Origin: Candidatus Curtissbacteria bacterium | GTDB lineage: Bacteria > Patescibacteriota > Microgenomatia > Curtissbacterales > GWA2-41-24 | Direction of reading: 5' to 3' | Assembly (NCBI GenBank): GCA_024654445.1 | Contig: JANLHP010000017.1 | Location: forward strand, 144,524 to 208,523 | Length of the DNA stretch: 64,000 nucleotides | Shown here: one piece after another, positions 1 to 64,000 of the stretch | How the letters are laid out: every line of letters begins with the position of its first letter | Numbering within the stretch: position 1 is the stretch's first letter | Program-made: the position numbers and the translations under genes | Notes under the pieces: model-generated | Told to the model about the DNA's origin: nothing | What the model saw: only the letters and a program-made list of their open reading frames with translations | Database searches by the model: none

Positions 1-2517
1 TATTTTCTCATGAGTGAATTTAAAAGGTTCTTCCACTACTACGTTGTCAACATCTTGGCTTTTTTCTCTTTCATAGAAGTCACTGATAACTTTGCGAGCT
101 TTTGTTAGAACCAGTTTTTCATGCTCAGAACTGATAAAACCTTCGCTAACCCAGGCATTCTCTAGAACAGTGATTAAGTCGGAAAGGGGTAAAAGTTGAC
201 CACGGATTCTATAGCGATAAAATTCTTCAACAGCCTTGTGAAGGGCTATGCCATAAACTAGATTAAACGCACGAGGAACTTGGAGTTTAACAATATGTCC
301 ATACCAATACTGAAGAGCGCATGAAAGATAGCTTTCAACATCTATTCTGGAAAGATCTAATATTCTGTCTTGAAAAGACACCGTTTTCTTTTCGAAATCA
401 AGAGTCATCTGAGCAGCGTTATCAGGTTTAAATCTTTCAATTTGTTCTATTGCTGAAGACTTTTGAGGCATCCCTTCTACTTGTGTCACATCTAGTGTTT
501 CAAGAACAAAAGGTGAGACTTTGCGGGTTTTTTTCCCGCCATAATCTCTTGCATATGTAAGGTAGAGAAAATCCTTTGCACGAGTAAGACCAACATAAAA
601 CAAGCGCCTTTCTTCCTGGATGTGAAAATTACCACTTGGTAAACTTTCTTTTATTAGACTGTCGGGAAGAGGTATGGGCTCTGAACGGTCACGAACAGGA
701 AACTTATCAGTTACGAGGCTGACGAGAAAGATTACCTTGTACTCAAGGCCTTTGGCTGAATGTATGCTCATAATATTTACTGCGTCAAGGTCGGGATCGA
801 TTTGTGCCGTTGAAGGATTTTCACCTGACTCCTGCATAACTTCTAGAAAGTTTGAGAAATTTATGGTGGATTGATCGTTCGTTACTTCATCAAACTCAGA
901 AATTCTCTTGAAAAACTTTGCGATATTCGCAATTTTTCCTTGAGTATCTTCAGGGTCTTCTTCTTTTAGTTTTTTTAAATAACCTGATTCTTCAAGGTAT
1001 GCATAAAGCGTTTTACCGGCATTTTGCTTGAGAGATAATTTTACGTACGTTTCTAAATCACTCTTTAGTTTTTCTAAAGCAATTTTTGAGTCGTCTGATA
1101 TTTCCATTTCGTCAATGTTGGAGCCGGTGATAATTTTATAGAGGCTTAGGTTTGTTCTTCTGGAAAAATCATTCAATACTATCATGTCTTCCGGCGGGAT
1201 ATTGTAAAGTTCAGAAGTTGCAAGATAATATAGATTTAAATTGTCATCAAATGTTGAAAGGGCACGTAAAAATGCAATTAAAGATTTTATTTCTTCTCGG
1301 TCGTATAGGCCGAAAGACCCCACAAATGTTGATGGTATCGAGAGTATATTTAGGGCTTGGATAAATGGCCGTGCGCTACTATTTGCTCTAAGCAGTATTG
1401 CAATATCTCGATACATAATTTTTTTATCTTTGACTAATGCGTTTATTTCTTGAGCTACGATATCGGTTTCCTCAGACAATGTTGCGCCAAAAATGTTCTT
1501 TGGTTCTTGGCCGGGCTCCTTCCGTTCACTTATCAGTTTTTTGTTAATCTTATTTTTGATCTCAAGACGGTCCGGATTGTTATGACTAATTAATTTGTAA
1601 GCAGCGTCGAGAATTGGTTGGGTGGAACGATAATTTTTGGTTAAGACAACTTGAATGGCTTTTGGATAGATTTTTTTAAATTCCAGGATGTTAGAAATTG
1701 CGGCGCCGCGGAATTTGTAAATAGATTGATCATCATCACCGACAACACAGACGTTTTTATGTTTAGCTGCCAGGAGTTTCACGAATTCATTTTGAGCGTA
1801 GTTTGTGTCTTGGTACTCATCTATCAAAATGTACTTAAATTTGTTTTGATAAGTTTCTAAAACTTTAGGATGTCTACGGAATAAGTCTAAAACAAGATTT
1901 ATCTGGTCGGAAAAATCCGCTAGGCCTGCCTTTCTTTTTAATTCTTCATATTTTGCAAAAAAATTAGCTAATTCTAATTGTCGTTGACGCTCTTCTTCGT
2001 CTTTTAGAGATGTTGCGTAAGCCATATATTGATCCGGTGTTAAATCTTCATCTTTCGCGCGGGAGACTAGCGAAAGCGCAGCTTCTATGAACTTATACGG
2101 ATTAGATAAGGGTTTGTAATGATTTAGATTGAAGTCAAATAAATTTTGCTTAACGAATAGAATCTGCTCAGGTTTTGTTAGAACTCGAAACACTGGATTC
2201 AGTCCCATTTCTAGTGCATTGTCACGAAGAACTCTATCCCCAAAAGCGTGAAAGGTAGAAATCCATGTATCGATGAAACCATAAGGCACAAGAATATCTA
2301 CCCTTCTTTCCATTTCTTCGGATGCTTTATCTGTAAAAGTGAGCGCTAAAATCTCAGAGGGTTCTGCAAGTTTCTTTTCGATAATGTATGCAATGCGATG
2401 CGTGATAACCGTCGTTTTACCAGTTCCTGCGCCGGCGATGATCAGCAGCGGGCCTTCTGTAGTCGTTACTGCTTTAAGTTGTTCAGGGTTGAGGTATTTT
2501 AAGACTTGGCTTGTCAC
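1..2517 (-). CDS. uvrD: ATP-dependent DNA helicase, UvrD/PcrA (SF1) family; C-terminus lies beyond window start
   Basis: Minus-strand frame open from GTG at 2517 to the window edge. Reverse translation of 2400-2517 gives MTSQVLKYLNPEQLKAVTTTEGPLLIIAGAGTGKTTVITHRIAYII (SF1 Walker A GAGTGKT). Spot checks at ~1200 and ~30 show the same frame open. Confidence 0.85.
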   Translation of the reverse strand, partial: MTSQVLKYLNPEQLKAVTTTEGPLLIIAGAGTGKTTVITHRIAYIIEKKLAEPSEILALTFTDKASEEMERRVDILVPYGFIDTWISTFHAFGDRVLRDNALEMGLNPVFRVLTKPEQILFVKQNLFDFNLNHYKPLSNPYKFIEAALSLVSRAKDEDLTPDQYMAYATSLKDEEERQRQLELANFFAKYEELKRKAGLADFSDQINLVLDLFRRHPKVLETYQNKFKYILIDEYQDTNYAQNEFVKLLAAKHKNVCVVGDDDQSIYKFRGAAISNILEFKKIYPKAIQVVLTKNYRSTQPILDAAYKLISHNNPDRLEIKNKINKKLISERKEPGQEPKNIFGATLSEETDIVAQEINALVKDKKIMYRDIAILLRANSSARPFIQALNILSIPSTFVGSFGLYDREEIKSLIAFLRALSTFDDNLNLYYLATSELYNIPPEDMIVLNDFSRRTNLSLYKIITGSNIDEMEISDDSKIALEKLKSDLETYVKLSLKQNAGKTLYAYLEESGYLKKLKEEDPEDTQGKIANIAKFFKRISEFDEVTNDQSTINFSNFLEVMQESGENPSTAQIDPDLDAVNIMSIHSAKGLEYKVIFLVSLVTDKFPVRDRSEPIPLPDSLIKESLPSGNFHIQEERRLFYVGLTRAKDFLYLTYARDYGGKKTRKVSPFVLETLDVTQVEGMPQKSSAIEQIERFKPDNAAQMTLDFEKKTVSFQDRILDLSRIDVESYLSCALQYWYGHIVKLQVPRAFNLVYGIALHKAVEEFYRYRIRGQLLPLSDLITVLENAWVSEGFISSEHEKLVLTKARKVISDFYEREKSQDVDNVVVEEPFKFTHEKI

Positions 2518-2570
2518 GCGGCTATTTTAGCATGAAAGGTTTTAACAAAAGGATTAAAATTAGTGCGGAG

Positions 2571-4427
2571 ATGAAAAAATATTTTTTTGTTGTTTTGGTC
2601 TTTGCATTTTTGTTTTTTCCGCAAGAGGTTTTTGCAAAAGATTATTATTTTCCTAGTGTTGAGGTGACTTATGATATTAACGTTGATGGTTCCATAGATG
2701 TCGTTGAAAAAAGGACTTATGAATTCGACGGAGGTTTTTCGTGGGCAGATATTTATATTCCCCTAAAGGTTTCGAGAAAAGGGACAAATTACAACGCTTC
2801 GATTACCAACTTTAAGGTTTCTGAAAATGGCGAAGAGATTGTACCGACGGAAGCTGGCCTTAAAGCAGGGAAATTTTACGCGATGTGGGGATATTCTGCC
2901 CTTGACGAGACCAGAACGTTTGAGCTTTCTTACACACTTTCTAATGCTTTGACTTCCGGACGTGATTTTGACGAATTTTATTGGCAGGTTATTGGGGACG
3001 AATGGGATAAGAGAACGGAAGCTGTCGATGTTACTGTAAATTTCCCGGGGGATATTGATAAAAACCAAGTTTATGCTTTTGCGCATGGCCCGACTAATGG
3101 AAAATACGATTTCGTCGATGACGATAGTGTCAGATTCCAGGTTGCTAATGTCCCGCCTAAACAATTTGTTGAAGTAAGACTCGTTTTTCCCAAGGGTACT
3201 CTTGCCGCTACTAACAGCTCAAACAAATCTTTGGAACAAATAATACGCGAAGAGGAGAATTACAGATCGCCGTTTCTTTGGAGAAAAATAGTTTTCCCCC
3301 TACTGCTTGTATTGACGGTAGGATGGTTGGTTTTCTGGATTTGGCAATGGCACAAATACGGAAAAGAACACGAGCAAGACCGGCCCAAATACGTACATGA
3401 ACCGCCTTCAGACTTGCAACCGGCTCTTGTCGAAATGCTACTTTCCCAAGAAAACACAATCACCCCAAAGTCTTTTGGTGCAACAATTTTGGATTTGGCG
3501 AGGAGAAGGTATCTGGACATTGCTGTTTACAGACAGCTGAGAAATTTTTTGATGATCACTTCGGAAAAGAAAGAATATGGGATTGTTTTTAGAAAGCCGC
3601 TTGAGGAACTTAAGAAAGATAAGCAGCTTTTAGACTTTGAGAAAAAGATGCTTGAGGAAATTAGCATATATCAGGAAGCTCCGAGTGACCAAGAAAGAGT
3701 TGGTTATGGCTTAAAACCTCTTGATTTTATTATCAAGCTGGATAATTTGAAGGCAGGGTTGAGACGGCATAGAGCTTTTTGGCCAGGTTGGCAAGCGGAG
3801 ATAAGAAAAGAAGCGAGCAAAAGGAACTTTGTAGAACAAGGGAGCGCGACGAGAAACACGTGGTTTTTTGGAAGTTTAGTATTAATTGTCGGAGTTTGGA
3901 TAATCGGGTTTCAGATAACAGATGATTTATTTGGAGCGCCCAAAGCATTTTTCGCTATTATTTTTTGGTTCTTGTTTATGATTATTTGGGTTTCAACGTT
4001 TGTTCTCTTACCTTTTGGAAGGAAAAAGGGTTCTTATTTTAGCTTTGCTTTTATGAAAAAGTGGACACATGCTTGGGGTAAAGAAGCGAGAAAGTGGCAG
4101 GGGTTTATAAATTTTCTAGATGATTTTTCGCATTTCAAGAGGACATTGCCGGAACAATTGCCCTTATGGGAAAAGTATTTAGTTTATGGTCTTTTGTTCG
4201 GTCAGACAAAAAAGATTTTAGAGCTAATGCCGGAGAAACTCGGTGACCAGGTTCCGGGTTGGTACGTGACGTCTCGTGGAGGTCACATTAGTTATTCTGA
4301 TTTTTCAGATGGAATCGGTAGTTTTAATTCAAGTTTTGCTTCGGCTCGCATTTCCGGCGGCTCAGGTGGAGGTTTCTCCGGCGGGGGTGGTGGAGGTGGA
4401 GGAGGCGGAGGCGGAGGCGCGGGTTAA
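2571..4427 (+). CDS. DUF2207-like membrane protein (signal peptide, ectodomain, TM helices, C-terminal poly-Gly tail)
   Basis: ORF 2511..4427. Best start ATG 2571 gives signal peptide MKKYFFVVLVFAFLFFPQEVFA. TM segments lie mid-protein. C-terminus SGGSGGGFSGGGGGGGGGGGGG is typical of DUF2207 proteins. Confidence 0.5.
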   Translation: MKKYFFVVLVFAFLFFPQEVFAKDYYFPSVEVTYDINVDGSIDVVEKRTYEFDGGFSWADIYIPLKVSRKGTNYNASITNFKVSENGEEIVPTEAGLKAGKFYAMWGYSALDETRTFELSYTLSNALTSGRDFDEFYWQVIGDEWDKRTEAVDVTVNFPGDIDKNQVYAFAHGPTNGKYDFVDDDSVRFQVANVPPKQFVEVRLVFPKGTLAATNSSNKSLEQIIREEENYRSPFLWRKIVFPLLLVLTVGWLVFWIWQWHKYGKEHEQDRPKYVHEPPSDLQPALVEMLLSQENTITPKSFGATILDLARRRYLDIAVYRQLRNFLMITSEKKEYGIVFRKPLEELKKDKQLLDFEKKMLEEISIYQEAPSDQERVGYGLKPLDFIIKLDNLKAGLRRHRAFWPGWQAEIRKEASKRNFVEQGSATRNTWFFGSLVLIVGVWIIGFQITDDLFGAPKAFFAIIFWFLFMIIWVSTFVLLPFGRKKGSYFSFAFMKKWTHAWGKEARKWQGFINFLDDFSHFKRTLPEQLPLWEKYLVYGLLFGQTKKILELMPEKLGDQVPGWYVTSRGGHISYSDFSDGIGSFNSSFASARISGGSGGGFSGGGGGGGGGGGGGAG

Positions 4428-4517
4428 AGTTTTGTCTTTAAACTTTTGGTTGCTTTTGCTTCGATTGTTTGGACCCCACTTCGTTCTGCTACGCAGAACT
4501 TCGAGGGTAAACTGTTT

Positions 4518-5513
4518 TTAGGTTTTTGATTTTAAACTTTTGACTGTACGATCTTCGATAGTTTGTACTGTTGATATTTTTGACGAAAGGCGGGCGAAGC
4601 GGGTGTTGACGTCGTCGCTGGAATTTGCGGCGTTTTTGATGTGTTTTGTGAGAAGCGAGAGTGAGCCACTAAATTTTTCTGTTTCGTCGGCGATTTCTCG
4701 AAGGGCTGCCAAAATTTGGCCGGCCTGTCTTTCGATCTTATTGCCTTCAAGCGACATAATGATTGCGCGTAAATATGCGTAGAGGGTGTTGGGGGAAACC
4801 GGGCGGACGCGCTTTCTGTAAGCGTATTCTTCGAGTTCCGGACTTTCGGTGAGAATTTCGTAGTAGACGACTTCGGAAGGAATATACATGAGGGCAAAAT
4901 CAATTGTTCCTTCCTGCGGTTTGATATATTTACTGGAAATGGCGTCTATGTGTTTTTTGACATCGTTTATAAATGCTTTTCTGTAAAGAAGTTTTTCCTT
5001 TTCGTCCTGGGCTTTGGACATTTTGCGGATATTTTCCATTGGGAATTTGGCGTCAATTGGAATAATCCCTTGTTCTAACTTTAGAGCGGCATCCACAATT
5101 TCTCCGGATTTAAAAGCGTACTGAAGATGGAAATTTTGTTTCGGGAGGGATTGGCCTAAAAGATCTTTCAGTCCTGCCTCCCCCATTTGGCCACGCATCT
5201 TTGGAGACCTCAGAAACTCCTGCAGGTCTTTCATTCCCCTGCCAAGTTCTGTCATTTCGCCTACGGATTTGGAGACTTCAGAAATTACTTGCGCGGCTCT
5301 ATCCAGTCTTTCATTGATTGCTTTTGTTTGCCGAACCATCGAATCTGTCGTGTTGTCCATAGAACCGCGCATGTCGGAAACAAGTTGTGAGAGGAGCTTG
5401 GTAGTTTCGTCGCTCTTTTTGTTGTCTGCGAGTTTTTTGATCTGCAAGTAGAGGAGCCCCATTGTGGCTAAAACTAGAACACCAACTACAAGCAGAATAG
5501 TCTGGGAATCCAT
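4518..5513 (-). CDS. rmuC: DNA recombination protein RmuC
   Basis: 331-aa ORF with N-terminal TM, a coiled-coil region and a C-terminal block IDAKFPMENIRK...FALMYIPSEVVYYE characteristic of the RmuC family. Confidence 0.8.
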   Translation of the reverse strand: MDSQTILLVVGVLVLATMGLLYLQIKKLADNKKSDETTKLLSQLVSDMRGSMDNTTDSMVRQTKAINERLDRAAQVISEVSKSVGEMTELGRGMKDLQEFLRSPKMRGQMGEAGLKDLLGQSLPKQNFHLQYAFKSGEIVDAALKLEQGIIPIDAKFPMENIRKMSKAQDEKEKLLYRKAFINDVKKHIDAISSKYIKPQEGTIDFALMYIPSEVVYYEILTESPELEEYAYRKRVRPVSPNTLYAYLRAIIMSLEGNKIERQAGQILAALREIADETEKFSGSLSLLTKHIKNAANSSDDVNTRFARLSSKISTVQTIEDRTVKSLKSKT

Positions 5514-5560
5514 CTGGTAGATTCTACCAAATTCGAAGCACGAAATCCGAACCGGTAATC

Positions 5561-5676
5561 GTCATTCTGGGGAACGGAGCGACTCCAGAATCTGATTAAG
5601 GCTGATTCTGGACAAGCCCTTCGACTTCGCTCATGGCCTATTAAGGGCCGTGAGTTTATCGAACGGCCAGAGTGAC
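5561..5676. repeat. GC-rich palindromic repeat element, copy A1 (MITE/RPE-like), intergenic
   Basis: Terminal inverted repeats gtcattctgg...ccagagtgac. Internal hairpins gagcgactccagaatc/gattctgga. Core motif cccttcgacttcgctca shared with 12743-12849, 27139-27160 and 10172-10196. Confidence 0.6.
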
Positions 5677-5725
5677 AGTTTTGTTTCGAGTTTCGAAATT
5701 CTAATTTCGAGTTTACAATGTATTT

Positions 5726-6100
5726 GTGGTCAAACTTTTACCTGTAGCGGCATTGATTGCTTTTCTATCTCTATTTGGACTTTCTTGGATAATTGTCGTA
5801 GTAGATCCAACTGCTGCACCATGGTTTATTTTTGCGTCCTTTGTTTTTTTAGTATTTTCTTTTAGTTTTAGTTTTCTGAGTCTCGTTCTTTATTTTGTTA
5901 GGACCAGGTTTTATAAGCGCTATAGCGCAAGTTGGTATGTTAAAACGTCTTTTAAGATGTCACTTTTTATTTCCATTTTTATCGCGATTTGTGCTGCTCT
6001 TGCGATTTTAAAACAGGTGACAGTAATTAATATTGGACTTGGAATTGTCGCAGTTGTTCTTTTTGCCGTTTGGAGTTATTTGGGAAAGAGAGAAGGGTAA
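5726..6100 (+). CDS. hypothetical small multi-pass membrane protein
   Basis: 124-aa ORF (GTG start) with 3-4 hydrophobic helices. No recognisable family. Confidence 0.4.
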   Translation: MVKLLPVAALIAFLSLFGLSWIIVVVDPTAAPWFIFASFVFLVFSFSFSFLSLVLYFVRTRFYKRYSASWYVKTSFKMSLFISIFIAICAALAILKQVTVINIGLGIVAVVLFAVWSYLGKREG

Positions 6101-6116
6101 ATTTCTAATTTCTAAT
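6100..6116. repeat. conserved intergenic motif AATTTCTAATTTCTAAT (copy 1 of 4)
   Basis: Also followed by ttaggtcaattag, as at 54410. Confidence 0.5.
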
Positions 6117-6191
6117 CAATTCCTAAATTGAAGAATTTCTAAAATTTTTAGGTCAATTAGTAATTAGGTTAATTAGAAATTAAACTTGTCG

Positions 6192-6671
6192 TTACTCTGA
6201 GAGAATTATAATTCCTTCTCTCCAACCGCCGGGGTCTTTGATAACGTTGCCGTCTTTTTGAAGAATGTGCGAGGTGATGGCAATCGCCTTATTTTCAAAT
6301 TGTGGTGGTATTTGCCAATCCAGTTTGTAGGGAGATTTTTGAACCTTACCAATCATTTGCCATTTATTGTCGGCGTAAGTTTTTGCCCAGAACTGAACTT
6401 CTTGAGCAGAGCTAGGTTGGTCTACGGAAAGTTCTAAGTTAAGGGTCCCACCTCTTACAATTTCCCCGGCTTCCGGACTGGTGAGCCGTCCTCCGCTTGC
6501 GTTTCCTTGTTCATTTGTGATTTGAGTGGTTTGTCGGGAAAGGAGTGGTTTGCCAATTAAAAACAACGCAATTAGTCCAAGAATAATTAGAGCGGCAACT
6601 CCAAATGGATTAACTGGCCACCCTTTTTTACTTTTTTCTATAGGGCCTCGTTTTTCTGAGGATTCTTCCAT
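6192..6671 (-). CDS. hypothetical membrane-anchored protein
   Basis: 159-aa ORF with a single N-terminal TM (VAALIILGLIALFLI) and a soluble C-terminal domain. Confidence 0.45.
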   Translation of the reverse strand: MEESSEKRGPIEKSKKGWPVNPFGVAALIILGLIALFLIGKPLLSRQTTQITNEQGNASGGRLTSPEAGEIVRGGTLNLELSVDQPSSAQEVQFWAKTYADNKWQMIGKVQKSPYKLDWQIPPQFENKAIAITSHILQKDGNVIKDPGGWREGIIILSE

Positions 6672-7001
6672 TGTTCTTTATTATAACGGATTGGCATAAA
6701 TGCGAATTTTTCGCAATTTGTGCCAAACGGCTACATACTTCTCTTGGGTAGGAATTTGGAGAAGTCTATATCGCAATTAGCCTACTGTCAAATTGAATTG
6801 TTTTGAGATAGAATGGCTTTACTTTAAGGGGACACTAAAAGTTTCCCCTTAATATTCCTCTTCCCAAGAGGACGATTTCGGACTGGCGGAGCCAGTTCCA
6901 AAATCAATATTAGACAAAATTCGCCTAGCGAATTTTGAAGAGGAGGAACAAATTAAAATTTGATTTAGGGTTGAAATTTCTTCTGTTTTGAAAGCTGCTG
7001 T

Positions 7002-9305
7002 ATGAAAATCTTAAAAGTATTTACTGCCTTCCTTACCCTTTTTATTAATCTTGTCACTTTTGTCGGAGACGTAACTATTTGGGGGTTTCGAGGGATTTTT
7101 ATTTGGGTTGAGGGCTTAAGAAGAGTTCTGCGGATTCCAAAGAGGATGCCCAGTAGATTCAAGGGTGTTACTAAGGTCTTCCGACATCCCGTTATCCGTG
7201 AAGATTTCAGTTTTAAGGTGGGGCTTTTAATGATTTTTGTTTCAATGGGATTAATTTGGTTTGCGACAAAAGATCTTCCAAGCCCAAGACAGCTCGAAAC
7301 TAGAGAAGTGCCATTGACAACTAAAATATACGATAGAAATGGAGAACTACTTTTTAATGTGTACACAGACCAAAACAGAACTGTTGTTCCACTTTCCGAA
7401 ATTCCAGACAATTTAAAATACGCAACGATTGCGATTGAGGATCAGGATTTTTATAAACATAAAGGCTTCGATGTCTACGGCATTATAAGAGCAGCTAGAG
7501 AAACAGTGTTCCAAGGAGATATCCAAGGTGGTTCGACGATAACGCAACAGTTAGTTAAAAGCGCCTTTTTGACGCCGGAGCGAACTATAACAAGAAAGGT
7601 TAAAGAATTATATTTGGCTTTCCGGGTAGAAATGGCATACCCCAAAGACAGGATACTTGAAATGTATCTCAACCAAGTTCCGTATGGCGGAACGGCCTGG
7701 GGAGCAGCCGCAGCTGCCGAGCAATATTTCGGGAAAGATGTTAAGGATTTGACGCTCGCGGAATCCGCGCTTCTTGCGGGATTGCCCCAAGCACCAACTT
7801 ACTATTCCCCGTTTGGGCAAGATAAACAAAGGTCAGTCGAAAGACAGAGGCAGGTTTTGACAAGAATGGTTGAAGAAAATTACATCACAAGAGAGCAAGC
7901 CGAAGAAGCCGCAGCGCAACCGTTGGAATACAGGTCCGCGGCAACCGACATTAGGGCGCCTCATTTTGTAATGTTCGTCCGTGAATACTTGGCTGAAAAA
8001 TATGGCGAGGCTGCTGCCGCGCAAGGCGGGTTAAAGGTGACTACAACTCTTGAGTTGAAAGTTCAAGAGATGGCCCAAGGCCAAGTAACGGAAAACATCG
8101 ACAAGCTGAAAGCATTAAGAGTTGGAAACGGGGCTGCCGTAGTTACTAAACCACAAACCGGTGAAATCTTAGCGATGGTAGGGTCAAAAGACTTTTTCGA
8201 TACAGAAAATGACGGTAATGTAAACGTAACTGTTGCCAATAGACAACCAGGGTCTTCCATTAAACCAATTAATTACGCGACAGCGCTCGCAAAAAGACTT
8301 ATTACGCCGGCTACCGTGATTATGGACGTGCCAACTACTTTTTCGGGAGGACCACAACCTTACAGGCCTGTCAATTACGATGGTAAATTTCATGGTCCTG
8401 TTCAGGTAAGGTTCGCGCTTGCTAATTCTTACAATATTCCGGCTGTAAAGGTTTTAGGGTTAGTTGGCGTCGGCGAGATGATAAAAATGGCCAGGGAAAT
8501 GGGTATTACTACTTTTGAGGATGAGTCGCGATATGGGCTTTCTTTAACTTTAGGAGGAGGAGAGGTTAAGATGACAGAAATGGCGACTGCGTTTGGCGTT
8601 TTTGCCAACGAAGGTGTCCGCGTAGATCTTGTCCCCGTTTTGAAGGTTGAGGATTCCAACGGCAGAGTTCTTGAAGAGTTCAAGCCAAAAGCGGGTAGGC
8701 GAGTTCTTTCTCCGGAGATTGCATTTTTGATTTCTTCGATACTTTCCGACAACGGCGCAAGAAGTGCTGCTTTTGGCGCAAACAGCATGCTTAATATTAG
8801 AGGAAAGACTGTCGCTGTAAAAACCGGGACTACAGATGATAAGAGAGATAACTGGACGATTGGTTATAACCCTAGCTTTTTGGTTGTAACTTGGGTCGGC
8901 AATAATGACAACTCTCCGATGCATCCTTCACTTTCTTCCGGTGTAACCGGTGCTGCTCCTATTTGGAACGGAATAATGACGGCGCTTTTGAATGACAAGG
9001 TGAATGAAGCATTCAAAGTACCTTCGGGTGTTGTTGGCAAAGAAATTTGCACCTTGACCGGGGGGACAAAAAACGAGGGATGCAATAATCGATTTGAATA
9101 TTTCTTAGCTGGGACAGAGCCAACTAAAGATACATTCGCGAGATCTAAAGTGTGGATAGACAAGGAAACGGGAAAGGTTGTTCAGTCGGGATCACCAAAC
9201 GCGGAAGAGAAAGACGAAGTTATTATTTCGGACCCCTACTCTAAACAAGACTTCTGTGCGAGTTGTCCTAGGCCGGAGGCTTCCCCAAGTCCGCCCCCTA
9301 CATGA
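7002..9305 (+). CDS. class A penicillin-binding protein (GT51 transglycosylase + transpeptidase), PBP1A-like
   Basis: GT51 motifs EDQDFYKHKGFD and GGSTITQQLVK. Transpeptidase motifs SSIKP (SxxK) and KTGTT. N-terminal TM anchor. Confidence 0.85.
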   Translation: MKILKVFTAFLTLFINLVTFVGDVTIWGFRGIFIWVEGLRRVLRIPKRMPSRFKGVTKVFRHPVIREDFSFKVGLLMIFVSMGLIWFATKDLPSPRQLETREVPLTTKIYDRNGELLFNVYTDQNRTVVPLSEIPDNLKYATIAIEDQDFYKHKGFDVYGIIRAARETVFQGDIQGGSTITQQLVKSAFLTPERTITRKVKELYLAFRVEMAYPKDRILEMYLNQVPYGGTAWGAAAAAEQYFGKDVKDLTLAESALLAGLPQAPTYYSPFGQDKQRSVERQRQVLTRMVEENYITREQAEEAAAQPLEYRSAATDIRAPHFVMFVREYLAEKYGEAAAAQGGLKVTTTLELKVQEMAQGQVTENIDKLKALRVGNGAAVVTKPQTGEILAMVGSKDFFDTENDGNVNVTVANRQPGSSIKPINYATALAKRLITPATVIMDVPTTFSGGPQPYRPVNYDGKFHGPVQVRFALANSYNIPAVKVLGLVGVGEMIKMAREMGITTFEDESRYGLSLTLGGGEVKMTEMATAFGVFANEGVRVDLVPVLKVEDSNGRVLEEFKPKAGRRVLSPEIAFLISSILSDNGARSAAFGANSMLNIRGKTVAVKTGTTDDKRDNWTIGYNPSFLVVTWVGNNDNSPMHPSLSSGVTGAAPIWNGIMTALLNDKVNEAFKVPSGVVGKEICTLTGGTKNEGCNNRFEYFLAGTEPTKDTFARSKVWIDKETGKVVQSGSPNAEEKDEVIISDPYSKQDFCASCPRPEASPSPPPT

Positions 9306-9454
9306 CTTGAGGAGGATGATGATTCATTTAAAAAAAGCACACGATTTCGTAATTAACAAACAACTAATTTCATCACAATTTTCGCCATTGCGTATTTTGT
9401 GATGATTTTTCTATTTCGAGCACGCGGAACCTCAGCTTTCAAGCCGTGGGTAGT

Positions 9455-9832
9455 TTATTTCAAATGTTCTTTTATCCAGTCAGCGATTTCTTCAATCGTA
9501 GGTTTTTTGTTTTCGACCCAAAGAGCGAAGATAACGATCTCTTTGTTTGTCGCCTTAAAGCTTTTGCCGTTTAGTAACAAAAACTCAATCATCGAAATCG
9601 TTGCGGTTCTTTTATTGCCGTCTACAAATACATGATTTAGAAGTAAGGAATGAACAAGAGCTGCTGCTTTTAGGACTAGGTTTGGATAAAGATCTTTCCC
9701 CCCAAAGCTTGCTCGTGATCTTAAGACCGCAGATTCTAAAAGGCCTAGATCGCGAAGCCCTTGTAAACCACCGGTTGCCTCGACTAATTCAAAATGGATT
9801 TGGATAATATTTTGTGGCGTTAAAAACTTCAC
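9455..9832 (-). CDS. doc: Doc (death-on-curing) family toxin, Fic fold
   Basis: Motif HVFVDGNKRTA (Fic/Doc HxFxDGNKR). Matches the Doc pattern LLESA..R...FGG...YP......AAL. Overlaps the upstream gene by 4 bp. Confidence 0.8.
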   Translation of the reverse strand: MKFLTPQNIIQIHFELVEATGGLQGLRDLGLLESAVLRSRASFGGKDLYPNLVLKAAALVHSLLLNHVFVDGNKRTATISMIEFLLLNGKSFKATNKEIVIFALWVENKKPTIEEIADWIKEHLK

Positions 9833-10032
9833 TTTGAAGCGAGTTCTTCGAGGGCCGGTCGGTATTGATCTATCAACTTTTTCGTCAGATCGTGGATTTC
9901 ACGATCAGCAGTAAAAACTGGATCTACAGAGAAATTTACAGGATCGCCTACTTTGATACCTTTTTCTTCAAGAACTTTCTTCGGGATAGTCACGGCAACA
10001 GAATTGCCGACCTGAAAAGTTTTTTGGATCAT
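9829..10032 (-). CDS. AbrB/MazE/SpoVT-type (Phd-like) antitoxin
   Basis: 67-aa protein MIQKTFQVGNSVAVTIPKKVLEEKGIKVGDPV (swapped-hairpin DNA-binding fold pattern). A 4-bp overlap with doc gives a type II TA operon. Confidence 0.65.
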   Translation of the reverse strand: MIQKTFQVGNSVAVTIPKKVLEEKGIKVGDPVNFSVDPVFTADREIHDLTKKLIDQYRPALEELASK

Positions 10033-10216
10033 GTTAGTACAATGTTATAACACTGCGTCGATTTTGTCAACCTGTTTTATTAACTCGTTTTTGTCCTGGT
10101 GATTCGAATCAGCAGGACAAAATTGCTGTGCACTCTTACAATTCAACAATTTAACGATTAAACAATTTATTCTGTGAATTTGCCCTTCGATTTCACTCAG
10201 GGTAAATTTGTTGAGC

Positions 10217-10876
10217 CTATTCAACAAATTTAAAGGTTGAGAGCATTTGGTCGAAGATTTTTTCCGATTCAGCAGAGTACTCTATCTCTGAACCAATACC
10301 ACTTGAAAGAATGAATTCATAAACATTACCTTTTTGAGAAGAAAATACGTGTTTACTTGGTGTTTCTCCCAATGTCCCGACAAATACGAGCGATCTAGGC
10401 AATGGCGATTGAGTTTGTTTGAGGTTTGCTTTAAGAATTGAGATCACTGGTGTTTTTCCATCGACCCCAGTCTGTGTGAATACAGTCTCTAGAAATTCTT
10501 CCAGAGGAATATTCTGAGGGTTCGGATAAACATTTATAAGTATATTCTTGCTATTTACTGTTTCATCACTTGGATTATTAAAACTAACGATGTTCGATTT
10601 TTCCGAAAAGTTTGTCGGGCTAATTACTTTAAGGTCTGGGGGGTATTTCAAAGAAAAATTATATTCGGTATTTGTATATGTTATCCAGTTGGCAGGAACG
10701 TCCATAACTACATCTACGGGTACTGCTGATTTATCAGTAGGTTGTTCGTGGGCTTTTCGGATCAGGTTAGAGTTGACGTAGATAGTTGCTGCTGTGATTA
10801 GCAGAATCACGGCAAGGCCGATCATTACTGGGGCAGGAATGAAGCCCCGCCTACCGGCGGGCAAGACTTTTCTCAT
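10217..10876 (-). CDS. hypothetical secreted/membrane-anchored protein
   Basis: 219-aa ORF with N-terminal TM (IGLAVILLITAATIYV). No family recognised. Confidence 0.4.
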   Translation of the reverse strand: MRKVLPAGRRGFIPAPVMIGLAVILLITAATIYVNSNLIRKAHEQPTDKSAVPVDVVMDVPANWITYTNTEYNFSLKYPPDLKVISPTNFSEKSNIVSFNNPSDETVNSKNILINVYPNPQNIPLEEFLETVFTQTGVDGKTPVISILKANLKQTQSPLPRSLVFVGTLGETPSKHVFSSQKGNVYEFILSSGIGSEIEYSAESEKIFDQMLSTFKFVE

Positions 10877-10920
10877 ACTTTTATCATTTCATCTTTAAGA
10901 AAAAGAGTCAAAGGTAATAG

Positions 10921-11062
10921 ATCCTATCGCTTCGCTCCAGGATGACAACATTCAATTCTGATTGTCGTTCTGGAGGGAGTACTACGACCGATAAGAAAGC
11001 TTGTTTCTCGCAGACTCGAAATAGAATCTCGACTCGCTACGCTCGCTCGAAGAATATATAAT
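10921..11062. repeat. GC-rich palindromic repeat element, composite/degenerate copy B1
   Basis: Carries cgcttcgctccaggatgac (reverse complement of the TIR gtcatcctggagcgaag). Shares internal block tttctcgca.actc.aaatagaatctc with copy B2 (13493-13638). Confidence 0.5.
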
Positions 11063-11069
11063 TTAGGTC

Positions 11070-12488
11070 ATGAACAGAATTTATGTGACTACGGCTATTC
11101 CGTATGTAAATGCTGCGCCGCACATTGGGTTTGCCCTGGAAACAGTGCAGGCAGACGCAATCGTACGGTTTTACCGTGCACAGGGATGGGATGTATTGTT
11201 TTCTTCCGGAACAGACGAAAACAGTCTTAAAAATGTACAGGCGGCGAAAGCAGAAGGACTAAAAGTTCAGGAACTGGTCGACAAATACGCAAGGCAGTTT
11301 GAAAATCTAAAAGATGCGCTTAATCTTTCATGGGACGTTTTTAATAGAACTAGCCAAAAACATCATTTTGAGGGAGCACAAAAATTCTGGAGTTTATGCC
11401 GGAGCGAAGATATATATAAAAAGAAGTATCGTGGCCTTTACTGCGTTGGGTGCGAAGCGTTTTATACGGCAGCCGAGATCGCGGATGGTAAATGTCCTGA
11501 TGGACATTCGAACATAGAGGAAATCGAGGAAGAAAATTATTTTTTTAAACTTTCAAATTACCAAAAGTTCCTTGAGGATCTAATTTCTAAAGATAAACTG
11601 AAAATTGTTCCCCGGACCAAAAAGCATGAGGTTCTTTCCTTTATTAAAGGTGGGCTTGAGGATTTCAGCATCTCGAGGTCTGTCGAGAGAGCGAGGGGTT
11701 GGGGTGTTCCTGTTCCAGGAGATGAATCTCAAGTGATGTACGTTTGGTTCGACGCGCTGACTACTTATTTAACTGCTCTAGGGTTTGGAACAGACGACGA
11801 TTTATACAAAAAATATTGGGTGGAAAACCCTAACCGTCTGCATGTAATTGGTAAAGGGATAATAAGATTCCACGCAGTTTATTGGCCGGCAATACTTGCT
11901 TCTGCTGGGATAAAACTTCCGACAGAAGAATTTGTTCACGGATATATAACCGTTGAAGGGCAAAAGATTTCGAAAACTTTGGGGAATGTAATTGACCCAT
12001 TTGATTTGGTAGAAAAATTTGGGGTTGAAGCAGTCAGGTACTACTTGTTGCGCGAGATTCCGTCTTGGGGAGACGGAGATTTTTCGATCACTAGATTTAA
12101 GGATTTGTATAACGGAGAACTCGCTAACGGAATTGGTAATTTGGTGGCGAGAGTTGCAAGACTTGCAGCAGACACAAATCTGAGTTTGCCGGAAAAAAAG
12201 AATTTTACATTTAAAAAAGCAGTTTCTGATAATCTTAAAACCTTTCGGTTCGACCAGGCAATAATGGCTCTTTGGAATGAGGTCTCGATTTTGGATAAGA
12301 AAATTAACGACGAAAAGCCTTGGGAGTTAGAAGGCGAAGAGCTTAAAAAATCCATTACCCCGATAGCGCAAGAGATAAGAGAAATCGCGTTTAATCTTTC
12401 GCCATTCTTGCCTCAAACGAGTGGGAAAATTTTGAATCAATTCACCGGAAGAATTTCCGCAGAAAAACCAATTTTCCCAAGGATTTAA
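11070..12488 (+). CDS. metG: methionyl-tRNA synthetase (short form)
   Basis: Class I aaRS. N-terminal YVTTAIPYVNAAPHIGFA (HIGH region). KMSKS-like KISKTLGN. Zn knuckle CVGCE...CPDGH. Confidence 0.9.
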   Translation: MNRIYVTTAIPYVNAAPHIGFALETVQADAIVRFYRAQGWDVLFSSGTDENSLKNVQAAKAEGLKVQELVDKYARQFENLKDALNLSWDVFNRTSQKHHFEGAQKFWSLCRSEDIYKKKYRGLYCVGCEAFYTAAEIADGKCPDGHSNIEEIEEENYFFKLSNYQKFLEDLISKDKLKIVPRTKKHEVLSFIKGGLEDFSISRSVERARGWGVPVPGDESQVMYVWFDALTTYLTALGFGTDDDLYKKYWVENPNRLHVIGKGIIRFHAVYWPAILASAGIKLPTEEFVHGYITVEGQKISKTLGNVIDPFDLVEKFGVEAVRYYLLREIPSWGDGDFSITRFKDLYNGELANGIGNLVARVARLAADTNLSLPEKKNFTFKKAVSDNLKTFRFDQAIMALWNEVSILDKKINDEKPWELEGEELKKSITPIAQEIREIAFNLSPFLPQTSGKILNQFTGRISAEKPIFPRI

Positions 12489-13483
12489 TGAAATTAATTG
12501 ATACTCATGCCCATTTGGACCTGCCTGCCGGCAGGCAGGTTTCTGATTTGGATGGGTGGCTTTCGCGTGCAAAAGAAGCAGGAGTTGGAAAAATAATTTG
12601 TGTGGGGACTTCGATTGATGCTTCTAAAAAGTGTATCGAGATCGCGGAAAAACATTCAGATGAAGACTTAGAGATTTTTGCCAGCTGCGGGATTCACCCG
12701 GAAGATGGAAAAGACGACATTAAAAAATATGGCCACTCCTCTGTCATTCTGAGGAGCGAAGCGACTCCAGAATCAGATTCTGGACAAGCCCTTCGACTTC
12801 GCTCAGGGCCTATCAAGGGCCGTGAGTTTACCGAATCGGCCAGAATGACGGATAGTCTGGCTGGTTGCATGGCTGAGTTAAAAAAGGTAGCTCAATCGTC
12901 GAAAAAAGTTGTGGCAATTGGAGAGTGCGGATTGGATTACCGTTTAACAACTGACAACGAACAACTGACAACTGACGAAGAGAAAGAGTTTCAGAGAAAG
13001 CTTTTTAAAGACCAGATAAAACTCGCAGCTGATCTGAATTTACCTTTAATTATTCATTGCCGTAATGGCTGGGATGAAATATTCGACCTATTAACAATTA
13101 ACGATAGACAGAGTCCTGCGGTCCTCGCTAACGCTGCGGGCTTACAACAATCAACACTAAAGGGCGTTTTTCACTCCTGGACTGGAGACTGGACTGCTGC
13201 CGAAAAAGCGCTCGGTTTGGGTTTTTACATTTCTTTTTCTGGAATTTTAACTTTTCGGAACGCTCCTCTTATCCAAGAGGTCGCAAGAAAGGTGCCGCTT
13301 GAAAGGGCTGTTGTGGAAACGGATTCCCCTTTCCTTTCGCCAGAACCTTTGCGCGGCAAGAAAAATGAACCTAAAAATGTTAGAATTACAATCGAGTTTC
13401 TAGCCGAACTGCGAAATACTTCCCTTGAAGAAATTGCTGACGTGACGGCTCGAAATGCCGAAAAGTTATTCGGGTTAAGTTAG
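12488..13483 (+). CDS. tatD: TatD-family metal-dependent hydrolase/DNase carrying an in-frame repeat-element insertion
   Basis: MKLIDTHAHLD..., IGECGLDY, ETDSPFLSPEPLRGKKNEP and FYISFSGILTFRN match TatD. An extra ~40-aa segment (VILRSEATPESDSGQALRLRSGPIKGREFTESARMTD) is encoded by repeat copy A2. Confidence 0.8.
   Translation: MKLIDTHAHLDLPAGRQVSDLDGWLSRAKEAGVGKIICVGTSIDASKKCIEIAEKHSDEDLEIFASCGIHPEDGKDDIKKYGHSSVILRSEATPESDSGQALRLRSGPIKGREFTESARMTDSLAGCMAELKKVAQSSKKVVAIGECGLDYRLTTDNEQLTTDEEKEFQRKLFKDQIKLAADLNLPLIIHCRNGWDEIFDLLTINDRQSPAVLANAAGLQQSTLKGVFHSWTGDWTAAEKALGLGFYISFSGILTFRNAPLIQEVARKVPLERAVVETDSPFLSPEPLRGKKNEPKNVRITIEFLAELRNTSLEEIADVTARNAEKLFGLS
12743..12849. repeat. GC-rich palindromic repeat element copy A2, inserted in-frame within tatD
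   Basis: gtcattctgaggagcgaagcgactccagaatcagattctggacaagcccttcgacttcgctcagggcctatcaagggccgtgagtttaccgaatcggccagaatgac. Near-identical to copy A1 (5561-5676) with the same TIRs. Confidence 0.65.
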
Positions 13484-13492
13484 CCCATCCAT

Positions 13493-13638
13493 GTCATTCC
13501 GGAGCGAAGTTCTGCAATTTGGCAGAACGAAGTGAAACGAGAACGTATTTCTCGCAAGCTCAAAATAGAATCTCTAGTTTCAGATCCTATTCGAAGAAAA
13601 GCTTTGCTTATCGGTCGCTTCGCTCCCTCCAGGATGAC
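13493..13638. repeat. GC-rich palindromic repeat element copy B2
   Basis: Clear TIRs gtcattccggagcgaag ... cttcgctccctccaggatgac. Internal hairpin gttctgc/gcagaac. Shares a middle block with B1. Confidence 0.6.
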
Positions 13639-13650
13639 ATCAAATTAAAT

Positions 13651-15144
13651 ATGGTTAAACAGTTCGTTGAACGGTACGACCGTCAAGTTCATAGGTTCTT
13701 GGAAATTTTACCTGGGACCTTTTCGTGGAGTTTAATTTTATTTCCCGTTTGGGGCTCTTTCTGGATTCCTCATTACGTTGCTTATTACATAATACTTTTT
13801 GACATTTTGTGGTTTTACAAATCGGGATCTTTGGCGATAACTTCTGTAATGTCCCACTTAAAATTGAATGCCGCTAAAAGATACAACTGGCTTTCGGACG
13901 CAAAAAAGCAGCCGGGATTTAATAAGCTGCATCATCTGATTGTTATTCCAACATACAAAGAACCTCTCCATACAATAGAAAAGGGGCTTGAATCTCTGGC
14001 TAATCAAGACGTTCCCAAAAGCGCGATTTCGGTAATTCTTGCTTTTGAAGAACGAGAGGGAGATGACGCGAAAGAAAAAGCAAAGGCGCTTGTTAAAAAG
14101 TTCGAAAAGAGATTTGCAAACCTTTTGGTTTCTTATCACCCCGATATTGCGGGAGAAGTTAAAGGAAAATCGAGTAACGAGGCGCATGCCGGGAAATACG
14201 CGAAAAGGGTTTTAGTAAATGAGCAAAAAAGAGACATAAATTACATTACAGTGACTTCAAAGGACGCTGACGGGATATTCCACGAAAAGTTCTTGTCTTG
14301 TCTTTCTTATAAATTCTTATCCGATGAAAGCGGGAGGCATCTTACTTTTTGGCAGCCGGTCATTCTTTTTTACAATAATATTTGGAGAGTCCCAGTTCCG
14401 ATACGAGTGATGAACAGTTTAAGTTCCGTTTGGCAAACTGGTCAGAACAGTAGAACGGACAGGCTTATTAACTATTCTATGTACTCGCTTTCTCTAAAGC
14501 TTTTGGACGATGTTGGTTATTGGGACGTAGATGTTATTCCCGAAGATTATAGAATTTTCTTCAAGAGCTATTTTGCAAAAGACGGTAAAGTAGATGTTGA
14601 CCCGATATTTTTGCCCGCGATGGCAGATGCCGCGGAATCAACGACGTATATAAAGTCGCTAACCAATTTTTACGAACAGGAAAAAAGGTGGGCTTGGGGA
14701 GTAAGTGACGACGCTTACATTATTAAAAAATGGTTAACGCATAGCCACATTCCTTTCTGGCAAAGAACAGTCAGGGTTTTTAAGGTCTTGGAAGATCACT
14801 TTCTTTGGCCGGTTAATTGGTTCGCGATAACGTTGGGGGCGACAATTCCTGTTCTTTTGAACCCTGTTTTCGCGCAAACTGTGATGGGACAAAATCTGCC
14901 GAGGATTTCTTTCGGGATACTTTCTGTCTGTTGGGTATTTTTGGCGATTATCTTAATTGTTGATTTTAGGCAGAGACCAAAAAGAGAAGGGCAGGTTTCT
15001 TTTATTAAAAAGGCAGTTATGCCTCTTGAATTTGCCCTGATGCCTGTTGTGACATTTATATTCACCGCCCTGCCGGGGATCGACGCTCATACAAGGCTGA
15101 TGCTTGGAAAATACTTGGAATATAGGGTCACGGAAAAAGTATAG
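13651..15144 (+). CDS. processive family-2 glycosyltransferase-like integral membrane protein
   Basis: IVIPTYKE (GT2 N-terminal motif), DAD (DxD-like), QEKRW (QxxRW) and multiple C-terminal TM helices. The ORF-track start at 13519 lies inside repeat B2, so ATG 13651 (MVKQFVERYD) is preferred. Confidence 0.5.
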   Translation: MVKQFVERYDRQVHRFLEILPGTFSWSLILFPVWGSFWIPHYVAYYIILFDILWFYKSGSLAITSVMSHLKLNAAKRYNWLSDAKKQPGFNKLHHLIVIPTYKEPLHTIEKGLESLANQDVPKSAISVILAFEEREGDDAKEKAKALVKKFEKRFANLLVSYHPDIAGEVKGKSSNEAHAGKYAKRVLVNEQKRDINYITVTSKDADGIFHEKFLSCLSYKFLSDESGRHLTFWQPVILFYNNIWRVPVPIRVMNSLSSVWQTGQNSRTDRLINYSMYSLSLKLLDDVGYWDVDVIPEDYRIFFKSYFAKDGKVDVDPIFLPAMADAAESTTYIKSLTNFYEQEKRWAWGVSDDAYIIKKWLTHSHIPFWQRTVRVFKVLEDHFLWPVNWFAITLGATIPVLLNPVFAQTVMGQNLPRISFGILSVCWVFLAIILIVDFRQRPKREGQVSFIKKAVMPLEFALMPVVTFIFTALPGIDAHTRLMLGKYLEYRVTEKV

Positions 15145-15274
15145 ATTTTAAGGAAGTAACCCTGTTCCTTGCTTCGCTTACGCTACGCAAGCAAATACGT
15201 GTAACCGAAAAGGTCTGATCGTCCCCTATCAAACTTGACTTTGGAATTTTCACTTGGTACCCTACTTGCTTCTG

Positions 15275-16513
15275 ATGCCAACTGTTCTTTCTGATCCTCT
15301 CCGGCGTAAGTTTACCGCTTCCCTCATGTGGGGAATTTTTGGGGCCCTAATTTTAGGGGTCTTTTTTTTAGGTCTTTTTTTGACCAACAACAGCCAGGGG
15401 TTTAAAAAATTCATCTCTCCGATTGTGGAGCGAGAATCTCCTTATGAAGTTTTTGGGTTTGCTCCATTTTGGACCTTATCCAAGATGGACAACATTGATT
15501 GGGACGTTTTAACAACCTTTGCTTATTTTTCTCTGCCATTGAATGCTGACGGGACAATCGACAAAAATTCACATGAGTGGAGCGTTTTCGAGGGTGATAA
15601 ATTAAGTTCTCTGTTCCAGAAGGCAAAAAACCATCAGGTAAAAAGGGTGGTCACTTTAACACAGATGGACGCCTCAACTATCGAAGTGTTTCTTGAGAAT
15701 CCTGAGGCTTGGAACAAACTCGCTTATGAGAGCGTCGACGTTATTAAGAGTCGGGATCTTGACGGAGTGAACATAGACATAGAATATATTCCTTCAAACA
15801 ACCACCTCAAAGATCAATTTTCCCAGTTTGTCCAAATATATTCAGGTATTTTAAATAAAAATCTGGACGATCCTTATATTACCGTTTCCGTACTTGCTTC
15901 TTCTGCGAGGTTTAACAGAATTTATGACGTCGGAAAATTGGCTGAAGCGACGGATGGCGTTTTTATGATGGCTTACGATTTCTACTACCCTGGTTCGGAA
16001 ACAATAGGTCCTTCGGCTCCCCTTTACGGCTACAACGGAGGCAAGGGTCCTTTCTGGTACGACGTTTCGACAGCAGTTGACGATTTTTTGAAAGTCGCGA
16101 GCGCCGACAAAATTATCATGGGAGTTCCCTATTATGGTTGGACTTATCCAGCTGCTGCTGAGGCCGCGCCGAAATCGGATAGAAATCTTGGTTTAAAAGC
16201 GTTCGCTACAACACTCGAAAAAGCTCAAAACAACAAGCTCCTTTCGACAACACCTATTGGAGGCTGGGACAGTCAAGCGCAAGTTGCCTGGAGAGGTTAC
16301 TGGGACGACAATGGCTGGCACGTGGTTTACATGGAGGACGAAAAGTCGCTTTCGATCAAATACGATTTTGCCAAAGAGAAAAAGCTTGCGGGCGTCGGTA
16401 TGTGGGCGCTGGGATTTGACGCGGACAGCGACAATATGTGGTCTGTGCTCGCCGGCAAATTCGATGATGAATTCTTAAGCTCAAACAACACCAATCAATC
16501 TTGGATATTTTAA
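15275..16513 (+). CDS. GH18-like glycoside hydrolase-like protein, membrane anchored
   Basis: Motif DGVNIDIEY resembles the GH18 DGxDxDWE catalytic motif (second Asp is Asn). C-terminal MWALGFD. Start ambiguous (TTG 15254, ATG 15275 or ATG 15326). Confidence 0.45.
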   Translation: MPTVLSDPLRRKFTASLMWGIFGALILGVFFLGLFLTNNSQGFKKFISPIVERESPYEVFGFAPFWTLSKMDNIDWDVLTTFAYFSLPLNADGTIDKNSHEWSVFEGDKLSSLFQKAKNHQVKRVVTLTQMDASTIEVFLENPEAWNKLAYESVDVIKSRDLDGVNIDIEYIPSNNHLKDQFSQFVQIYSGILNKNLDDPYITVSVLASSARFNRIYDVGKLAEATDGVFMMAYDFYYPGSETIGPSAPLYGYNGGKGPFWYDVSTAVDDFLKVASADKIIMGVPYYGWTYPAAAEAAPKSDRNLGLKAFATTLEKAQNNKLLSTTPIGGWDSQAQVAWRGYWDDNGWHVVYMEDEKSLSIKYDFAKEKKLAGVGMWALGFDADSDNMWSVLAGKFDDEFLSSNNTNQSWIF

Positions 16514-17586
16514 ATTTGTTAAGAAAAATACCACAGTTACTCGGCTCGGTCTTTAAAGTCGAAAAAAGGATAATTTTAATAGCCTTTATTGTTGCTCTTA
16601 TGGTTCTTTTTTATCGTTCAGAGAGCGATCTTTCCGCGAGCTCTCAACAAACATATGCAGACCCAAAAAGGACGGCTTTCGTTGAAGCGTCTAAAAAACT
16701 TACTGCCGGGAGTAACTGGACTCCAAAGGGATATGGGTCCGGCGAATACCTTGAGACGATTCCGAGAATCAAGGCAGGGGCGGTTATCGATTTTGATAGT
16801 GGGGAAGTAATCTGGTCGCAGAACTTAAAGAATAGAATTTCCCCCGCTTCTATTACTAAAGTCGCGACGGTGATGACTGCTCTTGATATAGCTTCAAAAG
16901 ACAAGGTAATTTCCGTTTCTGTAAAAGCCGCAGAGCAAATTCCAACGAAACTGGGGCTTGAGTTTGGCGAAAGGCTGACACTCGAGGAAGCTATCAAAGC
17001 ATCAATGCTAACTTCGGCAAACGACGCAGCGGAAGCAATTGCTGATTATTTGGGCAGTGATATCGGAGACGGTTCTGGGGCCTTTATGAATTTGGTAAAT
17101 TTGAAGCTTGAAAAGATCGGCGCGCTGGATTCGAACTTCGAAACTCCCACTGGTCTTGATGGCAACAACCATTATTCTACTGTTTACGACCTGGCAATTC
17201 TTGCCCATGAAGCAAAAGCAAACTATCCTTTTATAAACCAAATCGCGTCTAGTGAGTACATTAGGTTGGCGCCTAATGGAAATCATCGGTTGTTTGATCT
17301 CCCTAACTGGAACGCGCTTCTTGGTACTTATCCCGGTGTGGACGGGCTGAAAATAGGATATACGGAAAACGCGGGTCATGTTACTGCGGTTACGGCAGAG
17401 CGTGAAGGTAAAAAACTGATAGTTATCGTGATTGGTGCGAAGTCTCTCGAAGACCGAGAAATTGCAGCCGCAACGCTTCTTAATTACGGATTCGAAAAAA
17501 GAGGAGTGGAACCTTATTCTGTCGACGATCTAGATTTGGTGGAAAGATTTCAGGACTGGAAAAGACAGCTGACAATGCTACCCTAA
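16501..17586 (+). CDS. D-alanyl-D-alanine carboxypeptidase (peptidase S11, PBP5/DacA-like)
   Basis: Motifs SITK (SxxK), SANDAA (SxN) and KIGYT (KTG-like). N-terminal TM. Confidence 0.75.
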   Translation: MDILNLLRKIPQLLGSVFKVEKRIILIAFIVALMVLFYRSESDLSASSQQTYADPKRTAFVEASKKLTAGSNWTPKGYGSGEYLETIPRIKAGAVIDFDSGEVIWSQNLKNRISPASITKVATVMTALDIASKDKVISVSVKAAEQIPTKLGLEFGERLTLEEAIKASMLTSANDAAEAIADYLGSDIGDGSGAFMNLVNLKLEKIGALDSNFETPTGLDGNNHYSTVYDLAILAHEAKANYPFINQIASSEYIRLAPNGNHRLFDLPNWNALLGTYPGVDGLKIGYTENAGHVTAVTAEREGKKLIVIVIGAKSLEDREIAAATLLNYGFEKRGVEPYSVDDLDLVERFQDWKRQLTMLP

Positions 17587-17587
17587 A

Positions 17588-18318
17588 CTAGGTTTTGGGG
17601 ATTTTCGCGCTTACAACGTGAGCGGCATTAGTTTTTAAGATTGGTGCACGATTTGACGCTGTCACTCCTTTTATGACAGGTTGTTTTCTGTCTGTTCTTA
17701 CAGTGTATCTCCAAGAGAGATATACCGAAGGGTCATGTCCGTCTACAAGCCCGATACTAACTCCGCCTGCTCCGGGCAAACGCGTTAAATAGGGAACGCC
17801 CATTTCTTTTTGAGAACCGGTTAAAAGGAGCCCCGTGGAATTTAAGACGTTTGGATTTTGAAAAAAAAGGTTCAATCCTTCAACAAGACTCAGGCCGGCT
17901 TCGTTTGGGCTTACAGATTTATTGTCTTTAACTTCTTGCGAGATAACATACGGGCCGGTGCTTGCAGGCGGATCAAAACTAAGAATATTAATTCTCCTTG
18001 CTTCCTGTGTTATAAGCTCTCTCGGAACTTTTCCCTTTTCTATTAATTTTAAGGGGGCGTTTGGGTCTACAACAACGGCATGAGGCCTTGCTCTTGAAGA
18101 GAAGTGAACTGACTTTTTAATGAAGAATACGAATCAACACTTGAAGCACAACCTAATTCCACTAGGTTTTCCGCCTGATTTTGCCATAACACTTCCGGTG
18201 TTATCTCTTTTTTCTGTCTTTCTCTTCTTTTAAAGAATCGTCTAAAGAGTCCGGGTTTGGGTTCTTCCAGAGAAGACTCCATAACTTGATGGTATTTGGC
18301 TATGTGGCTATTTGTCAA
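17588..18318 (-). pseudogene. 3D/DPBB-like (MltA/RlpA-like) domain gene apparently split by a frameshift (ORFs 18067..18318 and 17588..17875 plus open upstream frame)
   Basis: The frame of ORF 17588..17875 stays open for 63 more codons upstream with no start codon. It encodes AVVVDPNAPL...NEAGLSLVEGLNLFF, resembling 3D-domain VDP...DTGxAIKGNxIDLFF. The upstream ATG ORF 18067..18318 is in another frame and overlaps it. Confidence 0.3.
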
Positions 18319-18343
18319 TTTGGACCTGTGACCCTATACTAAA

Positions 18344-19663
18344 ATGGAAATGTTTTCCCTTGCCCAAAACTACGTAACTCGAGGTTTTTGGGGAGACGAG
18401 GCGTGGACTTCTTTAATTTCTCAACTCCCGTACTCGCAAATGCTTAAAACTACGGCTGCGGATTTTCATCCTCCGGGTTACTATACGGTTGTCGGCCTCG
18501 TTTATAGGTTTTTTCCTCCTACCGAAATCGCCACAAGGCTCATTTCCGTCTTTTTTTATCTTCTGACAATTTTGGTCGTTTACAAGTTTGCCAGTGAATT
18601 TAAGGGTAAAACATTCGGACTACTGTCTGCTCTTGTTCTTCTTGTTAACCCCATATTTTTAACTTACGCGTTTGAAGCGCGCAACTATACGATGTTTGCT
18701 TTTGCCTCGGTTTCTTCTGTTTACTTTTTGAACCGGCTTTCTTCAAAATTTAATTTTGTTAACGTAATCGGCTTCGTATTATTTTCGGCTCTGGGCTTGT
18801 ACACGCATTATTACATGCTTTTTGTACTTGCGGCAGAAGCGTTTTATATTCTTCTTTTTGACCGCAAAATTTTAATTAAGTCTGTAGGCCTTTTTGCCGT
18901 CGTCGGCGCTTTGTTTTTACCTTGGGTACCTTTCTTGCTTTCGCAGGTTACTTCGGTCGGAGAGAGTTATTGGATTGGAGGAATCGACGAGAGGACGCAC
19001 TTTGAAGCGGTTTTGAGGATACTTGCCGGAGAACATTTTAATCCATTTCAGATGATTTTATTTGCTGTTTCGACGGCGCTTATTGTGCTTGGCCTTGTGC
19101 AGCACATAAGACGCAGGTCTTTTGAAAAGCCGTACGCCTTAATCTGGCTTTGGGCAGTTATGCCGCTAATTCTGGCTTCACTGCCGGGACTTAAGGTCGG
19201 CGAATTTCGGCTGCCATTCAGACCCATTTTTTTCTGGCGCTATTTGATACCTGCGGCGGTTCCTTTTTCGATGATCATCGTACACAGCGCCCAGAAATTT
19301 CCCGGGCCTTTTTATAAGCTATCGATTACTGCGGTGATCGTTTTGAGCCTGGCGATAGATTACCTGACATTAAGTCGTTATCCTCTTACGTTCAAACAAA
19401 TTTATGCTCAAGAGGTTGTCCCGCAAATTCAACAGGGCGACAAGATAGTAACGGTTCTTCCTTCTTTTGCAGAAGTTTTGTATTACAGAAACAGGAATGG
19501 TCTCACTAATGAACTTGTTGTGCTTTCCGTGGGTCTTGTACAATTTTCCGGCAAAAGTTTGCTAGATGCATACGTTGCAAATGGGGTTGTTAAAATTCAA
19601 GAAAATGTAGAGGAGCCTTATTTTTATCTTTCGCCAGGACCAAAAATTGAAGTTCGGAGGTAA
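18344..19663 (+). CDS. GT-C fold glycosyltransferase (ArnT/PMT_2, GT39/GT83-like)
   Basis: About 11 TM helices. First-loop motif GDEAWTS (DE motif). Overall ArnT-like topology. Confidence 0.55.
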   Translation: MEMFSLAQNYVTRGFWGDEAWTSLISQLPYSQMLKTTAADFHPPGYYTVVGLVYRFFPPTEIATRLISVFFYLLTILVVYKFASEFKGKTFGLLSALVLLVNPIFLTYAFEARNYTMFAFASVSSVYFLNRLSSKFNFVNVIGFVLFSALGLYTHYYMLFVLAAEAFYILLFDRKILIKSVGLFAVVGALFLPWVPFLLSQVTSVGESYWIGGIDERTHFEAVLRILAGEHFNPFQMILFAVSTALIVLGLVQHIRRRSFEKPYALIWLWAVMPLILASLPGLKVGEFRLPFRPIFFWRYLIPAAVPFSMIIVHSAQKFPGPFYKLSITAVIVLSLAIDYLTLSRYPLTFKQIYAQEVVPQIQQGDKIVTVLPSFAEVLYYRNRNGLTNELVVLSVGLVQFSGKSLLDAYVANGVVKIQENVEEPYFYLSPGPKIEVRR

Positions 19664-19665
19664 TT

Positions 19666-21144
19666 ATGAAAAAAGTATTCGCTGACTTTAGACGCCACCA
19701 TATTATTTTTCTTTTAATTCTCGGTGCTATTTTTCTGTTTAGGCTCCCTTCTCTGTTTGAACCTTTTTGGTATGGAGATGAGGGAATTTTTGCGGCAGTT
19801 GGGCGAAACTTAAATTTTGGTGGGACTTTGTACCAAACTGCCTGGGACAATAAACCCCCAATGATTTATTTGACTTATGCTGCGATTTTTAAAACGTTTG
19901 GTGTCTCGATGTTTTGGTTAAGGTTGGTTACCCTAGTTGTCGCACTTGTTACAGCTGCTGCGATTTACGAAATTGCGCAGAAAGTACTGGGAGAAAAAAG
20001 GGCACTTTTGGCGACTGGGATTTTTGGGGTTTTGTCGTCTCTGCGGATCATTGAGGGCAACTTGGCTCTAACAGAAATTTTTATGATTCTGCCGATTTCT
20101 CTTGCATTTTTGGTTGCCATCAAGAGAAATTTTGATTATCTTTCTCTTTTTGCTGCAGGTCTACTTTTTGCACTAGGTTCTCTTTACAAGCAAGTCGGGG
20201 CACTAGAAGCTGCAGCCCTTGGTATTTTCTTGTTCGTCTACACAAAAAGGTTTTTAGAGTTTGTTAAAAAGGGTTTTGTGCTGACACTGGGTTTTCTAGT
20301 CCCATATCTTTTCTTTATTCTTTACTTTGCTCAAAAAAATCTTGTGGGGGAATATATTTTTGCGGCTTACACTTATTACCAAATTTACCTTAACGAAAGC
20401 CCACAGTATCAGATTTTTATAAATATTTTGAAGTTTATGCCAATTGTTGCAAGCATTGCTTTTGCAATTTATCAAAAGAAAAAAGGGCAGGTAAGTCTTT
20501 TAAATCTTTTTTTCCTCTGGGGTGCTTTTTCGTTTCTTGGTAGCTTTTTTTCGGGCCGAACTTATGGTCACTATTTGGTCCAGGGAGTCCCTGCGCTTTC
20601 ACTTCTTCTTGCGTCCATTCCAAGAAAAATAGACTTCAGACGGAGCTTTGTTGTTTTTCTTGTTTTTTTCGCACTTCCCTTACTTTTGCTTTTTAAATTT
20701 CTTTTTGCCGACTACGGTGTAGTGGAACTGAGGACGCAGGTTAAATACTGGAAGAACTTTTTTAGTTTTGCTTCGGACGGTAGAACTTTAAGCCAATACA
20801 ACGATTCGTACGATTCTAACGTTAACAAGATAATGGCGCTTGATAATTTCATAAGGAGCCGGGAAGCGAGAGGTAAAACTGTGTATGTGTGGGGGGACAT
20901 TGCTTGGCTTTATGCAATTTCTGATCTTAACAACCCCTCGAGATACGTTACATCCTTCCATGTTTTTGGCGTACCAGGCGGACGGGAAGAAGTAATAAAT
21001 AATTTGCGCGAAAACCCCCCTGTTTACATAATCCTCGCACCCAGCTCGATCGGTTATTTTGACGAACTTGAGAAGTTACTTGCAACTTCGTATACTCATA
21101 CCTCAACTGTTGAAGATTCACGAATTTTTCAAAGAAAGGATTAA
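19666..21144 (+). CDS. GT-C fold glycosyltransferase (ArnT/PMT_2-like), second tandem copy
   Basis: FWYGDEGIFAAVGRNL (DE motif in first periplasmic loop). Polytopic membrane N-terminal half and a soluble C-terminal domain. Confidence 0.55.
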   Translation: MKKVFADFRRHHIIFLLILGAIFLFRLPSLFEPFWYGDEGIFAAVGRNLNFGGTLYQTAWDNKPPMIYLTYAAIFKTFGVSMFWLRLVTLVVALVTAAAIYEIAQKVLGEKRALLATGIFGVLSSLRIIEGNLALTEIFMILPISLAFLVAIKRNFDYLSLFAAGLLFALGSLYKQVGALEAAALGIFLFVYTKRFLEFVKKGFVLTLGFLVPYLFFILYFAQKNLVGEYIFAAYTYYQIYLNESPQYQIFINILKFMPIVASIAFAIYQKKKGQVSLLNLFFLWGAFSFLGSFFSGRTYGHYLVQGVPALSLLLASIPRKIDFRRSFVVFLVFFALPLLLLFKFLFADYGVVELRTQVKYWKNFFSFASDGRTLSQYNDSYDSNVNKIMALDNFIRSREARGKTVYVWGDIAWLYAISDLNNPSRYVTSFHVFGVPGGREEVINNLRENPPVYIILAPSSIGYFDELEKLLATSYTHTSTVEDSRIFQRKD

Positions 21145-21147
21145 GTT

Positions 21148-21540
21148 ATGAGGGTAGGTAATCTGTCTGGCGCGAGGATAGAATTTACACAAAATGCTCA
21201 GAAGAACATCGCTGGAGATAGGCTTTCATTTTTTTCGTTCTCTTTCTTTCTGTTCTCGATTTTGATTCAGTCGATGTTAATTTTGCTCGTATGGTCGAAA
21301 CTGCCTCCGCAATTGCCTATCTTTTTTTCAAGGCCTTGGGGGGAGAACGTTCTCGCGCCTAAGCTTTTCCTGTGGTCGCTGCCTATTATTACAGTTCTGT
21401 TTTTTTTCGTAAACTATTTCGCTTCGTTGACTTTGGCGAGGGGAAATTTATTTCTTTTTAGAATTATTGTGGTTTTTAGTTTCATTGTTTCCCTTCTTAC
21501 ACTTTACGACACTCTCAAAATTGTTACGCTTTTAACATGA
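21148..21540 (+). CDS. hypothetical small membrane protein (3-4 TM)
   Basis: 130-aa hydrophobic ORF sitting between the GT-C and WecA-like genes. A 4-bp overlap with the downstream gene suggests one operon. Confidence 0.35.
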   Translation: MRVGNLSGARIEFTQNAQKNIAGDRLSFFSFSFFLFSILIQSMLILLVWSKLPPQLPIFFSRPWGENVLAPKLFLWSLPIITVLFFFVNYFASLTLARGNLFLFRIIVVFSFIVSLLTLYDTLKIVTLLT

Positions 21541-22622
21541 CGTTCACGCTGACATTTTTAGCTGCCTTTTTAGTTTCTTTAATCTTAACCCCAATTACAA
21601 TTGTGCTCGCTAAAAAATTTAAATTCGTTGATGACCCGAAGCTTAGAAAGCATCCGGCTCTTATTCATAAAGTTGTAACCGCAAGAGCTGGTGGTGTGCC
21701 AATTTTTCTTGCTTTTTTGTTGGTGAGCATTCTTTTAGTTGAACCGAGTAAAAAATTAGCGGGGATCCTGCTTGGAGGTTGGATTCTTGTTTTGGTCGGT
21801 TTAATTGACGATAAAGCGGAATTGCCGAGTATCGTAAGACTTCTTTTCCAATTTCTAGCAGCGCTGGTTGTTGTTGCCAGCGGTGTCGGTATCGCTTTTA
21901 TCCCAAACCCGGTTTCAGCGCTACTCGGTCAGGGTTACGATGTTATTAGACTCGATACTATTCGTTTGTCTTTTGAGTTTTTTGGTAATCATTCACTTTT
22001 ATTGCTCGCTGATCTTTTTGCGCTTTTTTGGATCGTTTGGGTAATCAACATGGTTAATTTTTCGAGTGGCGTCGATGGACAAATGCCGGGAATAGTAATT
22101 GTTACTCTAATGGTAATTTTTGTCGCGTCACTCCGATTTTATCCTCATGATCCGAGCCAGACCGTTGTGAGTCAACTGGCTTTAATTGGAGCTGGATCAG
22201 CGCTTGGATTTTTAATTTTTAATTTTTATCCTGCAAAAATTTTCCCCGGCGATTCCGGCTCTTATTTTCTGGGGTTTTTAGTCGCGGTCGTTGCAATCCT
22301 TTCGGGAGCAAAAGTGGGGACTGCGATTTTAGTAATGGCCATCCCGCTTATTGACGGTGTATTTACTATTATAAGAAGATTAGTAAGTGGTAAGTCTCCT
22401 TTTCTTGGAGACAGGAAACATTTACACCACAGGTTGATAGAGTTGGGTTGGTCGCAGAGAAGAGTAGCATTGTTTTATTGGTTTCTGTGTGCTATTTTAG
22501 GTGCGGCTGCATTGCAACTTGCCTCTATTGAAAAACTTTTTGCAGCAGTAGTTGTCGCTGTTATTGTCTTAGGAGGACTAGTTTGGCTAAATATGAATTT
22601 ACCACAAAAGGCCCGCAGATAA
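21537..22622 (+). CDS. polyprenyl-phosphate N-acetylhexosamine-1-phosphate transferase (GT4 MraY/WecA family)
   Basis: Motifs NMVNFSSGVDGQ (NxxNxxDGxDG) and PGDSGSYFLGF. About 10-11 TM helices. Confidence 0.75.
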   Translation: MTFTLTFLAAFLVSLILTPITIVLAKKFKFVDDPKLRKHPALIHKVVTARAGGVPIFLAFLLVSILLVEPSKKLAGILLGGWILVLVGLIDDKAELPSIVRLLFQFLAALVVVASGVGIAFIPNPVSALLGQGYDVIRLDTIRLSFEFFGNHSLLLLADLFALFWIVWVINMVNFSSGVDGQMPGIVIVTLMVIFVASLRFYPHDPSQTVVSQLALIGAGSALGFLIFNFYPAKIFPGDSGSYFLGFLVAVVAILSGAKVGTAILVMAIPLIDGVFTIIRRLVSGKSPFLGDRKHLHHRLIELGWSQRRVALFYWFLCAILGAAALQLASIEKLFAAVVVAVIVLGGLVWLNMNLPQKARR

Positions 22623-23593
22623 TCTGGTTGCCCTTTTGGATTTTTGTTAGCGCACGCCCGCGTCAATGGCTTAAAAATTTAGCACTTTTTGCTCCACTTG
22701 TTTTTGAAGGCGTTTTTTTTGACCCCATTAAATTTTGGCTCGTCGTTTTAGGCTTTTTTATTTTTTCGCTTGCAACTTCTTCCATATATATAATCAACGA
22801 TGTAATTGACGTCGAAAAAGACAGGGCTCATCCATTTAAGAGGAAACGCCCAATTGCAGCCGGAAGGATACATCCTAACGTTGCTCTTATTATTGCGATT
22901 TTGGGACTTGCGCTGGCGATATTTGTTTCGAGCCGTTTTTCGCCATTTTTTACTTTGGCGCTTTCCGCCTACGCAATTTTGCAGATACTTTACTCGCTAT
23001 TTTTAAGGTCGATTATTCTAATCGACGTTATGGCGATTGCGTCGGGATTTTTGCTAAGAGTTTTCGCCGGAGCGGTTTTGATCGACGCGCACGTTACTGT
23101 TTGGTTTATTTTGACGGTTGCAAGTCTGGCGCTATTTTTGGCTATCGGAAAAAGAAGGTCGGAACGGACTCTTTTGATGGGTTCGGAGGAGAAGTCGCTT
23201 GCGACAAGATCTATTCTTCTTCATTATCCCGAGTCACTTCTGGATTCGTTGACAGTAATGTTTGCAACGGCTACGTGGTTTTCTTATACGATGTTTACTT
23301 TTTTGCAGCCGCCGCCAGGTTCCGGCGCACAGGTTTTGGTGTTGTTTGGAGATTATCTGCCTAGGACGTTTTTGGCTTCTAAATGGCTGATGGTGACTGT
23401 GCCTTTTGTTATTTATGGGGTAATGAGATACATGTACGTCATTCACGAAAAAAAAGAAGGGGAATCACCGGAGCGAGTATTATTGTCTGATATTCCTTTA
23501 CTTTCGACAGTGCTGTTCTGGATCGTAATCGTCTTTTTTGTAATCTACGGCGGAGAATTCTTACCTCAAAAGTTAATTCAGTATTTGCAGTAA
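22583..23593 (+). CDS. UbiA-family prenyltransferase, decaprenyl-phosphate phosphoribosyltransferase (DPPR synthase)-like
   Basis: RPRQWLKNLALFAPL and NDVIDVEKDRAHPFKRKRPIAAG (UbiA NDxxDxxxD motif in a DPPRS-like context). Start uncertain (ATG 22583 overlaps the upstream gene by 40 nt). Confidence 0.65.
   Translation: MAKYEFTTKGPQIIWLPFWIFVSARPRQWLKNLALFAPLVFEGVFFDPIKFWLVVLGFFIFSLATSSIYIINDVIDVEKDRAHPFKRKRPIAAGRIHPNVALIIAILGLALAIFVSSRFSPFFTLALSAYAILQILYSLFLRSIILIDVMAIASGFLLRVFAGAVLIDAHVTVWFILTVASLALFLAIGKRRSERTLLMGSEEKSLATRSILLHYPESLLDSLTVMFATATWFSYTMFTFLQPPPGSGAQVLVLFGDYLPRTFLASKWLMVTVPFVIYGVMRYMYVIHEKKEGESPERVLLSDIPLLSTVLFWIVIVFFVIYGGEFLPQKLIQYLQ
23549..23593. repeat. direct repeat DR1 (3' end of UbiA-family gene)
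   Basis: ggcggagaattcttacctcaaaagttaattcagtatttgcagtaa. Repeated at 24245-24289 (about 38/45 identical). Both encode GEFLPQKL(I/L)QYLQ*. Confidence 0.7.
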
Positions 23594-23596
23594 TTA

Positions 23597-24208
23597 TTGT
23601 TTATCAAATTCATGAAAAAAGGTTTCGCTCCTGTAGTTTTGCTCTTATGCGTTTTGTTTGTCGTTGTTACGGTTTTTGGAACTCACAAAATTATGGAATG
23701 GCAGCAACCCAAAGATCAATCAATCTCACAAGATGATATTCAAAATACTTCTGCCTGGACAACACAAGAGACTGTTTTAGGTTTTTCGATAACATTTCCC
23801 AATACTTGGCGTTTAGAGGCAGGTGACTCAAAGACCGTTGTTTTGCGAAATTACTTTGACGCGAATCTTGCTGAATCAGACTTTCAGGGTCCTATCCTTT
23901 TAAAACCGGACAAAATATCCATCACAATTGGTCAATATGACGAATCACTTGAGGAAGACCTATCACTTTTAGATTGGCTCGAGAAGGAGAACCGATATAG
24001 TAGCGCTCAACAAGATGATCCAACTAAGGTAGAACAAAAAACAATAGCAGGTAATCCTGCTTTAGTTCTGTTCCATAGTAATCCTGATGCACCTTTTTAC
24101 GTTTTTAACAATCAAAAACGTGTTTATTTTGCTTACTTTAGTCCTTCTAACTCAGACTATACTCCTCTAGTTATTCCAATACTTGATTCAATTAAATTCT
24201 TACAGTAA
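23597..24208 (+). CDS. hypothetical secreted protein inside a direct-repeat-flanked insertion
   Basis: 203-aa ORF with N-terminal TM/signal (VVLLLCVLFVVVTVFG). Lies between DR1 and DR2. Confidence 0.45.
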   Translation: MFIKFMKKGFAPVVLLLCVLFVVVTVFGTHKIMEWQQPKDQSISQDDIQNTSAWTTQETVLGFSITFPNTWRLEAGDSKTVVLRNYFDANLAESDFQGPILLKPDKISITIGQYDESLEEDLSLLDWLEKENRYSSAQQDDPTKVEQKTIAGNPALVLFHSNPDAPFYVFNNQKRVYFAYFSPSNSDYTPLVIPILDSIKFLQ

Positions 24209-24244
24209 GGGGACTTTTCTATGTACAGCTATCTTGATGGGGGC

Positions 24245-24289
24245 GGCGGGGAATTTTTACCTCAAAAGTTACTTCAGTATCTTCAGTAG
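24245..24289. repeat. direct repeat DR2 (relic copy of UbiA-gene 3' end)
   Basis: ggcggggaatttttacctcaaaagttacttcagtatcttcagtag. Matches DR1. Confidence 0.7.
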
Positions 24290-24290
24290 T

Positions 24291-24602
24291 TTATCTATGA
24301 GATTCGACTATTTTTCTCCCTATTTCTCCTGATTGATAAGCTTTCAATAGGTTATTTCTTCCCCTAAATCCCATTCTGTCTAAGGCCGCGAGTAGTTCTC
24401 TTTCTTCTTTCCGTGGGTTTTGTGTTGTTAAGGAAACAGTTAGCGGTACAGACACTTCCGCATGTCTATTTATTCTGGTGCGTAACTGAAATGGTAGGTC
24501 AAACTCGCTGCCTAACTGTTTACCAAACTTAACCATTGCTGGTCTTGCAAGATGTCTAAGAAGAAGATTGTCGTTATTTATGACTGTTGATGGCATGAAC
24601 AT
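24291..24602 (-). CDS. hypothetical protein
   Basis: 103-aa ORF, no family recognised. Lies 8 bp downstream of the 24611..25189 gene on the same strand. Confidence 0.35.
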   Translation of the reverse strand: MFMPSTVINNDNLLLRHLARPAMVKFGKQLGSEFDLPFQLRTRINRHAEVSVPLTVSLTTQNPRKEERELLAALDRMGFRGRNNLLKAYQSGEIGRKIVESHR

Positions 24603-24610
24603 ACTATCAT

Positions 24611-25189
24611 CTACATGATTGTAGTCTGGAGTCCAATGATGCGGATTTTGCAGCCTTTTTCTTTTATGTATTGAATTGCTGCTTCAAGGTCGGTTTCTGT
24701 TACTATTCCTGTTAACGTTTGTCGGTAACTGGCTGTCGTCGAATCGACCGCTAGTTTGGTTGCTGTTTCCGATTCGACATTGACAATTTCCGTCCCTAAA
24801 AGTACTGTAGCATCGATACTATCCATACCTATTCCAAAATATCCTGCTACCTTATTTTTTCTCAGATCTTCTACAACCCTGTAATCAAAATAAATGCTGT
24901 TAGAGTCTCTATCTACCCATGATCGAGCTCCTGGTGGAGCACCCACTACTACCTTGCCTTTAATTTTTTCTAAAAAGAAAGGGTGTAGGCTTGCTAGGTT
25001 GATTGCTGTCTCTGTGTCATTAAGATCTGGGACAACCTTTACTTGGTCTACACTCAATTCTGGTGCGTCTGGGTAGTGCCTTCGAAGGTTGGTATTTACC
25101 CAGGATACGATTCGTGCAATATCTGCCTGATCCTCGGGTGCGAGCAAAATTTCTTGCGGCTGACTAGGGCCTGCTTCTTGATCTTTCAT
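24611..25189 (-). CDS. hypothetical protein (soluble)
   Basis: 192-aa ORF (VVVGAPPGARSWVDRDSNSIYFDYR...GYFGIGMDSIDATVLLG). No family recognised. Confidence 0.4.
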   Translation of the reverse strand: MKDQEAGPSQPQEILLAPEDQADIARIVSWVNTNLRRHYPDAPELSVDQVKVVPDLNDTETAINLASLHPFFLEKIKGKVVVGAPPGARSWVDRDSNSIYFDYRVVEDLRKNKVAGYFGIGMDSIDATVLLGTEIVNVESETATKLAVDSTTASYRQTLTGIVTETDLEAAIQYIKEKGCKIRIIGLQTTIM

Positions 25190-25239
25190 AATCTCGGATT
25201 ATACTCCTCTCCCTGTGTGTTTGTAAACTATGGGTCGGA

Positions 25240-25686
25240 TTATTGAGCTTTGATCTTGAAGCTAACGTTTGAGGAAGCGGAGGCTTCTTCGGAGAGAAGG
25301 CTGAGAGTTGTGGATGTTTGAGGTGAAAGAGTGGCAGTTATGTCTGGATTTTTGAAGTCCTGGCCGAAAAAGACTTTGGCCTCCCCTGCTGTTTTTTCGA
25401 TTGAGTAAGTTTTAGTCTCCTCTGTCGGGTTATTTAGGATCAAAATACCCAAGAATGCTTGGCTCTCTCCGAATTTCGTGGCTGTTAGCTTGTAGGTTTC
25501 GCCCTCCTGGGAAAAGCTTACGTTCGGGAATTTGTCTATCTGGGGCACGATAAGGTAGTGTGAAGCGCTTTTTACGCCCGCAACTTGGGCGAATTTCGAG
25601 GCAAAATAGAAGGGGAAGGCCAAAAGCGCTAAAAGCAGGACTACGGCTGAGAAGTTGGCAAAGGTCCGAAATAGTGAGTGTTTCAT
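25240..25686 (-). CDS. hypothetical secreted protein
   Basis: 148-aa ORF with signal peptide/TM (AVVLLLALLAFPFYFA). A 4-bp overlap with the upstream gene suggests an operon. Confidence 0.4.
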   Translation of the reverse strand: MKHSLFRTFANFSAVVLLLALLAFPFYFASKFAQVAGVKSASHYLIVPQIDKFPNVSFSQEGETYKLTATKFGESQAFLGILILNNPTEETKTYSIEKTAGEAKVFFGQDFKNPDITATLSPQTSTTLSLLSEEASASSNVSFKIKAQ

Positions 25687-26222
25687 GCTTGTTTTGATAT
25701 TTCTATCTCGTTTTCGATATCCACCGACAGGATCCAGGTAAAGTTAGCAGCAATTAGTAACGCGGCTATGGAGATCATGGGGTGCGTAACTTTCAGGATG
25801 ACGGTGGAAACGAGGAGAAATCCAGTCGTTAGCCACAGAAATGCGAGCCAAATGACGGCCTGGTGGTATAGATGGTAGGTAGGAGCTACAAACCCTTCCA
25901 TGTTCATAGAGGCTAACTTGGCATGAAAAGATGGCTTTATATGGCTTTCGTGGAAAAAATGGGCACGAACCAGAACATATAAGTTCCCGACGACGACGAC
26001 GGTTAGCATAGTGATATTCGAGTAGTTTTCCGCTATTATGTAGTCTTTGAGCGAGCCGAAGCTAATTGAGGGTAAGACGCCTAACACTGTGCCTCCGGCA
26101 ACCGTGAAAGACAGCCCGAGGGCGTAAGTCGCTATAAAAAAGCCGATCATTTTACCCACAATTAAGGCTGCGGCGGGCACTATTGCTTCGTCTATTAACT
26201 TTATAATGGATTTTGACAGCAT
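25683..26222 (-). CDS. hypothetical polytopic membrane protein
   Basis: 179-aa ORF with about 5 TM helices. Confidence 0.45.
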   Translation of the reverse strand: MLSKSIIKLIDEAIVPAAALIVGKMIGFFIATYALGLSFTVAGGTVLGVLPSISFGSLKDYIIAENYSNITMLTVVVVGNLYVLVRAHFFHESHIKPSFHAKLASMNMEGFVAPTYHLYHQAVIWLAFLWLTTGFLLVSTVILKVTHPMISIAALLIAANFTWILSVDIENEIEISKQA

Positions 26223-26262
26223 AGATACATATTATCAGAATTACAGGGAAATTTGATCGGGA

Positions 26263-27084
26263 TTAATTCCTGGGCAGTTTCTTTGTGTATTCCGTTGAGA
26301 CCCAGCCTTGTTTCCCCTCGAATTTTATCTGAACCCAACCTTGAATTTCTTGTAATATTTCAAGCTGGTCGCCTGTTTTTACTCTGCCTATTTCCGGGCT
26401 GGTGAGCGTAGATTCACGCCTGACGCGAAGGAACCCAAGCGGAGTCGCCAAAATTTCAACTTTCTCAGGCTCTTCCGGGAGTCCGGGAGCAGCTGTAACT
26501 CCTTTGGCTATTTCGGACGCGAGAGTTACGTGCGCGACAACTTGGAAATCTGGGGACGTTTTAACGGTTATCGTTCTTTCTAAATAGCCACGATGGGAAA
26601 GTATTAATTTATGCTCTCCTTCTTCTATTTCTTCAATCTGGATGGGTGTCTTCCCATATGATTTGCCGTCGATGGCAACATCAGCCTCGTCAGGCGTGGA
26701 TGTAACAAAAATACCCTTTTTACCAGGCTGGAGGCTAAGTATTTCGCCGGATTGGGCTAAAAAGTTGTTATTGAGTTCGCGATTGACGACTGTGAGGGTA
26801 TTTTCGACCAAAGTTACCTTTTCTACGTATGTCGCCTCGCCCGCGGTTATTTTAACCATATACTCCTGGTCTTTGAGTTGGTCAGAGAAAAAGGGGGTTT
26901 TGCCGACATGTTTCCCGTCCAGGAATATTGAAGATTGGGGCGTTGAGGTTACTTTTAAGGCTGCGGCTTTGGGGCCACCCACGACTGTGCAGCCAGTTAG
27001 GAGTGTAACAAGTGTCAGGTAACATGTGACATGTAGGAGCTTTCTTGACACCTGACACTTGATACTTGATACATACTCAGGCAT
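26263..27084 (-). CDS. PEGA-domain lipoprotein with C-terminal SH3b-like domain
   Basis: Lipobox LLTGC. Two PEGA-like repeats (IFLDGKHVGKTP, VAIDGKSYGKTP). C-terminal GWVQIKFEGKQGWVSTEY (SH3b-like). True start probably downstream of the annotated M. Confidence 0.55.
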   Translation of the reverse strand: MPEYVSSIKCQVSRKLLHVTCYLTLVTLLTGCTVVGGPKAAALKVTSTPQSSIFLDGKHVGKTPFFSDQLKDQEYMVKITAGEATYVEKVTLVENTLTVVNRELNNNFLAQSGEILSLQPGKKGIFVTSTPDEADVAIDGKSYGKTPIQIEEIEEGEHKLILSHRGYLERTITVKTSPDFQVVAHVTLASEIAKGVTAAPGLPEEPEKVEILATPLGFLRVRRESTLTSPEIGRVKTGDQLEILQEIQGWVQIKFEGKQGWVSTEYTKKLPRN

Positions 27085-27117
27085 TGGATTAAAGGTACCA
27101 CCTAGCTGAGCTTCGGT

Positions 27118-27270
27118 GCAAGCGTGAGCCCTTCGACTTCGCTCAGGGTCATGACTATTTGAGGCTAATTCCTGCGGCGGGAGCTCATGTGAAAAGATTA
27201 TAGGTCTGCTTCGAGGCTGGAAGGTAATTCGAGGCTATTTGTGCTCAGGCTCGAGCGTGAGATTGAAGCT
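27118..27270. repeat. GC-rich repeat element (family C1) carrying core motif cccttcgacttcgctcaggg
   Basis: 27139-27160 gagcccttcgacttcgctcagggtc matches the core of copies A1/A2. Followed by internal direct repeats cttcgaggct / attcgaggct / gctcgagcgtgag. Confidence 0.5.
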
Positions 27271-27435
27271 ATCCCCTAGCCACGATTTTTAGCTCCATTT
27301 AGGCCTCATTTAGCTTACTATGGGACTTGACAAAGGAGCCTTACTATGCTATACTTCACGCTTGTAAGATCTCCACTATGGGCTTCTGCCCAGGATTCCC
27401 ACAAATATATATGTGGGTTTTTAGTGGGAAAATAT

Positions 27436-28167
27436 ATGAAAAACATACAAATACTACAACCTGCCATATCTGAGCTTAAAGTCCAGGCTCAGGCACAAGC
27501 TGAAAAGGCTCTCAAAAGGGCTCGTCAAATCGAGGCTAAACAAATAGCCCTTAACGGCTTAAAGTTCACCAAGTTTCAACTTTCTATTAGACCAAGGCTT
27601 AGATTGCTTGCCAAGGTACTTCCTGTACTTACCATTGCTTTTATAGCGACAAGCCAAATTGCTTCATTTGTTGAGCCTAAGACCGCTGAAGTAAAAATCA
27701 ACGGCCAGCCTATTTTGGTTGCTGAGCACGTTGAAGGCGATGCCAACGTTGTTGAGATTGCACAAAGTGTAGGCGCTAAGTTGTCTCCTTTTGAGTTCAG
27801 AATGCCTGTTGGCGGAAATATTTCACAAGGATTTAGTGGATACCATAGAGCTTTCGACATTACGTCCCCTCTTGGTACGCCTATTAAGCCAGTTGGTGCT
27901 GGTACAGTTGAGTTTGCCGGCTTCGTTTCCGACGGTAAAGGTAACTTAGTTGTTATTGACCACGGTGACGGGCTTAAAACTGCTTATGCTCACATGGGTA
28001 AGATTTACGTTAAACCTGGTTCTACAGTTAATACGCAAACTGACCTTGGTACTATTGGTCTTACGGGTCGTACTACAGGAGCCCATGTCCACTTTGAGCT
28101 TTACGATAATGGTGTTGCGGTAAACCCTGGAAACTTACTCCCGAGCGCAGAAGGCAACCTAAAGTAA
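27436..28167 (+). CDS. M23 family peptidoglycan metalloendopeptidase (LytM-like)
   Basis: HRAFDI, DHGDGLKTAYAHM and GAHVHFEL (M23 HxxxD ... HxH). TM anchor. The ORF track extends upstream to 27346; ATG 27436 (MKNIQ) is preferred. Confidence 0.75.
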   Translation: MKNIQILQPAISELKVQAQAQAEKALKRARQIEAKQIALNGLKFTKFQLSIRPRLRLLAKVLPVLTIAFIATSQIASFVEPKTAEVKINGQPILVAEHVEGDANVVEIAQSVGAKLSPFEFRMPVGGNISQGFSGYHRAFDITSPLGTPIKPVGAGTVEFAGFVSDGKGNLVVIDHGDGLKTAYAHMGKIYVKPGSTVNTQTDLGTIGLTGRTTGAHVHFELYDNGVAVNPGNLLPSAEGNLK

Positions 28168-28174
28168 GCGCGAT

Positions 28175-28753
28175 TTAAAGCTTGCGGATAGGGGTATCGT
28201 CTTCCTCTTTGGTATCGTCTCTGTCTGATAGTTCCTCGATCATAATCTTAAATTTCACTGGGTCTCCTATATTTTCGATAACAATTTCTCTTTGATCGTA
28301 GCCAGCGGTAATTACTACTAAATTTCCATTATTATAAAGGTACCGCTGCGCTACTGATTGTTCCACTGTCACGTGCGTAATACGCTCGAGTGGAGCGCTT
28401 AGGATTTTTCTGGAAAATATGCCCGTTATTATCAAAAGGCGTTTATTTGTCAGGGCGTAAATATACGATTGTTTTTGCCTGATAAGCTGGCTGGAGCTTT
28501 TTAGTTTTGCGATCAACACAAAAAGCGGGAAGATTCCAAAGTATTTTAGGTACGAATAACCTTGGATATCAAAAAAGCCAAGGAGCATTAAAAAAGAAGC
28601 GTAAAACCAGATTAATGGGATTATGAAGATTAGAATAACCTTGATCCAGAAATAGCGTTTCCCTATAGATGAGACTAGCTCTGGCTTTTCATCGCTCGTC
28701 AAGAACTTGGCGAGTCTTTTTTTTTGCTTTTCGGAGGGGGATTTATTGGCCAC
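28175..28753 (-). CDS. membrane protein with bacterial PH-like (bPH_2/YdbT-like) domain
   Basis: Two TM helices then NKRLLIITGIFSRKILSAPLERITHVTVEQS...LVVITAGYDQREIVIENIGDP, which fits the bPH_2 pattern. Confidence 0.4.
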   Translation of the reverse strand: MANKSPSEKQKKRLAKFLTSDEKPELVSSIGKRYFWIKVILIFIIPLIWFYASFLMLLGFFDIQGYSYLKYFGIFPLFVLIAKLKSSSQLIRQKQSYIYALTNKRLLIITGIFSRKILSAPLERITHVTVEQSVAQRYLYNNGNLVVITAGYDQREIVIENIGDPVKFKIMIEELSDRDDTKEEDDTPIRKL

Positions 28754-28796
28754 GTTTCCAGTTTATCACAATATTTTTTGCTATCATGGAGATCGT

Positions 28797-29420
28797 ATGG
28801 GTTCTAGGATACTAGGCAAAATTATCGCCGCGATTTTTATAATTGCTCTTCTCGACCTCGTTTATTTGAACTGGTGGGTGGTGCAAAATCAAAGTTCAAA
28901 GATCAAAGATCAAAATTTAGAAGCCGATCGGAAGATTGAAATAAGTCCAACTCCCCTTGCTTCAGCTTCCCCGACTCCGCCACCTGCGGGTATTAAAACG
29001 GTCGAAACTAAGACGGTTGTCGAAAAAGAAACACAAATCATAGTTCAGACTGCGCAAAAAGAGATATTTGTTCCTGTTGGTTCGGGCACAACAAATAGCA
29101 ATAGTTATGCAGATGTTGCGGGAATGGAAGTGACGATTGATACCGGGAAATATGGGCAGATTGACTCTGTGTTTTTTGAGGCTTCTGTGTGGGTAACTGG
29201 CGGAAACGGCAGAGGTTATGCCCAGCTTAAGAATATTTCGGACAATAATCCTTTTATCGAGAGCACAATTTCCAGTGCGAGCGGGACGGGAGATGTCCAA
29301 ACTTCAGGCAAGATTCCGCTTCCAAGCGGAAACAAGAAGTACGGAGTGCGGGGCAAAACGGATATAACCGAGTTTGCCGTGCACATAGATAACGCACGAA
29401 TTAAAATTACATTAAAGTAA
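28797..29420 (+). CDS. hypothetical secreted/membrane-anchored protein
   Basis: ATG 28797 gives MGSRILGKIIAAIFIIALLDLVYLNWW (TM) then a soluble domain. No family recognised. Confidence 0.45.
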   Translation: MGSRILGKIIAAIFIIALLDLVYLNWWVVQNQSSKIKDQNLEADRKIEISPTPLASASPTPPPAGIKTVETKTVVEKETQIIVQTAQKEIFVPVGSGTTNSNSYADVAGMEVTIDTGKYGQIDSVFFEASVWVTGGNGRGYAQLKNISDNNPFIESTISSASGTGDVQTSGKIPLPSGNKKYGVRGKTDITEFAVHIDNARIKITLK

Positions 29421-29519
29421 GGTAAAAGAGATTAGAGTTAAGAGTTTAGGGGAAAAGACGGCAGTCGGTTTGTTTTTGGGGACAAAGAGACAGAGTTGGA
29501 AAGGGTAACAGAAACTGAA

Positions 29520-29650
29520 AATAAGGCTCTTCGACTCACTTCATTTGCTCCGGGGAATATTGACTGAGCTTGTCGTACTTCGATTTCGCTCAGTACGACC
29601 TCCTCGAGTCTGAGCGACTTCGGAGTCGAAGACCTGAGTGTAAACCGAAT
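29520..29650. repeat. degenerate GC-rich repeat element (family C2)
   Basis: Contains cttcgatttcgctcag (core variant) and hairpins gtcgtac/gtacgac and cgacttcggagtcg. The start ctcttcgactcacttcatttgctccgg is the reverse complement of a TIR-like ccggagc.aag. Confidence 0.35.
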
Positions 29651-29714
29651 GGGTCGAAGTCAATATGAACTAACAAACGGCAATTTTTGATGGGTGAGAC
29701 CTTTTTTGTTTGGT

Positions 29715-29744
29715 TTGACATCGATGCTGCCCGTCTCGTAAAAT
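29715..29744 (+). promoter_or_regulatory. sigma70-like promoter (TTGACA-N18-TAAAAT) giving a leaderless or near-leaderless transcript of the 29754 ORF
   Basis: ttgaca at 29715-29720 and taaaat at 29739-29744. ATG at 29754 is about 3-5 nt past the predicted TSS. Confidence 0.4.
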
Positions 29745-29753
29745 ACGACACTC

Positions 29754-30002
29754 ATGACCAAGGGGTTCAGGAGAGAACTATTGAAACAACTTGTTACGTT
29801 GTCTACTTCCGGGTTCGGAGTAGTGGCTGCTCTTGCGTGGAACGAGGCCATCCAAACTTTTATCAATGACTATATTGTAGGTTATTTGACCATTGGGTCC
29901 GGACTTGCTTCGAAGTTTATCTATGCAATTTTAGTCACAACTTTCGCCGTTCTGGTCACATATCAGCTGAGCATGTTGGTGAGGGAAGAAGAGAAGAAAT
30001 AA
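29754..30002 (+). CDS. hypothetical small membrane protein (2 TM)
   Basis: 82-aa ORF with helices VTLSTSGFGVVAALAW and IYAILVTTFAVLVTYQL. Confidence 0.45.
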   Translation: MTKGFRRELLKQLVTLSTSGFGVVAALAWNEAIQTFINDYIVGYLTIGSGLASKFIYAILVTTFAVLVTYQLSMLVREEEKK

Positions 30003-30048
30003 TTAAGTGCTAAATTGTTGAATTGTTAAATTGGAGAGAAGCCTCCTT

Positions 30049-31996
<1,948 letters not shown>

Positions 31997-32068
31997 GACA
32001 ATCGTTTATCGTTAATTGTTGATCGTAATTGATCAGAGCAGAATTATAAGGATAAATTACAAAAAGCG

Positions 32069-32124
32069 CAAGCACTATGTGATTGCGATTGCTAATATGA
32101 TAGCAAAAATTTATGGTTTGTCAA
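32069..32124 (-). promoter_or_regulatory. groES promoter (TTGACA-N16-TATCAT) with a downstream CIRCE-like inverted repeat
   Basis: Minus strand reads ggTTGACAaaccataaatttttgcTATCATatTAGCAATCgcaatcacaTAGTGCTTg. The IR TTAGCAATC-N9-TAGTGCTTG resembles CIRCE TTAGCACTC-N9-GAGTGCTAA (about 5 mismatches). Confidence 0.4.
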
Positions 32125-32509
32125 CCCCGTCTTCTTCGAGCCCTCTTCCTTGAAGAGCAATCTCGAGAAACAGAGCAGTTCCGGGGCCTATCCTTCCGTT
32201 TTTATTTAATGTCGCAAGGTCAAATTTTTCAGAATCGGACAGGATGTAGAAAGGGGTATGGCTGACAGAGAGAAGGGCGTCGAGGGTGATTGTTATATTT
32301 CGGCGCTCATTTGGATTTGAGCTTTCTCTAAAATCGTTCCATGATGTCAATTCTTGACCATTGCTGCGTCTGCCGATGAAAAGTTCTGCTGGTGTAACAT
32401 CAAACGGTTGATCGTGAAGAGCATTGTAAAGTATGCTTGCAAAGGCAAGCCTTTCTGGGGACAAAGTAGCCTTTCTTTCTTTTGGTAAGCGAGGTCTGCG
32501 TTCAGCCAT
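32111..32509 (-). CDS. hypothetical protein
   Basis: 132-aa ORF. Not recognisable as HrcA. Confidence 0.4.
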   Translation of the reverse strand: MAERRPRLPKERKATLSPERLAFASILYNALHDQPFDVTPAELFIGRRSNGQELTSWNDFRESSNPNERRNITITLDALLSVSHTPFYILSDSEKFDLATLNKNGRIGPGTALFLEIALQGRGLEEDGVDKP

Positions 32510-32573
32510 GGGCGGAAATTATATTCGAAGAATTTAAAAAAGTCTAATTCTTGCGATAGATTAGATGATTGTT

Positions 32574-34196
32574 TTATTGACGCTTGCTGACCGCTTCCAT
32601 GAAGGCCATGTAAAGTGGGTGTGGGTTAAGTGGGCGGGATTTAAGTTCGGGGTGGAATTGCGTGCCGAGGAAGAACGGGTGGTCTTTGAGCTCGAGAGCT
32701 TCGACAAGTTTACCGTCTTTTGTGGTTGCCGCGATCTGCAAGCCGTTTTTCTCGAATACTTCTTTATATTTATTATTAAATTCGTATCGGTGACGATGGC
32801 GGTCGGAACCTGTAAGCTTTTTGTAGGCTCTCGCGAATTTTGTGCCAGGTTTGGCCTTCCACTCCCAAGCGCCTAGTCTCTGAGTTCCTCCGAGGTCTTG
32901 CTTCTCTACTTTGTCTTTTTGCGTTTCCATTACGTGAATGATTGGATGTTTTGTTTTGGGGTTAATCTCTGTTGTGTTGGCGTCTTTGTAGCCGCAAACG
33001 TTTCTGGCAAATTCGATAGCGGCAAGCTGCATGCCGTAGCAAAGGCCAAAATAAGGAACGTTGTTTTCGCGCGCGTACTTAATAGATTTAATGATGCCTT
33101 CTACCGCCCTTGAGCCATAACCGCCAGGAACTATAATTCCATCAAACCCTTCGAGGATTTTTGTACCCTCTTTTTCTACATCCGCGCTGTCGATCCAGAC
33201 AATTTTAGGTTTGATGCCGAATTTGGTTGCAGCGTGTTTTATCGATTCGATTACCGAAAGATAAGCGTCTGAAAGCGTGAAGTCGCCGGTTGAGAAGTAC
33301 TTGCCAACCATAGCGATTTTGGCGGTATTTGGAGCAATTAGCGAATCATTGACCATGACTTTCCAATCTGAAAGGTCTGTTTTTCTCGGCTTGACGAAGA
33401 GTTTTTTGAGAATCTTGTCAGAAAGGTTCTGGTTTTCGAAGTTGAGTGGAACCTGATAAATGTTTTCGACGTCTGGAGCTGAAATTATGTCTTCAGGCTG
33501 AAGCCCACAAGCAATGGCGATTTTTTCTTTACGCTTTGCATCGACCGCGACGTTTGCGCGAGCAAGGACAAAGTCCGGCTGGATTCCAGCTTGGGCAAGC
33601 TGAAGGATCGACATTTGGGCAGGTTTACTCTTCATTTCCCCTATCGATGAAGGAATAGGTAAGTAAGTTAAGTGGATGTGTAGAACATCGCGGGGATATT
33701 TAAGTTTCAACAGGCGATTGGCTTCGAGGAACAAAAGGTTTTGGTACTCCCCTACTGTTCCGCCGACTTCGAAGACTACGAACTCGGCGCGATTCCTTTT
33801 GGCGCATTTTATTATCCTTTCTATGATTTCTTCCGGAGGATGCTGGAAGAATTCGACGGTTTTGCCGTCGTAGCCGAGCGCGCGTTCGCGGTCGATAATC
33901 GACTTGAAGACTTGGCCCGTGGTCATGTAGTTTGTGGCGTTGAGGTCTTGGTCGAGGAATCTTTCGTAATTACCGAGGTCTTGGTCGCATTCCATGCCGT
34001 CATCGAGGACGAAGACTTCGCCGTGTTCGATGGGGTTTAGGGTGCCGGCGTCAACGTTGAGGTAAGGGTCGGCTTTCATCGCGGTTGCCGTAAAACCGCG
34101 GGATTTAATAAGAAGAGCAATAGAAGAGGTGGCAATCCCCTTCCCTATCCCGGAAATGACACCACCTGAAACGAAAATGAACTTTGTTCTTGTCAC
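32574..34196 (-). CDS. pyrG: CTP synthase
   Basis: MTRTKFIFVSGGVISGIGKGI... then a glutamine amidotransferase domain GLCYGMQ...FHPE, 540 aa. Confidence 0.95.
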   Translation of the reverse strand: MTRTKFIFVSGGVISGIGKGIATSSIALLIKSRGFTATAMKADPYLNVDAGTLNPIEHGEVFVLDDGMECDQDLGNYERFLDQDLNATNYMTTGQVFKSIIDRERALGYDGKTVEFFQHPPEEIIERIIKCAKRNRAEFVVFEVGGTVGEYQNLLFLEANRLLKLKYPRDVLHIHLTYLPIPSSIGEMKSKPAQMSILQLAQAGIQPDFVLARANVAVDAKRKEKIAIACGLQPEDIISAPDVENIYQVPLNFENQNLSDKILKKLFVKPRKTDLSDWKVMVNDSLIAPNTAKIAMVGKYFSTGDFTLSDAYLSVIESIKHAATKFGIKPKIVWIDSADVEKEGTKILEGFDGIIVPGGYGSRAVEGIIKSIKYARENNVPYFGLCYGMQLAAIEFARNVCGYKDANTTEINPKTKHPIIHVMETQKDKVEKQDLGGTQRLGAWEWKAKPGTKFARAYKKLTGSDRHRHRYEFNNKYKEVFEKNGLQIAATTKDGKLVEALELKDHPFFLGTQFHPELKSRPLNPHPLYMAFMEAVSKRQ

Positions 34197-34266
34197 GAAA
34201 AAACCCTCCTTAGGCTAACTGCTTGGGGAGGGCACGCGCCCTTTTTGATATTTTTAAGGGCCCACC

Positions 34267-34938
34267 ATGATTTTCTCAAAGGGAAGTTGCGCTTGTCAAG
34301 CGAGGGTTTTTTGTTTTGTTTACGCATATAGTATAATTTGCAGCATTGTGAGCTGGGAAAAATACAAATTTCGTCCAAGACCGGACCCTAAGGAGTTGAA
34401 TAGTAATGCTAGACAATTATGTGAAATGCTCCCTCGTGAAATTACTTTGACCGGGGATGATTTCCCTTCCAGTGCGGAGGATCTGATGGAAAGGTTTGAG
34501 AGTAATTCGTTTGTAAGTCTGAGGAGGTCAAGGTCGGAAATGAATTGGTTGTTATTAGTGAAACTTTGGAGTTTATTAAACCATTCTTCTGGGACGTATA
34601 GTTTTAAAACCTTTATTTTGAGAGAATTTTCAGACGCTTCAATAAGCGGCGTGAGAAAAAATGATGGAGTTAGGGGAAGAATTTCTTGGGTTTTTGACGA
34701 TGAAGATGGGGGTATTTTTGACCATGAAAAAGTAGAGACGCTAGAGAAGAGAGCTTATGGGCAGGTATCTGAATACTCCCCTGTCACGAGGGGGCTTTTT
34801 GATTCAATAAATGATGTGCTTGTTAGTCGTGGCCTACAATCTCAAACAATGGGGAGTCCTAGTGATAATGAGGATATTCGACTATTTTTGGATCAATGGA
34901 GGGGTGAATTTGTACAACGGTATGGTGAGGAAATCTAG
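34267..34938 (+). CDS. hypothetical protein
   Basis: 223-aa ORF with no family recognised. Start position uncertain. Confidence 0.35.
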   Translation: MIFSKGSCACQARVFCFVYAYSIICSIVSWEKYKFRPRPDPKELNSNARQLCEMLPREITLTGDDFPSSAEDLMERFESNSFVSLRRSRSEMNWLLLVKLWSLLNHSSGTYSFKTFILREFSDASISGVRKNDGVRGRISWVFDDEDGGIFDHEKVETLEKRAYGQVSEYSPVTRGLFDSINDVLVSRGLQSQTMGSPSDNEDIRLFLDQWRGEFVQRYGEEI

Positions 34939-34945
34939 ATCTCAT

Positions 34946-35950
34946 TCACGGCAACTTTCTTAACCTTTTTTCGTATTCTGTGATAACCCACGATTGAGTG
35001 TCTTTAGGATGAAAAAACAGTTGTTTGTCCCCTATCTTTTCGGTCGAAATTTTTTCCTTCATGTACCATAATTGAAACTTCTTGAGTAAAATTTCGACTA
35101 GTGTTGAGTGATATACAGTGCCATGCGGTCCTCGTCCTTCGGACTGCGGGCCTAGAGTGTTGAGTGATGAGTCTTTTTTGGCTGCTCCCCTACTTTGATG
35201 ATTTTCCATTTTCCATTTTCCACTTTCCATCTCTTGAGGTCTCCAATTTGGCATATATTTGTATATCCATTGATTACTGTTGATAAATCTACTATAGGTT
35301 TCATTTCTATCCCATAGTGGTTTCATTTGGCAAATTTCGTGAGCGATGTAGATATTTTGATCTTTTATCGTGAGGCTCGACTCGTCTATAAAAATATTCA
35401 GGCATGCTTTGTTTGAAGTTTTAGGGGACTGAGGGTTTCTTTTTACGTTGAAAAGTAGGGTATTTGCCAGAAAGCGGGTAGTCCATAGCGTACCTTTTTT
35501 TGAAACTAAAACAAGATCGATATCGTCATCTTTTTGTGAATTTCGCATGGAAAGAGCGCCGGAAAGGGCAACGAGTTTGAGGAAGGGGATGGTTTTGAGG
35601 ATTTTGGCATAAAGGAGGGCTCTTTTGTATTTAGCCTCGGAGTGTTTGGTCCTTTGGATTCGCGTTTTTATGATTTTGCTCCTCTTGGGTAGGGAATAGT
35701 AGCTTTTTCCGTGAAATATCTTTTTGTTTCTATTCAGGTTCGCCAGCTCTTTTTCGACTGACCCCAGAGACGACTTCTTCTCTATTAAATAGCGGTAAAT
35801 TTCATCTTGAGGGAGAGGGTAGTCGAAGAGGTCGTGGTAAGCTAAAGTAGCAATTATAGATTCTCCCAAATTTAAGGTATTTAGCTTGCGGCCCTCACTT
35901 CGTTGCGGGCCTAAGGCAAGCGTCGCAATTATTGCAGATTTAAGCGTCAT
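34946..35950 (-). CDS. nucleotidyltransferase (Pol-beta superfamily)-domain protein
   Basis: LVALSGALSMRNSQKDDDIDLVLV fits the GS...DhD NTase motif. N- and C-termini both carry a GC-rich-encoded peptide LGPQ(R)SEGR. Confidence 0.45.
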   Translation of the reverse strand: MTLKSAIIATLALGPQRSEGRKLNTLNLGESIIATLAYHDLFDYPLPQDEIYRYLIEKKSSLGSVEKELANLNRNKKIFHGKSYYSLPKRSKIIKTRIQRTKHSEAKYKRALLYAKILKTIPFLKLVALSGALSMRNSQKDDDIDLVLVSKKGTLWTTRFLANTLLFNVKRNPQSPKTSNKACLNIFIDESSLTIKDQNIYIAHEICQMKPLWDRNETYSRFINSNQWIYKYMPNWRPQEMESGKWKMENHQSRGAAKKDSSLNTLGPQSEGRGPHGTVYHSTLVEILLKKFQLWYMKEKISTEKIGDKQLFFHPKDTQSWVITEYEKRLRKLP

Positions 35951-35997
35951 TTTCTTAGAAAACTATATATCAGAAAGTGGGAAGTGTAAACAAAAAA

Positions 35998-37326
35998 TTA
36001 CTTTGCTGGTGCCGGCGCGGTGAATCTTGCCAGAATTGTTGCGACGTTGTTAGCCGTAGATTCTAAGGCCAGGTTGGCGGGGGAGCCAGCAAGGCTTCGG
36101 TTAATAGCATCTTCGTAAGCTTTGATTATTTGATCGTTGAGGCCATTATCGAATGTACGTGACGCTATTGGGGCGGATCTTGCGTATGGAGCTTGAGCAA
36201 CGTATGCACCCGCAAATGGGTCGGCGGCGATTTTGGCGGCTAGTGAGATTTTAGAATAAGGCTCTCCTAAGAATCTTCCTTGAGTGCTGGCTGCCTGAGA
36301 ATAGAGTTTTATTTGAGTTTCGTCTTGTTGCAGATATTTAACGAATTCCCAGGCTGCTTCTTTTTTGGTGCTTTTTGCGGAAACTCCTTCGGCCCAATAG
36401 CTAGCCCAAGTAACCCATGTATTTTTATTTGCTTCAAGTTGAGGAACAGCTGTGACCTTGAATTTAAGAGTTGGATTCGCGTTTTTGATTTCTATTGCTC
36501 TCCAACTAGGACCAAAGTACATGGCTAGATTTCCGCCTGTAAATGCAACCGTCGAGGCTGGCATTGTTTCGTCCCAAATACGGTTCTGCCCTTGAGCGAA
36601 GCGGGTGTAGTATTCCAGAGCATCGGCTGTTCGTTTGTCTTTGGGTGATTTGGGATCGCCGCCGTTTTGAAGAATCATTAAACCGAGAATGTCAGAAAAA
36701 TGGTCTATATTACTTGCTGTGCCAATACCTCCGCCTGCTGTCTGAATGTTTCCGGCTGTGTCTTTGACCGTTAATTTGGCGGCAATTTGGGCAAATTCAC
36801 TCCATGTTTTTGGTGGAGCGGTAATGCCTGCTGCAAGGAGGATATCTTCGTTGTAAAAAAGCGCGAGGCCATCAATTTCAAGAGGTACTCCAACGTATTT
36901 ACCCGATTGTTTAAGGTCACTGGAAACAACGGGGTAGAAGTTTTTGGCGAATTCTGAGTTCGAGACTACGCTCGATGGCACCGGATCAAGTTCTTCTTTG
37001 AGCATGGGAGTCCAAGTGTTATGAAACCTAAATACGTCGGGGCCTTTGCCTGCTTGTATTTGGCTCTCGAGAGTTTCCCTATATTGCTGAGGGGTTCTTT
37101 TTTTATAGGTGATTGTGACGTTGGGTTTGATTTTTTGATAATCTTTTATCACCGCGTCCATGACTGTAGGTGACTCCCACAGTCCCCAGTATTCGATTTC
37201 TACAGGTCCCTGGCTTTTTTTACCAAAGGGAAGGTATGAGCACGCGGAGAGGGTGATACTTATTATAATAAGAAAGGCGAAAACTGTAAGTAATTTTGGC
37301 AGCTTCGAAAATTTCGATTTGGGCAT
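35998..37326 (-). CDS. ABC transporter substrate-binding lipoprotein (SBP_bac_1, sugar-type)
   Basis: Lipobox ITLSAC. Family-1 solute-binding fold pattern (YWGLWES...GKGPDVF...). Internal ATG 37326 (MPKSKF) is preferred over ORF start 37395. Confidence 0.65.
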   Translation of the reverse strand: MPKSKFSKLPKLLTVFAFLIIISITLSACSYLPFGKKSQGPVEIEYWGLWESPTVMDAVIKDYQKIKPNVTITYKKRTPQQYRETLESQIQAGKGPDVFRFHNTWTPMLKEELDPVPSSVVSNSEFAKNFYPVVSSDLKQSGKYVGVPLEIDGLALFYNEDILLAAGITAPPKTWSEFAQIAAKLTVKDTAGNIQTAGGGIGTASNIDHFSDILGLMILQNGGDPKSPKDKRTADALEYYTRFAQGQNRIWDETMPASTVAFTGGNLAMYFGPSWRAIEIKNANPTLKFKVTAVPQLEANKNTWVTWASYWAEGVSAKSTKKEAAWEFVKYLQQDETQIKLYSQAASTQGRFLGEPYSKISLAAKIAADPFAGAYVAQAPYARSAPIASRTFDNGLNDQIIKAYEDAINRSLAGSPANLALESTANNVATILARFTAPAPAK

Positions 37327-37398
37327 GTGGTTAATTGGACTTTTGTGGCTCTTTTCTATGATATCATAATGCGTACAAATGGCTACTAAAATCAAGAG

Positions 37399-39261
37399 AT
37401 GAATATTGATTTAAGACAAGATAAGATTAGATTCTTTCTGATTTTGACTGTTGCTCTTATTCTTTTGGGCGTTTTTGTTTATTCTTTTTGGCGTGACCGC
37501 GTACTGTTTAACACTTATTTTGCTGGAGAAAACGTGTCAAATAAAACGAGGGTGGAGATTGAAGACTCGATCGAGTCTAGACTGTCTGGCTTTAAGAATA
37601 AGCCTGTTTCTTTTAAGATCGAGGATAGCAATCGTGTCGTTGATCTTACTTGGGAAGAAATAGGTGTTACTTTTGACTACGATAAGACGACTTTTGAAGC
37701 GGTTGCTGCTGGTAAACCGAAAGGACTTGACGATTTGTTTGAGTCACTGCTATTTTTATTCACAAAAAAAGATGTTGCTCCATCGTTTGAAGTCGATTTT
37801 GACAAGTTGACCCAACTTGAATCTCGGCTTAAGAGTGATGCTGGAGCGGATTTGGCATTAAGGGAAGTTAGTAACGCAACAATTGTTCCAGGGCAAAAGG
37901 GATCTGTTGTCAAAAACGGAGAAGGGGGAAGGACCATCGATTCGTCGAAACTAAATCGCGACTTGGCTATGGCGCTTAATTCTTTGGATCCCGACCCAAT
38001 AGAGGTTGTGATTATTACTACTGAGCCTAAGGTTGATTTTGAGGGAGCGCAGAAAGCCCTATCTAAGGTTAATGCCCTTTCCGGTCAAAGGATTACTCTT
38101 AAATTTCAGGCGGACTTGTGGACGCTATCTGGTTCAAACTTCATTAATATTCTCGAGTTTGGACCTAGTGGTCAGGAAGGCGGACGTTTCGCCGGAATGA
38201 ACTTGGGGCAAGAAGTAACAATTGTGGATTTGGCGATTGGAAGTATAGGGAAAAGAGAATTAGATGTGGGGGTTAATCAGGAGCAGCTCGACAAGTTTGT
38301 TGGTGGTATTGCGTCATCTGTTAACAAAGAAACGGTCGACGCAACACTTTCTTTCGATGGGGAGAGGGTTCAAAACTTCATACCAGCGCAGGATGGTCAA
38401 GCACTTGACGAGGTGGAGACCAAACGTCTTCTGCTAAGTCATGTTTCCACACAAAGCAATGTAACTGACAAGGAAATCGTAATTGATTTGCCGGTTCTTG
38501 TTACGCGAGCAAAAATCGCTAGCGATGAAATAAACACGCTGGGAATTAAAGAATTGGTCGGAAGGGGCGTTTCTTACTATTCAGGATCGATTGCAAATAG
38601 AATTTATAATTTGAGCTTGGGAGCATCGAGAGCAAGCGGGACGATAGTAAAACCTGGTGAGAGTTTTTCTTTCAACAAGGCAGTGGGTGAGGTTTCCGGA
38701 GCAACAGGATACAAACCTGCTTACGTGATCTCTGGAGGAAGAACTGTGCTGGACGACGGAGGCGGAATTTGCCAGGTATCAACGACTATTTTTAGAGCTG
38801 CCCTAAACTCTGGACTTCCAATCACTGCGAGGACGGCACACGCCTACAGGGTTGGTTACTATGAACAAAGAGGGTTTAAGCCTGGACTGGATGCTACTGT
38901 TTGGTCTCCGGCTGTTGATCTAATTTTCAAAAATGACACGAAGCATCATATTTTGGTACAAGCGATTGTGGACCCTTCTAACGCCAGACTTCAGGTTGAT
39001 ATATATGGAACAAGTGACGGCAGAACCGTGGAATTAGGAGAGCCGGTGGTTACAAATATTAGGCCAGCACCAGAGCCTAAATATCAAGATGACCCAAGTT
39101 TACTGAAGGGCACGGTGAAACAAGTGGATTTCGCGGCCCCTGGGGCTAACTCTGTTTTTACCAGAAAAGTGTTTCGAGGGGGAGAAACAATTACAGATGA
39201 ATCCTTTAAATCTAACTATCGTCCATGGCAAGCGGTATACTTAGTAGGAACAGGAACTTAA
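37399..39261 (+). CDS. VanW-family protein (membrane-anchored)
   Basis: C-terminal VanW domain pattern YYSGSIANRIYNLSLGASRASGTIVKPGESFSFNKAVGE...GGGICQVSTTIFRAALNSGLPI. N-terminal TM. Confidence 0.65.
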   Translation: MNIDLRQDKIRFFLILTVALILLGVFVYSFWRDRVLFNTYFAGENVSNKTRVEIEDSIESRLSGFKNKPVSFKIEDSNRVVDLTWEEIGVTFDYDKTTFEAVAAGKPKGLDDLFESLLFLFTKKDVAPSFEVDFDKLTQLESRLKSDAGADLALREVSNATIVPGQKGSVVKNGEGGRTIDSSKLNRDLAMALNSLDPDPIEVVIITTEPKVDFEGAQKALSKVNALSGQRITLKFQADLWTLSGSNFINILEFGPSGQEGGRFAGMNLGQEVTIVDLAIGSIGKRELDVGVNQEQLDKFVGGIASSVNKETVDATLSFDGERVQNFIPAQDGQALDEVETKRLLLSHVSTQSNVTDKEIVIDLPVLVTRAKIASDEINTLGIKELVGRGVSYYSGSIANRIYNLSLGASRASGTIVKPGESFSFNKAVGEVSGATGYKPAYVISGGRTVLDDGGGICQVSTTIFRAALNSGLPITARTAHAYRVGYYEQRGFKPGLDATVWSPAVDLIFKNDTKHHILVQAIVDPSNARLQVDIYGTSDGRTVELGEPVVTNIRPAPEPKYQDDPSLLKGTVKQVDFAAPGANSVFTRKVFRGGETITDESFKSNYRPWQAVYLVGTGT

Positions 39262-39349
39262 GCATGCTTAAGTAATTTCAAACAATTACCAATGTCAAAT
39301 TTCAAATTCAAATGGCTATGAAAAATTGAAAAGAAACATGAAGTAGTTT

Positions 39350-39856
39350 ATGAAGAAGGATTTATCGATTATTTTCGGATTATTTTTGCTTGTGATAGGT
39401 TTACTCGTTTTCGGCCAAGGTTTTACTACCACGACTTTTCTTAAGCCTGCCCGTGATACTGGTTCCCAAAACGGCCCGAAGGAAAGTGCGCAAGTTACTA
39501 TCAAGACGCTCTCTGTGAATGCAAAGATAGCAGCAGATGAAGAAAGCCGAAAGAATGGGTTGAGCAAACGGGATTCTTTGCCGCTAAACGAGGGCTTGTT
39601 GTTTGTTTTCCCTGAAAAAGGCAACTTCACATTCTGGATGAAAGACATGAAATTTGCGATAGACATAATTTGGCTGGACGAAAATAAGAGAGTGGTTCAT
39701 ATAGTTCATAATGCTCCTCCGGAGCCTGACAGCAGTGACCGCGAGTTGACTAAGTATAGCCCACCGACGCCCGCTGTTTACGTTCTGGAAGTAAATGCCG
39801 GTCTTGCCAATCTTAATGGCGTGCAAATAGACGACCAGGCAAACTTCGAACTATAA
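39350..39856 (+). CDS. DUF192 (COG1430) domain protein, secreted
   Basis: Signal/TM then LPLNEGLLFVFPEKGNFTFWMKDMKFAIDIIWLDENKRVVHI, typical of the DUF192 core. Confidence 0.55.
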   Translation: MKKDLSIIFGLFLLVIGLLVFGQGFTTTTFLKPARDTGSQNGPKESAQVTIKTLSVNAKIAADEESRKNGLSKRDSLPLNEGLLFVFPEKGNFTFWMKDMKFAIDIIWLDENKRVVHIVHNAPPEPDSSDRELTKYSPPTPAVYVLEVNAGLANLNGVQIDDQANFEL

Positions 39857-39879
39857 CTCTTAAGTGATAGAATTCCCTC

Positions 39880-39933
39880 ATGAACATTTTAGGCGTTGAA
39901 ACGACCCGTTCGATTAAACTCAGGGTTGTTTCT
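39880..39933 (+). other. relic duplicate of the tsaD 5' end (17-codon ORF MNILGVETTRSIKLRVVS*)
   Basis: atgaacattttaggcgttgaaacgacc encodes MNILGVETT versus tsaD MNVLGIETT at 40019. Similarity is at protein level with synonymous differences. Confidence 0.4.
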
Positions 39934-40018
39934 TAACTATGTTAATACTTGGAATATCAGCAGTTCGCCATTCTGGCGCTCCTCTGATATTCCTCAAACA
40001 AAATTTATATAAAATAAT

Positions 40019-40996
40019 ATGAATGTTCTCGGAATCGAAACAACTTGCGATGAAACAAGTGCTTCTGTCGTTTCGAATGGAACAAGAATAATTACGAATG
40101 TCGTATCTACCTCGCTTGAACTCCAGAGCAAATATGGCGGTATCGTTCCGGAAGTAGCCGCGAGAGAACAGGTTAAGTTGATTGTGCCCGTTATCGATGA
40201 GGCTGTAGGGGAAAATAAGGTTGATGCAGTTGCTGTTGCGTACGGACCGGGACTTGCAGGGTCACTTCTAGTCGGTGTAGAAGCAGCGAAGACTTTATCT
40301 TTAGCCTGGAACGTTCCGCTTATTCGTGTAAATCATCTTTTTGGTCACATATACGCGAATTGGGTCGGTGAAAACGTTCCGAAATTTCCGCTAATAGCGC
40401 TTATTGTTTCCGGAGGTCACACGGATTTGCTTTTGATGAAGGGTCATGGAAAGTTTAAGTGGCTTGGGGGAACAAGAGATGACGCAGCAGGTGAAGCATT
40501 TGATAAGATCTCACGGCTTTTGGGGCTTGGGTACCCGGGTGGGCCGGGGATTGAGAAAGAAGCTGCAAAATGGAAGGGCAAAACTTCTCTAAAATTCCCC
40601 AGACCTTTAAAAAACAGTGGTGATTTTGACTTTTCTTTTTCGGGTTTAAAAACGGCTGTTGCTTATTTAGTAGAAAAGAGTGGTAAGGACGCCAGTAAAG
40701 CTCCAATTACTTTTGAAGCTCAGGAGGCGATTGTCGATGTTTTAACTACAAAGGCAGTTTTAGCTGCGAGGAAATTTAAGGTAAAGAATATAGTTGTAGG
40801 CGGGGGAGTTAGCGCAAATTTCAGACTTAGGGATGTGATGAAAAGGGCCGGGGAAAAAGAAGGCCTTCGGTTTTATTTCCCGGAGAAGAGACTCTCAACA
40901 GACAACGGAGCAATGATCGCGTCCGCGGCGTATTATAATCAGGAAAAAATTGATCCTCTTAAGCTTACTGCCAGACCTGATCTTTACTTCGACTAA
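40019..40996 (+). CDS. tsaD: tRNA N6-adenosine threonylcarbamoyltransferase TsaD (Kae1/Gcp/YgjD)
   Basis: MNVLGIETTCDETSASVV... with metal-binding HxxGH context (LFGHIYANW). 325 aa. Confidence 0.9.
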   Translation: MNVLGIETTCDETSASVVSNGTRIITNVVSTSLELQSKYGGIVPEVAAREQVKLIVPVIDEAVGENKVDAVAVAYGPGLAGSLLVGVEAAKTLSLAWNVPLIRVNHLFGHIYANWVGENVPKFPLIALIVSGGHTDLLLMKGHGKFKWLGGTRDDAAGEAFDKISRLLGLGYPGGPGIEKEAAKWKGKTSLKFPRPLKNSGDFDFSFSGLKTAVAYLVEKSGKDASKAPITFEAQEAIVDVLTTKAVLAARKFKVKNIVVGGGVSANFRLRDVMKRAGEKEGLRFYFPEKRLSTDNGAMIASAAYYNQEKIDPLKLTARPDLYFD

Positions 40997-41175
40997 ACTT
41001 TACCCGAAAGAAAGTTTCTGAAGTTCGAGGTAATACTTCTAAATCTTGTGAGATAACAAAATTGCGAAAAAAAACTTTTTATCCGCAACTTCTATCGGGG
41101 TTTACAAAACTTCTATTATAGGTTAAAATAGACAAAATTTACCGATGGCAGAGGCCTCGGTTTTTTGGTGGAAAA

Positions 41176-41562
41176 ATGATAGACAGATCTGAAAACAGAG
41201 TTAATTTATTTGTCGAGGCCAGGGGTACGCTTGAGCGATTAAAGCAGACCGCAGAGGTAATTTTTATTGCTGCGAACTCAGGTATTTCGAGACGACGTGT
41301 CTATACCAGCGAGATGAGGAGAGTAATTCTGGAAAGGGACTTTCTAATTCGCGACTTGGTTCAGGCTCTTGGAGGAGATTATTCTCCTAGAACTAAGAAG
41401 CTCGAGGCAATGTTTGATGATGAGGGACGCTCAACATGCATTCCGCACGACGAAGCCGAGGCGTTTTTCGCGGAACTGAAAATTTCTGATGAAGAAAAGG
41501 TACTAAGCCAAACATCTTTTGATTTTCGAACGCTTGGTCATCCACAGCAGCTTTATACATAA
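41176..41562 (+). CDS. hypothetical protein
   Basis: 128-aa ORF with no family recognised. Followed 6 bp later by a second small ORF. Confidence 0.35.
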   Translation: MIDRSENRVNLFVEARGTLERLKQTAEVIFIAANSGISRRRVYTSEMRRVILERDFLIRDLVQALGGDYSPRTKKLEAMFDDEGRSTCIPHDEAEAFFAELKISDEEKVLSQTSFDFRTLGHPQQLYT

Positions 41563-41567
41563 GTAAA

Positions 41568-41900
41568 ATGGAAAGAATTCACCCGGATGTTAAAAAGACA
41601 ATAGCTGAAAAAATTTATGATAACTATGCTGGCATAAATTTTTATAACTTTCAAAGACAACTCGGCTGGGTTAAAGAAGAAGAACACGACCGCGGCATCG
41701 GAAAGCTGAATGGTGAGCGAGATCGGGTTGTTCGTCAATTTGCAGAGTATGTAAATGAGACCTGCCACCCTGGAATAGAAAGTGCAACTAGAGTCCTAAG
41801 TGAACTCCGCGAGGGCTGCATTACTGAAGAGTCCGTTTTGGAGTTCTTTGTCGACACTGGAGTCATGGATAGTTTGGCAAGAATCGCTCCCGAAAAATAG
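41568..41900 (+). CDS. hypothetical protein
   Basis: 110-aa ORF with no family recognised. Adjacent to 41176..41562. Confidence 0.35.
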   Translation: MERIHPDVKKTIAEKIYDNYAGINFYNFQRQLGWVKEEEHDRGIGKLNGERDRVVRQFAEYVNETCHPGIESATRVLSELREGCITEESVLEFFVDTGVMDSLARIAPEK

Positions 41901-42027
41901 GTTTTTATTTTCATTAAAATTCTTTTGTCTCACGTGGTACTTTGACTTGTTGACTGAGTTATCAACAGGACTCAGATTTTGGAACTTTTTACACGTGGGA
42001 GAAAAAGGGTAAAATGTTAGTGCTCAC

Positions 42028-44127
42028 GTGAAAGACGAAATGATTACACAAAAACCACAGACGGAAAATTCGGAAAAAAATCTTTACGATTTTTGGCAGA
42101 AGGAAAATTTATTTGCCGCTGATCCGTCGTCTTCTAAGAAACCGTATTCTCTTTTAATACCTCCGCCAAACTTAACCGGTGAACTTCACTTAGGACATGC
42201 GATGCAACATTCTATTCTCGATGCACTTGCTCGTTTCAAAAGATTGCAGGGTTTTGACGTTTTGTTGTTGCCGGGAGTGGACCATGCTGGTATTCAATTC
42301 GAAACAACCTTCGATAAAAAACTTGCCAAAGATGGTTTGTCTAAACAAAAGCTTGGTCGGGAAGAGTGGATGAAAAAAGCTTGGGAATTTAAAGAGGAAA
42401 TTTACAAAGCGGTCTCTTCTAGCTGGCGCTTAATGGGTCTGTCTGCGGATTGGAATAGAGAGGTTTTCACACTAGACCCGGGTCCACAAAAAGCTGTCTT
42501 TGAAGAATTCAAAACCTACTTTGACCGCGGTCTGATTTACAAAGGTCCTTACATTGTTCAATGGTGTCCTAAAGACAAGACTGCGATTGAAGATGTTGAG
42601 ATGGACTACGAAGAGAGGAAAGAGAATCTTTATTACATCAAATATAAATTAGTTGGAGAGAAAGACAAAAACATAACGATCGCGACTGTTAGACCGGAGA
42701 CGATGTTTGCGGATGTCGCTGTTGCTGTTAATCCAAAAGATAAAAGATACAAAGATCTAATAGGCAAAAAGGTTCTGGTCCCTTTTGTTAATCGTGAGGT
42801 TCCAATTGTTGCTGATGATGGCATAGACATTAAATTTGGTAGCGGGGCTCTCAAGGTGGACCCAGCGCATTCAATAACAGATTACGAAATTGGAATGAAA
42901 CATGATCTGGAAGTTATATCCGTTATCAGAAAGGACGGAAAACTTAATGAGAATGCAGGAAAGTTCGCGGGGCAAAATGCCCAGGAGGTCAGGAGAGTGA
43001 TTGTCGAAGAGTTAGAAAAGAAGGGGGCGTTCGAAAGGATTGAGGAAATCGTTCATTCTGTGCCGGTTTGTGAAAGATGCAGAACGACCATAGAGCCTTT
43101 AATTTCGGAGGAATGGTTTTTGAAGGTTGACGATCTAGCAAAAGGTGCTATAGAGGCGATCAAAAATGGCGAGATTAAATTCTTGCCGAAAAACTACGAA
43201 AAGATCTTGACAGACTGGTTGGAGAATATCCATGATTGGTGCATTTCAAGATCTCTTTGGTGGGGACACAGGATTCCTGTCTGGTACAAAGATGGAGAGC
43301 AAAAGGTTTCTTTGCATTCACCGGGTGAAGGCTGGAAGCAGGACGAGCAAGTTTTGGACACTTGGTTTTCTTCTGGTCTTTGGCCGATGTCGACTCTCGG
43401 CTGGCCTGACAAAACAAAGGAGTTCGAGAGGTATTTTCCTTGGGATTTTGAAATTTCGGCGCCAGAGATCAAATATCTTTGGATCGCCAGAATGATAATG
43501 ATTTCTAAATACTTTACGGGAAAATCTCCGTTTAAAACTATGTTCTTCCATGGCATGTTGAGAGACCTGGAAGGCAGAAAGTTTTCAAAATCGCTTGGAA
43601 ATGGGATAGAGCCGACATATTTGATTGATAATTGGGGAGTGGACGCGACAAGGATGGCGCTCTACACGTACAGCGTCCCAGGAAGAGACGGAAGAGTTTC
43701 CAAACAGATAACGGATGAGCGCGGGAAAAATTTCAGGAATTATGCGACAAAAATCAGAAACATTGCAAGATTTATTTTGGAGCTTAAGCCGGAGGGTACC
43801 AGCGATAAACTTTCCTTTAGCCATGCCGATGATAAACATATAAAGAAAATGTTTGATGAAGCTTTAAAGAAGTTGACGAGTCATTTGGAAAGGGCTGAGC
43901 TGCATTTGGCGGTTGATGTTCTTTACAACTTTGTCTGGCATGATTTTGCCGATGTTTATATCGAAAAGACTAAAAATAGAAGGGTAGAGTCGCAACCTGT
44001 TTTGGAGTATATTCTGAGAAGCTCGGTTATAGTCCTGCATCCGTTCATGCCTTTCGTTACCGAAGAGATATATCAAAAGTTCGAAAATAAGAAAAAATCT
44101 ATAATGCTCGAGGAATGGCCAAAGTAG
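42028..44127 (+). CDS. valS: valyl-tRNA synthetase (short form lacking long C-terminal coiled coil)
   Basis: PPPNLTGELHLGHA (HIGH), GVDHAGIQ and KFSKSLGN (KMSKS). GTG 42028 or ATG 42040 start. 699 aa. Confidence 0.85.
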   Translation: MKDEMITQKPQTENSEKNLYDFWQKENLFAADPSSSKKPYSLLIPPPNLTGELHLGHAMQHSILDALARFKRLQGFDVLLLPGVDHAGIQFETTFDKKLAKDGLSKQKLGREEWMKKAWEFKEEIYKAVSSSWRLMGLSADWNREVFTLDPGPQKAVFEEFKTYFDRGLIYKGPYIVQWCPKDKTAIEDVEMDYEERKENLYYIKYKLVGEKDKNITIATVRPETMFADVAVAVNPKDKRYKDLIGKKVLVPFVNREVPIVADDGIDIKFGSGALKVDPAHSITDYEIGMKHDLEVISVIRKDGKLNENAGKFAGQNAQEVRRVIVEELEKKGAFERIEEIVHSVPVCERCRTTIEPLISEEWFLKVDDLAKGAIEAIKNGEIKFLPKNYEKILTDWLENIHDWCISRSLWWGHRIPVWYKDGEQKVSLHSPGEGWKQDEQVLDTWFSSGLWPMSTLGWPDKTKEFERYFPWDFEISAPEIKYLWIARMIMISKYFTGKSPFKTMFFHGMLRDLEGRKFSKSLGNGIEPTYLIDNWGVDATRMALYTYSVPGRDGRVSKQITDERGKNFRNYATKIRNIARFILELKPEGTSDKLSFSHADDKHIKKMFDEALKKLTSHLERAELHLAVDVLYNFVWHDFADVYIEKTKNRRVESQPVLEYILRSSVIVLHPFMPFVTEEIYQKFENKKKSIMLEEWPK

Positions 44128-44441
44128 TTTCCCCGCATATTTTCCGCATTATTTCCCGCATATTTTTAGTACTTTTGCTTCTGGTGTTGTTTTTCATCGT
44201 ATTTCTATTGCCAAATATCAAAGTTTTTGACTCAACTGAAAAAGTACAAGGGGGCAGTATTACAGATGAGGATAGGGAGTATTTAAACGGTGAAATTGAG
44301 AAAACTTTGGATATTGTTAGCGCACGACCCGATTATTCTCAGGCTTGGCTACGGTTGTCAGTGTTGTACGAGCGAGTGGGGGACATGGATTCTTCAAAAA
44401 GGGCGCTTGATGAGTCTAAGAGGTTAAATCCTGACCTTTAG
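44115..44441 (+). CDS. hypothetical membrane-anchored protein
   Basis: 108-aa ORF with N-terminal TM (IFLVLLLLVLFFIVFLL). The C-terminus has a helical, TPR-like character. Confidence 0.35.
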   Translation: MAKVVSPHIFRIISRIFLVLLLLVLFFIVFLLPNIKVFDSTEKVQGGSITDEDREYLNGEIEKTLDIVSARPDYSQAWLRLSVLYERVGDMDSSKRALDESKRLNPDL

Positions 44442-45106
44442 GTTTGAGGTGGTTTTTCTACAAATTTAAATTTCATTTTTAATATTCCTGCTTCGGAAAT
44501 AACTAGGTCTGGTCCTTGCCACACAAATGTTAAATTTGGTCCAAAAACATACATTAACTCTTGGTTGAGCTGGGGGGTAAGAGTGTACGAAAAAGACGTC
44601 CCGTAGAATTCACCATCCCACATTTTTGAAGCAGTAGAATACGCCTGCTCCAGGCTCAATGTGGCATCACTATTTGGTTTTTCAAATTTATTTATAGATT
44701 CTTCAACATTGAAATTTTCATCATAAGGCACGAAGCCAAAGACTGGTTCTTCAAGCAGGAGTTGTTCTCTTTCAGTCTTAGTAAGTAAAATTGCGCTATT
44801 GGAAGCTTTCATGCCAAGGAATGTCAAGCCCGTCTTCGAGTCTTGATAGATCCTGAGCTCATTCACTCCGATGTCGGTTGTCGAATTTTGCTTTACATTA
44901 ACTTTAATCACTTTATCTGGAGGAATTTTGACCTCGGGTATTTGAGGAATAGTTTCTTTTAACTGTGGTGTTGGGTTTGGAGTTAAAACTGGCCTAACTA
45001 TCGGCGTTATAGTTACGTCTGGTTGCTGATTTTCAGCACATGAGATGGCAGAGATTCCGAGCACTCCCACGAGGAGAGATTTTCTAAGGAAGTTTCTTTC
45101 AGACAT
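44438..45106 (-). CDS. hypothetical lipoprotein
   Basis: Internal ATG 45106 gives MSERNFLRKSLLVGVLGISAISCAEN (lipobox ISC). The ORF-track start 45202 would overlap rplY. Confidence 0.4.
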   Translation of the reverse strand: MSERNFLRKSLLVGVLGISAISCAENQQPDVTITPIVRPVLTPNPTPQLKETIPQIPEVKIPPDKVIKVNVKQNSTTDIGVNELRIYQDSKTGLTFLGMKASNSAILLTKTEREQLLLEEPVFGFVPYDENFNVEESINKFEKPNSDATLSLEQAYSTASKMWDGEFYGTSFSYTLTPQLNQELMYVFGPNLTFVWQGPDLVISEAGILKMKFKFVEKPPQT

Positions 45107-45116
45107 AAGAGGATAA

Positions 45117-45866
45117 TTATTCTTTTGCTTCTTCTGGAGGTTTATCTTCTTTGCCGCCGCCTTGATCTTTTTGTTCTCCTTCAGGTTTTTTCTCGCCTTC
45201 ACCTTCGGTTCCAGCTTCTGCGCCTTCCACAGGAGCTTCGGCGGCGGCTTCTGCCTCGACTTCAGCTTGTTCGGCTTCGATTTCTGCCTCGACTTCTTCC
45301 ATTTCTTTAGTTACAAGTTCACCAATTTGGGCAACAACGAGCTCTTCGTCTGACATAACTTCGACCTTGTCTCGGTCTATTGGAAGATCTTTAATCTTAA
45401 TTTCGTCCCCAATTGCGGCAAGCCTAGAAACATCTACTTCGAGGTTCTCCGGAATATCTGTCGGAAGAGCTTCAACTTCTATTTCGGAAACTGGAGTCAG
45501 AAGAAGACCAACTTTCTTTTCCTCTGCGGGAGCTTCACCTACAATTTCAAGAGGGACGTTGACGTTTACCTTTTCCGTCAGATTTACTTGGTAAAAATCG
45601 ATGTGCAGAGGGTCATCTGTCATCGGGTGAACTTGAATGGCGCGAACCATAACTGGTCTTTTGTCTTTGTCTATTGAAAGGTCGATTATCCCGGTTTCAC
45701 CAGCTTTTTCGAAAACTTTTTTAAAGTCCTCCGCGTTGACTTGAACGTGTATTGTTTCTATTTTGTGACCAAAAACATGAGCAGGGATGACGCCTTCCTT
45801 ACGGAGGGTTTTAACTTTTTTGCCGAGCACTGTTCTTGGTTGTGCGGAAAGCGGGATTTGCTCCAT
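45117..45866 (-). CDS. rplY: 50S ribosomal protein L25 / general stress protein Ctc, with acidic C-terminal extension
   Basis: N-terminus ...RTVLGKKVKTLRKEGVIPAHVFGHK...IDLSIDKDKRPVMVRAIQVHP (L25/Ctc fold pattern). About 60-aa E/A-rich tail. Confidence 0.8.
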   Translation of the reverse strand: MEQIPLSAQPRTVLGKKVKTLRKEGVIPAHVFGHKIETIHVQVNAEDFKKVFEKAGETGIIDLSIDKDKRPVMVRAIQVHPMTDDPLHIDFYQVNLTEKVNVNVPLEIVGEAPAEEKKVGLLLTPVSEIEVEALPTDIPENLEVDVSRLAAIGDEIKIKDLPIDRDKVEVMSDEELVVAQIGELVTKEMEEVEAEIEAEQAEVEAEAAAEAPVEGAEAGTEGEGEKKPEGEQKDQGGGKEDKPPEEAKE

Positions 45867-45935
45867 AGCGGAAATGGTAGCAGAAATCGGTAAGCTTGGT
45901 CAATTATTGTTGGATCTGGGGAGAAATAAGCTCTG

Positions 45936-48809
45936 TCATTTTTCTCCGATCTCTACTTTAAACTCGCGGTCCCTTGAAAGGTCGGTTGTGATTTGCGCAT
46001 TTTGCGATTTTGAGTAAGTTTCATCCCCGTTTATAGATTTAAGAATTAAGTACCCTGGAAGATTGAGTTTAAACTCGAGTGGATCTTTTTCGGTGCCCGG
46101 TTGTTTTTGAATATAGAGAGAATAAACCGGTGCAGATTCGAGTTTTATGTTTTTCGGAACGTGATAGGTGAAGATGATTTCTTTTTCGGATTTTATGGGG
46201 ACTTCGACAAATGTCGAAAAAACTGTGTAGTTTCCGGTTGAGGTTGTATTTACCTCGGAAGTACGCGTTTGGCCTGCATCTTTAAACTCATTGAGCCCGG
46301 CTGAAAACGGAACTACGACTCTTAGAAAGTTCGTGTATCTGCCTGCAGGCCATGTTTCTGCTGGGCTGTTGTTTTTGTAATTAATCTTTAACTTACCAAC
46401 TAAGTCGGCGTCTTTGCCGATTGTCATTTCGTATGAAACTTTCCTTTCTATAAATCTATTTACTTTGTTTGCTCCTAAGTTTGCTTCCGAAAGTGCCAAG
46501 AAATCACGAGTTTGACCAGAAGTGTCGGCTGGATTATAGGTGAGCGGGGGAAGAGGATTATTCCATCCTTTGGTTTTAACAAAGGTTGAGAGTGTTGGGC
46601 TATCAAATGAAAGCATTAAGTGTTTTTCCGAAAGTGCTTCTGAGGTCGCTTCTACTAGCGCGAGCCAAGGACTCGTGTTTTCTTGATTATTTGCTGCCTC
46701 AGTTTTGATGCTGCCCAGAGTTTTGTCGATGAGTGTCCTGGTCAAAGAGCCGAAGAAATCGCGTTTTTGAGTTGAACCTGGAAAGAACCCTACTTCACTA
46801 TGGTATTCTCCTCTTTCGAAGAGATTATCTGCGCTGATCTCTTCGTTGTAATCTGTAAGCTTGACCGGCCCCATTTTTGAAAGAATATTTTGAACGTAAG
46901 TTAGATCTATCGCTATGACACCATCAACGTCTTTGCCCGTTTCTTTTTTAAAAAAATCTCGAGCGGTTTTTGCGTTAACTTCAAAATCTACGGTCCAGTT
47001 TGAATCTCTTAGATAAAGATTTTGCGTACCAAGTTTTTCTGTGAGTTCTGGCGGGGGTTTTATTGATTCTTTTAACTGACCGTCTATCGTGTAGACGTCT
47101 TCGACTGAAATGTTTTTTAATTGGCCGCCGTCAAATTCGACCTGTGCGACGTTTCCGATAAACCCCCCGCCCGGCCGAAGTTCGGTATTATTCTGAATTA
47201 AAACGAGGTAGGTTTTTTTAGCACCATTTCCTGTCAGCTCTTCCATCAGAAGTGTCATCTCGAGGGCTGAATTGGAAATTGCATTTAATTTTTGGGCGTT
47301 TTGTTGGGATATTGAAAGAGTACCCTTGAAGGGTAGGCTTTTGGAGTTTTCCAGCAGGTTTTTGGCGCGTGAAGATTCTATGTAAGCCTTTCTAAAATTA
47401 GCCGTTGGTGTCTCGACGTCAAAGTCGCCTTTTTGTGTGTCGCTCGAGATTATTGTTTGTAAGTTTTTTTGCAGAGACTGGCTGCCTTCTGTAAACGAGA
47501 GCGTTGCCGCTGATGCGTAATGCGCAGCCTCTAGAGAATTATTGATGCTGTCTATCTGGTTTGGAAGAATAAAGGAAAATGGGTAGGTAGCGGCTTTGAC
47601 CAGGTTGCGAGCTGAAGCAAATGAATTTTTAGCTCGCGTTGCATTTTCTTTGGCCTCTTGAAAGTTTCCTGCAGTCAGGTTCGTTCTTGCTCCTTTAAGA
47701 CCACTGGCCCCAAAAAACAGATCCAGGCTCATTTTTGCGAAAAATAGAGTAATTAAAATTAGCGCAATAAAAAGAGGTCTTTTGCGAAAAGATTTGTAAG
47801 AGGCGAAGCTTGGTCTTGGTACATGGGCCTTAATTCTTTTGTGCTTTTCTTCCTTTTCTCTGACTACTTCGTCTTGTTTGTCTGTGTACGTGGGTTGGGG
47901 TTTGTTTTCGGGCTTGGGTTCCTGAACATGCACTTCTTCTTTGTCAACGAAATAATCGATTGTGTTCTTGAGACCTTCTTGTAGTTTGACCTTGGGATTT
48001 ACGTGGTCAGCATGCTCTCTTGCTATGATTTCCGGCTCGTGGACTCCATGACCTTCGGGGCCGGAAAAATAAAGTCCAATTTCTTTTCCGGTTGTAACTC
48101 TCATTACGTTTTGAATTTCATAAGCGGTAGAGAGCGACGTTTTTGCGCCTTCAGAAAGGAGGAAGTGGACTTTTTTTGAATTTTCTGAAAATGCAATTTT
48201 GATTACCGCATAAATTACGTCTGTTATGTAAGCGGGGTAGACCTGACGCAGCCCTTCATTGTCGAGAATAATCTTGTCGCTTTTTATCGCCTGAAAGATT
48301 AATTTGGACAGCTCGTTATTTTCGTGATCCGGCATCTCGGGGCCATAAAGATCGCCCAAGAGAAGCAGATTTACCCTTTTTTTGAGATCTTCCTGGTGAT
48401 TGCGATCGCTGGCACTTCTTAAGATTAAATGATCAAGAAAATCAGGGCTCGTTCTTACTGGGGAAACTACAAAGACACCAGAACTATCCCTTTGTGAAAG
48501 ATGGATTATGTTCGCGGTTTGAGGAGAAATGTGAGGAATGTGAGACGGCGCGACCTTAGCTGTATTTAAAACTGAAAGATCGAAAATTACGTTAAATGGA
48601 GGCAAATAATCAGGTAAGGGTTGGCCTAGATCAATTTCGAGGAGCGTGAAATCATGGTTTGCCAAAACAGCGTGGGGAAGATGAGAGGAGCCTACGCCGT
48701 AGACGACGCAATTTTGTGCAAGAAGGGATTTGGCGAGTTCGGTTCCCAAAAACGAGCCGACTTCTGTTATTAAGACATGAATTTTCTTTGTGTGGTGGGC
48801 AGGTTCCAT
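45936..48809 (-). CDS. fusion protein: N-terminal NAD(P)-binding Rossmann (epimerase/dehydratase-like) domain, TM, large DUF4012-like ectodomain
   Basis: N-terminus KKIHVLITEVGSFLGTELAKSLL (GxxGxxG-like). TM around residue 330. Ectodomain carries TELRPGGGFIGN, reminiscent of the DUF4012 RPxGGF motif. Confidence 0.5.
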   Translation of the reverse strand: MEPAHHTKKIHVLITEVGSFLGTELAKSLLAQNCVVYGVGSSHLPHAVLANHDFTLLEIDLGQPLPDYLPPFNVIFDLSVLNTAKVAPSHIPHISPQTANIIHLSQRDSSGVFVVSPVRTSPDFLDHLILRSASDRNHQEDLKKRVNLLLLGDLYGPEMPDHENNELSKLIFQAIKSDKIILDNEGLRQVYPAYITDVIYAVIKIAFSENSKKVHFLLSEGAKTSLSTAYEIQNVMRVTTGKEIGLYFSGPEGHGVHEPEIIAREHADHVNPKVKLQEGLKNTIDYFVDKEEVHVQEPKPENKPQPTYTDKQDEVVREKEEKHKRIKAHVPRPSFASYKSFRKRPLFIALILITLFFAKMSLDLFFGASGLKGARTNLTAGNFQEAKENATRAKNSFASARNLVKAATYPFSFILPNQIDSINNSLEAAHYASAATLSFTEGSQSLQKNLQTIISSDTQKGDFDVETPTANFRKAYIESSRAKNLLENSKSLPFKGTLSISQQNAQKLNAISNSALEMTLLMEELTGNGAKKTYLVLIQNNTELRPGGGFIGNVAQVEFDGGQLKNISVEDVYTIDGQLKESIKPPPELTEKLGTQNLYLRDSNWTVDFEVNAKTARDFFKKETGKDVDGVIAIDLTYVQNILSKMGPVKLTDYNEEISADNLFERGEYHSEVGFFPGSTQKRDFFGSLTRTLIDKTLGSIKTEAANNQENTSPWLALVEATSEALSEKHLMLSFDSPTLSTFVKTKGWNNPLPPLTYNPADTSGQTRDFLALSEANLGANKVNRFIERKVSYEMTIGKDADLVGKLKINYKNNSPAETWPAGRYTNFLRVVVPFSAGLNEFKDAGQTRTSEVNTTSTGNYTVFSTFVEVPIKSEKEIIFTYHVPKNIKLESAPVYSLYIQKQPGTEKDPLEFKLNLPGYLILKSINGDETYSKSQNAQITTDLSRDREFKVEIGEK

Positions 48810-48865
48810 TTTGGTTTAAATTCTAAATCACAAGCACCAAATTACAAACGGTTAAAGTAATTTTC

Positions 48866-48884
48866 AATTTCTAATTTCTAATTA
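48866..48884. repeat. conserved intergenic motif CAATTTCTAATTTCTAATT (copy 2)
   Basis: Upstream (minus strand) of the epimerase-DUF4012 gene. Confidence 0.5.
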
Positions 48885-48937
48885 AGAATTTAAAATTTAT
48901 TTGTTTGGTATTAGTAATTTGCGATTTGGTCATTTGT

Positions 48938-49492
48938 TTACACCTTAAAGTAAGTTTTTAAACTAATTGCAAAAATCGCCATTGCGGCACCTGCTAGTAG
49001 TCCTGCTGTAACGAAGACTATTTTGTTTGCTTTTGTGAAAGCGGGTTCTGGCGCAGTGCCTAGGGGTTGCAAAGTTGATTTTTGGTTTGAAACTTCTAAG
49101 GCTGCGACTTTGGTATTGTACGAATCCTGGATTTTTTGCATCAGAGATGTGCTAGCTTCTTTGCTTTTGGAAAATGTGGTTATTTGCAACACTTGAGGCG
49201 CTAACTTTTTAACACTGATCGACTCGCCACTATTCATAACTTCGGTTTTAAAATCCGCACTTTCTATTATGGCTTGGGCTGTATCTGTAAAGTTGCGTGT
49301 TTTTTCCTGAACGAAAAATGCTTCTGTATTGTTTGCTTCGACGCCCGGTTTGATGAAAAAAGTTTTACTGTATTTATACCCGGAAGGGATTTTGACAGTG
49401 ACAAGAATTGCGATCACTGCTCCAAAAAGCATGAGGATTAAAACGAAGGTTGCGTTTTTTCTAAGGATTTTTAAGTAATCTTTAAGTTCCAT
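48938..49492 (-). CDS. Wzz-like polysaccharide chain-length determinant-like protein
   Basis: 184 aa with N-terminal LKDYLKILRKN, a TM, a periplasmic segment and a C-terminal TM. This is the Wzz topology. Confidence 0.4.
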   Translation of the reverse strand: MELKDYLKILRKNATFVLILMLFGAVIAILVTVKIPSGYKYSKTFFIKPGVEANNTEAFFVQEKTRNFTDTAQAIIESADFKTEVMNSGESISVKKLAPQVLQITTFSKSKEASTSLMQKIQDSYNTKVAALEVSNQKSTLQPLGTAPEPAFTKANKIVFVTAGLLAGAAMAIFAISLKTYFKV

Positions 49493-49516
49493 TACAAATT
49501 GTTAATTGTTGATTGT

Positions 49517-49912
49517 TTATTGGGCATCGAGTGCGATATTTACTTGTGTGTCTGCTTCTTTGTTTTTTTCTCTTGGAATGTGTATGTAATTAACTTTTCC
49601 GAAGCTTGCTTCAAGACCTCTCACTTCTAGAACAAGCTCGCGAATTTTTGCGTTTTTTATCTTGTAAAGACCTGAGAGCTGATAAACAACGAGTTGAGAA
49701 TCCAAAAAAACATTAAGGTCTTTCCCTTCGAATTCTTTTTTTGCCCACCCAAGAGCCTTGATGAGGGCAGTATACTCGGCAAAATTATTGGTTGCAATTC
49801 CAAGATATCCGCCTTCTTTCTTGACCGTTTTATCGTCGACTTTGACGACGAACCCGTAAGCTGCAGGACCAGGATTTCCTCGTGCACCTCCATCTGTAAA
49901 AATTTTTATCAC
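49517..49912 (-). CDS. rnhA: ribonuclease HI
   Basis: IFTDGGARGNPGPAAYGFVV and conserved acidic residues (D, E, D...D). 131 aa. Confidence 0.85.
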   Translation of the reverse strand: MIKIFTDGGARGNPGPAAYGFVVKVDDKTVKKEGGYLGIATNNFAEYTALIKALGWAKKEFEGKDLNVFLDSQLVVYQLSGLYKIKNAKIRELVLEVRGLEASFGKVNYIHIPREKNKEADTQVNIALDAQ

Positions 49913-51150
49913 TTTTTACCTACTTTCAAGGCAAGTAGGGAGAGCGCGAGAACTAAGGCTTCGGAAATTACGGTAACGGTGCTTGCGGCAATGAAGCCGT
50001 ATTTTGGGATGAAAATCAGATTGGCTGCTACGTTGAATACTGCGCCTAATGCATAAACTGCAATGAGGTACTTCTGTTTGTTGTGGATTATTAACACATG
50101 CCAGACGAGTGCCGAGAGGAAAAAGAAAGGCATGCCAAGGGCAAGAATTTGGAGGGATATTTTAGACTGAGCAAATTCTTCACCGAAAAGCGTTGGAATA
50201 AAAAGCGACACGGCCATCAAAGAAACTCCAAGAAGTATTGAAAATCCTACGAGAGAGATAGACCAGAATCTTATTTGTTTTTTAAACTCGGCTAAATTTT
50301 CTTTGAATACTTTCTGCAACAGGGGATAGAGCGCATTTGCAAAGAATATCGGCACTGCAAGAGCTGCTTGGAAAAACTGGTAAGCAAGGCCATAAATACC
50401 GACTTCTACAGTTGTTCTTGTTGTGGAAAGGATAAGAACGTCTACGCGGAAGTAGATAAGATTGAGAAGCAATGCGAGGCCCACCGGCCAAGATGATAAA
50501 AGAAGAGACTTGGAGTTTTCCATGTCGAAAATAGGTGCTAGTGACTGGTTGAATTTTTTTGCAATGAGAATAAATGACACTAAGGTGTAAACTGCGCTTC
50601 CTAGAATGAAAAGGACAACAAATGGCATCAGCGAATTTGAAAGCGAGGAAAGCAAGAAGACCCCAACTAACGTCGCTAATGATCCGACGACGGTTGCGAT
50701 TGCCGAAAGGTCGTAGCGCAGGTGTTTTTGGAAAAGGGCATTTGCGGTCGTGAAGAGGGCCTGTGTGATTATAGTTAGCGAAGCGACTGAGATCCCTAAC
50801 TTTACGAGCGGGCTGAATCCCGTTGAGGTGTTGTGGTCGTATGGAAGAAAAAAGGTGACCAAAATAGCAATGAGCGCTAGGGCAATTGAGAGCAATATCC
50901 TTAAGCCGATTAGGGCTCTAAACAGTCTGCTTTCGTCTGGTGCTGCTGCGTCTTTTACAAAGAAAGCATTTAACCCGAAATCAGCAAGAGTGTAAAAATA
51001 TCCGACAAAAACGAAAATTTTAGTGAATTCTCCGTAGCCTCGAGCGCCGAGAGTTCTGGCGATTATTAAGGTGACGATGAGTGTCGTTGTCGCAGAAACT
51101 CCCTTGGCAATTACTTGCGCGCCAGTATTGTAAATGACTTTTTTGAACAC
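49909..51150 (-). CDS. Wzx-like oligosaccharide flippase (polysaccharide biosynthesis protein, MOP superfamily)
   Basis: 413 aa with about 12 TM helices. N-terminal YNTGAQVIAKGVSATTTLIVTLIIARTLG is typical of Wzx/RfbX. Confidence 0.6.
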   Translation of the reverse strand: MFKKVIYNTGAQVIAKGVSATTTLIVTLIIARTLGARGYGEFTKIFVFVGYFYTLADFGLNAFFVKDAAAPDESRLFRALIGLRILLSIALALIAILVTFFLPYDHNTSTGFSPLVKLGISVASLTIITQALFTTANALFQKHLRYDLSAIATVVGSLATLVGVFLLSSLSNSLMPFVVLFILGSAVYTLVSFILIAKKFNQSLAPIFDMENSKSLLLSSWPVGLALLLNLIYFRVDVLILSTTRTTVEVGIYGLAYQFFQAALAVPIFFANALYPLLQKVFKENLAEFKKQIRFWSISLVGFSILLGVSLMAVSLFIPTLFGEEFAQSKISLQILALGMPFFFLSALVWHVLIIHNKQKYLIAVYALGAVFNVAANLIFIPKYGFIAASTVTVISEALVLALSLLALKVGKK

Positions 51151-51198
51151 GAGAATATTTTACATTGAAAGCTAGCTAAATTGTTAGATTGGGGAGTG

Positions 51199-52440
51199 TT
51201 ATTTTTCCTGACTGACGATGTAGGCTGCTGCAAACCAAAACATCAGGCGGCCTTGTTGAAGCGTCCACAGGAAATGATCTGTTGTTGAAAAGATAAGGAT
51301 CGCCGCAAAAAGCGCAAGTTTAATTTTGTCGTTTATGCTCTTCGAAATAACCAGTAGTAGCGTCGCGAAGAGTAAGAGCCCGACGATTCCGTTTTCGGCG
51401 AGTATTAACAAGAAAACATTATGAGCGGGTTGGAGAAGTCTGGTTTCTGAAAGCGCGAATAGGTTTAGTCTGGAGAGCTCGAGAATAAAATTGTTGCTTC
51501 CAACGCCAAAAAGTGGATTTAAAAGCGTGATGTTGAGAGCGGCTTGAGCAAGAGTAAGCCTTTCGGCGATTGGCGCGACGTCGAGGCTTTGCGAAATTAT
51601 GAGAGTGGTTCCTGCGATGATCGCAATCAGGAGTAAGAGTGTCGTGAATTTAAATTTGTTGGCGATAATTACCAGCCCTACTATAGACGCAATAATTGCG
51701 GTTCTTGAAAAGGTTAGGGTAAGTGCGAGTGTTGATATTACTAGGGGAAGCAAATTGGCGGTTTTTCTTCTGAACTGCGATCCTATTAGGAGGATCAATG
51801 AAAAGGAGAGATAAGCTCCTGCGACGTTGGGGTGAGGAAAAGTTCCGTAAGGCCTCAAAAGTTGGTTGCCTAAGAACTGTAGATGGGCAATAAGGGGTGT
51901 TGTCGAATCGAATGCTCTTTCCCCTAATATCCACAGACCAAGGGACTTTTGGAGTGCGAATTGAGCGAATATTACTAAGGATTCCACCGCTGAGGTTACC
52001 GTAATAACAAGCAGAGCCATTTCCCTAATTTTCTTTTTGGAAAGAGAGTGCGCAGCAAATATTGCAAACATGCTAAAGGTTAAGGTTTTTAAATTAAAGA
52101 TTATTGATATTTGATTGTCGTTAGAGGTCAGCAAGCTAGATCCTATCAAGTAAAGATTCAGGACAAGTAGAACCGAGATAAAACTTTTGTACTTTTCCCA
52201 GATCGACTTTAGGTTTTTTCTGTTTTCCCATAAGAATGCGGGTATGAATAGGGAAACGACAATGTCAGACAGATAAATGCTGGCAGCGCGGTAGTCTATT
52301 GGAATCCCAAGGACGTATGAAGAGTCGCTAAAAAAATATTTGCCAAGCTGAATAGGGATTATTGCGATTGTTGTCAGAAAAAGGAGGTCTGACAGGTGAA
52401 AGGATAGTGGGATTGTAGGATGGTGGGATTTAACTTTCAA
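51199..52440 (-). CDS. O-antigen ligase/polymerase (Wzy_C)-like membrane protein
   Basis: 413 aa polytopic protein with TFSRTAIIASIVGLVII and a large periplasmic loop. TTG start at 52440. Confidence 0.5.
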   Translation of the reverse strand: MKVKSHHPTIPLSFHLSDLLFLTTIAIIPIQLGKYFFSDSSYVLGIPIDYRAASIYLSDIVVSLFIPAFLWENRKNLKSIWEKYKSFISVLLVLNLYLIGSSLLTSNDNQISIIFNLKTLTFSMFAIFAAHSLSKKKIREMALLVITVTSAVESLVIFAQFALQKSLGLWILGERAFDSTTPLIAHLQFLGNQLLRPYGTFPHPNVAGAYLSFSLILLIGSQFRRKTANLLPLVISTLALTLTFSRTAIIASIVGLVIIANKFKFTTLLLLIAIIAGTTLIISQSLDVAPIAERLTLAQAALNITLLNPLFGVGSNNFILELSRLNLFALSETRLLQPAHNVFLLILAENGIVGLLLFATLLLVISKSINDKIKLALFAAILIFSTTDHFLWTLQQGRLMFWFAAAYIVSQEK

Positions 52441-52484
52441 TTTCTAATTTCTAATTCTTAATTTCTAATAAGAGAGCTTATTTT
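52438..52484. repeat. conserved intergenic motif CAATTTCTAATTTCTAATTCTTAATTTCTAAT followed by ATAAGAGAGCTTATTTT (copy 3)
   Basis: Immediately upstream (minus strand) of the TTG start of the Wzy-like gene. Confidence 0.5.
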
Positions 52485-52537
52485 CTCGACAAGCTCGAAA
52501 ATCAAATTTTAATGACAAATTAAAAATTATTCTTTTA

Positions 52538-53017
52538 TTAACCTTCTCGTGGCTTGACTACGAGATGTCTTTCCTGGCCTTCGCCTTGCGATTCGGTTAT
52601 TACGTCAGGATGATCGGTAAGGACCATGTGCACAACTCTTCTTTCAGAAGCCTTTAAGTTGTAAAGAGGCTCGGGTTTTTTACTTTCTGCAACTTCACGG
52701 GCTACAGAAAGCGCCATCGATTTGAGCTTTTCTTCTTTTTGTTTACGCCACCCGTCGATATCGACAAATACTTCAAAATCTTCATCGCCCGTTAATGTTT
52801 TTAAGCGTACGACGAGAACGAACTGGAGGCTTTCGAGATTTGTGCCGTATTTTCCTATTAAAAGAGACGAGTCTTCGGAGTCGATATCGACAGAGTACGT
52901 GTTGTCTACTTTTGAAACTTCTGCTGTTGCAGAGACTCCGAGTTTTTCGATTATTTGTCTTACTTGCTCTGCTACGAAATTCTCGTCTAAAGTTTGTTTT
53001 TTCGCGTCGGTTGTCAT
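52538..53017 (-). CDS. jag: Jag/KhpB RNA-binding protein (KH + R3H domains)
   Basis: KH-like LLIGKYGTNLESLQFV. R3H LYNLKASERRVVHMVLTDHPDVITESQGEG. Immediately downstream of yidC. Internal ATG 53017 preferred. Confidence 0.7.
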   Translation of the reverse strand: MTTDAKKQTLDENFVAEQVRQIIEKLGVSATAEVSKVDNTYSVDIDSEDSSLLIGKYGTNLESLQFVLVVRLKTLTGDEDFEVFVDIDGWRKQKEEKLKSMALSVAREVAESKKPEPLYNLKASERRVVHMVLTDHPDVITESQGEGQERHLVVKPREG

Positions 53018-53021
53018 TTGG

Positions 53022-53852
53022 TTAAACACCTTTTTGCAGACCTTTAGGTAGATACTTATTAAGCTGTCCAGCCCCAGTGATAACATACTGCTGGATTGCG
53101 CCAATTATAGTAAAAGTATTCCAGTAAAGCGAAAGGCCGAAGGGAAAGCCGTAAGAGAAAAAGGCAATTAAAAGCGGCATGATAAAAACCATCTGGGTCT
53201 GCATTTGAGCCATTGAGTCTTCGAAACCTTGCTTTTGTTCTTTCTTGGATTCCTTTTTTCCACTTGTTTGGACTTTTGGCGGAGCCATCATTAATGATTG
53301 GACAAGCTGCAGTAGACCGGTTACGACTGGAACCAGCAGGATGAGAACGCCGACTTGCTGCCATTCGTTGGGCCTTATCCCTAAATTAAGGCCCAAAAAT
53401 GATGTTTCTGGAATTTTGTCGAGGTGAAGTGAGGGAAAATAGAGCTTACTATTTATATTTGTTAGGAAGTCTGCGCTACTAAACTGAACAACGTGTTGGA
53501 GCACGTTATAAAGAGCTAAAAATACGGGTATCTGTAAAAGGAGAGGCAAACAACCAGCTAAGGGGTTTACGCCGTGCTCTTTGTAAAGTTTGGATACTTC
53601 TTGCTGGTGCCTTGCTTTGTCGTGACCATGTTGCTCTTTTATGCGCGAAAGGTGAGGCTTCAGGGCTGCCATCTTTTGTGTGCTTCTTAGTTGAGCAGTA
53701 GTCAATGGCCACATAATCATGCGGATTATTATGCTCAAGAGAATAATTGCAAAACCAAGCGCGCCGGGAATGCCTGCGCCCTCAAGCACTTTATATATTG
53801 CAATGAGTATGTTTAGTATTGGGTTGGTTAAAAAAAGTTCAAATGGGTTCAT
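53022..53852 (-). CDS. yidC: membrane protein insertase YidC (short form)
   Basis: PLAGCLPLLLQIPVFLALY and the 5-TM Oxa1 core. 276 aa. Confidence 0.85.
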   Translation of the reverse strand: MNPFELFLTNPILNILIAIYKVLEGAGIPGALGFAIILLSIIIRMIMWPLTTAQLRSTQKMAALKPHLSRIKEQHGHDKARHQQEVSKLYKEHGVNPLAGCLPLLLQIPVFLALYNVLQHVVQFSSADFLTNINSKLYFPSLHLDKIPETSFLGLNLGIRPNEWQQVGVLILLVPVVTGLLQLVQSLMMAPPKVQTSGKKESKKEQKQGFEDSMAQMQTQMVFIMPLLIAFFSYGFPFGLSLYWNTFTIIGAIQQYVITGAGQLNKYLPKGLQKGV

Positions 53853-54061
53853 TAAACGGGGTCAATGTAAGGTCTTTTTGAAAGTGGATGACAACTTAAG
53901 ATTCTCATGATTGCTTTCGCGCCTCCCCTTAAAAGGCCATATTTTTCTATAGCTTCAAGCGCGTACTGTGAACAAGTTGGGGAGTACCTACATGTTGCAA
54001 CTACGTTTCTGGTTAGTCCTTGGTAAAGGAAGAAAGAAATTTTAAATAAGTTAATGGTCAT
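53852..54061 (-). CDS. yidD: membrane protein insertion efficiency factor YidD
   Basis: [36 protein letters not shown], the canonical YidD sequence. Confidence 0.85.
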
Positions 54062-54366
54062 TTTAAAAGGTCTTTGAGTGCTTCTTTAACTTTTTCAGTT
54101 TTTTGCTCTGAAATATTATTTTTTACTATTACAGTCAGTTCGCAATTCTTCAAACCTAACTCTTTAATCGCTTCTGTCGTTATTCTTCTTATCCTGTTTC
54201 TGTCGACTGCCTTTTTGGCGGTTTTTTTTGAAACAACAACTGCTGCCTTAAAAACTTCCTGATTCTTGTGCAGTACTATCGTAAAGTCGTTATTTGCTCT
54301 TTTGGTTACCGAGCTATTTAACTTTTTGCCAAAAGGTAATTTTAAGCGATTTTTCGAAGGCAACAT
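54058..54366 (-). CDS. rnpA: ribonuclease P protein component
   Basis: [13 protein letters not shown]...[16 protein letters not shown] matches RnpA (RNR motif). Position between rpmH and yidD. The ORF track extends to 54384. Confidence 0.8.
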
Positions 54367-54388
54367 TTTTTCGAATGATACCATTCTC

Positions 54389-54423
54389 GAATTTCTAATT
54401 TCTAAATTATTTAGGTCAATTAG
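54389..54423. repeat. conserved intergenic motif GAATTTCTAATTTCTAAATT + TTAGGTCAATTAG (copy 4)
   Basis: Between rpmH and rnpA. Confidence 0.5.
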
Positions 54424-54439
54424 GCTCTTTTTAAATTAC

Positions 54440-54577
54440 CTAAGGTGTCAGCTTTTTGCGGCCTTTTGCTCTTCTTCTTTTGAGAACTGCGCGTCCATCT
54501 GTTGTCCTCATACGAATTCTAAAACCGTGGGTTTTGGCCTTTTTTCTTTTTTTCGGTTGATAAGTTCTTTTTGGCAT
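54440..54577 (-). CDS. rpmH: 50S ribosomal protein L34
   Basis: Not in the ORF track (under 60 aa). Hand translation of the minus strand gives [45 protein letters not shown]. Confidence 0.9.
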
Positions 54578-55238
54578 AAGAGAGCTTGTATTTTCGTTTC
54601 ACTCAAATATAAGAGAGCTTGTATTCTAAATTTCATTAGAATATAGAGGTAGAGTACTAAAAAAGCGATGATATATCAATAATTAACAAATTTGACACCT
54701 ACTTTGAATAGATTTACTACATGCTCACTATGCGTGCGGAAGTTAATACAGAAGGTGCGGCTCAAGAGCAAGTTCGAGCACAAGAACGGCTTCGGTTGGC
54801 ACTAGAAGTGGAATCAGTTGCGAACGGAATAGGTGCTTTTATACTTCAACCAACCCAGGATAATCATGACAAACTTTTAGAGAGTATCGAAGAACTGCCG
54901 CCAACACTGAAGAGTTACCTTGATGTGTCAACTCCTTCAGAGCCAACTTCTTAACAGATTTTTCAGGAATAACAAACAAGCATACAGAGTAAGCTCTGTG
55001 GATTTTAGCCTCAAGTTTTGGAGTTTATCAACATAAATTTTGGGTCCTTGACAATTGTGGAAAATTTCTGCAATGATGGATTTCAGCTCTAAAAATTCAA
55101 GAGGTGTCCTACAATTTCTGCCAAATTGTATGACCCTTTGTAAGATCTTCTTTCAGTCAGATCTCTTCGCAAAGAACGCGAAAAATAAGCTAGCCTGCTT
55201 AGAGCTAAATTTAATCATACTTAGGTGTAAGTTTTATT
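54578..55238. other. dnaA upstream region: AT-rich stretch, direct repeats and degenerate DnaA boxes
   Basis: ataagagagcttgtatt twice (54576, 54609). DnaA-box-like tgtggattt (54996), tttatcaac (55026) and tgtggaaaa (55046). Confidence 0.4.
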
Positions 55239-56597
55239 ATGAACGGCCAAAAAGTTTGGGCTAGTATATTGTCTGGCGTAAAATCGCAAGTTTCTTCTTC
55301 TACATTTAAGACCTGGTTTTCAGGATCGTATGTAATGGACTTTCGAGAAGAGGAATCGAGGCGGCTTCTGGTAGTAGGTGTTAAGAACAACTTCCTTAAA
55401 GAGCAAGTTGAAACCAGATACCAAACAGTAATCAATGACATCATCCGCAAAAAAGGATTTTCCGACTGCGAAGTTACTTTTGTCGTTTCTGAGCAAACAG
55501 ATTCGAGTTCACAAATTTCCGATGCTCCTCTTTTTTCCGGCGAAGCGCCTACTTTTATTAATAGCTTCAAAAAGATAGACAACTTAAACCCTCTTCACAC
55601 TTTTGATAACTTTGTCGTTGGGGCCTCTAACAACTTGGCATTTTTGGCCTTCAAGCAAGTTTCTGAAAATCCTGGCACATCTTATAATCCTCTTTTTGTT
55701 TATGGCGCAACGGGCGTAGGCAAAACTCATCTTTTGCAATCATGTGGTAACGAAATACTAAACAAAATTCCCGATGCCAAAGTTTTGTACGCAAGCGCGG
55801 AAAAATTCACTAATGACTACATAGAATCGCTGAACAACAGGACCCAATCTCACTTTAGGCATAAATACCGAAACGTCGACGTTTTGTTGGTTGACGACGT
55901 TCAATTTTTAGCAGGCAAAGAAAGCACTCAAGATGAATTTTTCTATACATTTAACGAACTTTATCTTGCGGGTAAACAAATTGTTCTTGCTAGCGATCAC
56001 CACCCTAGAGATCTTGGAAAGTTAAAAGACAGACTTGTGAGTAGGTTTTTGGGAGGAATGGCTGTTGATATTTCACGTCCTGATTTGGAACTGCGGGTTG
56101 CGATACTGAAGGCAAAATGCAAAGAGAAAAATGTTGTTTTGGGAGATGGCGTTCTCAACTTTATCGCAGATTCTTCACAGGGTGGGGTAAGAGAGCTTGA
56201 AGGTCTTCTGCTTCAGGTGTTGTCTCTGTCTAAATTAACTTCCGGGGGAATAACTCTCGATGAAATTAAAAGGGCAATTGAAAGAAACAAAAGGCCGAGC
56301 GTGGCTCCTCCAAGTCCTGGGAAAATAATCGATTCGGTTTCAAGACACTTTAGGGTTCCGAGAGAAGAATTGTGCGGGCCAAAAAGGAAGGCGAATATTG
56401 TTTTTGCGAGACAAATTTTGATGTTTATTTTAAGAGAGGATCTTGGGCTTGCCTTGGAGGCAATCGGAGAGCTCGTTGGAGGGCGTGACCATTCTACAAT
56501 TATTTACGGCGTTGAAAGGGTAAATAAGCTTATCGGCGAAAATCAAAACACGAGAGACGAAGTTGCTAGAATCCGCGCCAATTTTCAACAAAATTAA
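55239..56597 (+). CDS. dnaA: chromosomal replication initiator DnaA
   Basis: GATGVGKTHLLQ (Walker A), LLVDDVQFLAGK (Walker B) and a C-terminal DNA-binding domain ...FARQILMFILRED. 452 aa. Confidence 0.95.
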   Translation: MNGQKVWASILSGVKSQVSSSTFKTWFSGSYVMDFREEESRRLLVVGVKNNFLKEQVETRYQTVINDIIRKKGFSDCEVTFVVSEQTDSSSQISDAPLFSGEAPTFINSFKKIDNLNPLHTFDNFVVGASNNLAFLAFKQVSENPGTSYNPLFVYGATGVGKTHLLQSCGNEILNKIPDAKVLYASAEKFTNDYIESLNNRTQSHFRHKYRNVDVLLVDDVQFLAGKESTQDEFFYTFNELYLAGKQIVLASDHHPRDLGKLKDRLVSRFLGGMAVDISRPDLELRVAILKAKCKEKNVVLGDGVLNFIADSSQGGVRELEGLLLQVLSLSKLTSGGITLDEIKRAIERNKRPSVAPPSPGKIIDSVSRHFRVPREELCGPKRKANIVFARQILMFILREDLGLALEAIGELVGGRDHSTIIYGVERVNKLIGENQNTRDEVARIRANFQQN

Positions 56598-56898
56598 CTT
56601 AGTTTTCCACAATATAAAAATTGTTTTTAACAATAATGTTTTTGTTTTAAACAAATGTTTAAACAACTCTTTACGCTGCTTGTTGAGCTTATTCGTCAAG
56701 ATATAAACAATGTTATTATTGCTACTACTTTTATATAAATACCTTTTAATAGGGCACTTGTTGAAAACGTGTGGATTATTTATAATCGCTCGCAGGCGCT
56801 CGCTTTTATATGCTTGCGAGTACATACTTGTGAGCCCTGGTGAGCAAGTATATAATCGGTTCACTTCTGCCCTAACTACAAATTGAGGAGAATATACG
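56598..56898. other. putative oriC (dnaA-dnaN intergenic) with DnaA-box-like sites and an AT-rich unwinding region
   Basis: ttttccaca at 56604 (TTATCCACA, 1 mismatch). tgtggatta at 56771 (TGTGGATAA, 1 mismatch). A 60-nt stretch over 85% AT at 56615-56675. Confidence 0.55.
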
Positions 56899-58038
56899 TT
56901 GAAGTTTAAGATTGAACAGGGCCAACTGACCAAAACATTACTTTCTGTTAACAAATCTCTTCTTTCGAAGGTAAATCTTCCTATTCTTTCTAATGTTTTG
57001 TTTTCTGTTTCCGGCAACAAGCTGGAAGTTCTTTCAACAAACCTCGAAACAGCAACCAAGGTAGTTGTTGATTGTACCGGTGAAGCTGACGGAAAAACGA
57101 CTCTTCCGGGCAAAACCCTTCTGGAGTTTGTTTCACAGTTGCCTGAGGGGGAGATACTTTTGGAGAAACTTGGTGAAGAGGTGATTGTTTCTACAAAGGG
57201 ATACAACGCAAGGTTTGCGACTCTCGCGGTCGAGGATTTTCCGGCAATTCCGAAGATAGAAAAAGGAAAGCATATAAAGCTCGACCCGAAGGATTTTATG
57301 AGGGCTGTCTCGAGGGTGGCGATGAGTGCCGCACAAGACGAAGGAAGGCCCATTTTAACCGGAGTCCTTTGTGAATTTGAGAAAAAAACCCTTTCTTGTG
57401 TTGCGACAGATGGTTACAGGTTAAGTTTCCAATCCGTGCCTTATGAGGGGGATATTCCCTCCTCGCTTAAAATTGTCGTCCCTTCAAAGTCTTTAATTGA
57501 AGCAGCCAAAATTGTCTCCGAGCTTTCTAGCGAAATAGGAGAAAACAAGATTGAGCTTTTGATAGCTGATGGTTTGAATCAGGTCAATTTTAAGATTGGA
57601 AATGTGGAGTTTACTTCCAGACTCATCGAAGGAGAATTTCCTAATTGGCAGAAAATTATCCCCAGCACGTTTGCTTCGAAGGCTAGGGTTTCCAAAGAGG
57701 ACTTTATTAAGGTGATTAGAATCGCGTCAATTTTTGCGCGGGACTCAGGAAACATAATCCGCTTGCAGCTTTTGGCAAATGGCGCAAAAGGTGCAGTACT
57801 CAAGGTTTTTGCAAACAATGTGCAAGTAGGGTCGAATGAAGCCGAAGCCGAGGTTGAGCTTACCGGCAAAGGTGGGGAAATCGCATTTAATTTTAAGTAT
57901 CTGCTGGAGATGCTTTCTTCTATTGAATCTTCTGATGTCGAATTTGAGATGATAGAAAGCTTAAATCCTGGAAGGCTGACGGTTCCCGAAGACAAGAGTT
58001 ACTTTCATATCGTGATGCCAGTTAGATTGCAGACATAA
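56899..58038 (+). CDS. dnaN: DNA polymerase III beta sliding clamp
   Basis: MKFKIEQGQLTKTLLSVNKSL..., three-domain clamp, 379 aa. TTG start preceded by gaggag. Confidence 0.9.
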   Translation: MKFKIEQGQLTKTLLSVNKSLLSKVNLPILSNVLFSVSGNKLEVLSTNLETATKVVVDCTGEADGKTTLPGKTLLEFVSQLPEGEILLEKLGEEVIVSTKGYNARFATLAVEDFPAIPKIEKGKHIKLDPKDFMRAVSRVAMSAAQDEGRPILTGVLCEFEKKTLSCVATDGYRLSFQSVPYEGDIPSSLKIVVPSKSLIEAAKIVSELSSEIGENKIELLIADGLNQVNFKIGNVEFTSRLIEGEFPNWQKIIPSTFASKARVSKEDFIKVIRIASIFARDSGNIIRLQLLANGAKGAVLKVFANNVQVGSNEAEAEVELTGKGGEIAFNFKYLLEMLSSIESSDVEFEMIESLNPGRLTVPEDKSYFHIVMPVRLQT

Positions 58039-58119
58039 CAACTGACCACTGACATTTGACAACATGATGAAGTTCAGGTTCAGAGATTTTAAAGTTACAA
58101 AGACGCAGTCGTCTTCAGG

Positions 58120-58437
58120 ATGAGTATAAGGGTTCTTACTAAAAAGTATTTTCCGACCGAAGAAAAATATTTATTAATTGACCAGATTGTTAGGGCAGCA
58201 AACTCGATTGTTTTAAACATAGCAGAAGGGTCTGATCGTGGTACTGACAAAGACTTTGCGCTTTTTCTAAACCGTTCTCATACGTCTCTTAACGAGGTTG
58301 TTGCTTGTTTAGATATTGCCTTAGAAGAGGGATACATCACAATAAAAATTCACGAAGATTACTTAGGGCATGCAGCTGAATTGGGAGATCAAATTACTGC
58401 GTTTAGGAGAAAATTACTTATTAGTCCATCCAAATAA
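58120..58437 (+). CDS. four-helix-bundle protein (TIGR02436, 23S rRNA IVS protein family)
   Basis: LNIAEGSDRGTDKDFALFLNRSHTSLNEVVACLDIALEEGYI matches the family pattern AEG..R.s.kdF..Fl..a.gSl.E. Confidence 0.7.
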   Translation: MSIRVLTKKYFPTEEKYLLIDQIVRAANSIVLNIAEGSDRGTDKDFALFLNRSHTSLNEVVACLDIALEEGYITIKIHEDYLGHAAELGDQITAFRRKLLISPSK

Positions 58438-58500
58438 TAAGCAAAAGTTGTCAGTTGTCAGTGGTTATATGTCAGTTGTTTTTATTGTATTCTTAAGGTT

Positions 58501-58803
58501 GTGTTTACTCCGATTGGGACTCTTCTAAAAACTTTGCCAAAAAGATCAAGAACGCCCGAGGCGATTGTTGCGCTGCACGTGAGGCAAGTATTTGGGAGTT
58601 CGCTTAAAAAGGTTTGTGCCGACTTACCTGAGACTTCTTTGGTGCTTGTTCGCGCCTCTACTTTCAAGGGCGGAGTGCTTAATGTAATTGCACCCTCTTT
58701 GCTTTCCGCGGAGCTTCATATGCGCGCTGGGGGGCTAATACAAGACATTAATGAAGCCCTCGGACGGAAGGCAGTAAAGCGGCTAAAGTTTAGGCAGAGT
58801 TAA
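58501..58803 (+). CDS. DciA-like DUF721 protein
   Basis: 100 aa. C-terminus ...GGVLNVIAPSLLSAELHMRAGGLIQDINEALGRKAVKRLKFRQS is typical of DUF721. Located next to dnaN, as DciA often is. Confidence 0.55.
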   Translation: MFTPIGTLLKTLPKRSRTPEAIVALHVRQVFGSSLKKVCADLPETSLVLVRASTFKGGVLNVIAPSLLSAELHMRAGGLIQDINEALGRKAVKRLKFRQS

Positions 58804-59384
58804 AGGTCTTCATGGCTTGGTTCTGTTCTTAATTCCGGATGTTGTTGCAGAAAAGTCGCGAGGTTAGTGGTCGGAAAGTGCCATATTTCTACAATTAGAC
58901 TACTGATAGGATTACCGAAAACTATTACTCCTTTTGAGCCCCAGAAGTGACCGGGGGCTGCAAATCCGTGTTGGCCGTAGATGAGTGCCTCCGGTTGTCC
59001 GAATTTTGCGATGTATCCATTTAAAGATCCTTTTTCTTTGGCGATTACCGGCTCTTCAATGAGCTGAACCTTGTCGTTTTCTATCTCGACTGTTGTTTGC
59101 CTGTTTTCGTTAGTTGTCGGATAAACGTAGATTGTTTTGCCGTTCTGCTGCTCGATTTTAATTGGTTCGCCGACTGCTTGTCTTAGCTCTTCTTCAGTAG
59201 TTTTGCCGGGGGTTACTTTGCCGAGCCATTTTACTTCGTCGTCCGAAGGTTTTCCCAGCAGGTTAAATAAAAAGACTGATGTTATGAACAAAGATGCTAA
59301 ACCAAGCAGTAAGAGCGGAGACTCTTTTTTTAGAAAAATTGAAATTCTATTTAGTGAGCTTTCGGTCATATTAAAATTCCACAC
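58800..59384 (-). CDS. hypothetical membrane-anchored protein
   Basis: 194-aa ORF with an N-terminal TM (LLLLGLASLFITSVFLFNLL). Directly downstream of the giant gene. Possible alternative start ATG 59369. Confidence 0.4.
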   Translation of the reverse strand: MWNFNMTESSLNRISIFLKKESPLLLLGLASLFITSVFLFNLLGKPSDDEVKWLGKVTPGKTTEEELRQAVGEPIKIEQQNGKTIYVYPTTNENRQTTVEIENDKVQLIEEPVIAKEKGSLNGYIAKFGQPEALIYGQHGFAAPGHFWGSKGVIVFGNPISSLIVEIWHFPTTNLATFLQQHPELRTEPSHEDL

Positions 59385-62300
59385 CCCCCATTAGACTATG
59401 CGTGAAATTGTAATGTTTCGGGTAAGTTGAAGGGTAATTTATAGGACCGCACGTTCTGGAGTTGTGTGTCTTCCAGACGACGTGAATTGCGATTGCCTCC
59501 GCGAAATCTTCGGCTTGGCTTTTTTGAGCGGGGTAACTACATATATAGCCCTCTGTCCAAGGAGATTCGTTTAGAAAGTTTTGATACGCTTGCAGTCCGT
59601 AGCATTGGACGATGTGACCGGATTCGTGAGCCAATACGTAAAGGGTGTTGTCCGGGTTTCCGACGCCTAGGTTTGAGATTGCAATGTGGTTGGGGCAAGT
59701 AACAAAGTTGAAGCCGTCCGAATGGTCTCTATGAAGTATTACAGTCCCTTGTGAGCAGACAAGATTTAGGTAAGCGGGGGCGCGAGAAAGTGCAGTAATT
59801 GCCTCCATTTCCAGCGCTTTTTCGCTGTCTGTCCAAGGACCTTGAAAAGTGAAGCAGTTGATAGCAGCTGGCGAACCTACTCTGACTACAGTGGTCGCAA
59901 AGTCGGCAATAGGGTCTCCGCCTTCGGGCACGGCTGTTACCTTAATTGTATTTAAGATTACAGAGTCGTTGTAGCTTTCGTTAACTCCAATTGTAATTTG
60001 CGCTGTACAGCTTTCGTTTGGCGCGAGAGTGTCAGGGCAAGCCACCTGTGGGTTTGTGGGTGCAATAGCTTTACCCAAAACCTTTGTTTCGTCCAAATTT
60101 TGGATATTGTTTAATTTTACCTCTTTTGCCGTAAGGGTGATGGTGAATGTGATTTGTTGAGTTTGGCCTGGTGGTTGGTTCGAGATGACGTCGGGTTGGG
60201 CTGTTTTTGTAAGCGTAAAAAAGGTATTATCTCCAGCGATTGGCCCTTTTATATAACTGTTGTTGCTGGAAAATGCTGTCGATGTGACTATTCCCATCAG
60301 GATTCCGCCGATTCCGATTGCGCCTAATCCCCCGAATACTGAGATTGCCAGGAAAGGAGAGGAAACCGAAAGACTGCCCGCAAGCAGTGAGCTCGCGCCC
60401 GCGCTTAAGCCTCCGAAAAGTCCGCTTGCCGCGCCGGCGAAGCCTCCCCAGACAGCAGAACTTGCACCAGTGATGCCACTGCCTATGGATGAGAAGAGCC
60501 CGCCAATGGAGCCCCCGATCCCGTTAATGGCGCTTGTTATTGGTGCCCATGGGCGCGCAACAAAAGCCAGGGTTTTACCAGGGTTAAGAAAACCAATGGC
60601 TGCACCAATTGTTCCGCCGATGGCTCCCCCAATGAGCGCTCCGGGTATACCTCCAACGAAGAATCCTACGGTTGCTCCTATTGTTGCGCCTGCCGCAATC
60701 CCGGCGAGAAGCCCAAGCGCTTTAATGCCCATGCTTATGAGTAAGCCGGCAAGAAGAGCGCCCGCTACCATTGCTGCTTTTTTGATTAGGTTAATTAGTT
60801 TCGGCGCCGCGAGTAATGCCAGGCCTAATGGGTTAGCGGCAAAAGCAAGGCGGCCCAACTTCGCTATTTTCGTGATGGATTTGGCGGTACTTACGATACC
60901 CTTGCCCGTGTGGAATATGGACTTTGCCTGGTCCAAGCCGGAATAACTTGTTCCCAGAGAATAGACTAGCGAGGTGAACATCCTTTTGGGAGAAGCTTGA
61001 GTGCTCAAACTTACTGGTACAAAAATCCCGGGGCTTTGCCTGAAGATTGCGCGGTACGAATACCACATTGCGGCAGAAGATTGGACTAGAGTTCTGTGGT
61101 TGGGAAGCCCTCGCGCCCAACTTCTAAAGATGGCTGTTATTTTTGGCCTTTTGAGGGAAAGTTTTTGAGCTTCTTTAAGTGTTGTTAAATTTTTCCTGGC
61201 AAGGTTAAGCTTTTTTCTGTCTCGAAGACTCAACGAAGGGCGTGTTTCTAATGATTTTACTTCTCTTTCAGCTTTTTCCAGATTTGTTCTGAATCTTTGC
61301 TGATTAAATGTGAGAAGCGCGTAAGTTGCCTCTTTTTGTCCATTTTCTGTTCCCAGTCTTGCACCTGCTACCGCATTTTTAATGCCTGACACAAAAGTCA
61401 GATTTTTTGGCCGGATACCTGTTAGGCCAAGCGCGCTTATTTCATCGGGTGCCAGCGGTTTTAGGCCTAGATCTTTTGCTAACTCTCCCGCGATTTCTTT
61501 GAAAGGAAGAGTGCTTGGAGCTCTTGCTCCGGCGGTCGCGGTTCGCGCGATCGCCCTATTGTGGGCTACTTCTTTGATCCGCGCGAGTTGTTCTAAATTT
61601 GGCAAGTTGCGGGATTCAATAGATGGTTTTGTGGAACTCGCGATTTGCGCCTGATAATTTCCAAGATACGTTCCTAGATCTAGTTCCAGATCTACTTGTC
61701 GCGTTTGTGTTGTTAGGGGGGCTTGGCTTTGGATGACCTCTTCGACTGCGAGCTCTATTTTTTCAGGAATTTGAGAATTAGGGGCTGAGAGTTTCGCGAC
61801 TTTTTCAAGATTTCCTAAAACTGCAACTTGTTCCAGGTTCAGTGAAGGGTTCGTGGCTACGACTGTGGTTTCTTTTTCGATCATATCGTAAAGTTTTTCT
61901 TCCGGGATTTTTACTTGTTGGGTTTGAGGATGAACAAGTATGGTTTGGGTTACGCTATCAGCAACGACCTGGTTAATCTGTGCAGCATCCTGAATGGTCG
62001 CGAGGTTTTCAAAGATTTCCCTTGCGCTTTCCTGGCTAATTTCTGTGGCAACTTTTAATAACTCCTCGTGGTTTAAATTGGTGACGCCAATCGTAGGCAA
62101 CAGGGCGACAATTTTTTCTTGGAGGGCCCCGTTTAATTCAGGCTTGATTATTTCGGTGTGGTGTTTGAGTAATGGCTCAATTTCTTCTAGTTCTGCTAAA
62201 ACGCCGAGTGCCCCGATACGTTTGTCGTGCGCGAAAGGGGTAAGATGAGGGACTTGTGATTCAAGGTGATTTTCGCCCTCAACTTTTTTAATGGCTTCTT

Positions 62301-62520
62301 GGATTTTTTCCGGATCGTTCACGCTTTCGACTGCTTGGGTTCCGAGAATGTTTTCAAGCTGAACCATAATCGACTGGCGATTTATTTCGACGTCGCCAAA
62401 TTGTGCCTTGAGTTCTTCATCGGTGGGGAATCTGGTACCAGAACGAAGGCAGTTCAGGAATAAAAGAGTGGCTTCTTTCAGAACTTCTTGGTAAGACTTT
62501 GCGGTTATGTCGGCGGGCAT
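59371..62520 (-). CDS. giant (1049 aa) protein: ~520-aa N-terminal soluble region, glycine-zipper-rich polytopic membrane core, C-terminal HExxH zincin-like (DUF4157-like) domain
   Basis: No signal peptide. Residues ~540-760 are Gly/Ala-rich TM helices (GIAAGATIGATVGFFVGGIPGALIGGAIGGTIGAAIG...). C-terminus has YVLAHESGHIVQ, matching the DUF4157 LAHELxHVxQ signature. Confidence 0.6.
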   Translation of the reverse strand: MPADITAKSYQEVLKEATLLFLNCLRSGTRFPTDEELKAQFGDVEINRQSIMVQLENILGTQAVESVNDPEKIQEAIKKVEGENHLESQVPHLTPFAHDKRIGALGVLAELEEIEPLLKHHTEIIKPELNGALQEKIVALLPTIGVTNLNHEELLKVATEISQESAREIFENLATIQDAAQINQVVADSVTQTILVHPQTQQVKIPEEKLYDMIEKETTVVATNPSLNLEQVAVLGNLEKVAKLSAPNSQIPEKIELAVEEVIQSQAPLTTQTRQVDLELDLGTYLGNYQAQIASSTKPSIESRNLPNLEQLARIKEVAHNRAIARTATAGARAPSTLPFKEIAGELAKDLGLKPLAPDEISALGLTGIRPKNLTFVSGIKNAVAGARLGTENGQKEATYALLTFNQQRFRTNLEKAEREVKSLETRPSLSLRDRKKLNLARKNLTTLKEAQKLSLKRPKITAIFRSWARGLPNHRTLVQSSAAMWYSYRAIFRQSPGIFVPVSLSTQASPKRMFTSLVYSLGTSYSGLDQAKSIFHTGKGIVSTAKSITKIAKLGRLAFAANPLGLALLAAPKLINLIKKAAMVAGALLAGLLISMGIKALGLLAGIAAGATIGATVGFFVGGIPGALIGGAIGGTIGAAIGFLNPGKTLAFVARPWAPITSAINGIGGSIGGLFSSIGSGITGASSAVWGGFAGAASGLFGGLSAGASSLLAGSLSVSSPFLAISVFGGLGAIGIGGILMGIVTSTAFSSNNSYIKGPIAGDNTFFTLTKTAQPDVISNQPPGQTQQITFTITLTAKEVKLNNIQNLDETKVLGKAIAPTNPQVACPDTLAPNESCTAQITIGVNESYNDSVILNTIKVTAVPEGGDPIADFATTVVRVGSPAAINCFTFQGPWTDSEKALEMEAITALSRAPAYLNLVCSQGTVILHRDHSDGFNFVTCPNHIAISNLGVGNPDNTLYVLAHESGHIVQCYGLQAYQNFLNESPWTEGYICSYPAQKSQAEDFAEAIAIHVVWKTHNSRTCGPINYPSTYPKHYNFTHSLMGGVEF

Positions 62521-62796
62521 GGCTGGTTTAACTCTAATATAGCATTTGGGGAGGTATCACAAGTACGAAAAGTATCACAAGTATCAGAAGATTCAGAAAA
62601 CTCAGCCAAATCGGCATATCAGAAAGTCTGAAACTCGGATGTGATTTAAGGTGGCATCCTTGAGTCATCGAAAGGTGCCCTACCTTAAATCTTAAAAGTT
62701 CAAGGATGAGACCTTAATACAAGGATCTCACCTTGAACACAGACATTCAGGTTACCTGATACCCTGACCTTCTGAGTATTCAGAGTATTCTGAAAG
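62521..62796. repeat. repeat-rich intergenic region between VirB4-like gene and giant gene
   Basis: Direct repeats gtatcacaagta x2, caaggatgagacctt / caaggatctcacctt and ctgagtattcagagtattctga. Confidence 0.4.
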
Positions 62797-64000
62797 TTAC
62801 GGTAGATCTGGCTTGGGCTGAGTGGGAGCTTGAGCGAATTGATCAACTACTTGTTGAGACTTTTTTCGCATTTCCAGAAGCTCTTCCGGTTTTGTGGTAA
62901 CGAGATAGTGTTCGTCTTCTGAAGCGATTACTCTTATCGCGACGTGATTCGCGCCCGCGAAAAAAATTCCTTCACCGATATCAGCCGCGAGGAGTAAATG
63001 CTTTTCGCCTTCTGACAAATAAAAGGTGTCAGCGACCTTTTCGATCGCGGCTGGCGACTGTTTAAGGAGAATTTGGATGGAAGAGTTTGTAACTATTGCC
63101 CTGCCGTAATCTGTGTTTAAGAAATCTTCGACGTCTTGAGTGATGGTGGTCAAGCCAAGGAAATACTTTCTGGCGCGTTTGGCGATGCTGTACATAAACG
63201 TCGCGCTGTCGGGATACTGCATCATGTACCAGGCCTCATCGACGATGAGCAAGCGTTTCCTAATGTCGTTTTTGATTCTCGTCCAAATGAAATCAAGAAT
63301 GAGATACATTGCAATCGGTCGTAGTTCATCTTCGAGGTCTTTAATTGAAAAAACGGTGAACGTGTTTTTAAGGTCGATATTACTTTGCTGGTTAAATATT
63401 CCCAAAAGCGAGCCTTTGACGAATTTTTCGAGCCTGTCAGCGAGACCTTTGGCGGCTGTTTCTTCCATGCCTAGAAGTACTTTGTAGAGATCTTCCATCA
63501 GGGGCGGCTCGTTCTTTTGAGTGGCTGGGTCTGGCGTTATGCCCTTTGATTTATATGTCGCGACGAGCGCTTTATCTAGAATCGCGTCTTCCGTTGGCGA
63601 AAGTTCGCCCATGACAACTTTGAGGAAACCGTGGAGAGTAAGGATTTTAAGGCCGAGTTCGTTTTCGCCTTCTTCGTAAACGCCAGAAAGATCAAAGGGG
63701 TTAATTTTCGCGGGTGAACTGAAGCTGAAGGAGATGTATTCACCGCCAATTGCTTCGCAGAGGTTTTTATATTCCTGCTCGGGGTCGATAACGATTACTT
63801 CGGTCCCGAACATTAGGGATCTTAAGGCTTCGAGTTTGACGAGATAAGATTTTCCGGCGCCGGATTTGGCAAAGACTACGGAATTGGCGTTTTCTTGAGA
63901 GAACCTGTCGAAAATTACGAGCGATCCATTGTGTTCATTGATGCCGTACATAATGCCCGAGTTTGAGGTAAGAGCGGATGAAATGAATGGGAAAGTGGTC
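62797..64000 (-). CDS. VirB4/TrbE/CagE-family type IV secretion ATPase, C-terminal part (gene continues beyond window end)
   Basis: Walker A VVFAKSGAGKSYLVK. VIVIDPEQEY. Walker B LLIVDEAWYMM...KRARKYFLGLTTITQDVEDF. The frame stays open past 63951 to the window edge. Confidence 0.75.
   Translation of the reverse strand, partial: TTFPFISSALTSNSGIMYGINEHNGSLVIFDRFSQENANSVVFAKSGAGKSYLVKLEALRSLMFGTEVIVIDPEQEYKNLCEAIGGEYISFSFSSPAKINPFDLSGVYEEGENELGLKILTLHGFLKVVMGELSPTEDAILDKALVATYKSKGITPDPATQKNEPPLMEDLYKVLLGMEETAAKGLADRLEKFVKGSLLGIFNQQSNIDLKNTFTVFSIKDLEDELRPIAMYLILDFIWTRIKNDIRKRLLIVDEAWYMMQYPDSATFMYSIAKRARKYFLGLTTITQDVEDFLNTDYGRAIVTNSSIQILLKQSPAAIEKVADTFYLSEGEKHLLLAADIGEGIFFAGANHVAIRVIASEDEHYLVTTKPEELLEMRKKSQQVVDQFAQAPTQPKPDLP

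Follow-up and report, generated by a model that had tools for sequence, protein, structure and literature searches.

The UbiA/p148 Locus

The window, that is, the whole 64-kb stretch of DNA analysed here, belongs to a contig of a metagenome-assembled genome of Candidatus Curtissbacteria (CPR). Its features at the locus are collected in Table 1. The gene on the left, which encodes a UbiA-family protein, closes a conserved envelope operon (PMT_2, PMT_2, a 130-aa gene, GT4, UbiA), and the synteny of this operon is kept in the related loci L001–L015 and L022. The protein is an exact match to P0001 of Candidatus Curtissbacteria. It reached 214 bits against NCBIfam NF008977, for which the cutoff is 234, and the profile stops at residue 323. 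The first-pass annotation had placed an insertion at the 3' end of this gene with an intact C-terminus, and the full length of 336 aa, as in nearly all of the 120 homologues listed, agrees with that. The whole gap between the UbiA gene and p148 is filled by a lineage-specific islet, within which the repeat forms the border between p203 and p103/p192.

Table 1. Features of the UbiA/p148 locus, with positions in the window.
Feature	Position	Strand	Description
UbiA-family, decaprenyl-phosphate phosphoribosyltransferase (DPPR synthase)-like gene	22583..23593	+	336 aa; Pfam UbiA E=4.6e-17
Repeat copy 1	23548..23595	+	Working UbiA 3' tip (..GGEFLPQKLIQYLQ, TAA) plus 2 nt; residues 323–336, beyond the conserved family profile
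Lineage-specific islet	23594..25239	.	1,646 nt; three genes (p203, p103, p192) plus scar, relative to 116 fetched loci
p203	23597..24208	+	203 aa from TTG; newest cargo gene
Spacer, p203 stop to copy 2	24209..24243	+	35 nt; putative non-homologous junction at right edge, near 24243/24244
22-codon ORF holding copy 2 (MYSYLDGGGGEFLPQKLLQYLQ*)	24221..24289	+	Unannotated; read from sequence
Repeat copy 2	24244..24291	+	Displaced UbiA 3' tip (GGEFLPQKLLQYLQ, TAG) plus 2 nt; 42/48 identity to copy 1
p103, older cargo gene	24291..24602	-	No Pfam, PHROGs, PADLOC or NCBIfam match
p192, older cargo gene	24611..25189	-	No Pfam, PHROGs, PADLOC or NCBIfam match
Sigma-70-like promoter (TTTACA-18-TATAAT) before p192/p103	25198..25227	-	11/12 matches; consensus match only
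p148, conserved convergent neighbour	25240..25686	-	Right border of hotspot; tblastn synteny, stop-to-stop distances

The likelier start of p203 is the ATG at 23612, which gives a protein of 198 aa, the form found in public databases (P0121). The protein has an N-terminal hydrophobic membrane anchor and a confidently modelled PsbP/Mog1-like domain (AlphaFold pLDDT 85.5), which is predicted to be extracytoplasmic. The top Foldseek matches of the model in the PDB were M. tuberculosis Apa and PsbP. A word-indexed search of 5.8 billion proteins returned only p203 itself, an exhaustive HMMER search found 17 distant relatives at 25–42% identity, and a look-up of the exact sequence gave no further contig. 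Exactly one sizeable ORF, p203, lies between the copies of the repeat, as had been reported.

The p103 stop codon lies 1 nt past the stop codon of copy 2, a tight convergent geometry like that at the native UbiA/p148 junction. Among the related loci compared p103 is absent, and p192 matched only itself among the 5.8 billion proteins. These two genes apparently form one operon. The description of the locus as a one-gene insertion is therefore correct in that the repeat brackets p203 alone; measured against related genomes, however, the insertion comprises three genes and extends from 23594 to 25239.

The Direct Repeat

The repeat search gave a direct repeat of 48 nt (42/48 identical; start-to-start distance 696), and this pair of UbiA tails is the longest direct repeat within positions 22000–26000. 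Based on a binomial model with the base composition of the window, about 9e-10 direct pairs of equal quality are expected by chance in 64 kb, so the repeat of the gene end is real and non-random. Its coding part (23549–23593 and 24245–24289) is identical at 39 of 45 positions, where about 38 had been estimated, and the translations (GGEFLPQKLIQYLQ for copy 1, GGEFLPQKLLQYLQ for copy 2) are as given before. The longest exact run between the copies is 15 nt. Both the diagonal identity plot and the repeat search place the start of similarity to the UbiA gene at 24244.

Against a tail HMM from which the window's own sequence had been left out, copy 2 scored 20.6 bits and the best wrong-strand control 6.9 bits. 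A DNA search allowing up to 3 mismatches and a six-frame motif search found no third copy of the tail in the window. Within the repeat we found no terminator-like site and no Rfam match, and it shows neither dyad symmetry nor a fold; shuffled versions of the copy-2 region fold better than the region itself on both strands (z = +2.0, +1.6).

Divergence between the Two Copies

The six nucleotide differences between the copies in the window cause one conservative amino-acid change, and the stop codon is kept. This synonymous bias was significant both for random changes (P=0.0014) and for an in-place duplication after which copy 2 decayed neutrally (P=0.007). Pooled over five lineages with such a repeat, 40 nucleotide differences gave 12 amino-acid changes (P<1/4000 under both nulls). 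Because the differences are mostly synonymous, the two tails look like the ends of two functional alleles that were joined by recombination.

Copy 2 is 87% identical to copy 1, whereas the tails of the sampled relatives reach 73% at most (33/45 or fewer). Thus, both parents are likely to have been close relatives. In two other lineages (L041 and L004), copy 2 is nearer to the tails of other lineages than to its own copy 1. In a phylogenetic comparison of the two copies with the flanks, the lineages, at 70–77% nucleotide identity, proved too divergent for congruence to decide.

The UbiA/p148 Junction in Related Genomes

We compared the junction in 116 fetched related loci, with lineages dereplicated for the counts. 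About 18 lineages were empty, 4 had a short spacer and at least 18 were occupied. In the empty state the UbiA gene directly abuts or overlaps the convergent p148, with distances between the UbiA and p148 stop codons that range from −20 (overlap) to +67 nt; the overlap of 20 nt occurs in six empty-site loci (four dereplicated lineages). The occupied sites hold unrelated small cargo, namely toxin-antitoxin pairs, DGR parts, DUF2283 genes and orphan genes, and any tblastx match between cargo was found in only 8 lineage pairs. The same core-gene interval is thus empty in some genomes and filled with unrelated, changing genes in others, which is the pattern of a hotspot in the sense of Oliveira et al. 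(2017).

Of the two closest relatives (82% amino-acid identity), L116 is empty and L115 carries one different single gene. The first-pass annotation had expected an empty site in relatives, with the UbiA gene followed directly by the gene at 24291. Many empty sites do exist, L116 included, but the gene that follows UbiA there is p148. Conservation of the inserted gene in all relatives had been named as the observation against an insertion; p203 was found at this position in none of the 116 loci.

Insertions often begin immediately after the UbiA stop codon (L078 compared with L008, L076 compared with L034), and many insertions at the site carry no repeat at all. L041 and L076 share a ParE/Phd cassette with an identical end nucleotide (..TTTGTCAA), a hint that a discrete unit and not a random breakpoint is involved. 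The mosaic comparison of L076 with L034 is only suggestive of recombination in the flanks.

Displaced Tails in Other Lineages

A displaced UbiA tail was found in four other independent lineages (L004, L040/L041, L052 and L058), which makes five with the window. All of them have the order intact UbiA, cargo, orphan UbiA tail, with the tail in the same orientation. In the tail-HMM scan, six plus-strand matches came out on top (36.6, 23.9, 20.6, 16.7, 9.3 and 7.5 bits), and each of them ends at a stop codon. The repeat measures 22–28 nt in L004, 29–30 in L052, about 45–51 in L040/L041, 48 in the window and about 60–75 in L058. The left edge therefore varies, from 22 to about 75 nt before the stop codon, and the right edge is always at the stop codon.

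Four of the five lineages have the second copy touching or overlapping the 3' end of the convergent gene that follows, which is how a native UbiA end would lie. The displaced tails of L004 and L052 specify, when read on the opposite strand, the last codons of the adjoining gene. Because tails overlap the coding end of the neighbour in this way, and by 20 nt at empty sites, a stub of the old tail must be kept. We also found a mirror scar, a displaced p148 tail, in one lineage (L057/L059).

None of the scars reaches further than about 75 nt from the stop codon; longer fragments would also be expected from random junctions. The absence of such fragments would have to be put down solely to selection and later deletion.

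Origin of the Repeat

Judged from sequence comparison, the repeat is probably a recombination scar, a displaced and unused UbiA 3' tip in a transfer hotspot that has no mobile-element genes. This is the reading that the first-pass annotation had kept as a fallback, and we adopt it here. It probably arose through two junctions, one of them homologous and the other illegitimate, and copy 2 is probably without function now. The resident genome would have had the arrangement UbiA(tail 2)-p103-p192-p148 and would have recombined with DNA of a close, unsampled relative carrying UbiA(tail 1)-p203. The first crossover would have been homologous, within or upstream of the UbiA gene, and the second junction non-homologous, about 45 nt before the resident stop codon and near 24243/24244. 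The incoming allele may thus have supplied the working C-terminus (copy 1) together with p203, while the resident tip (copy 2) was moved downstream. Such an event would belong to the class of homology-facilitated illegitimate recombination (HFIR), with the geometry of the "C-terminal displacement" of Rhs and T6SS loci. The stub of the old tail would have been retained because only events that spare both convergent genes survive. Since neither parental arrangement (UbiA-p103-p192-p148, UbiA-p203) is among the sampled genomes, we infer the direction of the event and its one-step nature.

A less likely origin is a Campbell-type single crossover, in which a small circle with a short 3' piece of UbiA and p203, such as a recircularised fragment acquired from a relative, would have recombined with the tail in the chromosome and duplicated exactly the piece that it carried. 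Direct repeats would then flank the newest cargo, and their length would be set by the fragment carried, which fits the variable lengths. The common cassette end in L041 and L076 also suits a discrete unit. Such a circle has been proposed for Rhs tip displacement by Jackson et al. (PMC2935791), and an E. coli study found that single crossovers with truncated, recircularised molecules, not HFIR, gave partial duplications of 109–950 bp of the homologous locus (PMC3240628). However, the homology at our locus is only 22–75 nt long and 12–26% diverged. Minimal processing segments make 15 nt of exact homology, the longest run in the window, very short for RecA-type recombination. If the tails had been identical at the event, the later divergence of copy 2 should look random, which the synonymous bias disfavours. 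In addition, a prior event would be needed to make the first tail-plus-cargo circle.

Integrative elements that enter gene 3' ends, such as tRNA- and tmRNA-targeting islands and phages, carry a replacement end, and an attL/attR direct repeat flanks the insert. Since such inserts bring a new 3' end with them, the target gene is left intact. The locus is alike in that the UbiA gene is intact and a direct repeat of the gene end surrounds the insert, and the first-pass annotation had proposed an att-site duplication or gene cassette. We consider it improbable that the UbiA tail serves as attL/attR for an unrecognised recombinase or belongs to an integron-like cassette platform. It is true that insertions recur at exactly one place, that the cargo is small and has no mobility genes, as in cassette systems, and that the newest unit is flanked by direct repeats in five lineages. 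However, a Pfam search found no integrase, transposase, resolvase or recombinase domain in the about 49 ORFs scanned across the window; the examined cargo ORFs of L004, L041, L052 and L058 likewise had no integrase, transposase or recombinase domain. The insert between the copies holds only p203 and is not element-sized. There is no constant core with fixed boundaries, only the stop-codon end being common to the repeats, whose length differs between events (22 to about 75 nt), and the UbiA tail sequence is poorly conserved between lineages. An integron cassette would have a foldable attC-type inverted repeat, intI, attI and Pc, whereas the ends of the insert have no inverted repeat or hairpin, the fold z-scores are positive and no integrase was found. 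A transposon or IS would leave an identical duplication of 2–15 bp, with terminal inverted repeats and a transposase; the duplication here is 48 nt and imperfect, and neither of the other two was seen. The many insertions with no repeat and the mirror scar from the p148 tail also speak against site-specific integration, and we do not retain it.

There is also only a slight chance that the repeat arose by duplication in place, with p203 entering during break repair or by a replication error that copied about 48 nt of the target, after which the copies drifted. Both copies could stem from this lineage, since copy 2 is nearer to copy 1 than to the tails of sampled relatives. However, the single amino-acid change with the stop codon kept, and the pooled bias over five lineages, disfavour this origin. 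Copy 2 in L041 and L004 resembles the tails of other lineages more than its own copy 1, although a fossil of an ancestral tail could look alike.

It is very doubtful that copy 2 is kept for a function, whether by being translated into a 22-aa peptide or by serving p203 or p103 as a 3' UTR or terminator. An ATG, with a weak GGGG motif 8 nt before it, and an uninterrupted frame are present in its ORF, and its peptide sequence is conserved compared with that of copy 1, but a start codon is missing from the corresponding remnants of L041 and L052, and the lack of any terminator-like site, Rfam match or better-than-shuffled fold in the region argues against such roles. Least credible is an assembly chimera of two co-existing strains with different cargo after UbiA: the contig does come from a metagenome-assembled genome and the site varies between strains, but no exact match between the copies exceeds 15 bases, less than the k-mers commonly used in assembly, the sequence left of copy 2 is not UbiA-like, so that no repeat path joins the two arrangements, and the same architecture occurs in five other assemblies from different projects.

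Comparison with Known Systems

The closest known parallels to a displaced UbiA tip are the orphan 3' ends left by C-terminal tip displacement at Rhs loci (Jackson et al. 2009, PMC2935791) and by HFIR-like displacement in T6SS effector-immunity arrays (Kirchberger et al. 2017, PMC5361080). As in Rhs, CDI and T6SS displacement, a functional 3' end remains on the intact gene, the new end and the cargo arrive with the incoming DNA, and the old 3' end is moved downstream in the same orientation as an orphan of variable length. The cargo stacks with the newest unit beside the intact gene, and no dedicated recombinase takes part. The locus has this order of anchor, cargo and orphan. It differs in that the anchor encodes a housekeeping enzyme of the envelope instead of a polymorphic toxin, that the tips are orthologous (1 aa apart) rather than alternative toxin domains, that the orphan is only 22–75 nt long, that the cargo is unrelated to the function of the anchor, and that the convergent neighbour can also be an anchor.

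HFIR has been described in naturally transformable bacteria (de Vries and Wackernagel 2002; Prudhomme et al. 2002), as summarised in PMC3240628. According to that summary, a long homologous anchor and a non-homologous junction admit foreign genes beside a conserved gene without mobile-element machinery, which is like the present case. Experimental HFIR, as summarised there, usually deletes recipient DNA of about the inserted size, whereas the present locus shows a duplication of a short part of the anchor. Oliveira et al. (2017, PMC5635113) described, in a study of 80 bacterial species, hotspots that carry no mobile-element genes and have recombining core genes on their flanks. The UbiA/p148 interval resembles them in its changing content and in having no integrase or transposase. 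It differs in belonging to a CPR lineage and in lying between convergent genes that abut or overlap; displaced core-gene tips are not described in that paper. We regard the locus as a clear case of a recombination scar of a known kind and not as a new mobile element.

Since CPR bacteria can be neither cultured nor genetically manipulated, their gene gain is known almost only from sequence. The UbiA/p148 locus is a readable record of gene gain in which displaced tips mark the borders between successive acquisitions. If our reading is true, genes were gained here through host recombination between relatives and not by mobile-element enzymes, and short orphan gene ends could be used to order acquisition events in metagenome-assembled genomes.

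A more speculative reading, to which we assign little probability, is that the clade-specific C-terminal extension of UbiA is a recombination "address" for an unrecognised, possibly host-encoded cassette-loading system in Curtissbacteria. Such a platform would resemble an integron but lack IntI and attC, and it would stack toxin-antitoxin pairs, DGR units and secreted proteins downstream of the envelope operon. Its footprints would be the precise post-stop insertions and the identical cassette end in L041 and L076.

Other Features of the Window

Several further candidates in the window were rejected. A PsbP_2-like gene at 10217–10876 is not a close relative of p203 and was dismissed as its paralogue, and a defence-system or phage origin of p203, p103 and p192 was set aside, with no PADLOC or PHROGs matches. 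The end of p203 (..DSIKFLQ*) resembles the UbiA tail, but the p203 family ends alike (..ILSTFKF..) in genomes without a nearby UbiA gene, so the likeness is a feature of the family and not a third copy of the tail. A possible remnant beside p148 (25217–25246, VFVNYGSDY*) had a nucleotide score of 10, which equals the background (mean 9.2); it overlaps the promoter-like site of p192 and is missing from the tail-HMM scan.

The 22-codon ORF that holds copy 2 is probably not a gene and should not be annotated as one. We infer that it has no NCBI tag, because the locus tags run in steps of 5 with 03175 for p203 and 03185 for p192. The UbiA gene, p203 and this small ORF lie in one reading frame (the offset of 696 nt is 232 codons), and a read-through fusion of the three was considered. 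Since the offsets in the other lineages are 2, 2, 0 and 0 mod 3, the shared frame was judged to be due to chance.

Duplicated 3′ End of the UbiA-Family Gene

The 3′ tip of the UbiA-family gene (DPPR-synthase-like) occurs twice, once in the gene itself (copy 1) and once displaced downstream (copy 2). A repeat search showed that the two copies form the longest direct repeat in the interval 22000-26000, with 42 of 48 nt identical, a spacing of 696 and a longest exact run of 15 nt. In the coding part, translated as GGEFLPQKLIQYLQ and GGEFLPQKLLQYLQ (each followed by a stop codon), the identity was 39/45, against about 38/45 in the first-pass annotation. Since ~9 × 10−10 direct pairs of such quality are expected per 64 kb from the base composition of the window, the duplication is real and statistically solid. 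No third copy was found in the window by DNA search (≤3 mismatches) or six-frame motif search.

As the first-pass annotation stated, a single gene, p203, lies between the copies. The UbiA gene, p203 and a 22-codon ORF enclosing copy 2 share one reading frame (22583-24289) with TAA stops alone between them, the copy offset being 232 codons. We judge this to be chance, because the offsets in other lineages are 2, 2, 0 and 0 modulo 3. The stop codon of the minus-strand gene p103 lies one base past that of copy 2. A further candidate, the ORF end VFVNYGSDY plus stop over the stop of the convergent gene p148, resembles the upstream part of the UbiA tail. It was rejected as not significant (nucleotide score 10, background mean 9.2), and it also coincides with a promoter-like site.

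The UbiA-family protein has an exact counterpart in a Candidatus Curtissbacteria MAG. Nearly all of the ~120 relatives among the matches listed have its length of 336 aa, and its C-terminus is therefore normal and full-length. The best NCBIfam match, decaprenyl-phosphate phosphoribosyltransferase (214 bits, under the cutoff of 234), stops at residue 323; thus, the duplicated tail (residues 323-336) is a clade-specific extension beyond the conserved core. This tail varies across lineages, and the window version was found in no other homologue.

Positions of features in the window and in loci of related lineages (L-prefixed)
Feature	Position	Strand	Remark
Fic/DOC-family gene	9455-9832	-	
PsbP_2-like protein gene	10217-10876	-	membrane-anchored
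UbiA-family gene	22583-23593	+	
Repeat copy 1	23548-23595		
Repeat copy 2	24244-24291		
Insertion	23594-25239		p203, p103, p192
p203 ORF	23597-24208		sole ORF between copies; likely start ATG 23612, 198 aa
22-codon ORF	24221-24289		unannotated; encloses copy 2
p103 and p192	24291-25189	-	two-gene unit
Sigma-70-like promoter, near-consensus	25198-25227	-	TTTACA-18-TATAAT, 11/12; in 50-nt gap from p148 stop to p192 start
VFVNYGSDY ORF end	25217-25246	+	rejected
p148	25240-25686	-	
yidC, rnpA, dnaA, dnaN	53022-58038		dnaA 55239-56597; dnaN 56899-58038
1049-aa protein gene	59371-62520	-	
TraG/VirB4-like ATPase gene	62797-63951	-	
Tail repeat, L004			22-28 nt; copies 1370 bp apart
Tail repeat, L040/L041			~45-51 nt; copies 644 bp apart
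Tail repeat, L052			~30 nt; copies 267 bp apart
Tail repeat, L058			~60-75 nt; copies 1152 bp apart
Retroelement parts	L004:7040-8340		
Retroelement parts	L052:1310-2950		
Retroelement parts	L058:4619-6401		
Mirror scar	L057:3898-4420		same in L059
RelE/RelB-like module	L078:557-1210		compared with L008:5521
ParE/Phd cassette	L041:2421-3066		
ParE/Phd cassette	L076:6011-6561		
125-aa orphan gene	L115:5621-5998	-	

The Insertion Site in Related Lineages

Loci around UbiA relatives were compared (31 genome and 78 metagenome loci, plus the two closest relatives). The gene order in Curtissbacteria is PMT_2, PMT_2, a 130-aa gene, GT4 and UbiA on one strand, then convergent p148, p179 and a PEGA/SH3 protein. 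The first-pass annotation proposed to look for an empty site with UbiA directly followed by the 24291 gene. The empty site found, in ~18 dereplicated lineages including one of the two closest relatives (L116, 82% aa), has UbiA meeting p148, with a distance between stops of −20 (overlap) to +67 nt. The other closest relative (L115, 82% aa) has a different single orphan gene here, with a 17-nt overlap between its 3′ end and the UbiA stop.

In at least 18 other lineages this site holds an additional 0.5-4 kb, mostly unrelated from lineage to lineage. Among the cargo identified are toxin-antitoxin genes (ParE/Phd and PIN), DUF2283, RibD_C, and reverse transcriptase (RT) with bAvd, belonging to diversity-generating retroelements. 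In the L004 islet, where no RT was found, the C-terminal VR of a target gene is paired with a TR-like repeat, and 12/18 of the mismatches are at template adenines; L052 has RT and a TR-like ORF, and L058 has bAvd and RT. In the window, three lineage-specific genes (p203, p103 and p192) lie between UbiA and p148, and the insertion therefore comprises all three, not one gene as first proposed; the repeat brackets only the first. None of the three has a homologue in any of the fetched loci.

Recurrence of Displaced Tails

The last 60 nt of each UbiA gene were aligned with the downstream DNA of the same locus, and second tail copies were found in four further lineages (see the table). We also scanned six-frame translations of all downstream regions with a profile of the last 26 UbiA residues, built without the window sequence. 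The top six matches (36.6, 23.9, 20.6 for the window, 16.7, 9.3 and 7.5 bits) were all on the plus strand and all ended exactly at a stop codon, and the best wrong-strand match reached 6.9 bits. The right edge of similarity is the stop codon in every case and the left edge differs. Besides p203 in the window, the copies enclose a retroelement target with template repeat (L004), a ParE/Phd pair (L041), DUF2283 (L052) and a 331-aa gene (L058). In 4/5 lineages the next convergent gene has a 3′ end that touches or overlaps the displaced tail, and in L004 and L052 the antisense of the tail forms the last five codons and stop of that gene.

A mirror scar also exists, in which the p148 3′ end (..TVEFTIVMN plus stop) is copied 474 nt towards UbiA. 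Its copies (22/26 nt identical, the second ..TVEFRISPE plus stop) enclose a DUF2283 gene and a 76-aa gene. Repeat-free insertions, starting directly after the stop codon, occur as well: two lineages 94-96% identical differ by a 652-nt RelE/RelB-like toxin-antitoxin module exactly behind the UbiA stop, without tail duplication. Displaced 3′ tips recur on both sides of a hotspot that is free of mobile-element genes and is bounded by two convergent core genes whose ends abut or overlap.

Differences between the Copies

The 6 nt differences in the window leave the amino acid unchanged in four codons, exchange Ile/Leu in one and turn the TAA stop into TAG. Under random change, an outcome with frame and stop intact and no more than one amino-acid change has a probability of 0.0014; under in-place duplication, with copy 1 under purifying selection and copy 2 drifting, the probability is 0.007. 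Pooled over five lineages, there were 40 nt and 12 amino-acid differences, a result reached in 0/4000 simulations under either null. Because the copies were detected at the nucleotide level, synonymous change was not favoured. Copy 2 is nearer to copy 1 (39/45) than to any sampled relative's tail (≤33/45), and in L041 and L004 it is nearer to other lineages' tails than to its own copy 1. The displaced tips appear allelic in character. Most simply, each copy would be the end of a separate functional UbiA allele, the two alleles stemming from closely related genomes and having been joined recently.

Proposed Origin of the Scar

In the proposed explanation, donor DNA from a relative would have crossed over homologously once, within the anchor gene or upstream of it, with a non-homologous second junction a few dozen bases ahead of the resident stop codon. 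The working tail would now come from the incoming allele, and the resident tail would have been shunted behind the new cargo. Because the neighbours' ends abut or overlap, only junctions sparing the neighbour's 3′ end would survive, and the stub would thus be retained. Rhs C-terminal displacement (PMC2935791) and homology-facilitated illegitimate recombination (HFIR), as invoked for T6SS effector-immunity arrays (PMC5361080), have the same geometry, and the setting is like that of the recombination-driven hotspots described by Oliveira et al. (PMC5635113).

Experimental HFIR usually gives deletion, not duplication, and partial duplications in E. coli arose by single crossovers with recircularised molecules (PMC3240628). 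This makes a circular intermediate the main rival, although the homology here is very short and diverged. A small door is left open for a discrete-cassette mechanism by the ParE/Phd cassette, which is shared at 74% nt identity by L041 and L076, directly after the stop of UbiA genes that are well diverged. At its right end, homology stops at an identical ..TTTGTCAA in both; this end touches the p148 stop in L076 and the displaced UbiA tail in L041.

The att-site or gene-cassette reading of the first-pass annotation failed its defining tests: neither an integrase or recombinase domain, which it had suggested seeking elsewhere on the contig, nor a transposase domain was found in ~49 ORFs across the 64-kb window, and no inverted repeats were found at the insert ends. 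The repeat has no terminator-like site and no Rfam match, and on either strand the surroundings of copy 2 fold less well than shuffled sequence. A conserved small protein is unlikely, since the L041 and L052 remnants have no start codon. Nor is an assembly chimera likely: exact identity between the copies extends over no more than 15 bases, and five other assemblies show the same architecture.

The recombination scar, offered in the first-pass annotation as an alternative, is supported and can be narrowed to a displaced 3′ gene tip at a hotspot where insertions recur in Curtissbacteria. This adds an example to a known type of event and does not represent a new type of element. Its value is modest and lies mainly in the natural record that it gives of gene gain by recombination in a CPR lineage not yet cultivated.

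Cargo Genes and Other Features of the Window

Among 5.8 billion proteins, the sole close match of p203 was itself. Exhaustive HMMER searching gave 17 distant relatives (25-42% identity, mostly ~200 aa); where context was available, none adjoined UbiA or had tail-like sequence nearby. The structure predicted from their alignment (pLDDT 85.5) suggests an N-terminal helix anchor and a PsbP/Mog1-like domain, with M. tuberculosis Apa and PsbP as the top PDB matches. The window encodes a second, PsbP_2-like protein, which is not a close p203 paralogue.

For p192, itself was the only match among the 5.8 billion proteins, and neither p103 nor p192 had matches in Pfam, PHROGs, PADLOC or NCBIfam. From the consensus match of the promoter-like site ahead of p192/p103, this orphan pair seems to have its own promoter.

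Because yidC, rnpA, dnaA and dnaN are grouped together, the window probably contains the chromosomal replication origin region. The TraG/VirB4-like P-loop ATPase gene lies 0.3 kb from that of the 1049-aa protein, which has no Pfam match; the two are ~35 kb from the repeat and may belong to a type IV-like apparatus for transfer or uptake. A Fic/DOC-family gene is also present.

Follow-up and report, generated by a model that had tools for sequence, protein, structure and literature searches.

A zincin-tailed membrane protein, probably an envelope-hydrolase component, in the dnaA-adjacent type IV secretion locus of a Candidatus Curtissbacteria genome

We analysed a 64,000-nucleotide stretch (the window) of a Candidatus Curtissbacteria genome, in which a locus adjoining dnaA/dnaN encodes the C-terminal part of a VirB4-type ATPase of a type IV secretion system (T4SS), a 1049-aa modular membrane protein (hereafter the giant) and a small partner, small194 (Table 1). 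The translated partial ATPase contains the motifs KSGAGKS (Walker A), LLIVDEAW (Walker B) and TTITQD, and profile searches matched it to P-loop_TraG (1.7e-29) and AAA_10 (2.3e-13) in Pfam and to NF045971 'VirB4-like conjugal transfer ATPase, CD1110 family' (5.9e-84), TraC (3e-51) and VirB4_CagE (1.6e-33) in NCBIfam. These motifs and matches bear out the VirB4-like identity proposed in an initial annotation of this DNA. The FtsK/HerA alternative named there was rejected by HMM together with a VirD4 identity, the VirB4/TraC families scoring 1e-84 to 1e-33 as against 0.009-0.04 for T4CP-type families. Because the window stops inside virB4, the rest of the apparatus is visible in relatives only. 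This VirB4 shares 84-87% identity with its counterparts in other Curtissbacteria loci, which have PrgI-like and TraC-N-like genes upstream of virB4, and the gene order that recurs across 81 loci runs from a PrgI-like and a TraC-N-like gene through VirB4 and the large membrane protein to a small anchored protein and dnaN/dnaA. This order agrees with the T4SS already described beside dnaA in Patescibacteria, and the locus is that published system (PMC12102498). The earlier proposal of a CPR T4SS-like apparatus is supported.

Table 1. Features of the T4SS locus, in window coordinates.
Feature	Position	Strand	Remarks
VirB4-type T4SS ATPase, C-terminal ~400 aa	62797..64000	-	Gene runs past window end
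Structured 276-nt spacer	62521..62796	-	Between virB4 and giant gene
1049-aa modular membrane protein (probable T4SS-linked envelope-hydrolase scaffold)	59371..62520	-	ORF list
N-terminal ~560-aa soluble region, predicted cytoplasmic	60841..62520	-	Without hydrophobic segment
Gly/Ala-rich membrane core, aa 561-750	60271..60840	-	About 5 hydrophobic segments
Ig-like beta-sandwich spacer, aa 766-880	59881..60225	-	Pfam, AF2 model, Foldseek
Junction motif VGSPAAINC (consensus [IV]G.PP..C)	59854..59880	-	Translation checked
Gluzincin-type metallopeptidase domain, aa 886-1049, M34-like fold	59374..59865	-	
HESGH zinc-binding/catalytic motif (H965, E966, H969)	59614..59628	-	Translation checked
EDFAE motif (E1004, presumed third zinc ligand; E1008)	59497..59511	-	Translation checked
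small194, 194-aa partner gene	58800..59384	-	Overlaps giant's stop by 14 nt

The spacer between virB4 and the giant gene holds nested inverted repeats and an 18-nt tandem repeat. Its RNA has a minimum free energy of -85.2 kcal/mol versus -64.0 ± 5.0 for shuffled sequences (z -4.2; 0/200 shuffles). An Rfam search with the spacer returned no match, and its sequence is not conserved in the relatives that were compared.

The reading frame of the giant, placed directly downstream of virB4 in the initial annotation, was confirmed, and its product is 100% identical to the NCBI entry 'hypothetical protein NUV69_03385' of Candidatus Curtissbacteria. The protein begins with a predicted cytoplasmic N-region, followed by a membrane core rich in Gly and Ala, then an Ig-like domain and lastly, at the C-terminus, the HExxH domain; of these four parts, the previous three-part description had recognised all but the Ig-like beta-sandwich (aa ~766-880). 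As noted before, the N-region is soluble and has no hydrophobic leader. It is K/R-rich immediately ahead of the first membrane segment, and it is lineage-specific and fast-evolving, with homologous sequence in only four loci and no relatives found in Pfam or the PDB. The core consists of 22% Gly and 18% Ala with no Asp or Glu and weakly matches Pfam Gly-zipper_Omp (3.5e-3); its composition and multiple spans are as initially described, but its length is ~190 rather than ~220 aa. Judged from hydropathy, charge and Cys content only, the giant would be oriented N-in/C-out. The odd number of core segments is compatible with this topology, and a conserved Cys pair in the zincin family is compatible with an extracytoplasmic location.

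With the C-terminal fragment as query, the Ig-like domain weakly matched Pfam DUF7507 (5.7e-5). The AF2 model (pLDDT 88.5) renders this part all-beta with pLDDT >90, and its Foldseek matches are beta-sandwich proteins. A local HMM detects the domain in 28 of the 81 loci. The order N-region, membrane core, zincin is common to all 56 long family members, 49 of which have an Ig-like HMM match between core and zincin. The junction motif links the Ig-like domain to the catalytic tail; its Cys is invariant in 56 family members, and of 29 giants, 23 have this same junction ahead of a zincin, M23 or other tail.

The HExxH string singled out in the initial annotation, YVLAHESGHIVQ, is present in the C-terminal domain, and structure prediction confidently yields the zincin fold suggested there. 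HESGH is invariant in alignments of 24 and 20 sequences, while in a set of 56 sequences E966 is invariant and H965 and H969 are at least 90% conserved. In the model, the EDFAE motif, which is preceded by the invariant Y996, lies on the helix that follows the HExxH helix. Y123, E131 and E135 are invariant in alignment A4, and in sets of 20-56 members the catalytic residues H965, E966, H969, Y996 and E1004 are conserved together. Among solved structures, the domain comes nearest to those of MEROPS M34, namely PPEP-1/-2/-3, which are Pro-Pro endopeptidases, and anthrax lethal factor, with 14-17% sequence identity to the PPEPs; an HMM search of the giant against Pfam ATLF gave no match. These M34/ATLF-like enzymes are secreted, whereas the giant's zincin is tethered to a membrane protein. 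The best sequence-profile match is TIGR04549/Pfam Peptidase_Mx1, 'substrate import-associated zinc metallohydrolase lipoprotein' (PDB 9urd, 4l7a), also a surface-exposed zincin (9urd_A, E 1.2e-4 over HExxH...Y...EDFxE; TIGR04549, 0.0036; Peptidase_Mx1, 0.004-0.019). Pfam DUF4157 (PF13699), whose signature the initial annotation had recognised, is likewise zincin-like and has an HExxH followed by Q a few residues on. We reject membership because no HMM match was obtained, either for the window protein or for sets of 24 and 56 family members (~80 members scanned), and because the domain is always C-terminal (at the extreme C-terminus in 150 of 150 representatives), whereas DUF4157 was described in that annotation as typically N-terminal. 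The context also differs, being a T4SS and not an eCIS or polymorphic-toxin locus.

Downstream, where two small genes had been annotated, there is only one, small194, predicted to comprise an N-terminal membrane anchor and a ~150-aa extracytoplasmic domain. The next ORF (58501..58803) is DciA-like and lies on the opposite strand. In each of the 12 comparison loci open to testing (9 seeded by VirB4 and 3 found via the zincin domain, one of these 3 inverted), a small194 homologue adjoins the zincin gene, and none was found beside any other tail type among the classified loci. Members of the small194 family weakly match BamE (4/10) and DUF4309 (3/10), and a PDB search for sequence relatives of small194 found none.

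The tail that follows the junction varies across the 81 loci, being M23 in 28 of the equivalent large membrane proteins, zincin in 10, CHAP in 6, C39-like in 3 and NAGPA in 2. The slot after the membrane core and Ig-like domain, here filled by the zincin, is the one that holds Peptidase_M23 (E down to 8.5e-22), CHAP, Peptidase_C39_2 or NAGPA in other loci. The pairing of tail and partner is strict: zincin goes with small194 (12/12 loci), M23 with P13/23 (18 loci) and CHAP/NAGPA with Big_5 proteins. Three different tails occur among close relatives, even though their VirB4 proteins are 90-91% identical, and the giant evolves faster than DnaA/DnaN (32% versus 50-55% identity). The giant-equivalent gene lies directly after virB4 in 30 of 50 classified related loci and 3-6 genes upstream of it in most of the others.

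The initial annotation held that no described T4SS component corresponds to the giant, a view overtaken by the published dnaA-side system (PMC12102498), by SEML1_0007 of Southlakia epibionticum ML1 and by the wall hydrolases of monoderms. SEML1_0007, a 1113-aa protein encoded directly after virB4 and essential by Tn-seq, has a C-terminal Hedgehog/DD-peptidase-like fold at residues 951-1105 (Wang et al. 2023; PMC10633639, supplementary tables). The giant is its positional counterpart: both genes follow virB4 in an origin-proximal T4SS cluster, their products are 1113 and 1049 aa long with a metallopeptidase-type domain in the last ~160 residues, and smaller exported proteins come after them. 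The tails differ, at least as compared by description, since that of SEML1_0007 has a Hedgehog/DD-peptidase (LAS) fold with nearest AlphaFold-database neighbours annotated M15B/M23 and that of the giant is an HExxH zincin. SEML1_0007 is also followed by a separate lysozyme/Cys-peptidase gene, which is absent from the window locus.

Monoderm T4SSs encode membrane-anchored wall hydrolases (PMC12102498). Like the giant, the VirB1-type hydrolases PrgK of pCF10, TraG of pIP501, CwlT of ICEBs1 and TcpG of pCW3 are T4SS-encoded, membrane-anchored or exported, and bear extracytoplasmic hydrolase modules. PrgK, encoded directly after its VirB4 (PrgJ) and ahead of the small single-span PrgL, combines LytM(M23), SLT and CHAP modules, and M23 and CHAP are also found in the giant's relatives. 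The giant differs in that its module is an M34-like gluzincin, without glycosidase or amidase, and in its ~560-aa cytoplasmic N-region, multi-span Gly/Ala core and Ig-like spacer; no sequence homology to VirB1-type hydrolases was detected.

In our assessment, the giant is probably an envelope-hydrolase component of the T4SS, one whose catalytic tail is new and comes with a cognate partner; its functional equivalents in monoderm conjugation would be the VirB1-like hydrolases. The long N-region and Gly/Ala-rich core would anchor it next to the VirB4/PrgI machinery, and the Ig-like spacer would position the tail outside the membrane. The tail itself would be a cassette exchangeable at the junction, in most relatives a peptidoglycan hydrolase (M23, CHAP) and here an HExxH...Y...E gluzincin of M34-like fold, catalytically intact to judge by its conserved residues. 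We infer that it is enzymatically active and that its substrate would be peptide bonds in an envelope layer, of the bacterium's own wall or the host's, cut for passage of the secretion channel or pilus. Small194 would be the tail's cognate extracytoplasmic partner, as a regulator, inhibitor or adaptor. Several points weigh against this reading. The equivalence with wall hydrolases is one of position and domain swapping rather than catalytic-domain homology, the closest solved structures are protein-cleaving proteases, and we know of no enzyme of the M34 type, or of this zincin family, that has been shown to cleave peptidoglycan. The topology is predicted from hydropathy, charge and Cys content only, the window stops short of the rest of the apparatus, and we know of no characterised monoderm T4SS hydrolase that combines so large an N-region in the cytoplasm with a core of several spans. 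Moreover, an enzyme that remodels nothing but its own cell's wall would not be expected to have its tail exchanged so often between close relatives.

Such exchange recalls polymorphic toxin/immunity cassettes (CdiA-CT/CdiI, Rhs, LXG; Xanthomonadales T4SS effector-immunity pairs), which also have variable C-terminal enzymatic domains past a conserved junction and a co-varying small downstream gene. The giant might accordingly be a surface-tethered contact weapon whose variable domain attacks the envelope of a host or competitor, with small194 as the immunity protein shielding the producer's envelope. The variable tails joined at a conserved motif, their dedicated partner families, the switching between genomes with closely related VirB4 proteins and the giant's fast evolution all fit such a weapon, as do the weak BamE/DUF4309 matches of small194, families with BLIP-like inhibitor-type folds. 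However, the giant is an integral membrane carrier inside a secretion-system operon, with no toxin-delivery domain and no evident release mechanism; it is single-copy per locus, the loci examined showed no array of orphan tail/immunity cassettes, and the Big_5 partners of CHAP/NAGPA-type tails look structural rather than inhibitory. To grow on the host, Saccharibacteria require both the giant's counterpart and the exported Ig-like protein encoded downstream of it. This is as expected of components of a machine, although essentiality may be scored for an immunity gene as well. We regard this weapon as unlikely.

Less probable still is a regulatory protease that cleaves a specific surface protein (candidates being small194, pilins and adhesins) to control attachment, detachment or T4SS/pilus maturation rather than degrading the wall. 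The nearest structures are all sequence-specific protein endopeptidases; PPEP genes adjoin their substrate genes, as small194 always adjoins the zincin gene, and several small194 homologues have Pro-rich tethers right after the anchor (PVPPPPQ, NPPPPA). Yet the tether of the window's small194 lacks Pro-Pro, such tethers are common in exported proteins, the resemblance to PPEPs is at the low identity given above without an ATLF match, and relatives carry bulk wall hydrolases in the same slot.

Very improbable is the initial annotation's reading of a VirB6-like channel subunit with an accessory DUF4157-type effector or toxin domain. In its favour, the giant is similar in size and in its polytopic core to 'extended VirB6' proteins, which bear large hydrophilic domains (PMC12857230), and since VirB6 homologues are reported to be scarce in Microgenomatia (PMC12102498), these clusters lack a divergent VirB6. 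Against it, no TrbL/VirB6 HMM match was obtained for the window protein (E ≤ 1) or 56 relatives (E ≤ 0.01), and the core is a Gly-zipper of low complexity. In Saccharibacteria a VirB6-like protein, SEML1_0013, exists alongside the separate SEML1_0007, and many Microgenomatia loci hold a different candidate, a conserved protein of ~550 aa that has 9-10 membrane segments. DUF4157 is excluded by HMM and domain position.

In summary, since relatives carry ordinary cell-wall-cutting domains in the same slot, the giant, as a probable envelope-hydrolase component, would be a new protease version of a T4SS accessory that is itself already known but little studied; what is new is the zincin tail.

The 1049-aa protein encoded beside virB4 in the window (hereafter the giant) is probably a membrane-anchored envelope hydrolase of a type IV secretion system (T4SS), in a version that carries a zincin, and the 194-aa product of the following gene (small194) would be its cognate partner. 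The activity, substrate and topology of the giant, like the function of small194, are what we infer here. The giant is 100% identical to NUV69_03385, annotated in NCBI as a hypothetical protein and encoded on a 268-kb contig of a MAG assigned to Candidatus Curtissbacteria.

Genes of the T4SS locus in the window and parts of the giant protein
Feature	Position	Strand	Remarks
dnaA	55239..56597		
dnaN	56899..58038		
23S-rRNA-IVP-family gene	58120..58437	+	match 7e-24
DciA-like gene	58501..58803	+	weak match, 2.5e-4
small194 ORF	58800..59384	-	194 aa; 14-nt overlap with giant stop
Giant ORF	59371..62520	-	1049 aa
Junction motif VGSPAAINC	59854..59880		window copy of [IV]G.PP..C
Partial virB4-type ORF	62797..>64000	-	400 aa inside the window, continues past its end
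Giant, soluble N-region	aa 1-560		no hydrophobic leader
Giant, membrane core	aa 561-750		22% Gly, 18% Ala, 0 acidic residues, ~5 hydrophobic segments, K/R-rich N-flank
Giant, Ig-like beta-sandwich	aa ~766-880		weak DUF7507 match; AF2 pLDDT >90; Foldseek matches are beta-sandwiches
Giant, HExxH domain	aa 886-1049		C-terminal zincin

The initial annotation had given correct coordinates, as the ORFs confirm, and had read the partial gene as VirB4-like, with an FtsK/HerA-type ATPase as the alternative. KSGAGKS (Walker A), LLIVDEAW (Walker B) and TTITQD can be read in the ATPase fragment, which matches P-loop_TraG (1.7e-29) and AAA_10 in Pfam. Its NCBIfam matches are the VirB4-like CD1110 family NF045971 (5.9e-84), TraC (3.1e-51) and VirB4_CagE (1.6e-33), whereas coupling-protein families reach only 0.009 (T4SS-DNA_transf) and 0.04 (SXT_TraD); with no more than 400 aa of the protein inside the window, bit scores stay under the cut-offs set for full-length sequences. 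Since the best matches are VirB4-type, the VirB4 reading is borne out and an FtsK, HerA or VirD4 identity is ruled out. PrgI-domain and TraC-N-like genes lie directly upstream of virB4 in the related loci L002-L004 (84-87% identical), L001, L044, L082 and L083. On the other side of the window locus, rnpA and yidD join dnaN and dnaA as neighbours, which places the T4SS locus beside the replication origin. The 23S_rRNA_IVP and DciA-like genes sit between dnaN and the T4SS genes, and IVP-family genes recur close to the T4SS cluster in several relatives (L003, L068, L075, L079, L081). Between 58 and 64 kb, a promoter/terminator scan gave fewer sites than shuffled sequences and an Rfam search gave no match; a PHROGs search returned a weak metallo-protease match only and no phage context. 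The coding strand of the 276 nt that separate virB4 from the giant gene (62521..62796) has an unusually stable predicted fold (z -4.2; shuffles 0/200), with nested hairpins and a tandem repeat of 18 nt (62554-62589); this spacer has no Rfam match, and its sequence is not kept in relatives.

The window locus belongs to a recurrent cluster. A scan with the VirB4 fragment, one genome per species, found at least 597 relatives, and the 80 loci retained are Patescibacteria by titles and gene content, though the titles of many name other groups. Among the species representatives, names such as Pseudomonadales, Gammaproteobacteria, Nevskiaceae or Candidatus Methanoperedens stand in the titles of many Patescibacteria-type T4SS contigs (L006, L007, L012, L014 and many others; L076), which suggests mis-binning or mislabelling. 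By ORF clustering, the common order is a PrgI-domain gene, a TraC-N-like gene, virB4, a gene for a large protein (600-1100 aa) with several membrane spans and one for a small single-span protein, after which come dnaN and dnaA, read from the other strand; in an alternative arrangement, the genes for the large protein and for its partner lie upstream of the PrgI-like gene. The large-protein gene directly follows virB4 in the window and in 30 of 50 classified loci, and lies mostly 3-6 genes upstream of virB4 in the remainder. In four independent assemblies of Curtissbacteria relatives (L002-L005), the contig breaks off within the giant gene or shortly before it, perhaps because assembly failed at a gene that varies between strains or is of low complexity.

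A T4SS of exactly this kind was described by Quinonero-Coronel et al. 2025 (PMC12102498), who derived it from the monoderm MPF-FATA class and reported that it lies near dnaA, usually without a relaxase. In their survey, Microgenomatia have few VirB6 homologues, and most VirB1 homologues show no association with virB4. According to Wang et al. 2023 (PMC10633639), Southlakia epibionticum needs the cluster for its epibiotic growth, and a passage in a later paper names the Patescibacteria T4SS as the sole T4SS reported essential for the growth of its owner (PMC12857230, citing Wang et al. 2023). Upstream of the PrgI-like gene, at a distance of a few genes, many Microgenomatia loci encode a conserved protein of ~550 aa that has no Pfam match and 9-10 membrane segments by prediction (family f11; 16 loci, e.g. 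L044:3157-4782; also L002:161-1750). It is a candidate for the 'missing' VirB6-like subunit.

The giant had been described as a three-part protein. The soluble N-region without signal peptide, the membrane core and the C-terminal HExxH domain all stand, but there is a fourth part, an Ig-like domain. The N-region has homologues only in the close relatives L001, L002, L004 and L069, and no relative in Pfam or PDB. Eight Cys fall in the Ig-like and zincin parts, including a conserved pair (C889, C922), against one in the 560-aa N-region; this distribution, the hydrophobic segments and the charged N-flank fit an N-in/C-out topology, which would leave the catalytic tail outside. All 56 long members of the zincin family that were examined keep the order N-region, membrane core, zincin, and in 49 of them an Ig-like HMM matches between core and zincin.

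The C-terminal position is where related proteins differ. Many giants of related loci have the same Ig-like domain and no zincin; the 165-200 residues past it usually hold Peptidase_M23 (down to 8.5e-22) and once CHAP. Other genes directly after virB4 encode a C-terminal CHAP, Peptidase_C39_2, NAGPA or M23 domain. Recognised peptidoglycan-hydrolase domains (M23 as above, CHAP at 1.1e-5) are present in positional equivalents and partial homologues of the giant at other loci, and loci with a classifiable tail comprise 28 with M23, 10 with zincin, 6 with CHAP, 3 with C39-like and 2 with NAGPA tails. Whichever the tail type, a junction [IV]G.PP..C joins the Ig-like domain to the tail in 23 of 29 giants (among L001-L081, the VirB4-seeded loci) and may serve as the point at which recombination exchanges tails. 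The same design, a peptidase-type tail on the large protein after virB4, is found in Southlakia epibionticum: entries in the supplement of PMC10633639 give SEML1_0007, directly after virB4 (SEML1_0008), as a 1113-aa protein with a Hedgehog/DD-peptidase fold at residues 951-1105, essential by Tn-seq, and list a lysozyme/Cys-peptidase protein and exported Ig-like proteins downstream of it as likewise essential.

By position and modularity, not by homology of the catalytic domain, the window zincin occupies a slot held by cell-wall hydrolases elsewhere, and it is mainly for this reason that we assign the giant its function. Like the wall hydrolases of other T4SSs (PrgK/TraG/CwlT, VirB1 function), the giant is encoded in a T4SS cluster adjoining virB4; those enzymes carry SLT/lysozyme, CHAP/NlpC-P60 or M23 domains, whereas the giant carries a zincin instead. 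Because it has no recognised wall-hydrolase domain, we regard it as working like a VirB1-type hydrolase, not as a sequence member of that group.

Each tail type has its own partner. A small194 homologue follows the zincin giant in all nine testable VirB4-seeded loci and never follows another tail type. Three further loci, found via the zincin domain, also have a small194 homologue adjoining the zincin gene (12/12 in total); in two of them the zincin protein comes directly after VirB4, once with an inverted small194 homologue, and the third adjoins weak T4SS-pilin-like genes. M23 tails pair with the homologous ORF families f13 and f23 (hhalign 99.1%) in 18 loci, CHAP and NAGPA tails with anchored Big_5 Ig-like proteins, and C39-like tails with family f72. 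Homology of small194 to the other partner families is ruled out (hhalign <12% probability). The protein consists of an N-terminal anchor and a ~150-aa domain with weak BamE and DUF4309 matches; a PDB profile search at E<=10 gave no sequence relative and Pfam gave no VirB8 match, so that a VirB8/NTF2-like identity is rejected as far as sequence searches reach.

Tail type is scattered relative to VirB4 similarity. The nearest VirB4 neighbour has another tail in 9 of 11 zincin loci; VirB4 is 90-91% identical among L052 (M23), L055 (CHAP) and L062 (zincin), whose giants form one BLAST family, and L069 shares the N-region of the window giant and 82% of its VirB4, yet has an M23 tail. Between the window and L001, identities are 87% for VirB4, 55% for DnaN, 50% for DnaA, 39% for small194 and 32% for the giant, the C-terminal domain of VirB4 (62797..64000) thus being far more conserved than DnaA and DnaN. 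Tail-specific partners and this scatter together indicate that tail and partner move together as a cassette. This pattern agrees better, though not decisively, with an external target that varies (e.g. host envelope or competitors) than with a cell remodelling its own wall. With polymorphic toxin-immunity systems the giant shares variable C-terminal domains, of five types, past a conserved junction, and a co-varying downstream gene. A toxin/immunity-like weapon would account for most of the evidence that speaks for an envelope hydrolase and departs from that reading on the target and on the role of the partner; we consider it rather unlikely.

For the tail itself, the predicted zincin fold was upheld by structure modelling. 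As Foldseek on a two-domain model returned mostly Ig-like matches, the zincin domain was re-modelled alone (pLDDT 90.6, pTM 0.86); the top matches were then PPEP-3, PPEP-1/Zmp1 and anthrax lethal factor (prob 1.00, TM 0.5-0.59). The model has the gluzincin arrangement of an alpha/beta N-subdomain, an HExxH helix and a next helix with the presumed Glu ligand. In the translated window gene we verified HESGH and EDFAE, which belong to the pattern LYTLAHESGH - 26 residues - Y - 7 residues - EDFAE; Y961, H965, E966, G968, H969, Y996, E1004 and E1008 are invariant in a 20-sequence alignment. Likeness to MEROPS M34 (PPEP, lethal factor) extends to the closest fold and the HExxH/Tyr/Glu constellation. 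HMM matches of the tail are weak and to assorted zincin families, e.g. Peptidase_Mx1 and TIGR04549, and the best PDB profile match of the zincin alignment, covering the whole motif set, is 9urd_A (1.2e-4), a 'substrate import-associated zinc metallohydrolase lipoprotein'. Pfam ATLF gave no match at E<=1, PPEP appeared only at E 0.23 in the PDB profile search, and identity to M34 structures is 14-17%. Taken together, model, Foldseek ranking and motif set identify the tail as a predicted gluzincin with M34 as its nearest fold relatives and, judged by profile searches, a sequence too divergent for membership in any curated family. A PPEP-like processing protease with the partner or pilins as substrate appears very unlikely.

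The initial annotation had instead likened the tail to DUF4157, a domain typically N-terminal, and the protein, by its size, to VirB6. The DUF4157 HMM (PF13699) matched neither the window protein (E<=1) nor 24 (E<=0.1) or 56 relatives (E<=0.01), and the HExxH domain is C-terminal in 56/56 long members and in the best 150 of 898 representatives, which together rule out this identity. TrbL/VirB6 HMMs found no match in the giant (E<=1) or in 56 relatives (E<=0.01), and its ~5 hydrophobic segments are of a low-complexity Gly-zipper type, which leaves a VirB6 assignment unsupported at the level of sequence. The combined reading, in which a VirB6-like channel subunit bears an effector domain of DUF4157 type, is highly improbable, and its DUF4157 part is rejected.

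An exhaustive profile search for the zincin, from which the representative set derives, found 898 cluster representatives (50% identity) at E<=1e-3, of which 158 also reach E<=1e-30. The alignment query succeeded where word-index searches with the full-length giant or the bare C-terminal fragment gave 1-2 matches, probably swamped by Gly-rich words. Short forms of 300-530 aa that keep the membrane core and lack the long N-region are common (P0003-P0024), and at L084:5065-8762 the zincin lies on a 253-aa protein after a separate 974-aa gene, beside weak T4SS_pilin-like genes, not virB4.

The T4SS itself and a peptidase-tailed giant after virB4 in Saccharibacteria were already known, and our analysis refines this known system and reveals no new kind of system. 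New are the zincin family, for which, as for tail/partner swapping, our literature search found no paper, the cassette behaviour of tail and partner, and the recognition that the hypothetical, fast-evolving gene by virB4 represents one modular hydrolase-scaffold family across loci of Microgenomatia/Paceibacteria type. We also propose, as a distinctly unlikely extension, that tail and cognate partner form a host-interface cassette matched to host-envelope chemistry. If this were true, tails that cut peptidoglycan (M23, CHAP) would suit lineages whose bacterial hosts expose their murein, and the protein-cutting M34-like zincin would point to hosts with a proteinaceous surface (e.g. S-layer or sheath), possibly archaeal. 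The zincin would then represent a new class of enzymes that breach envelopes, and the host range of uncultured Patescibacteria could be predicted from the tail type in their genomes. The zincin family is sizeable and unannotated, and the strict pairing of tail and partner, together with rapid tail exchange, leads to testable hypotheses on how these episymbionts breach or remodel envelopes.
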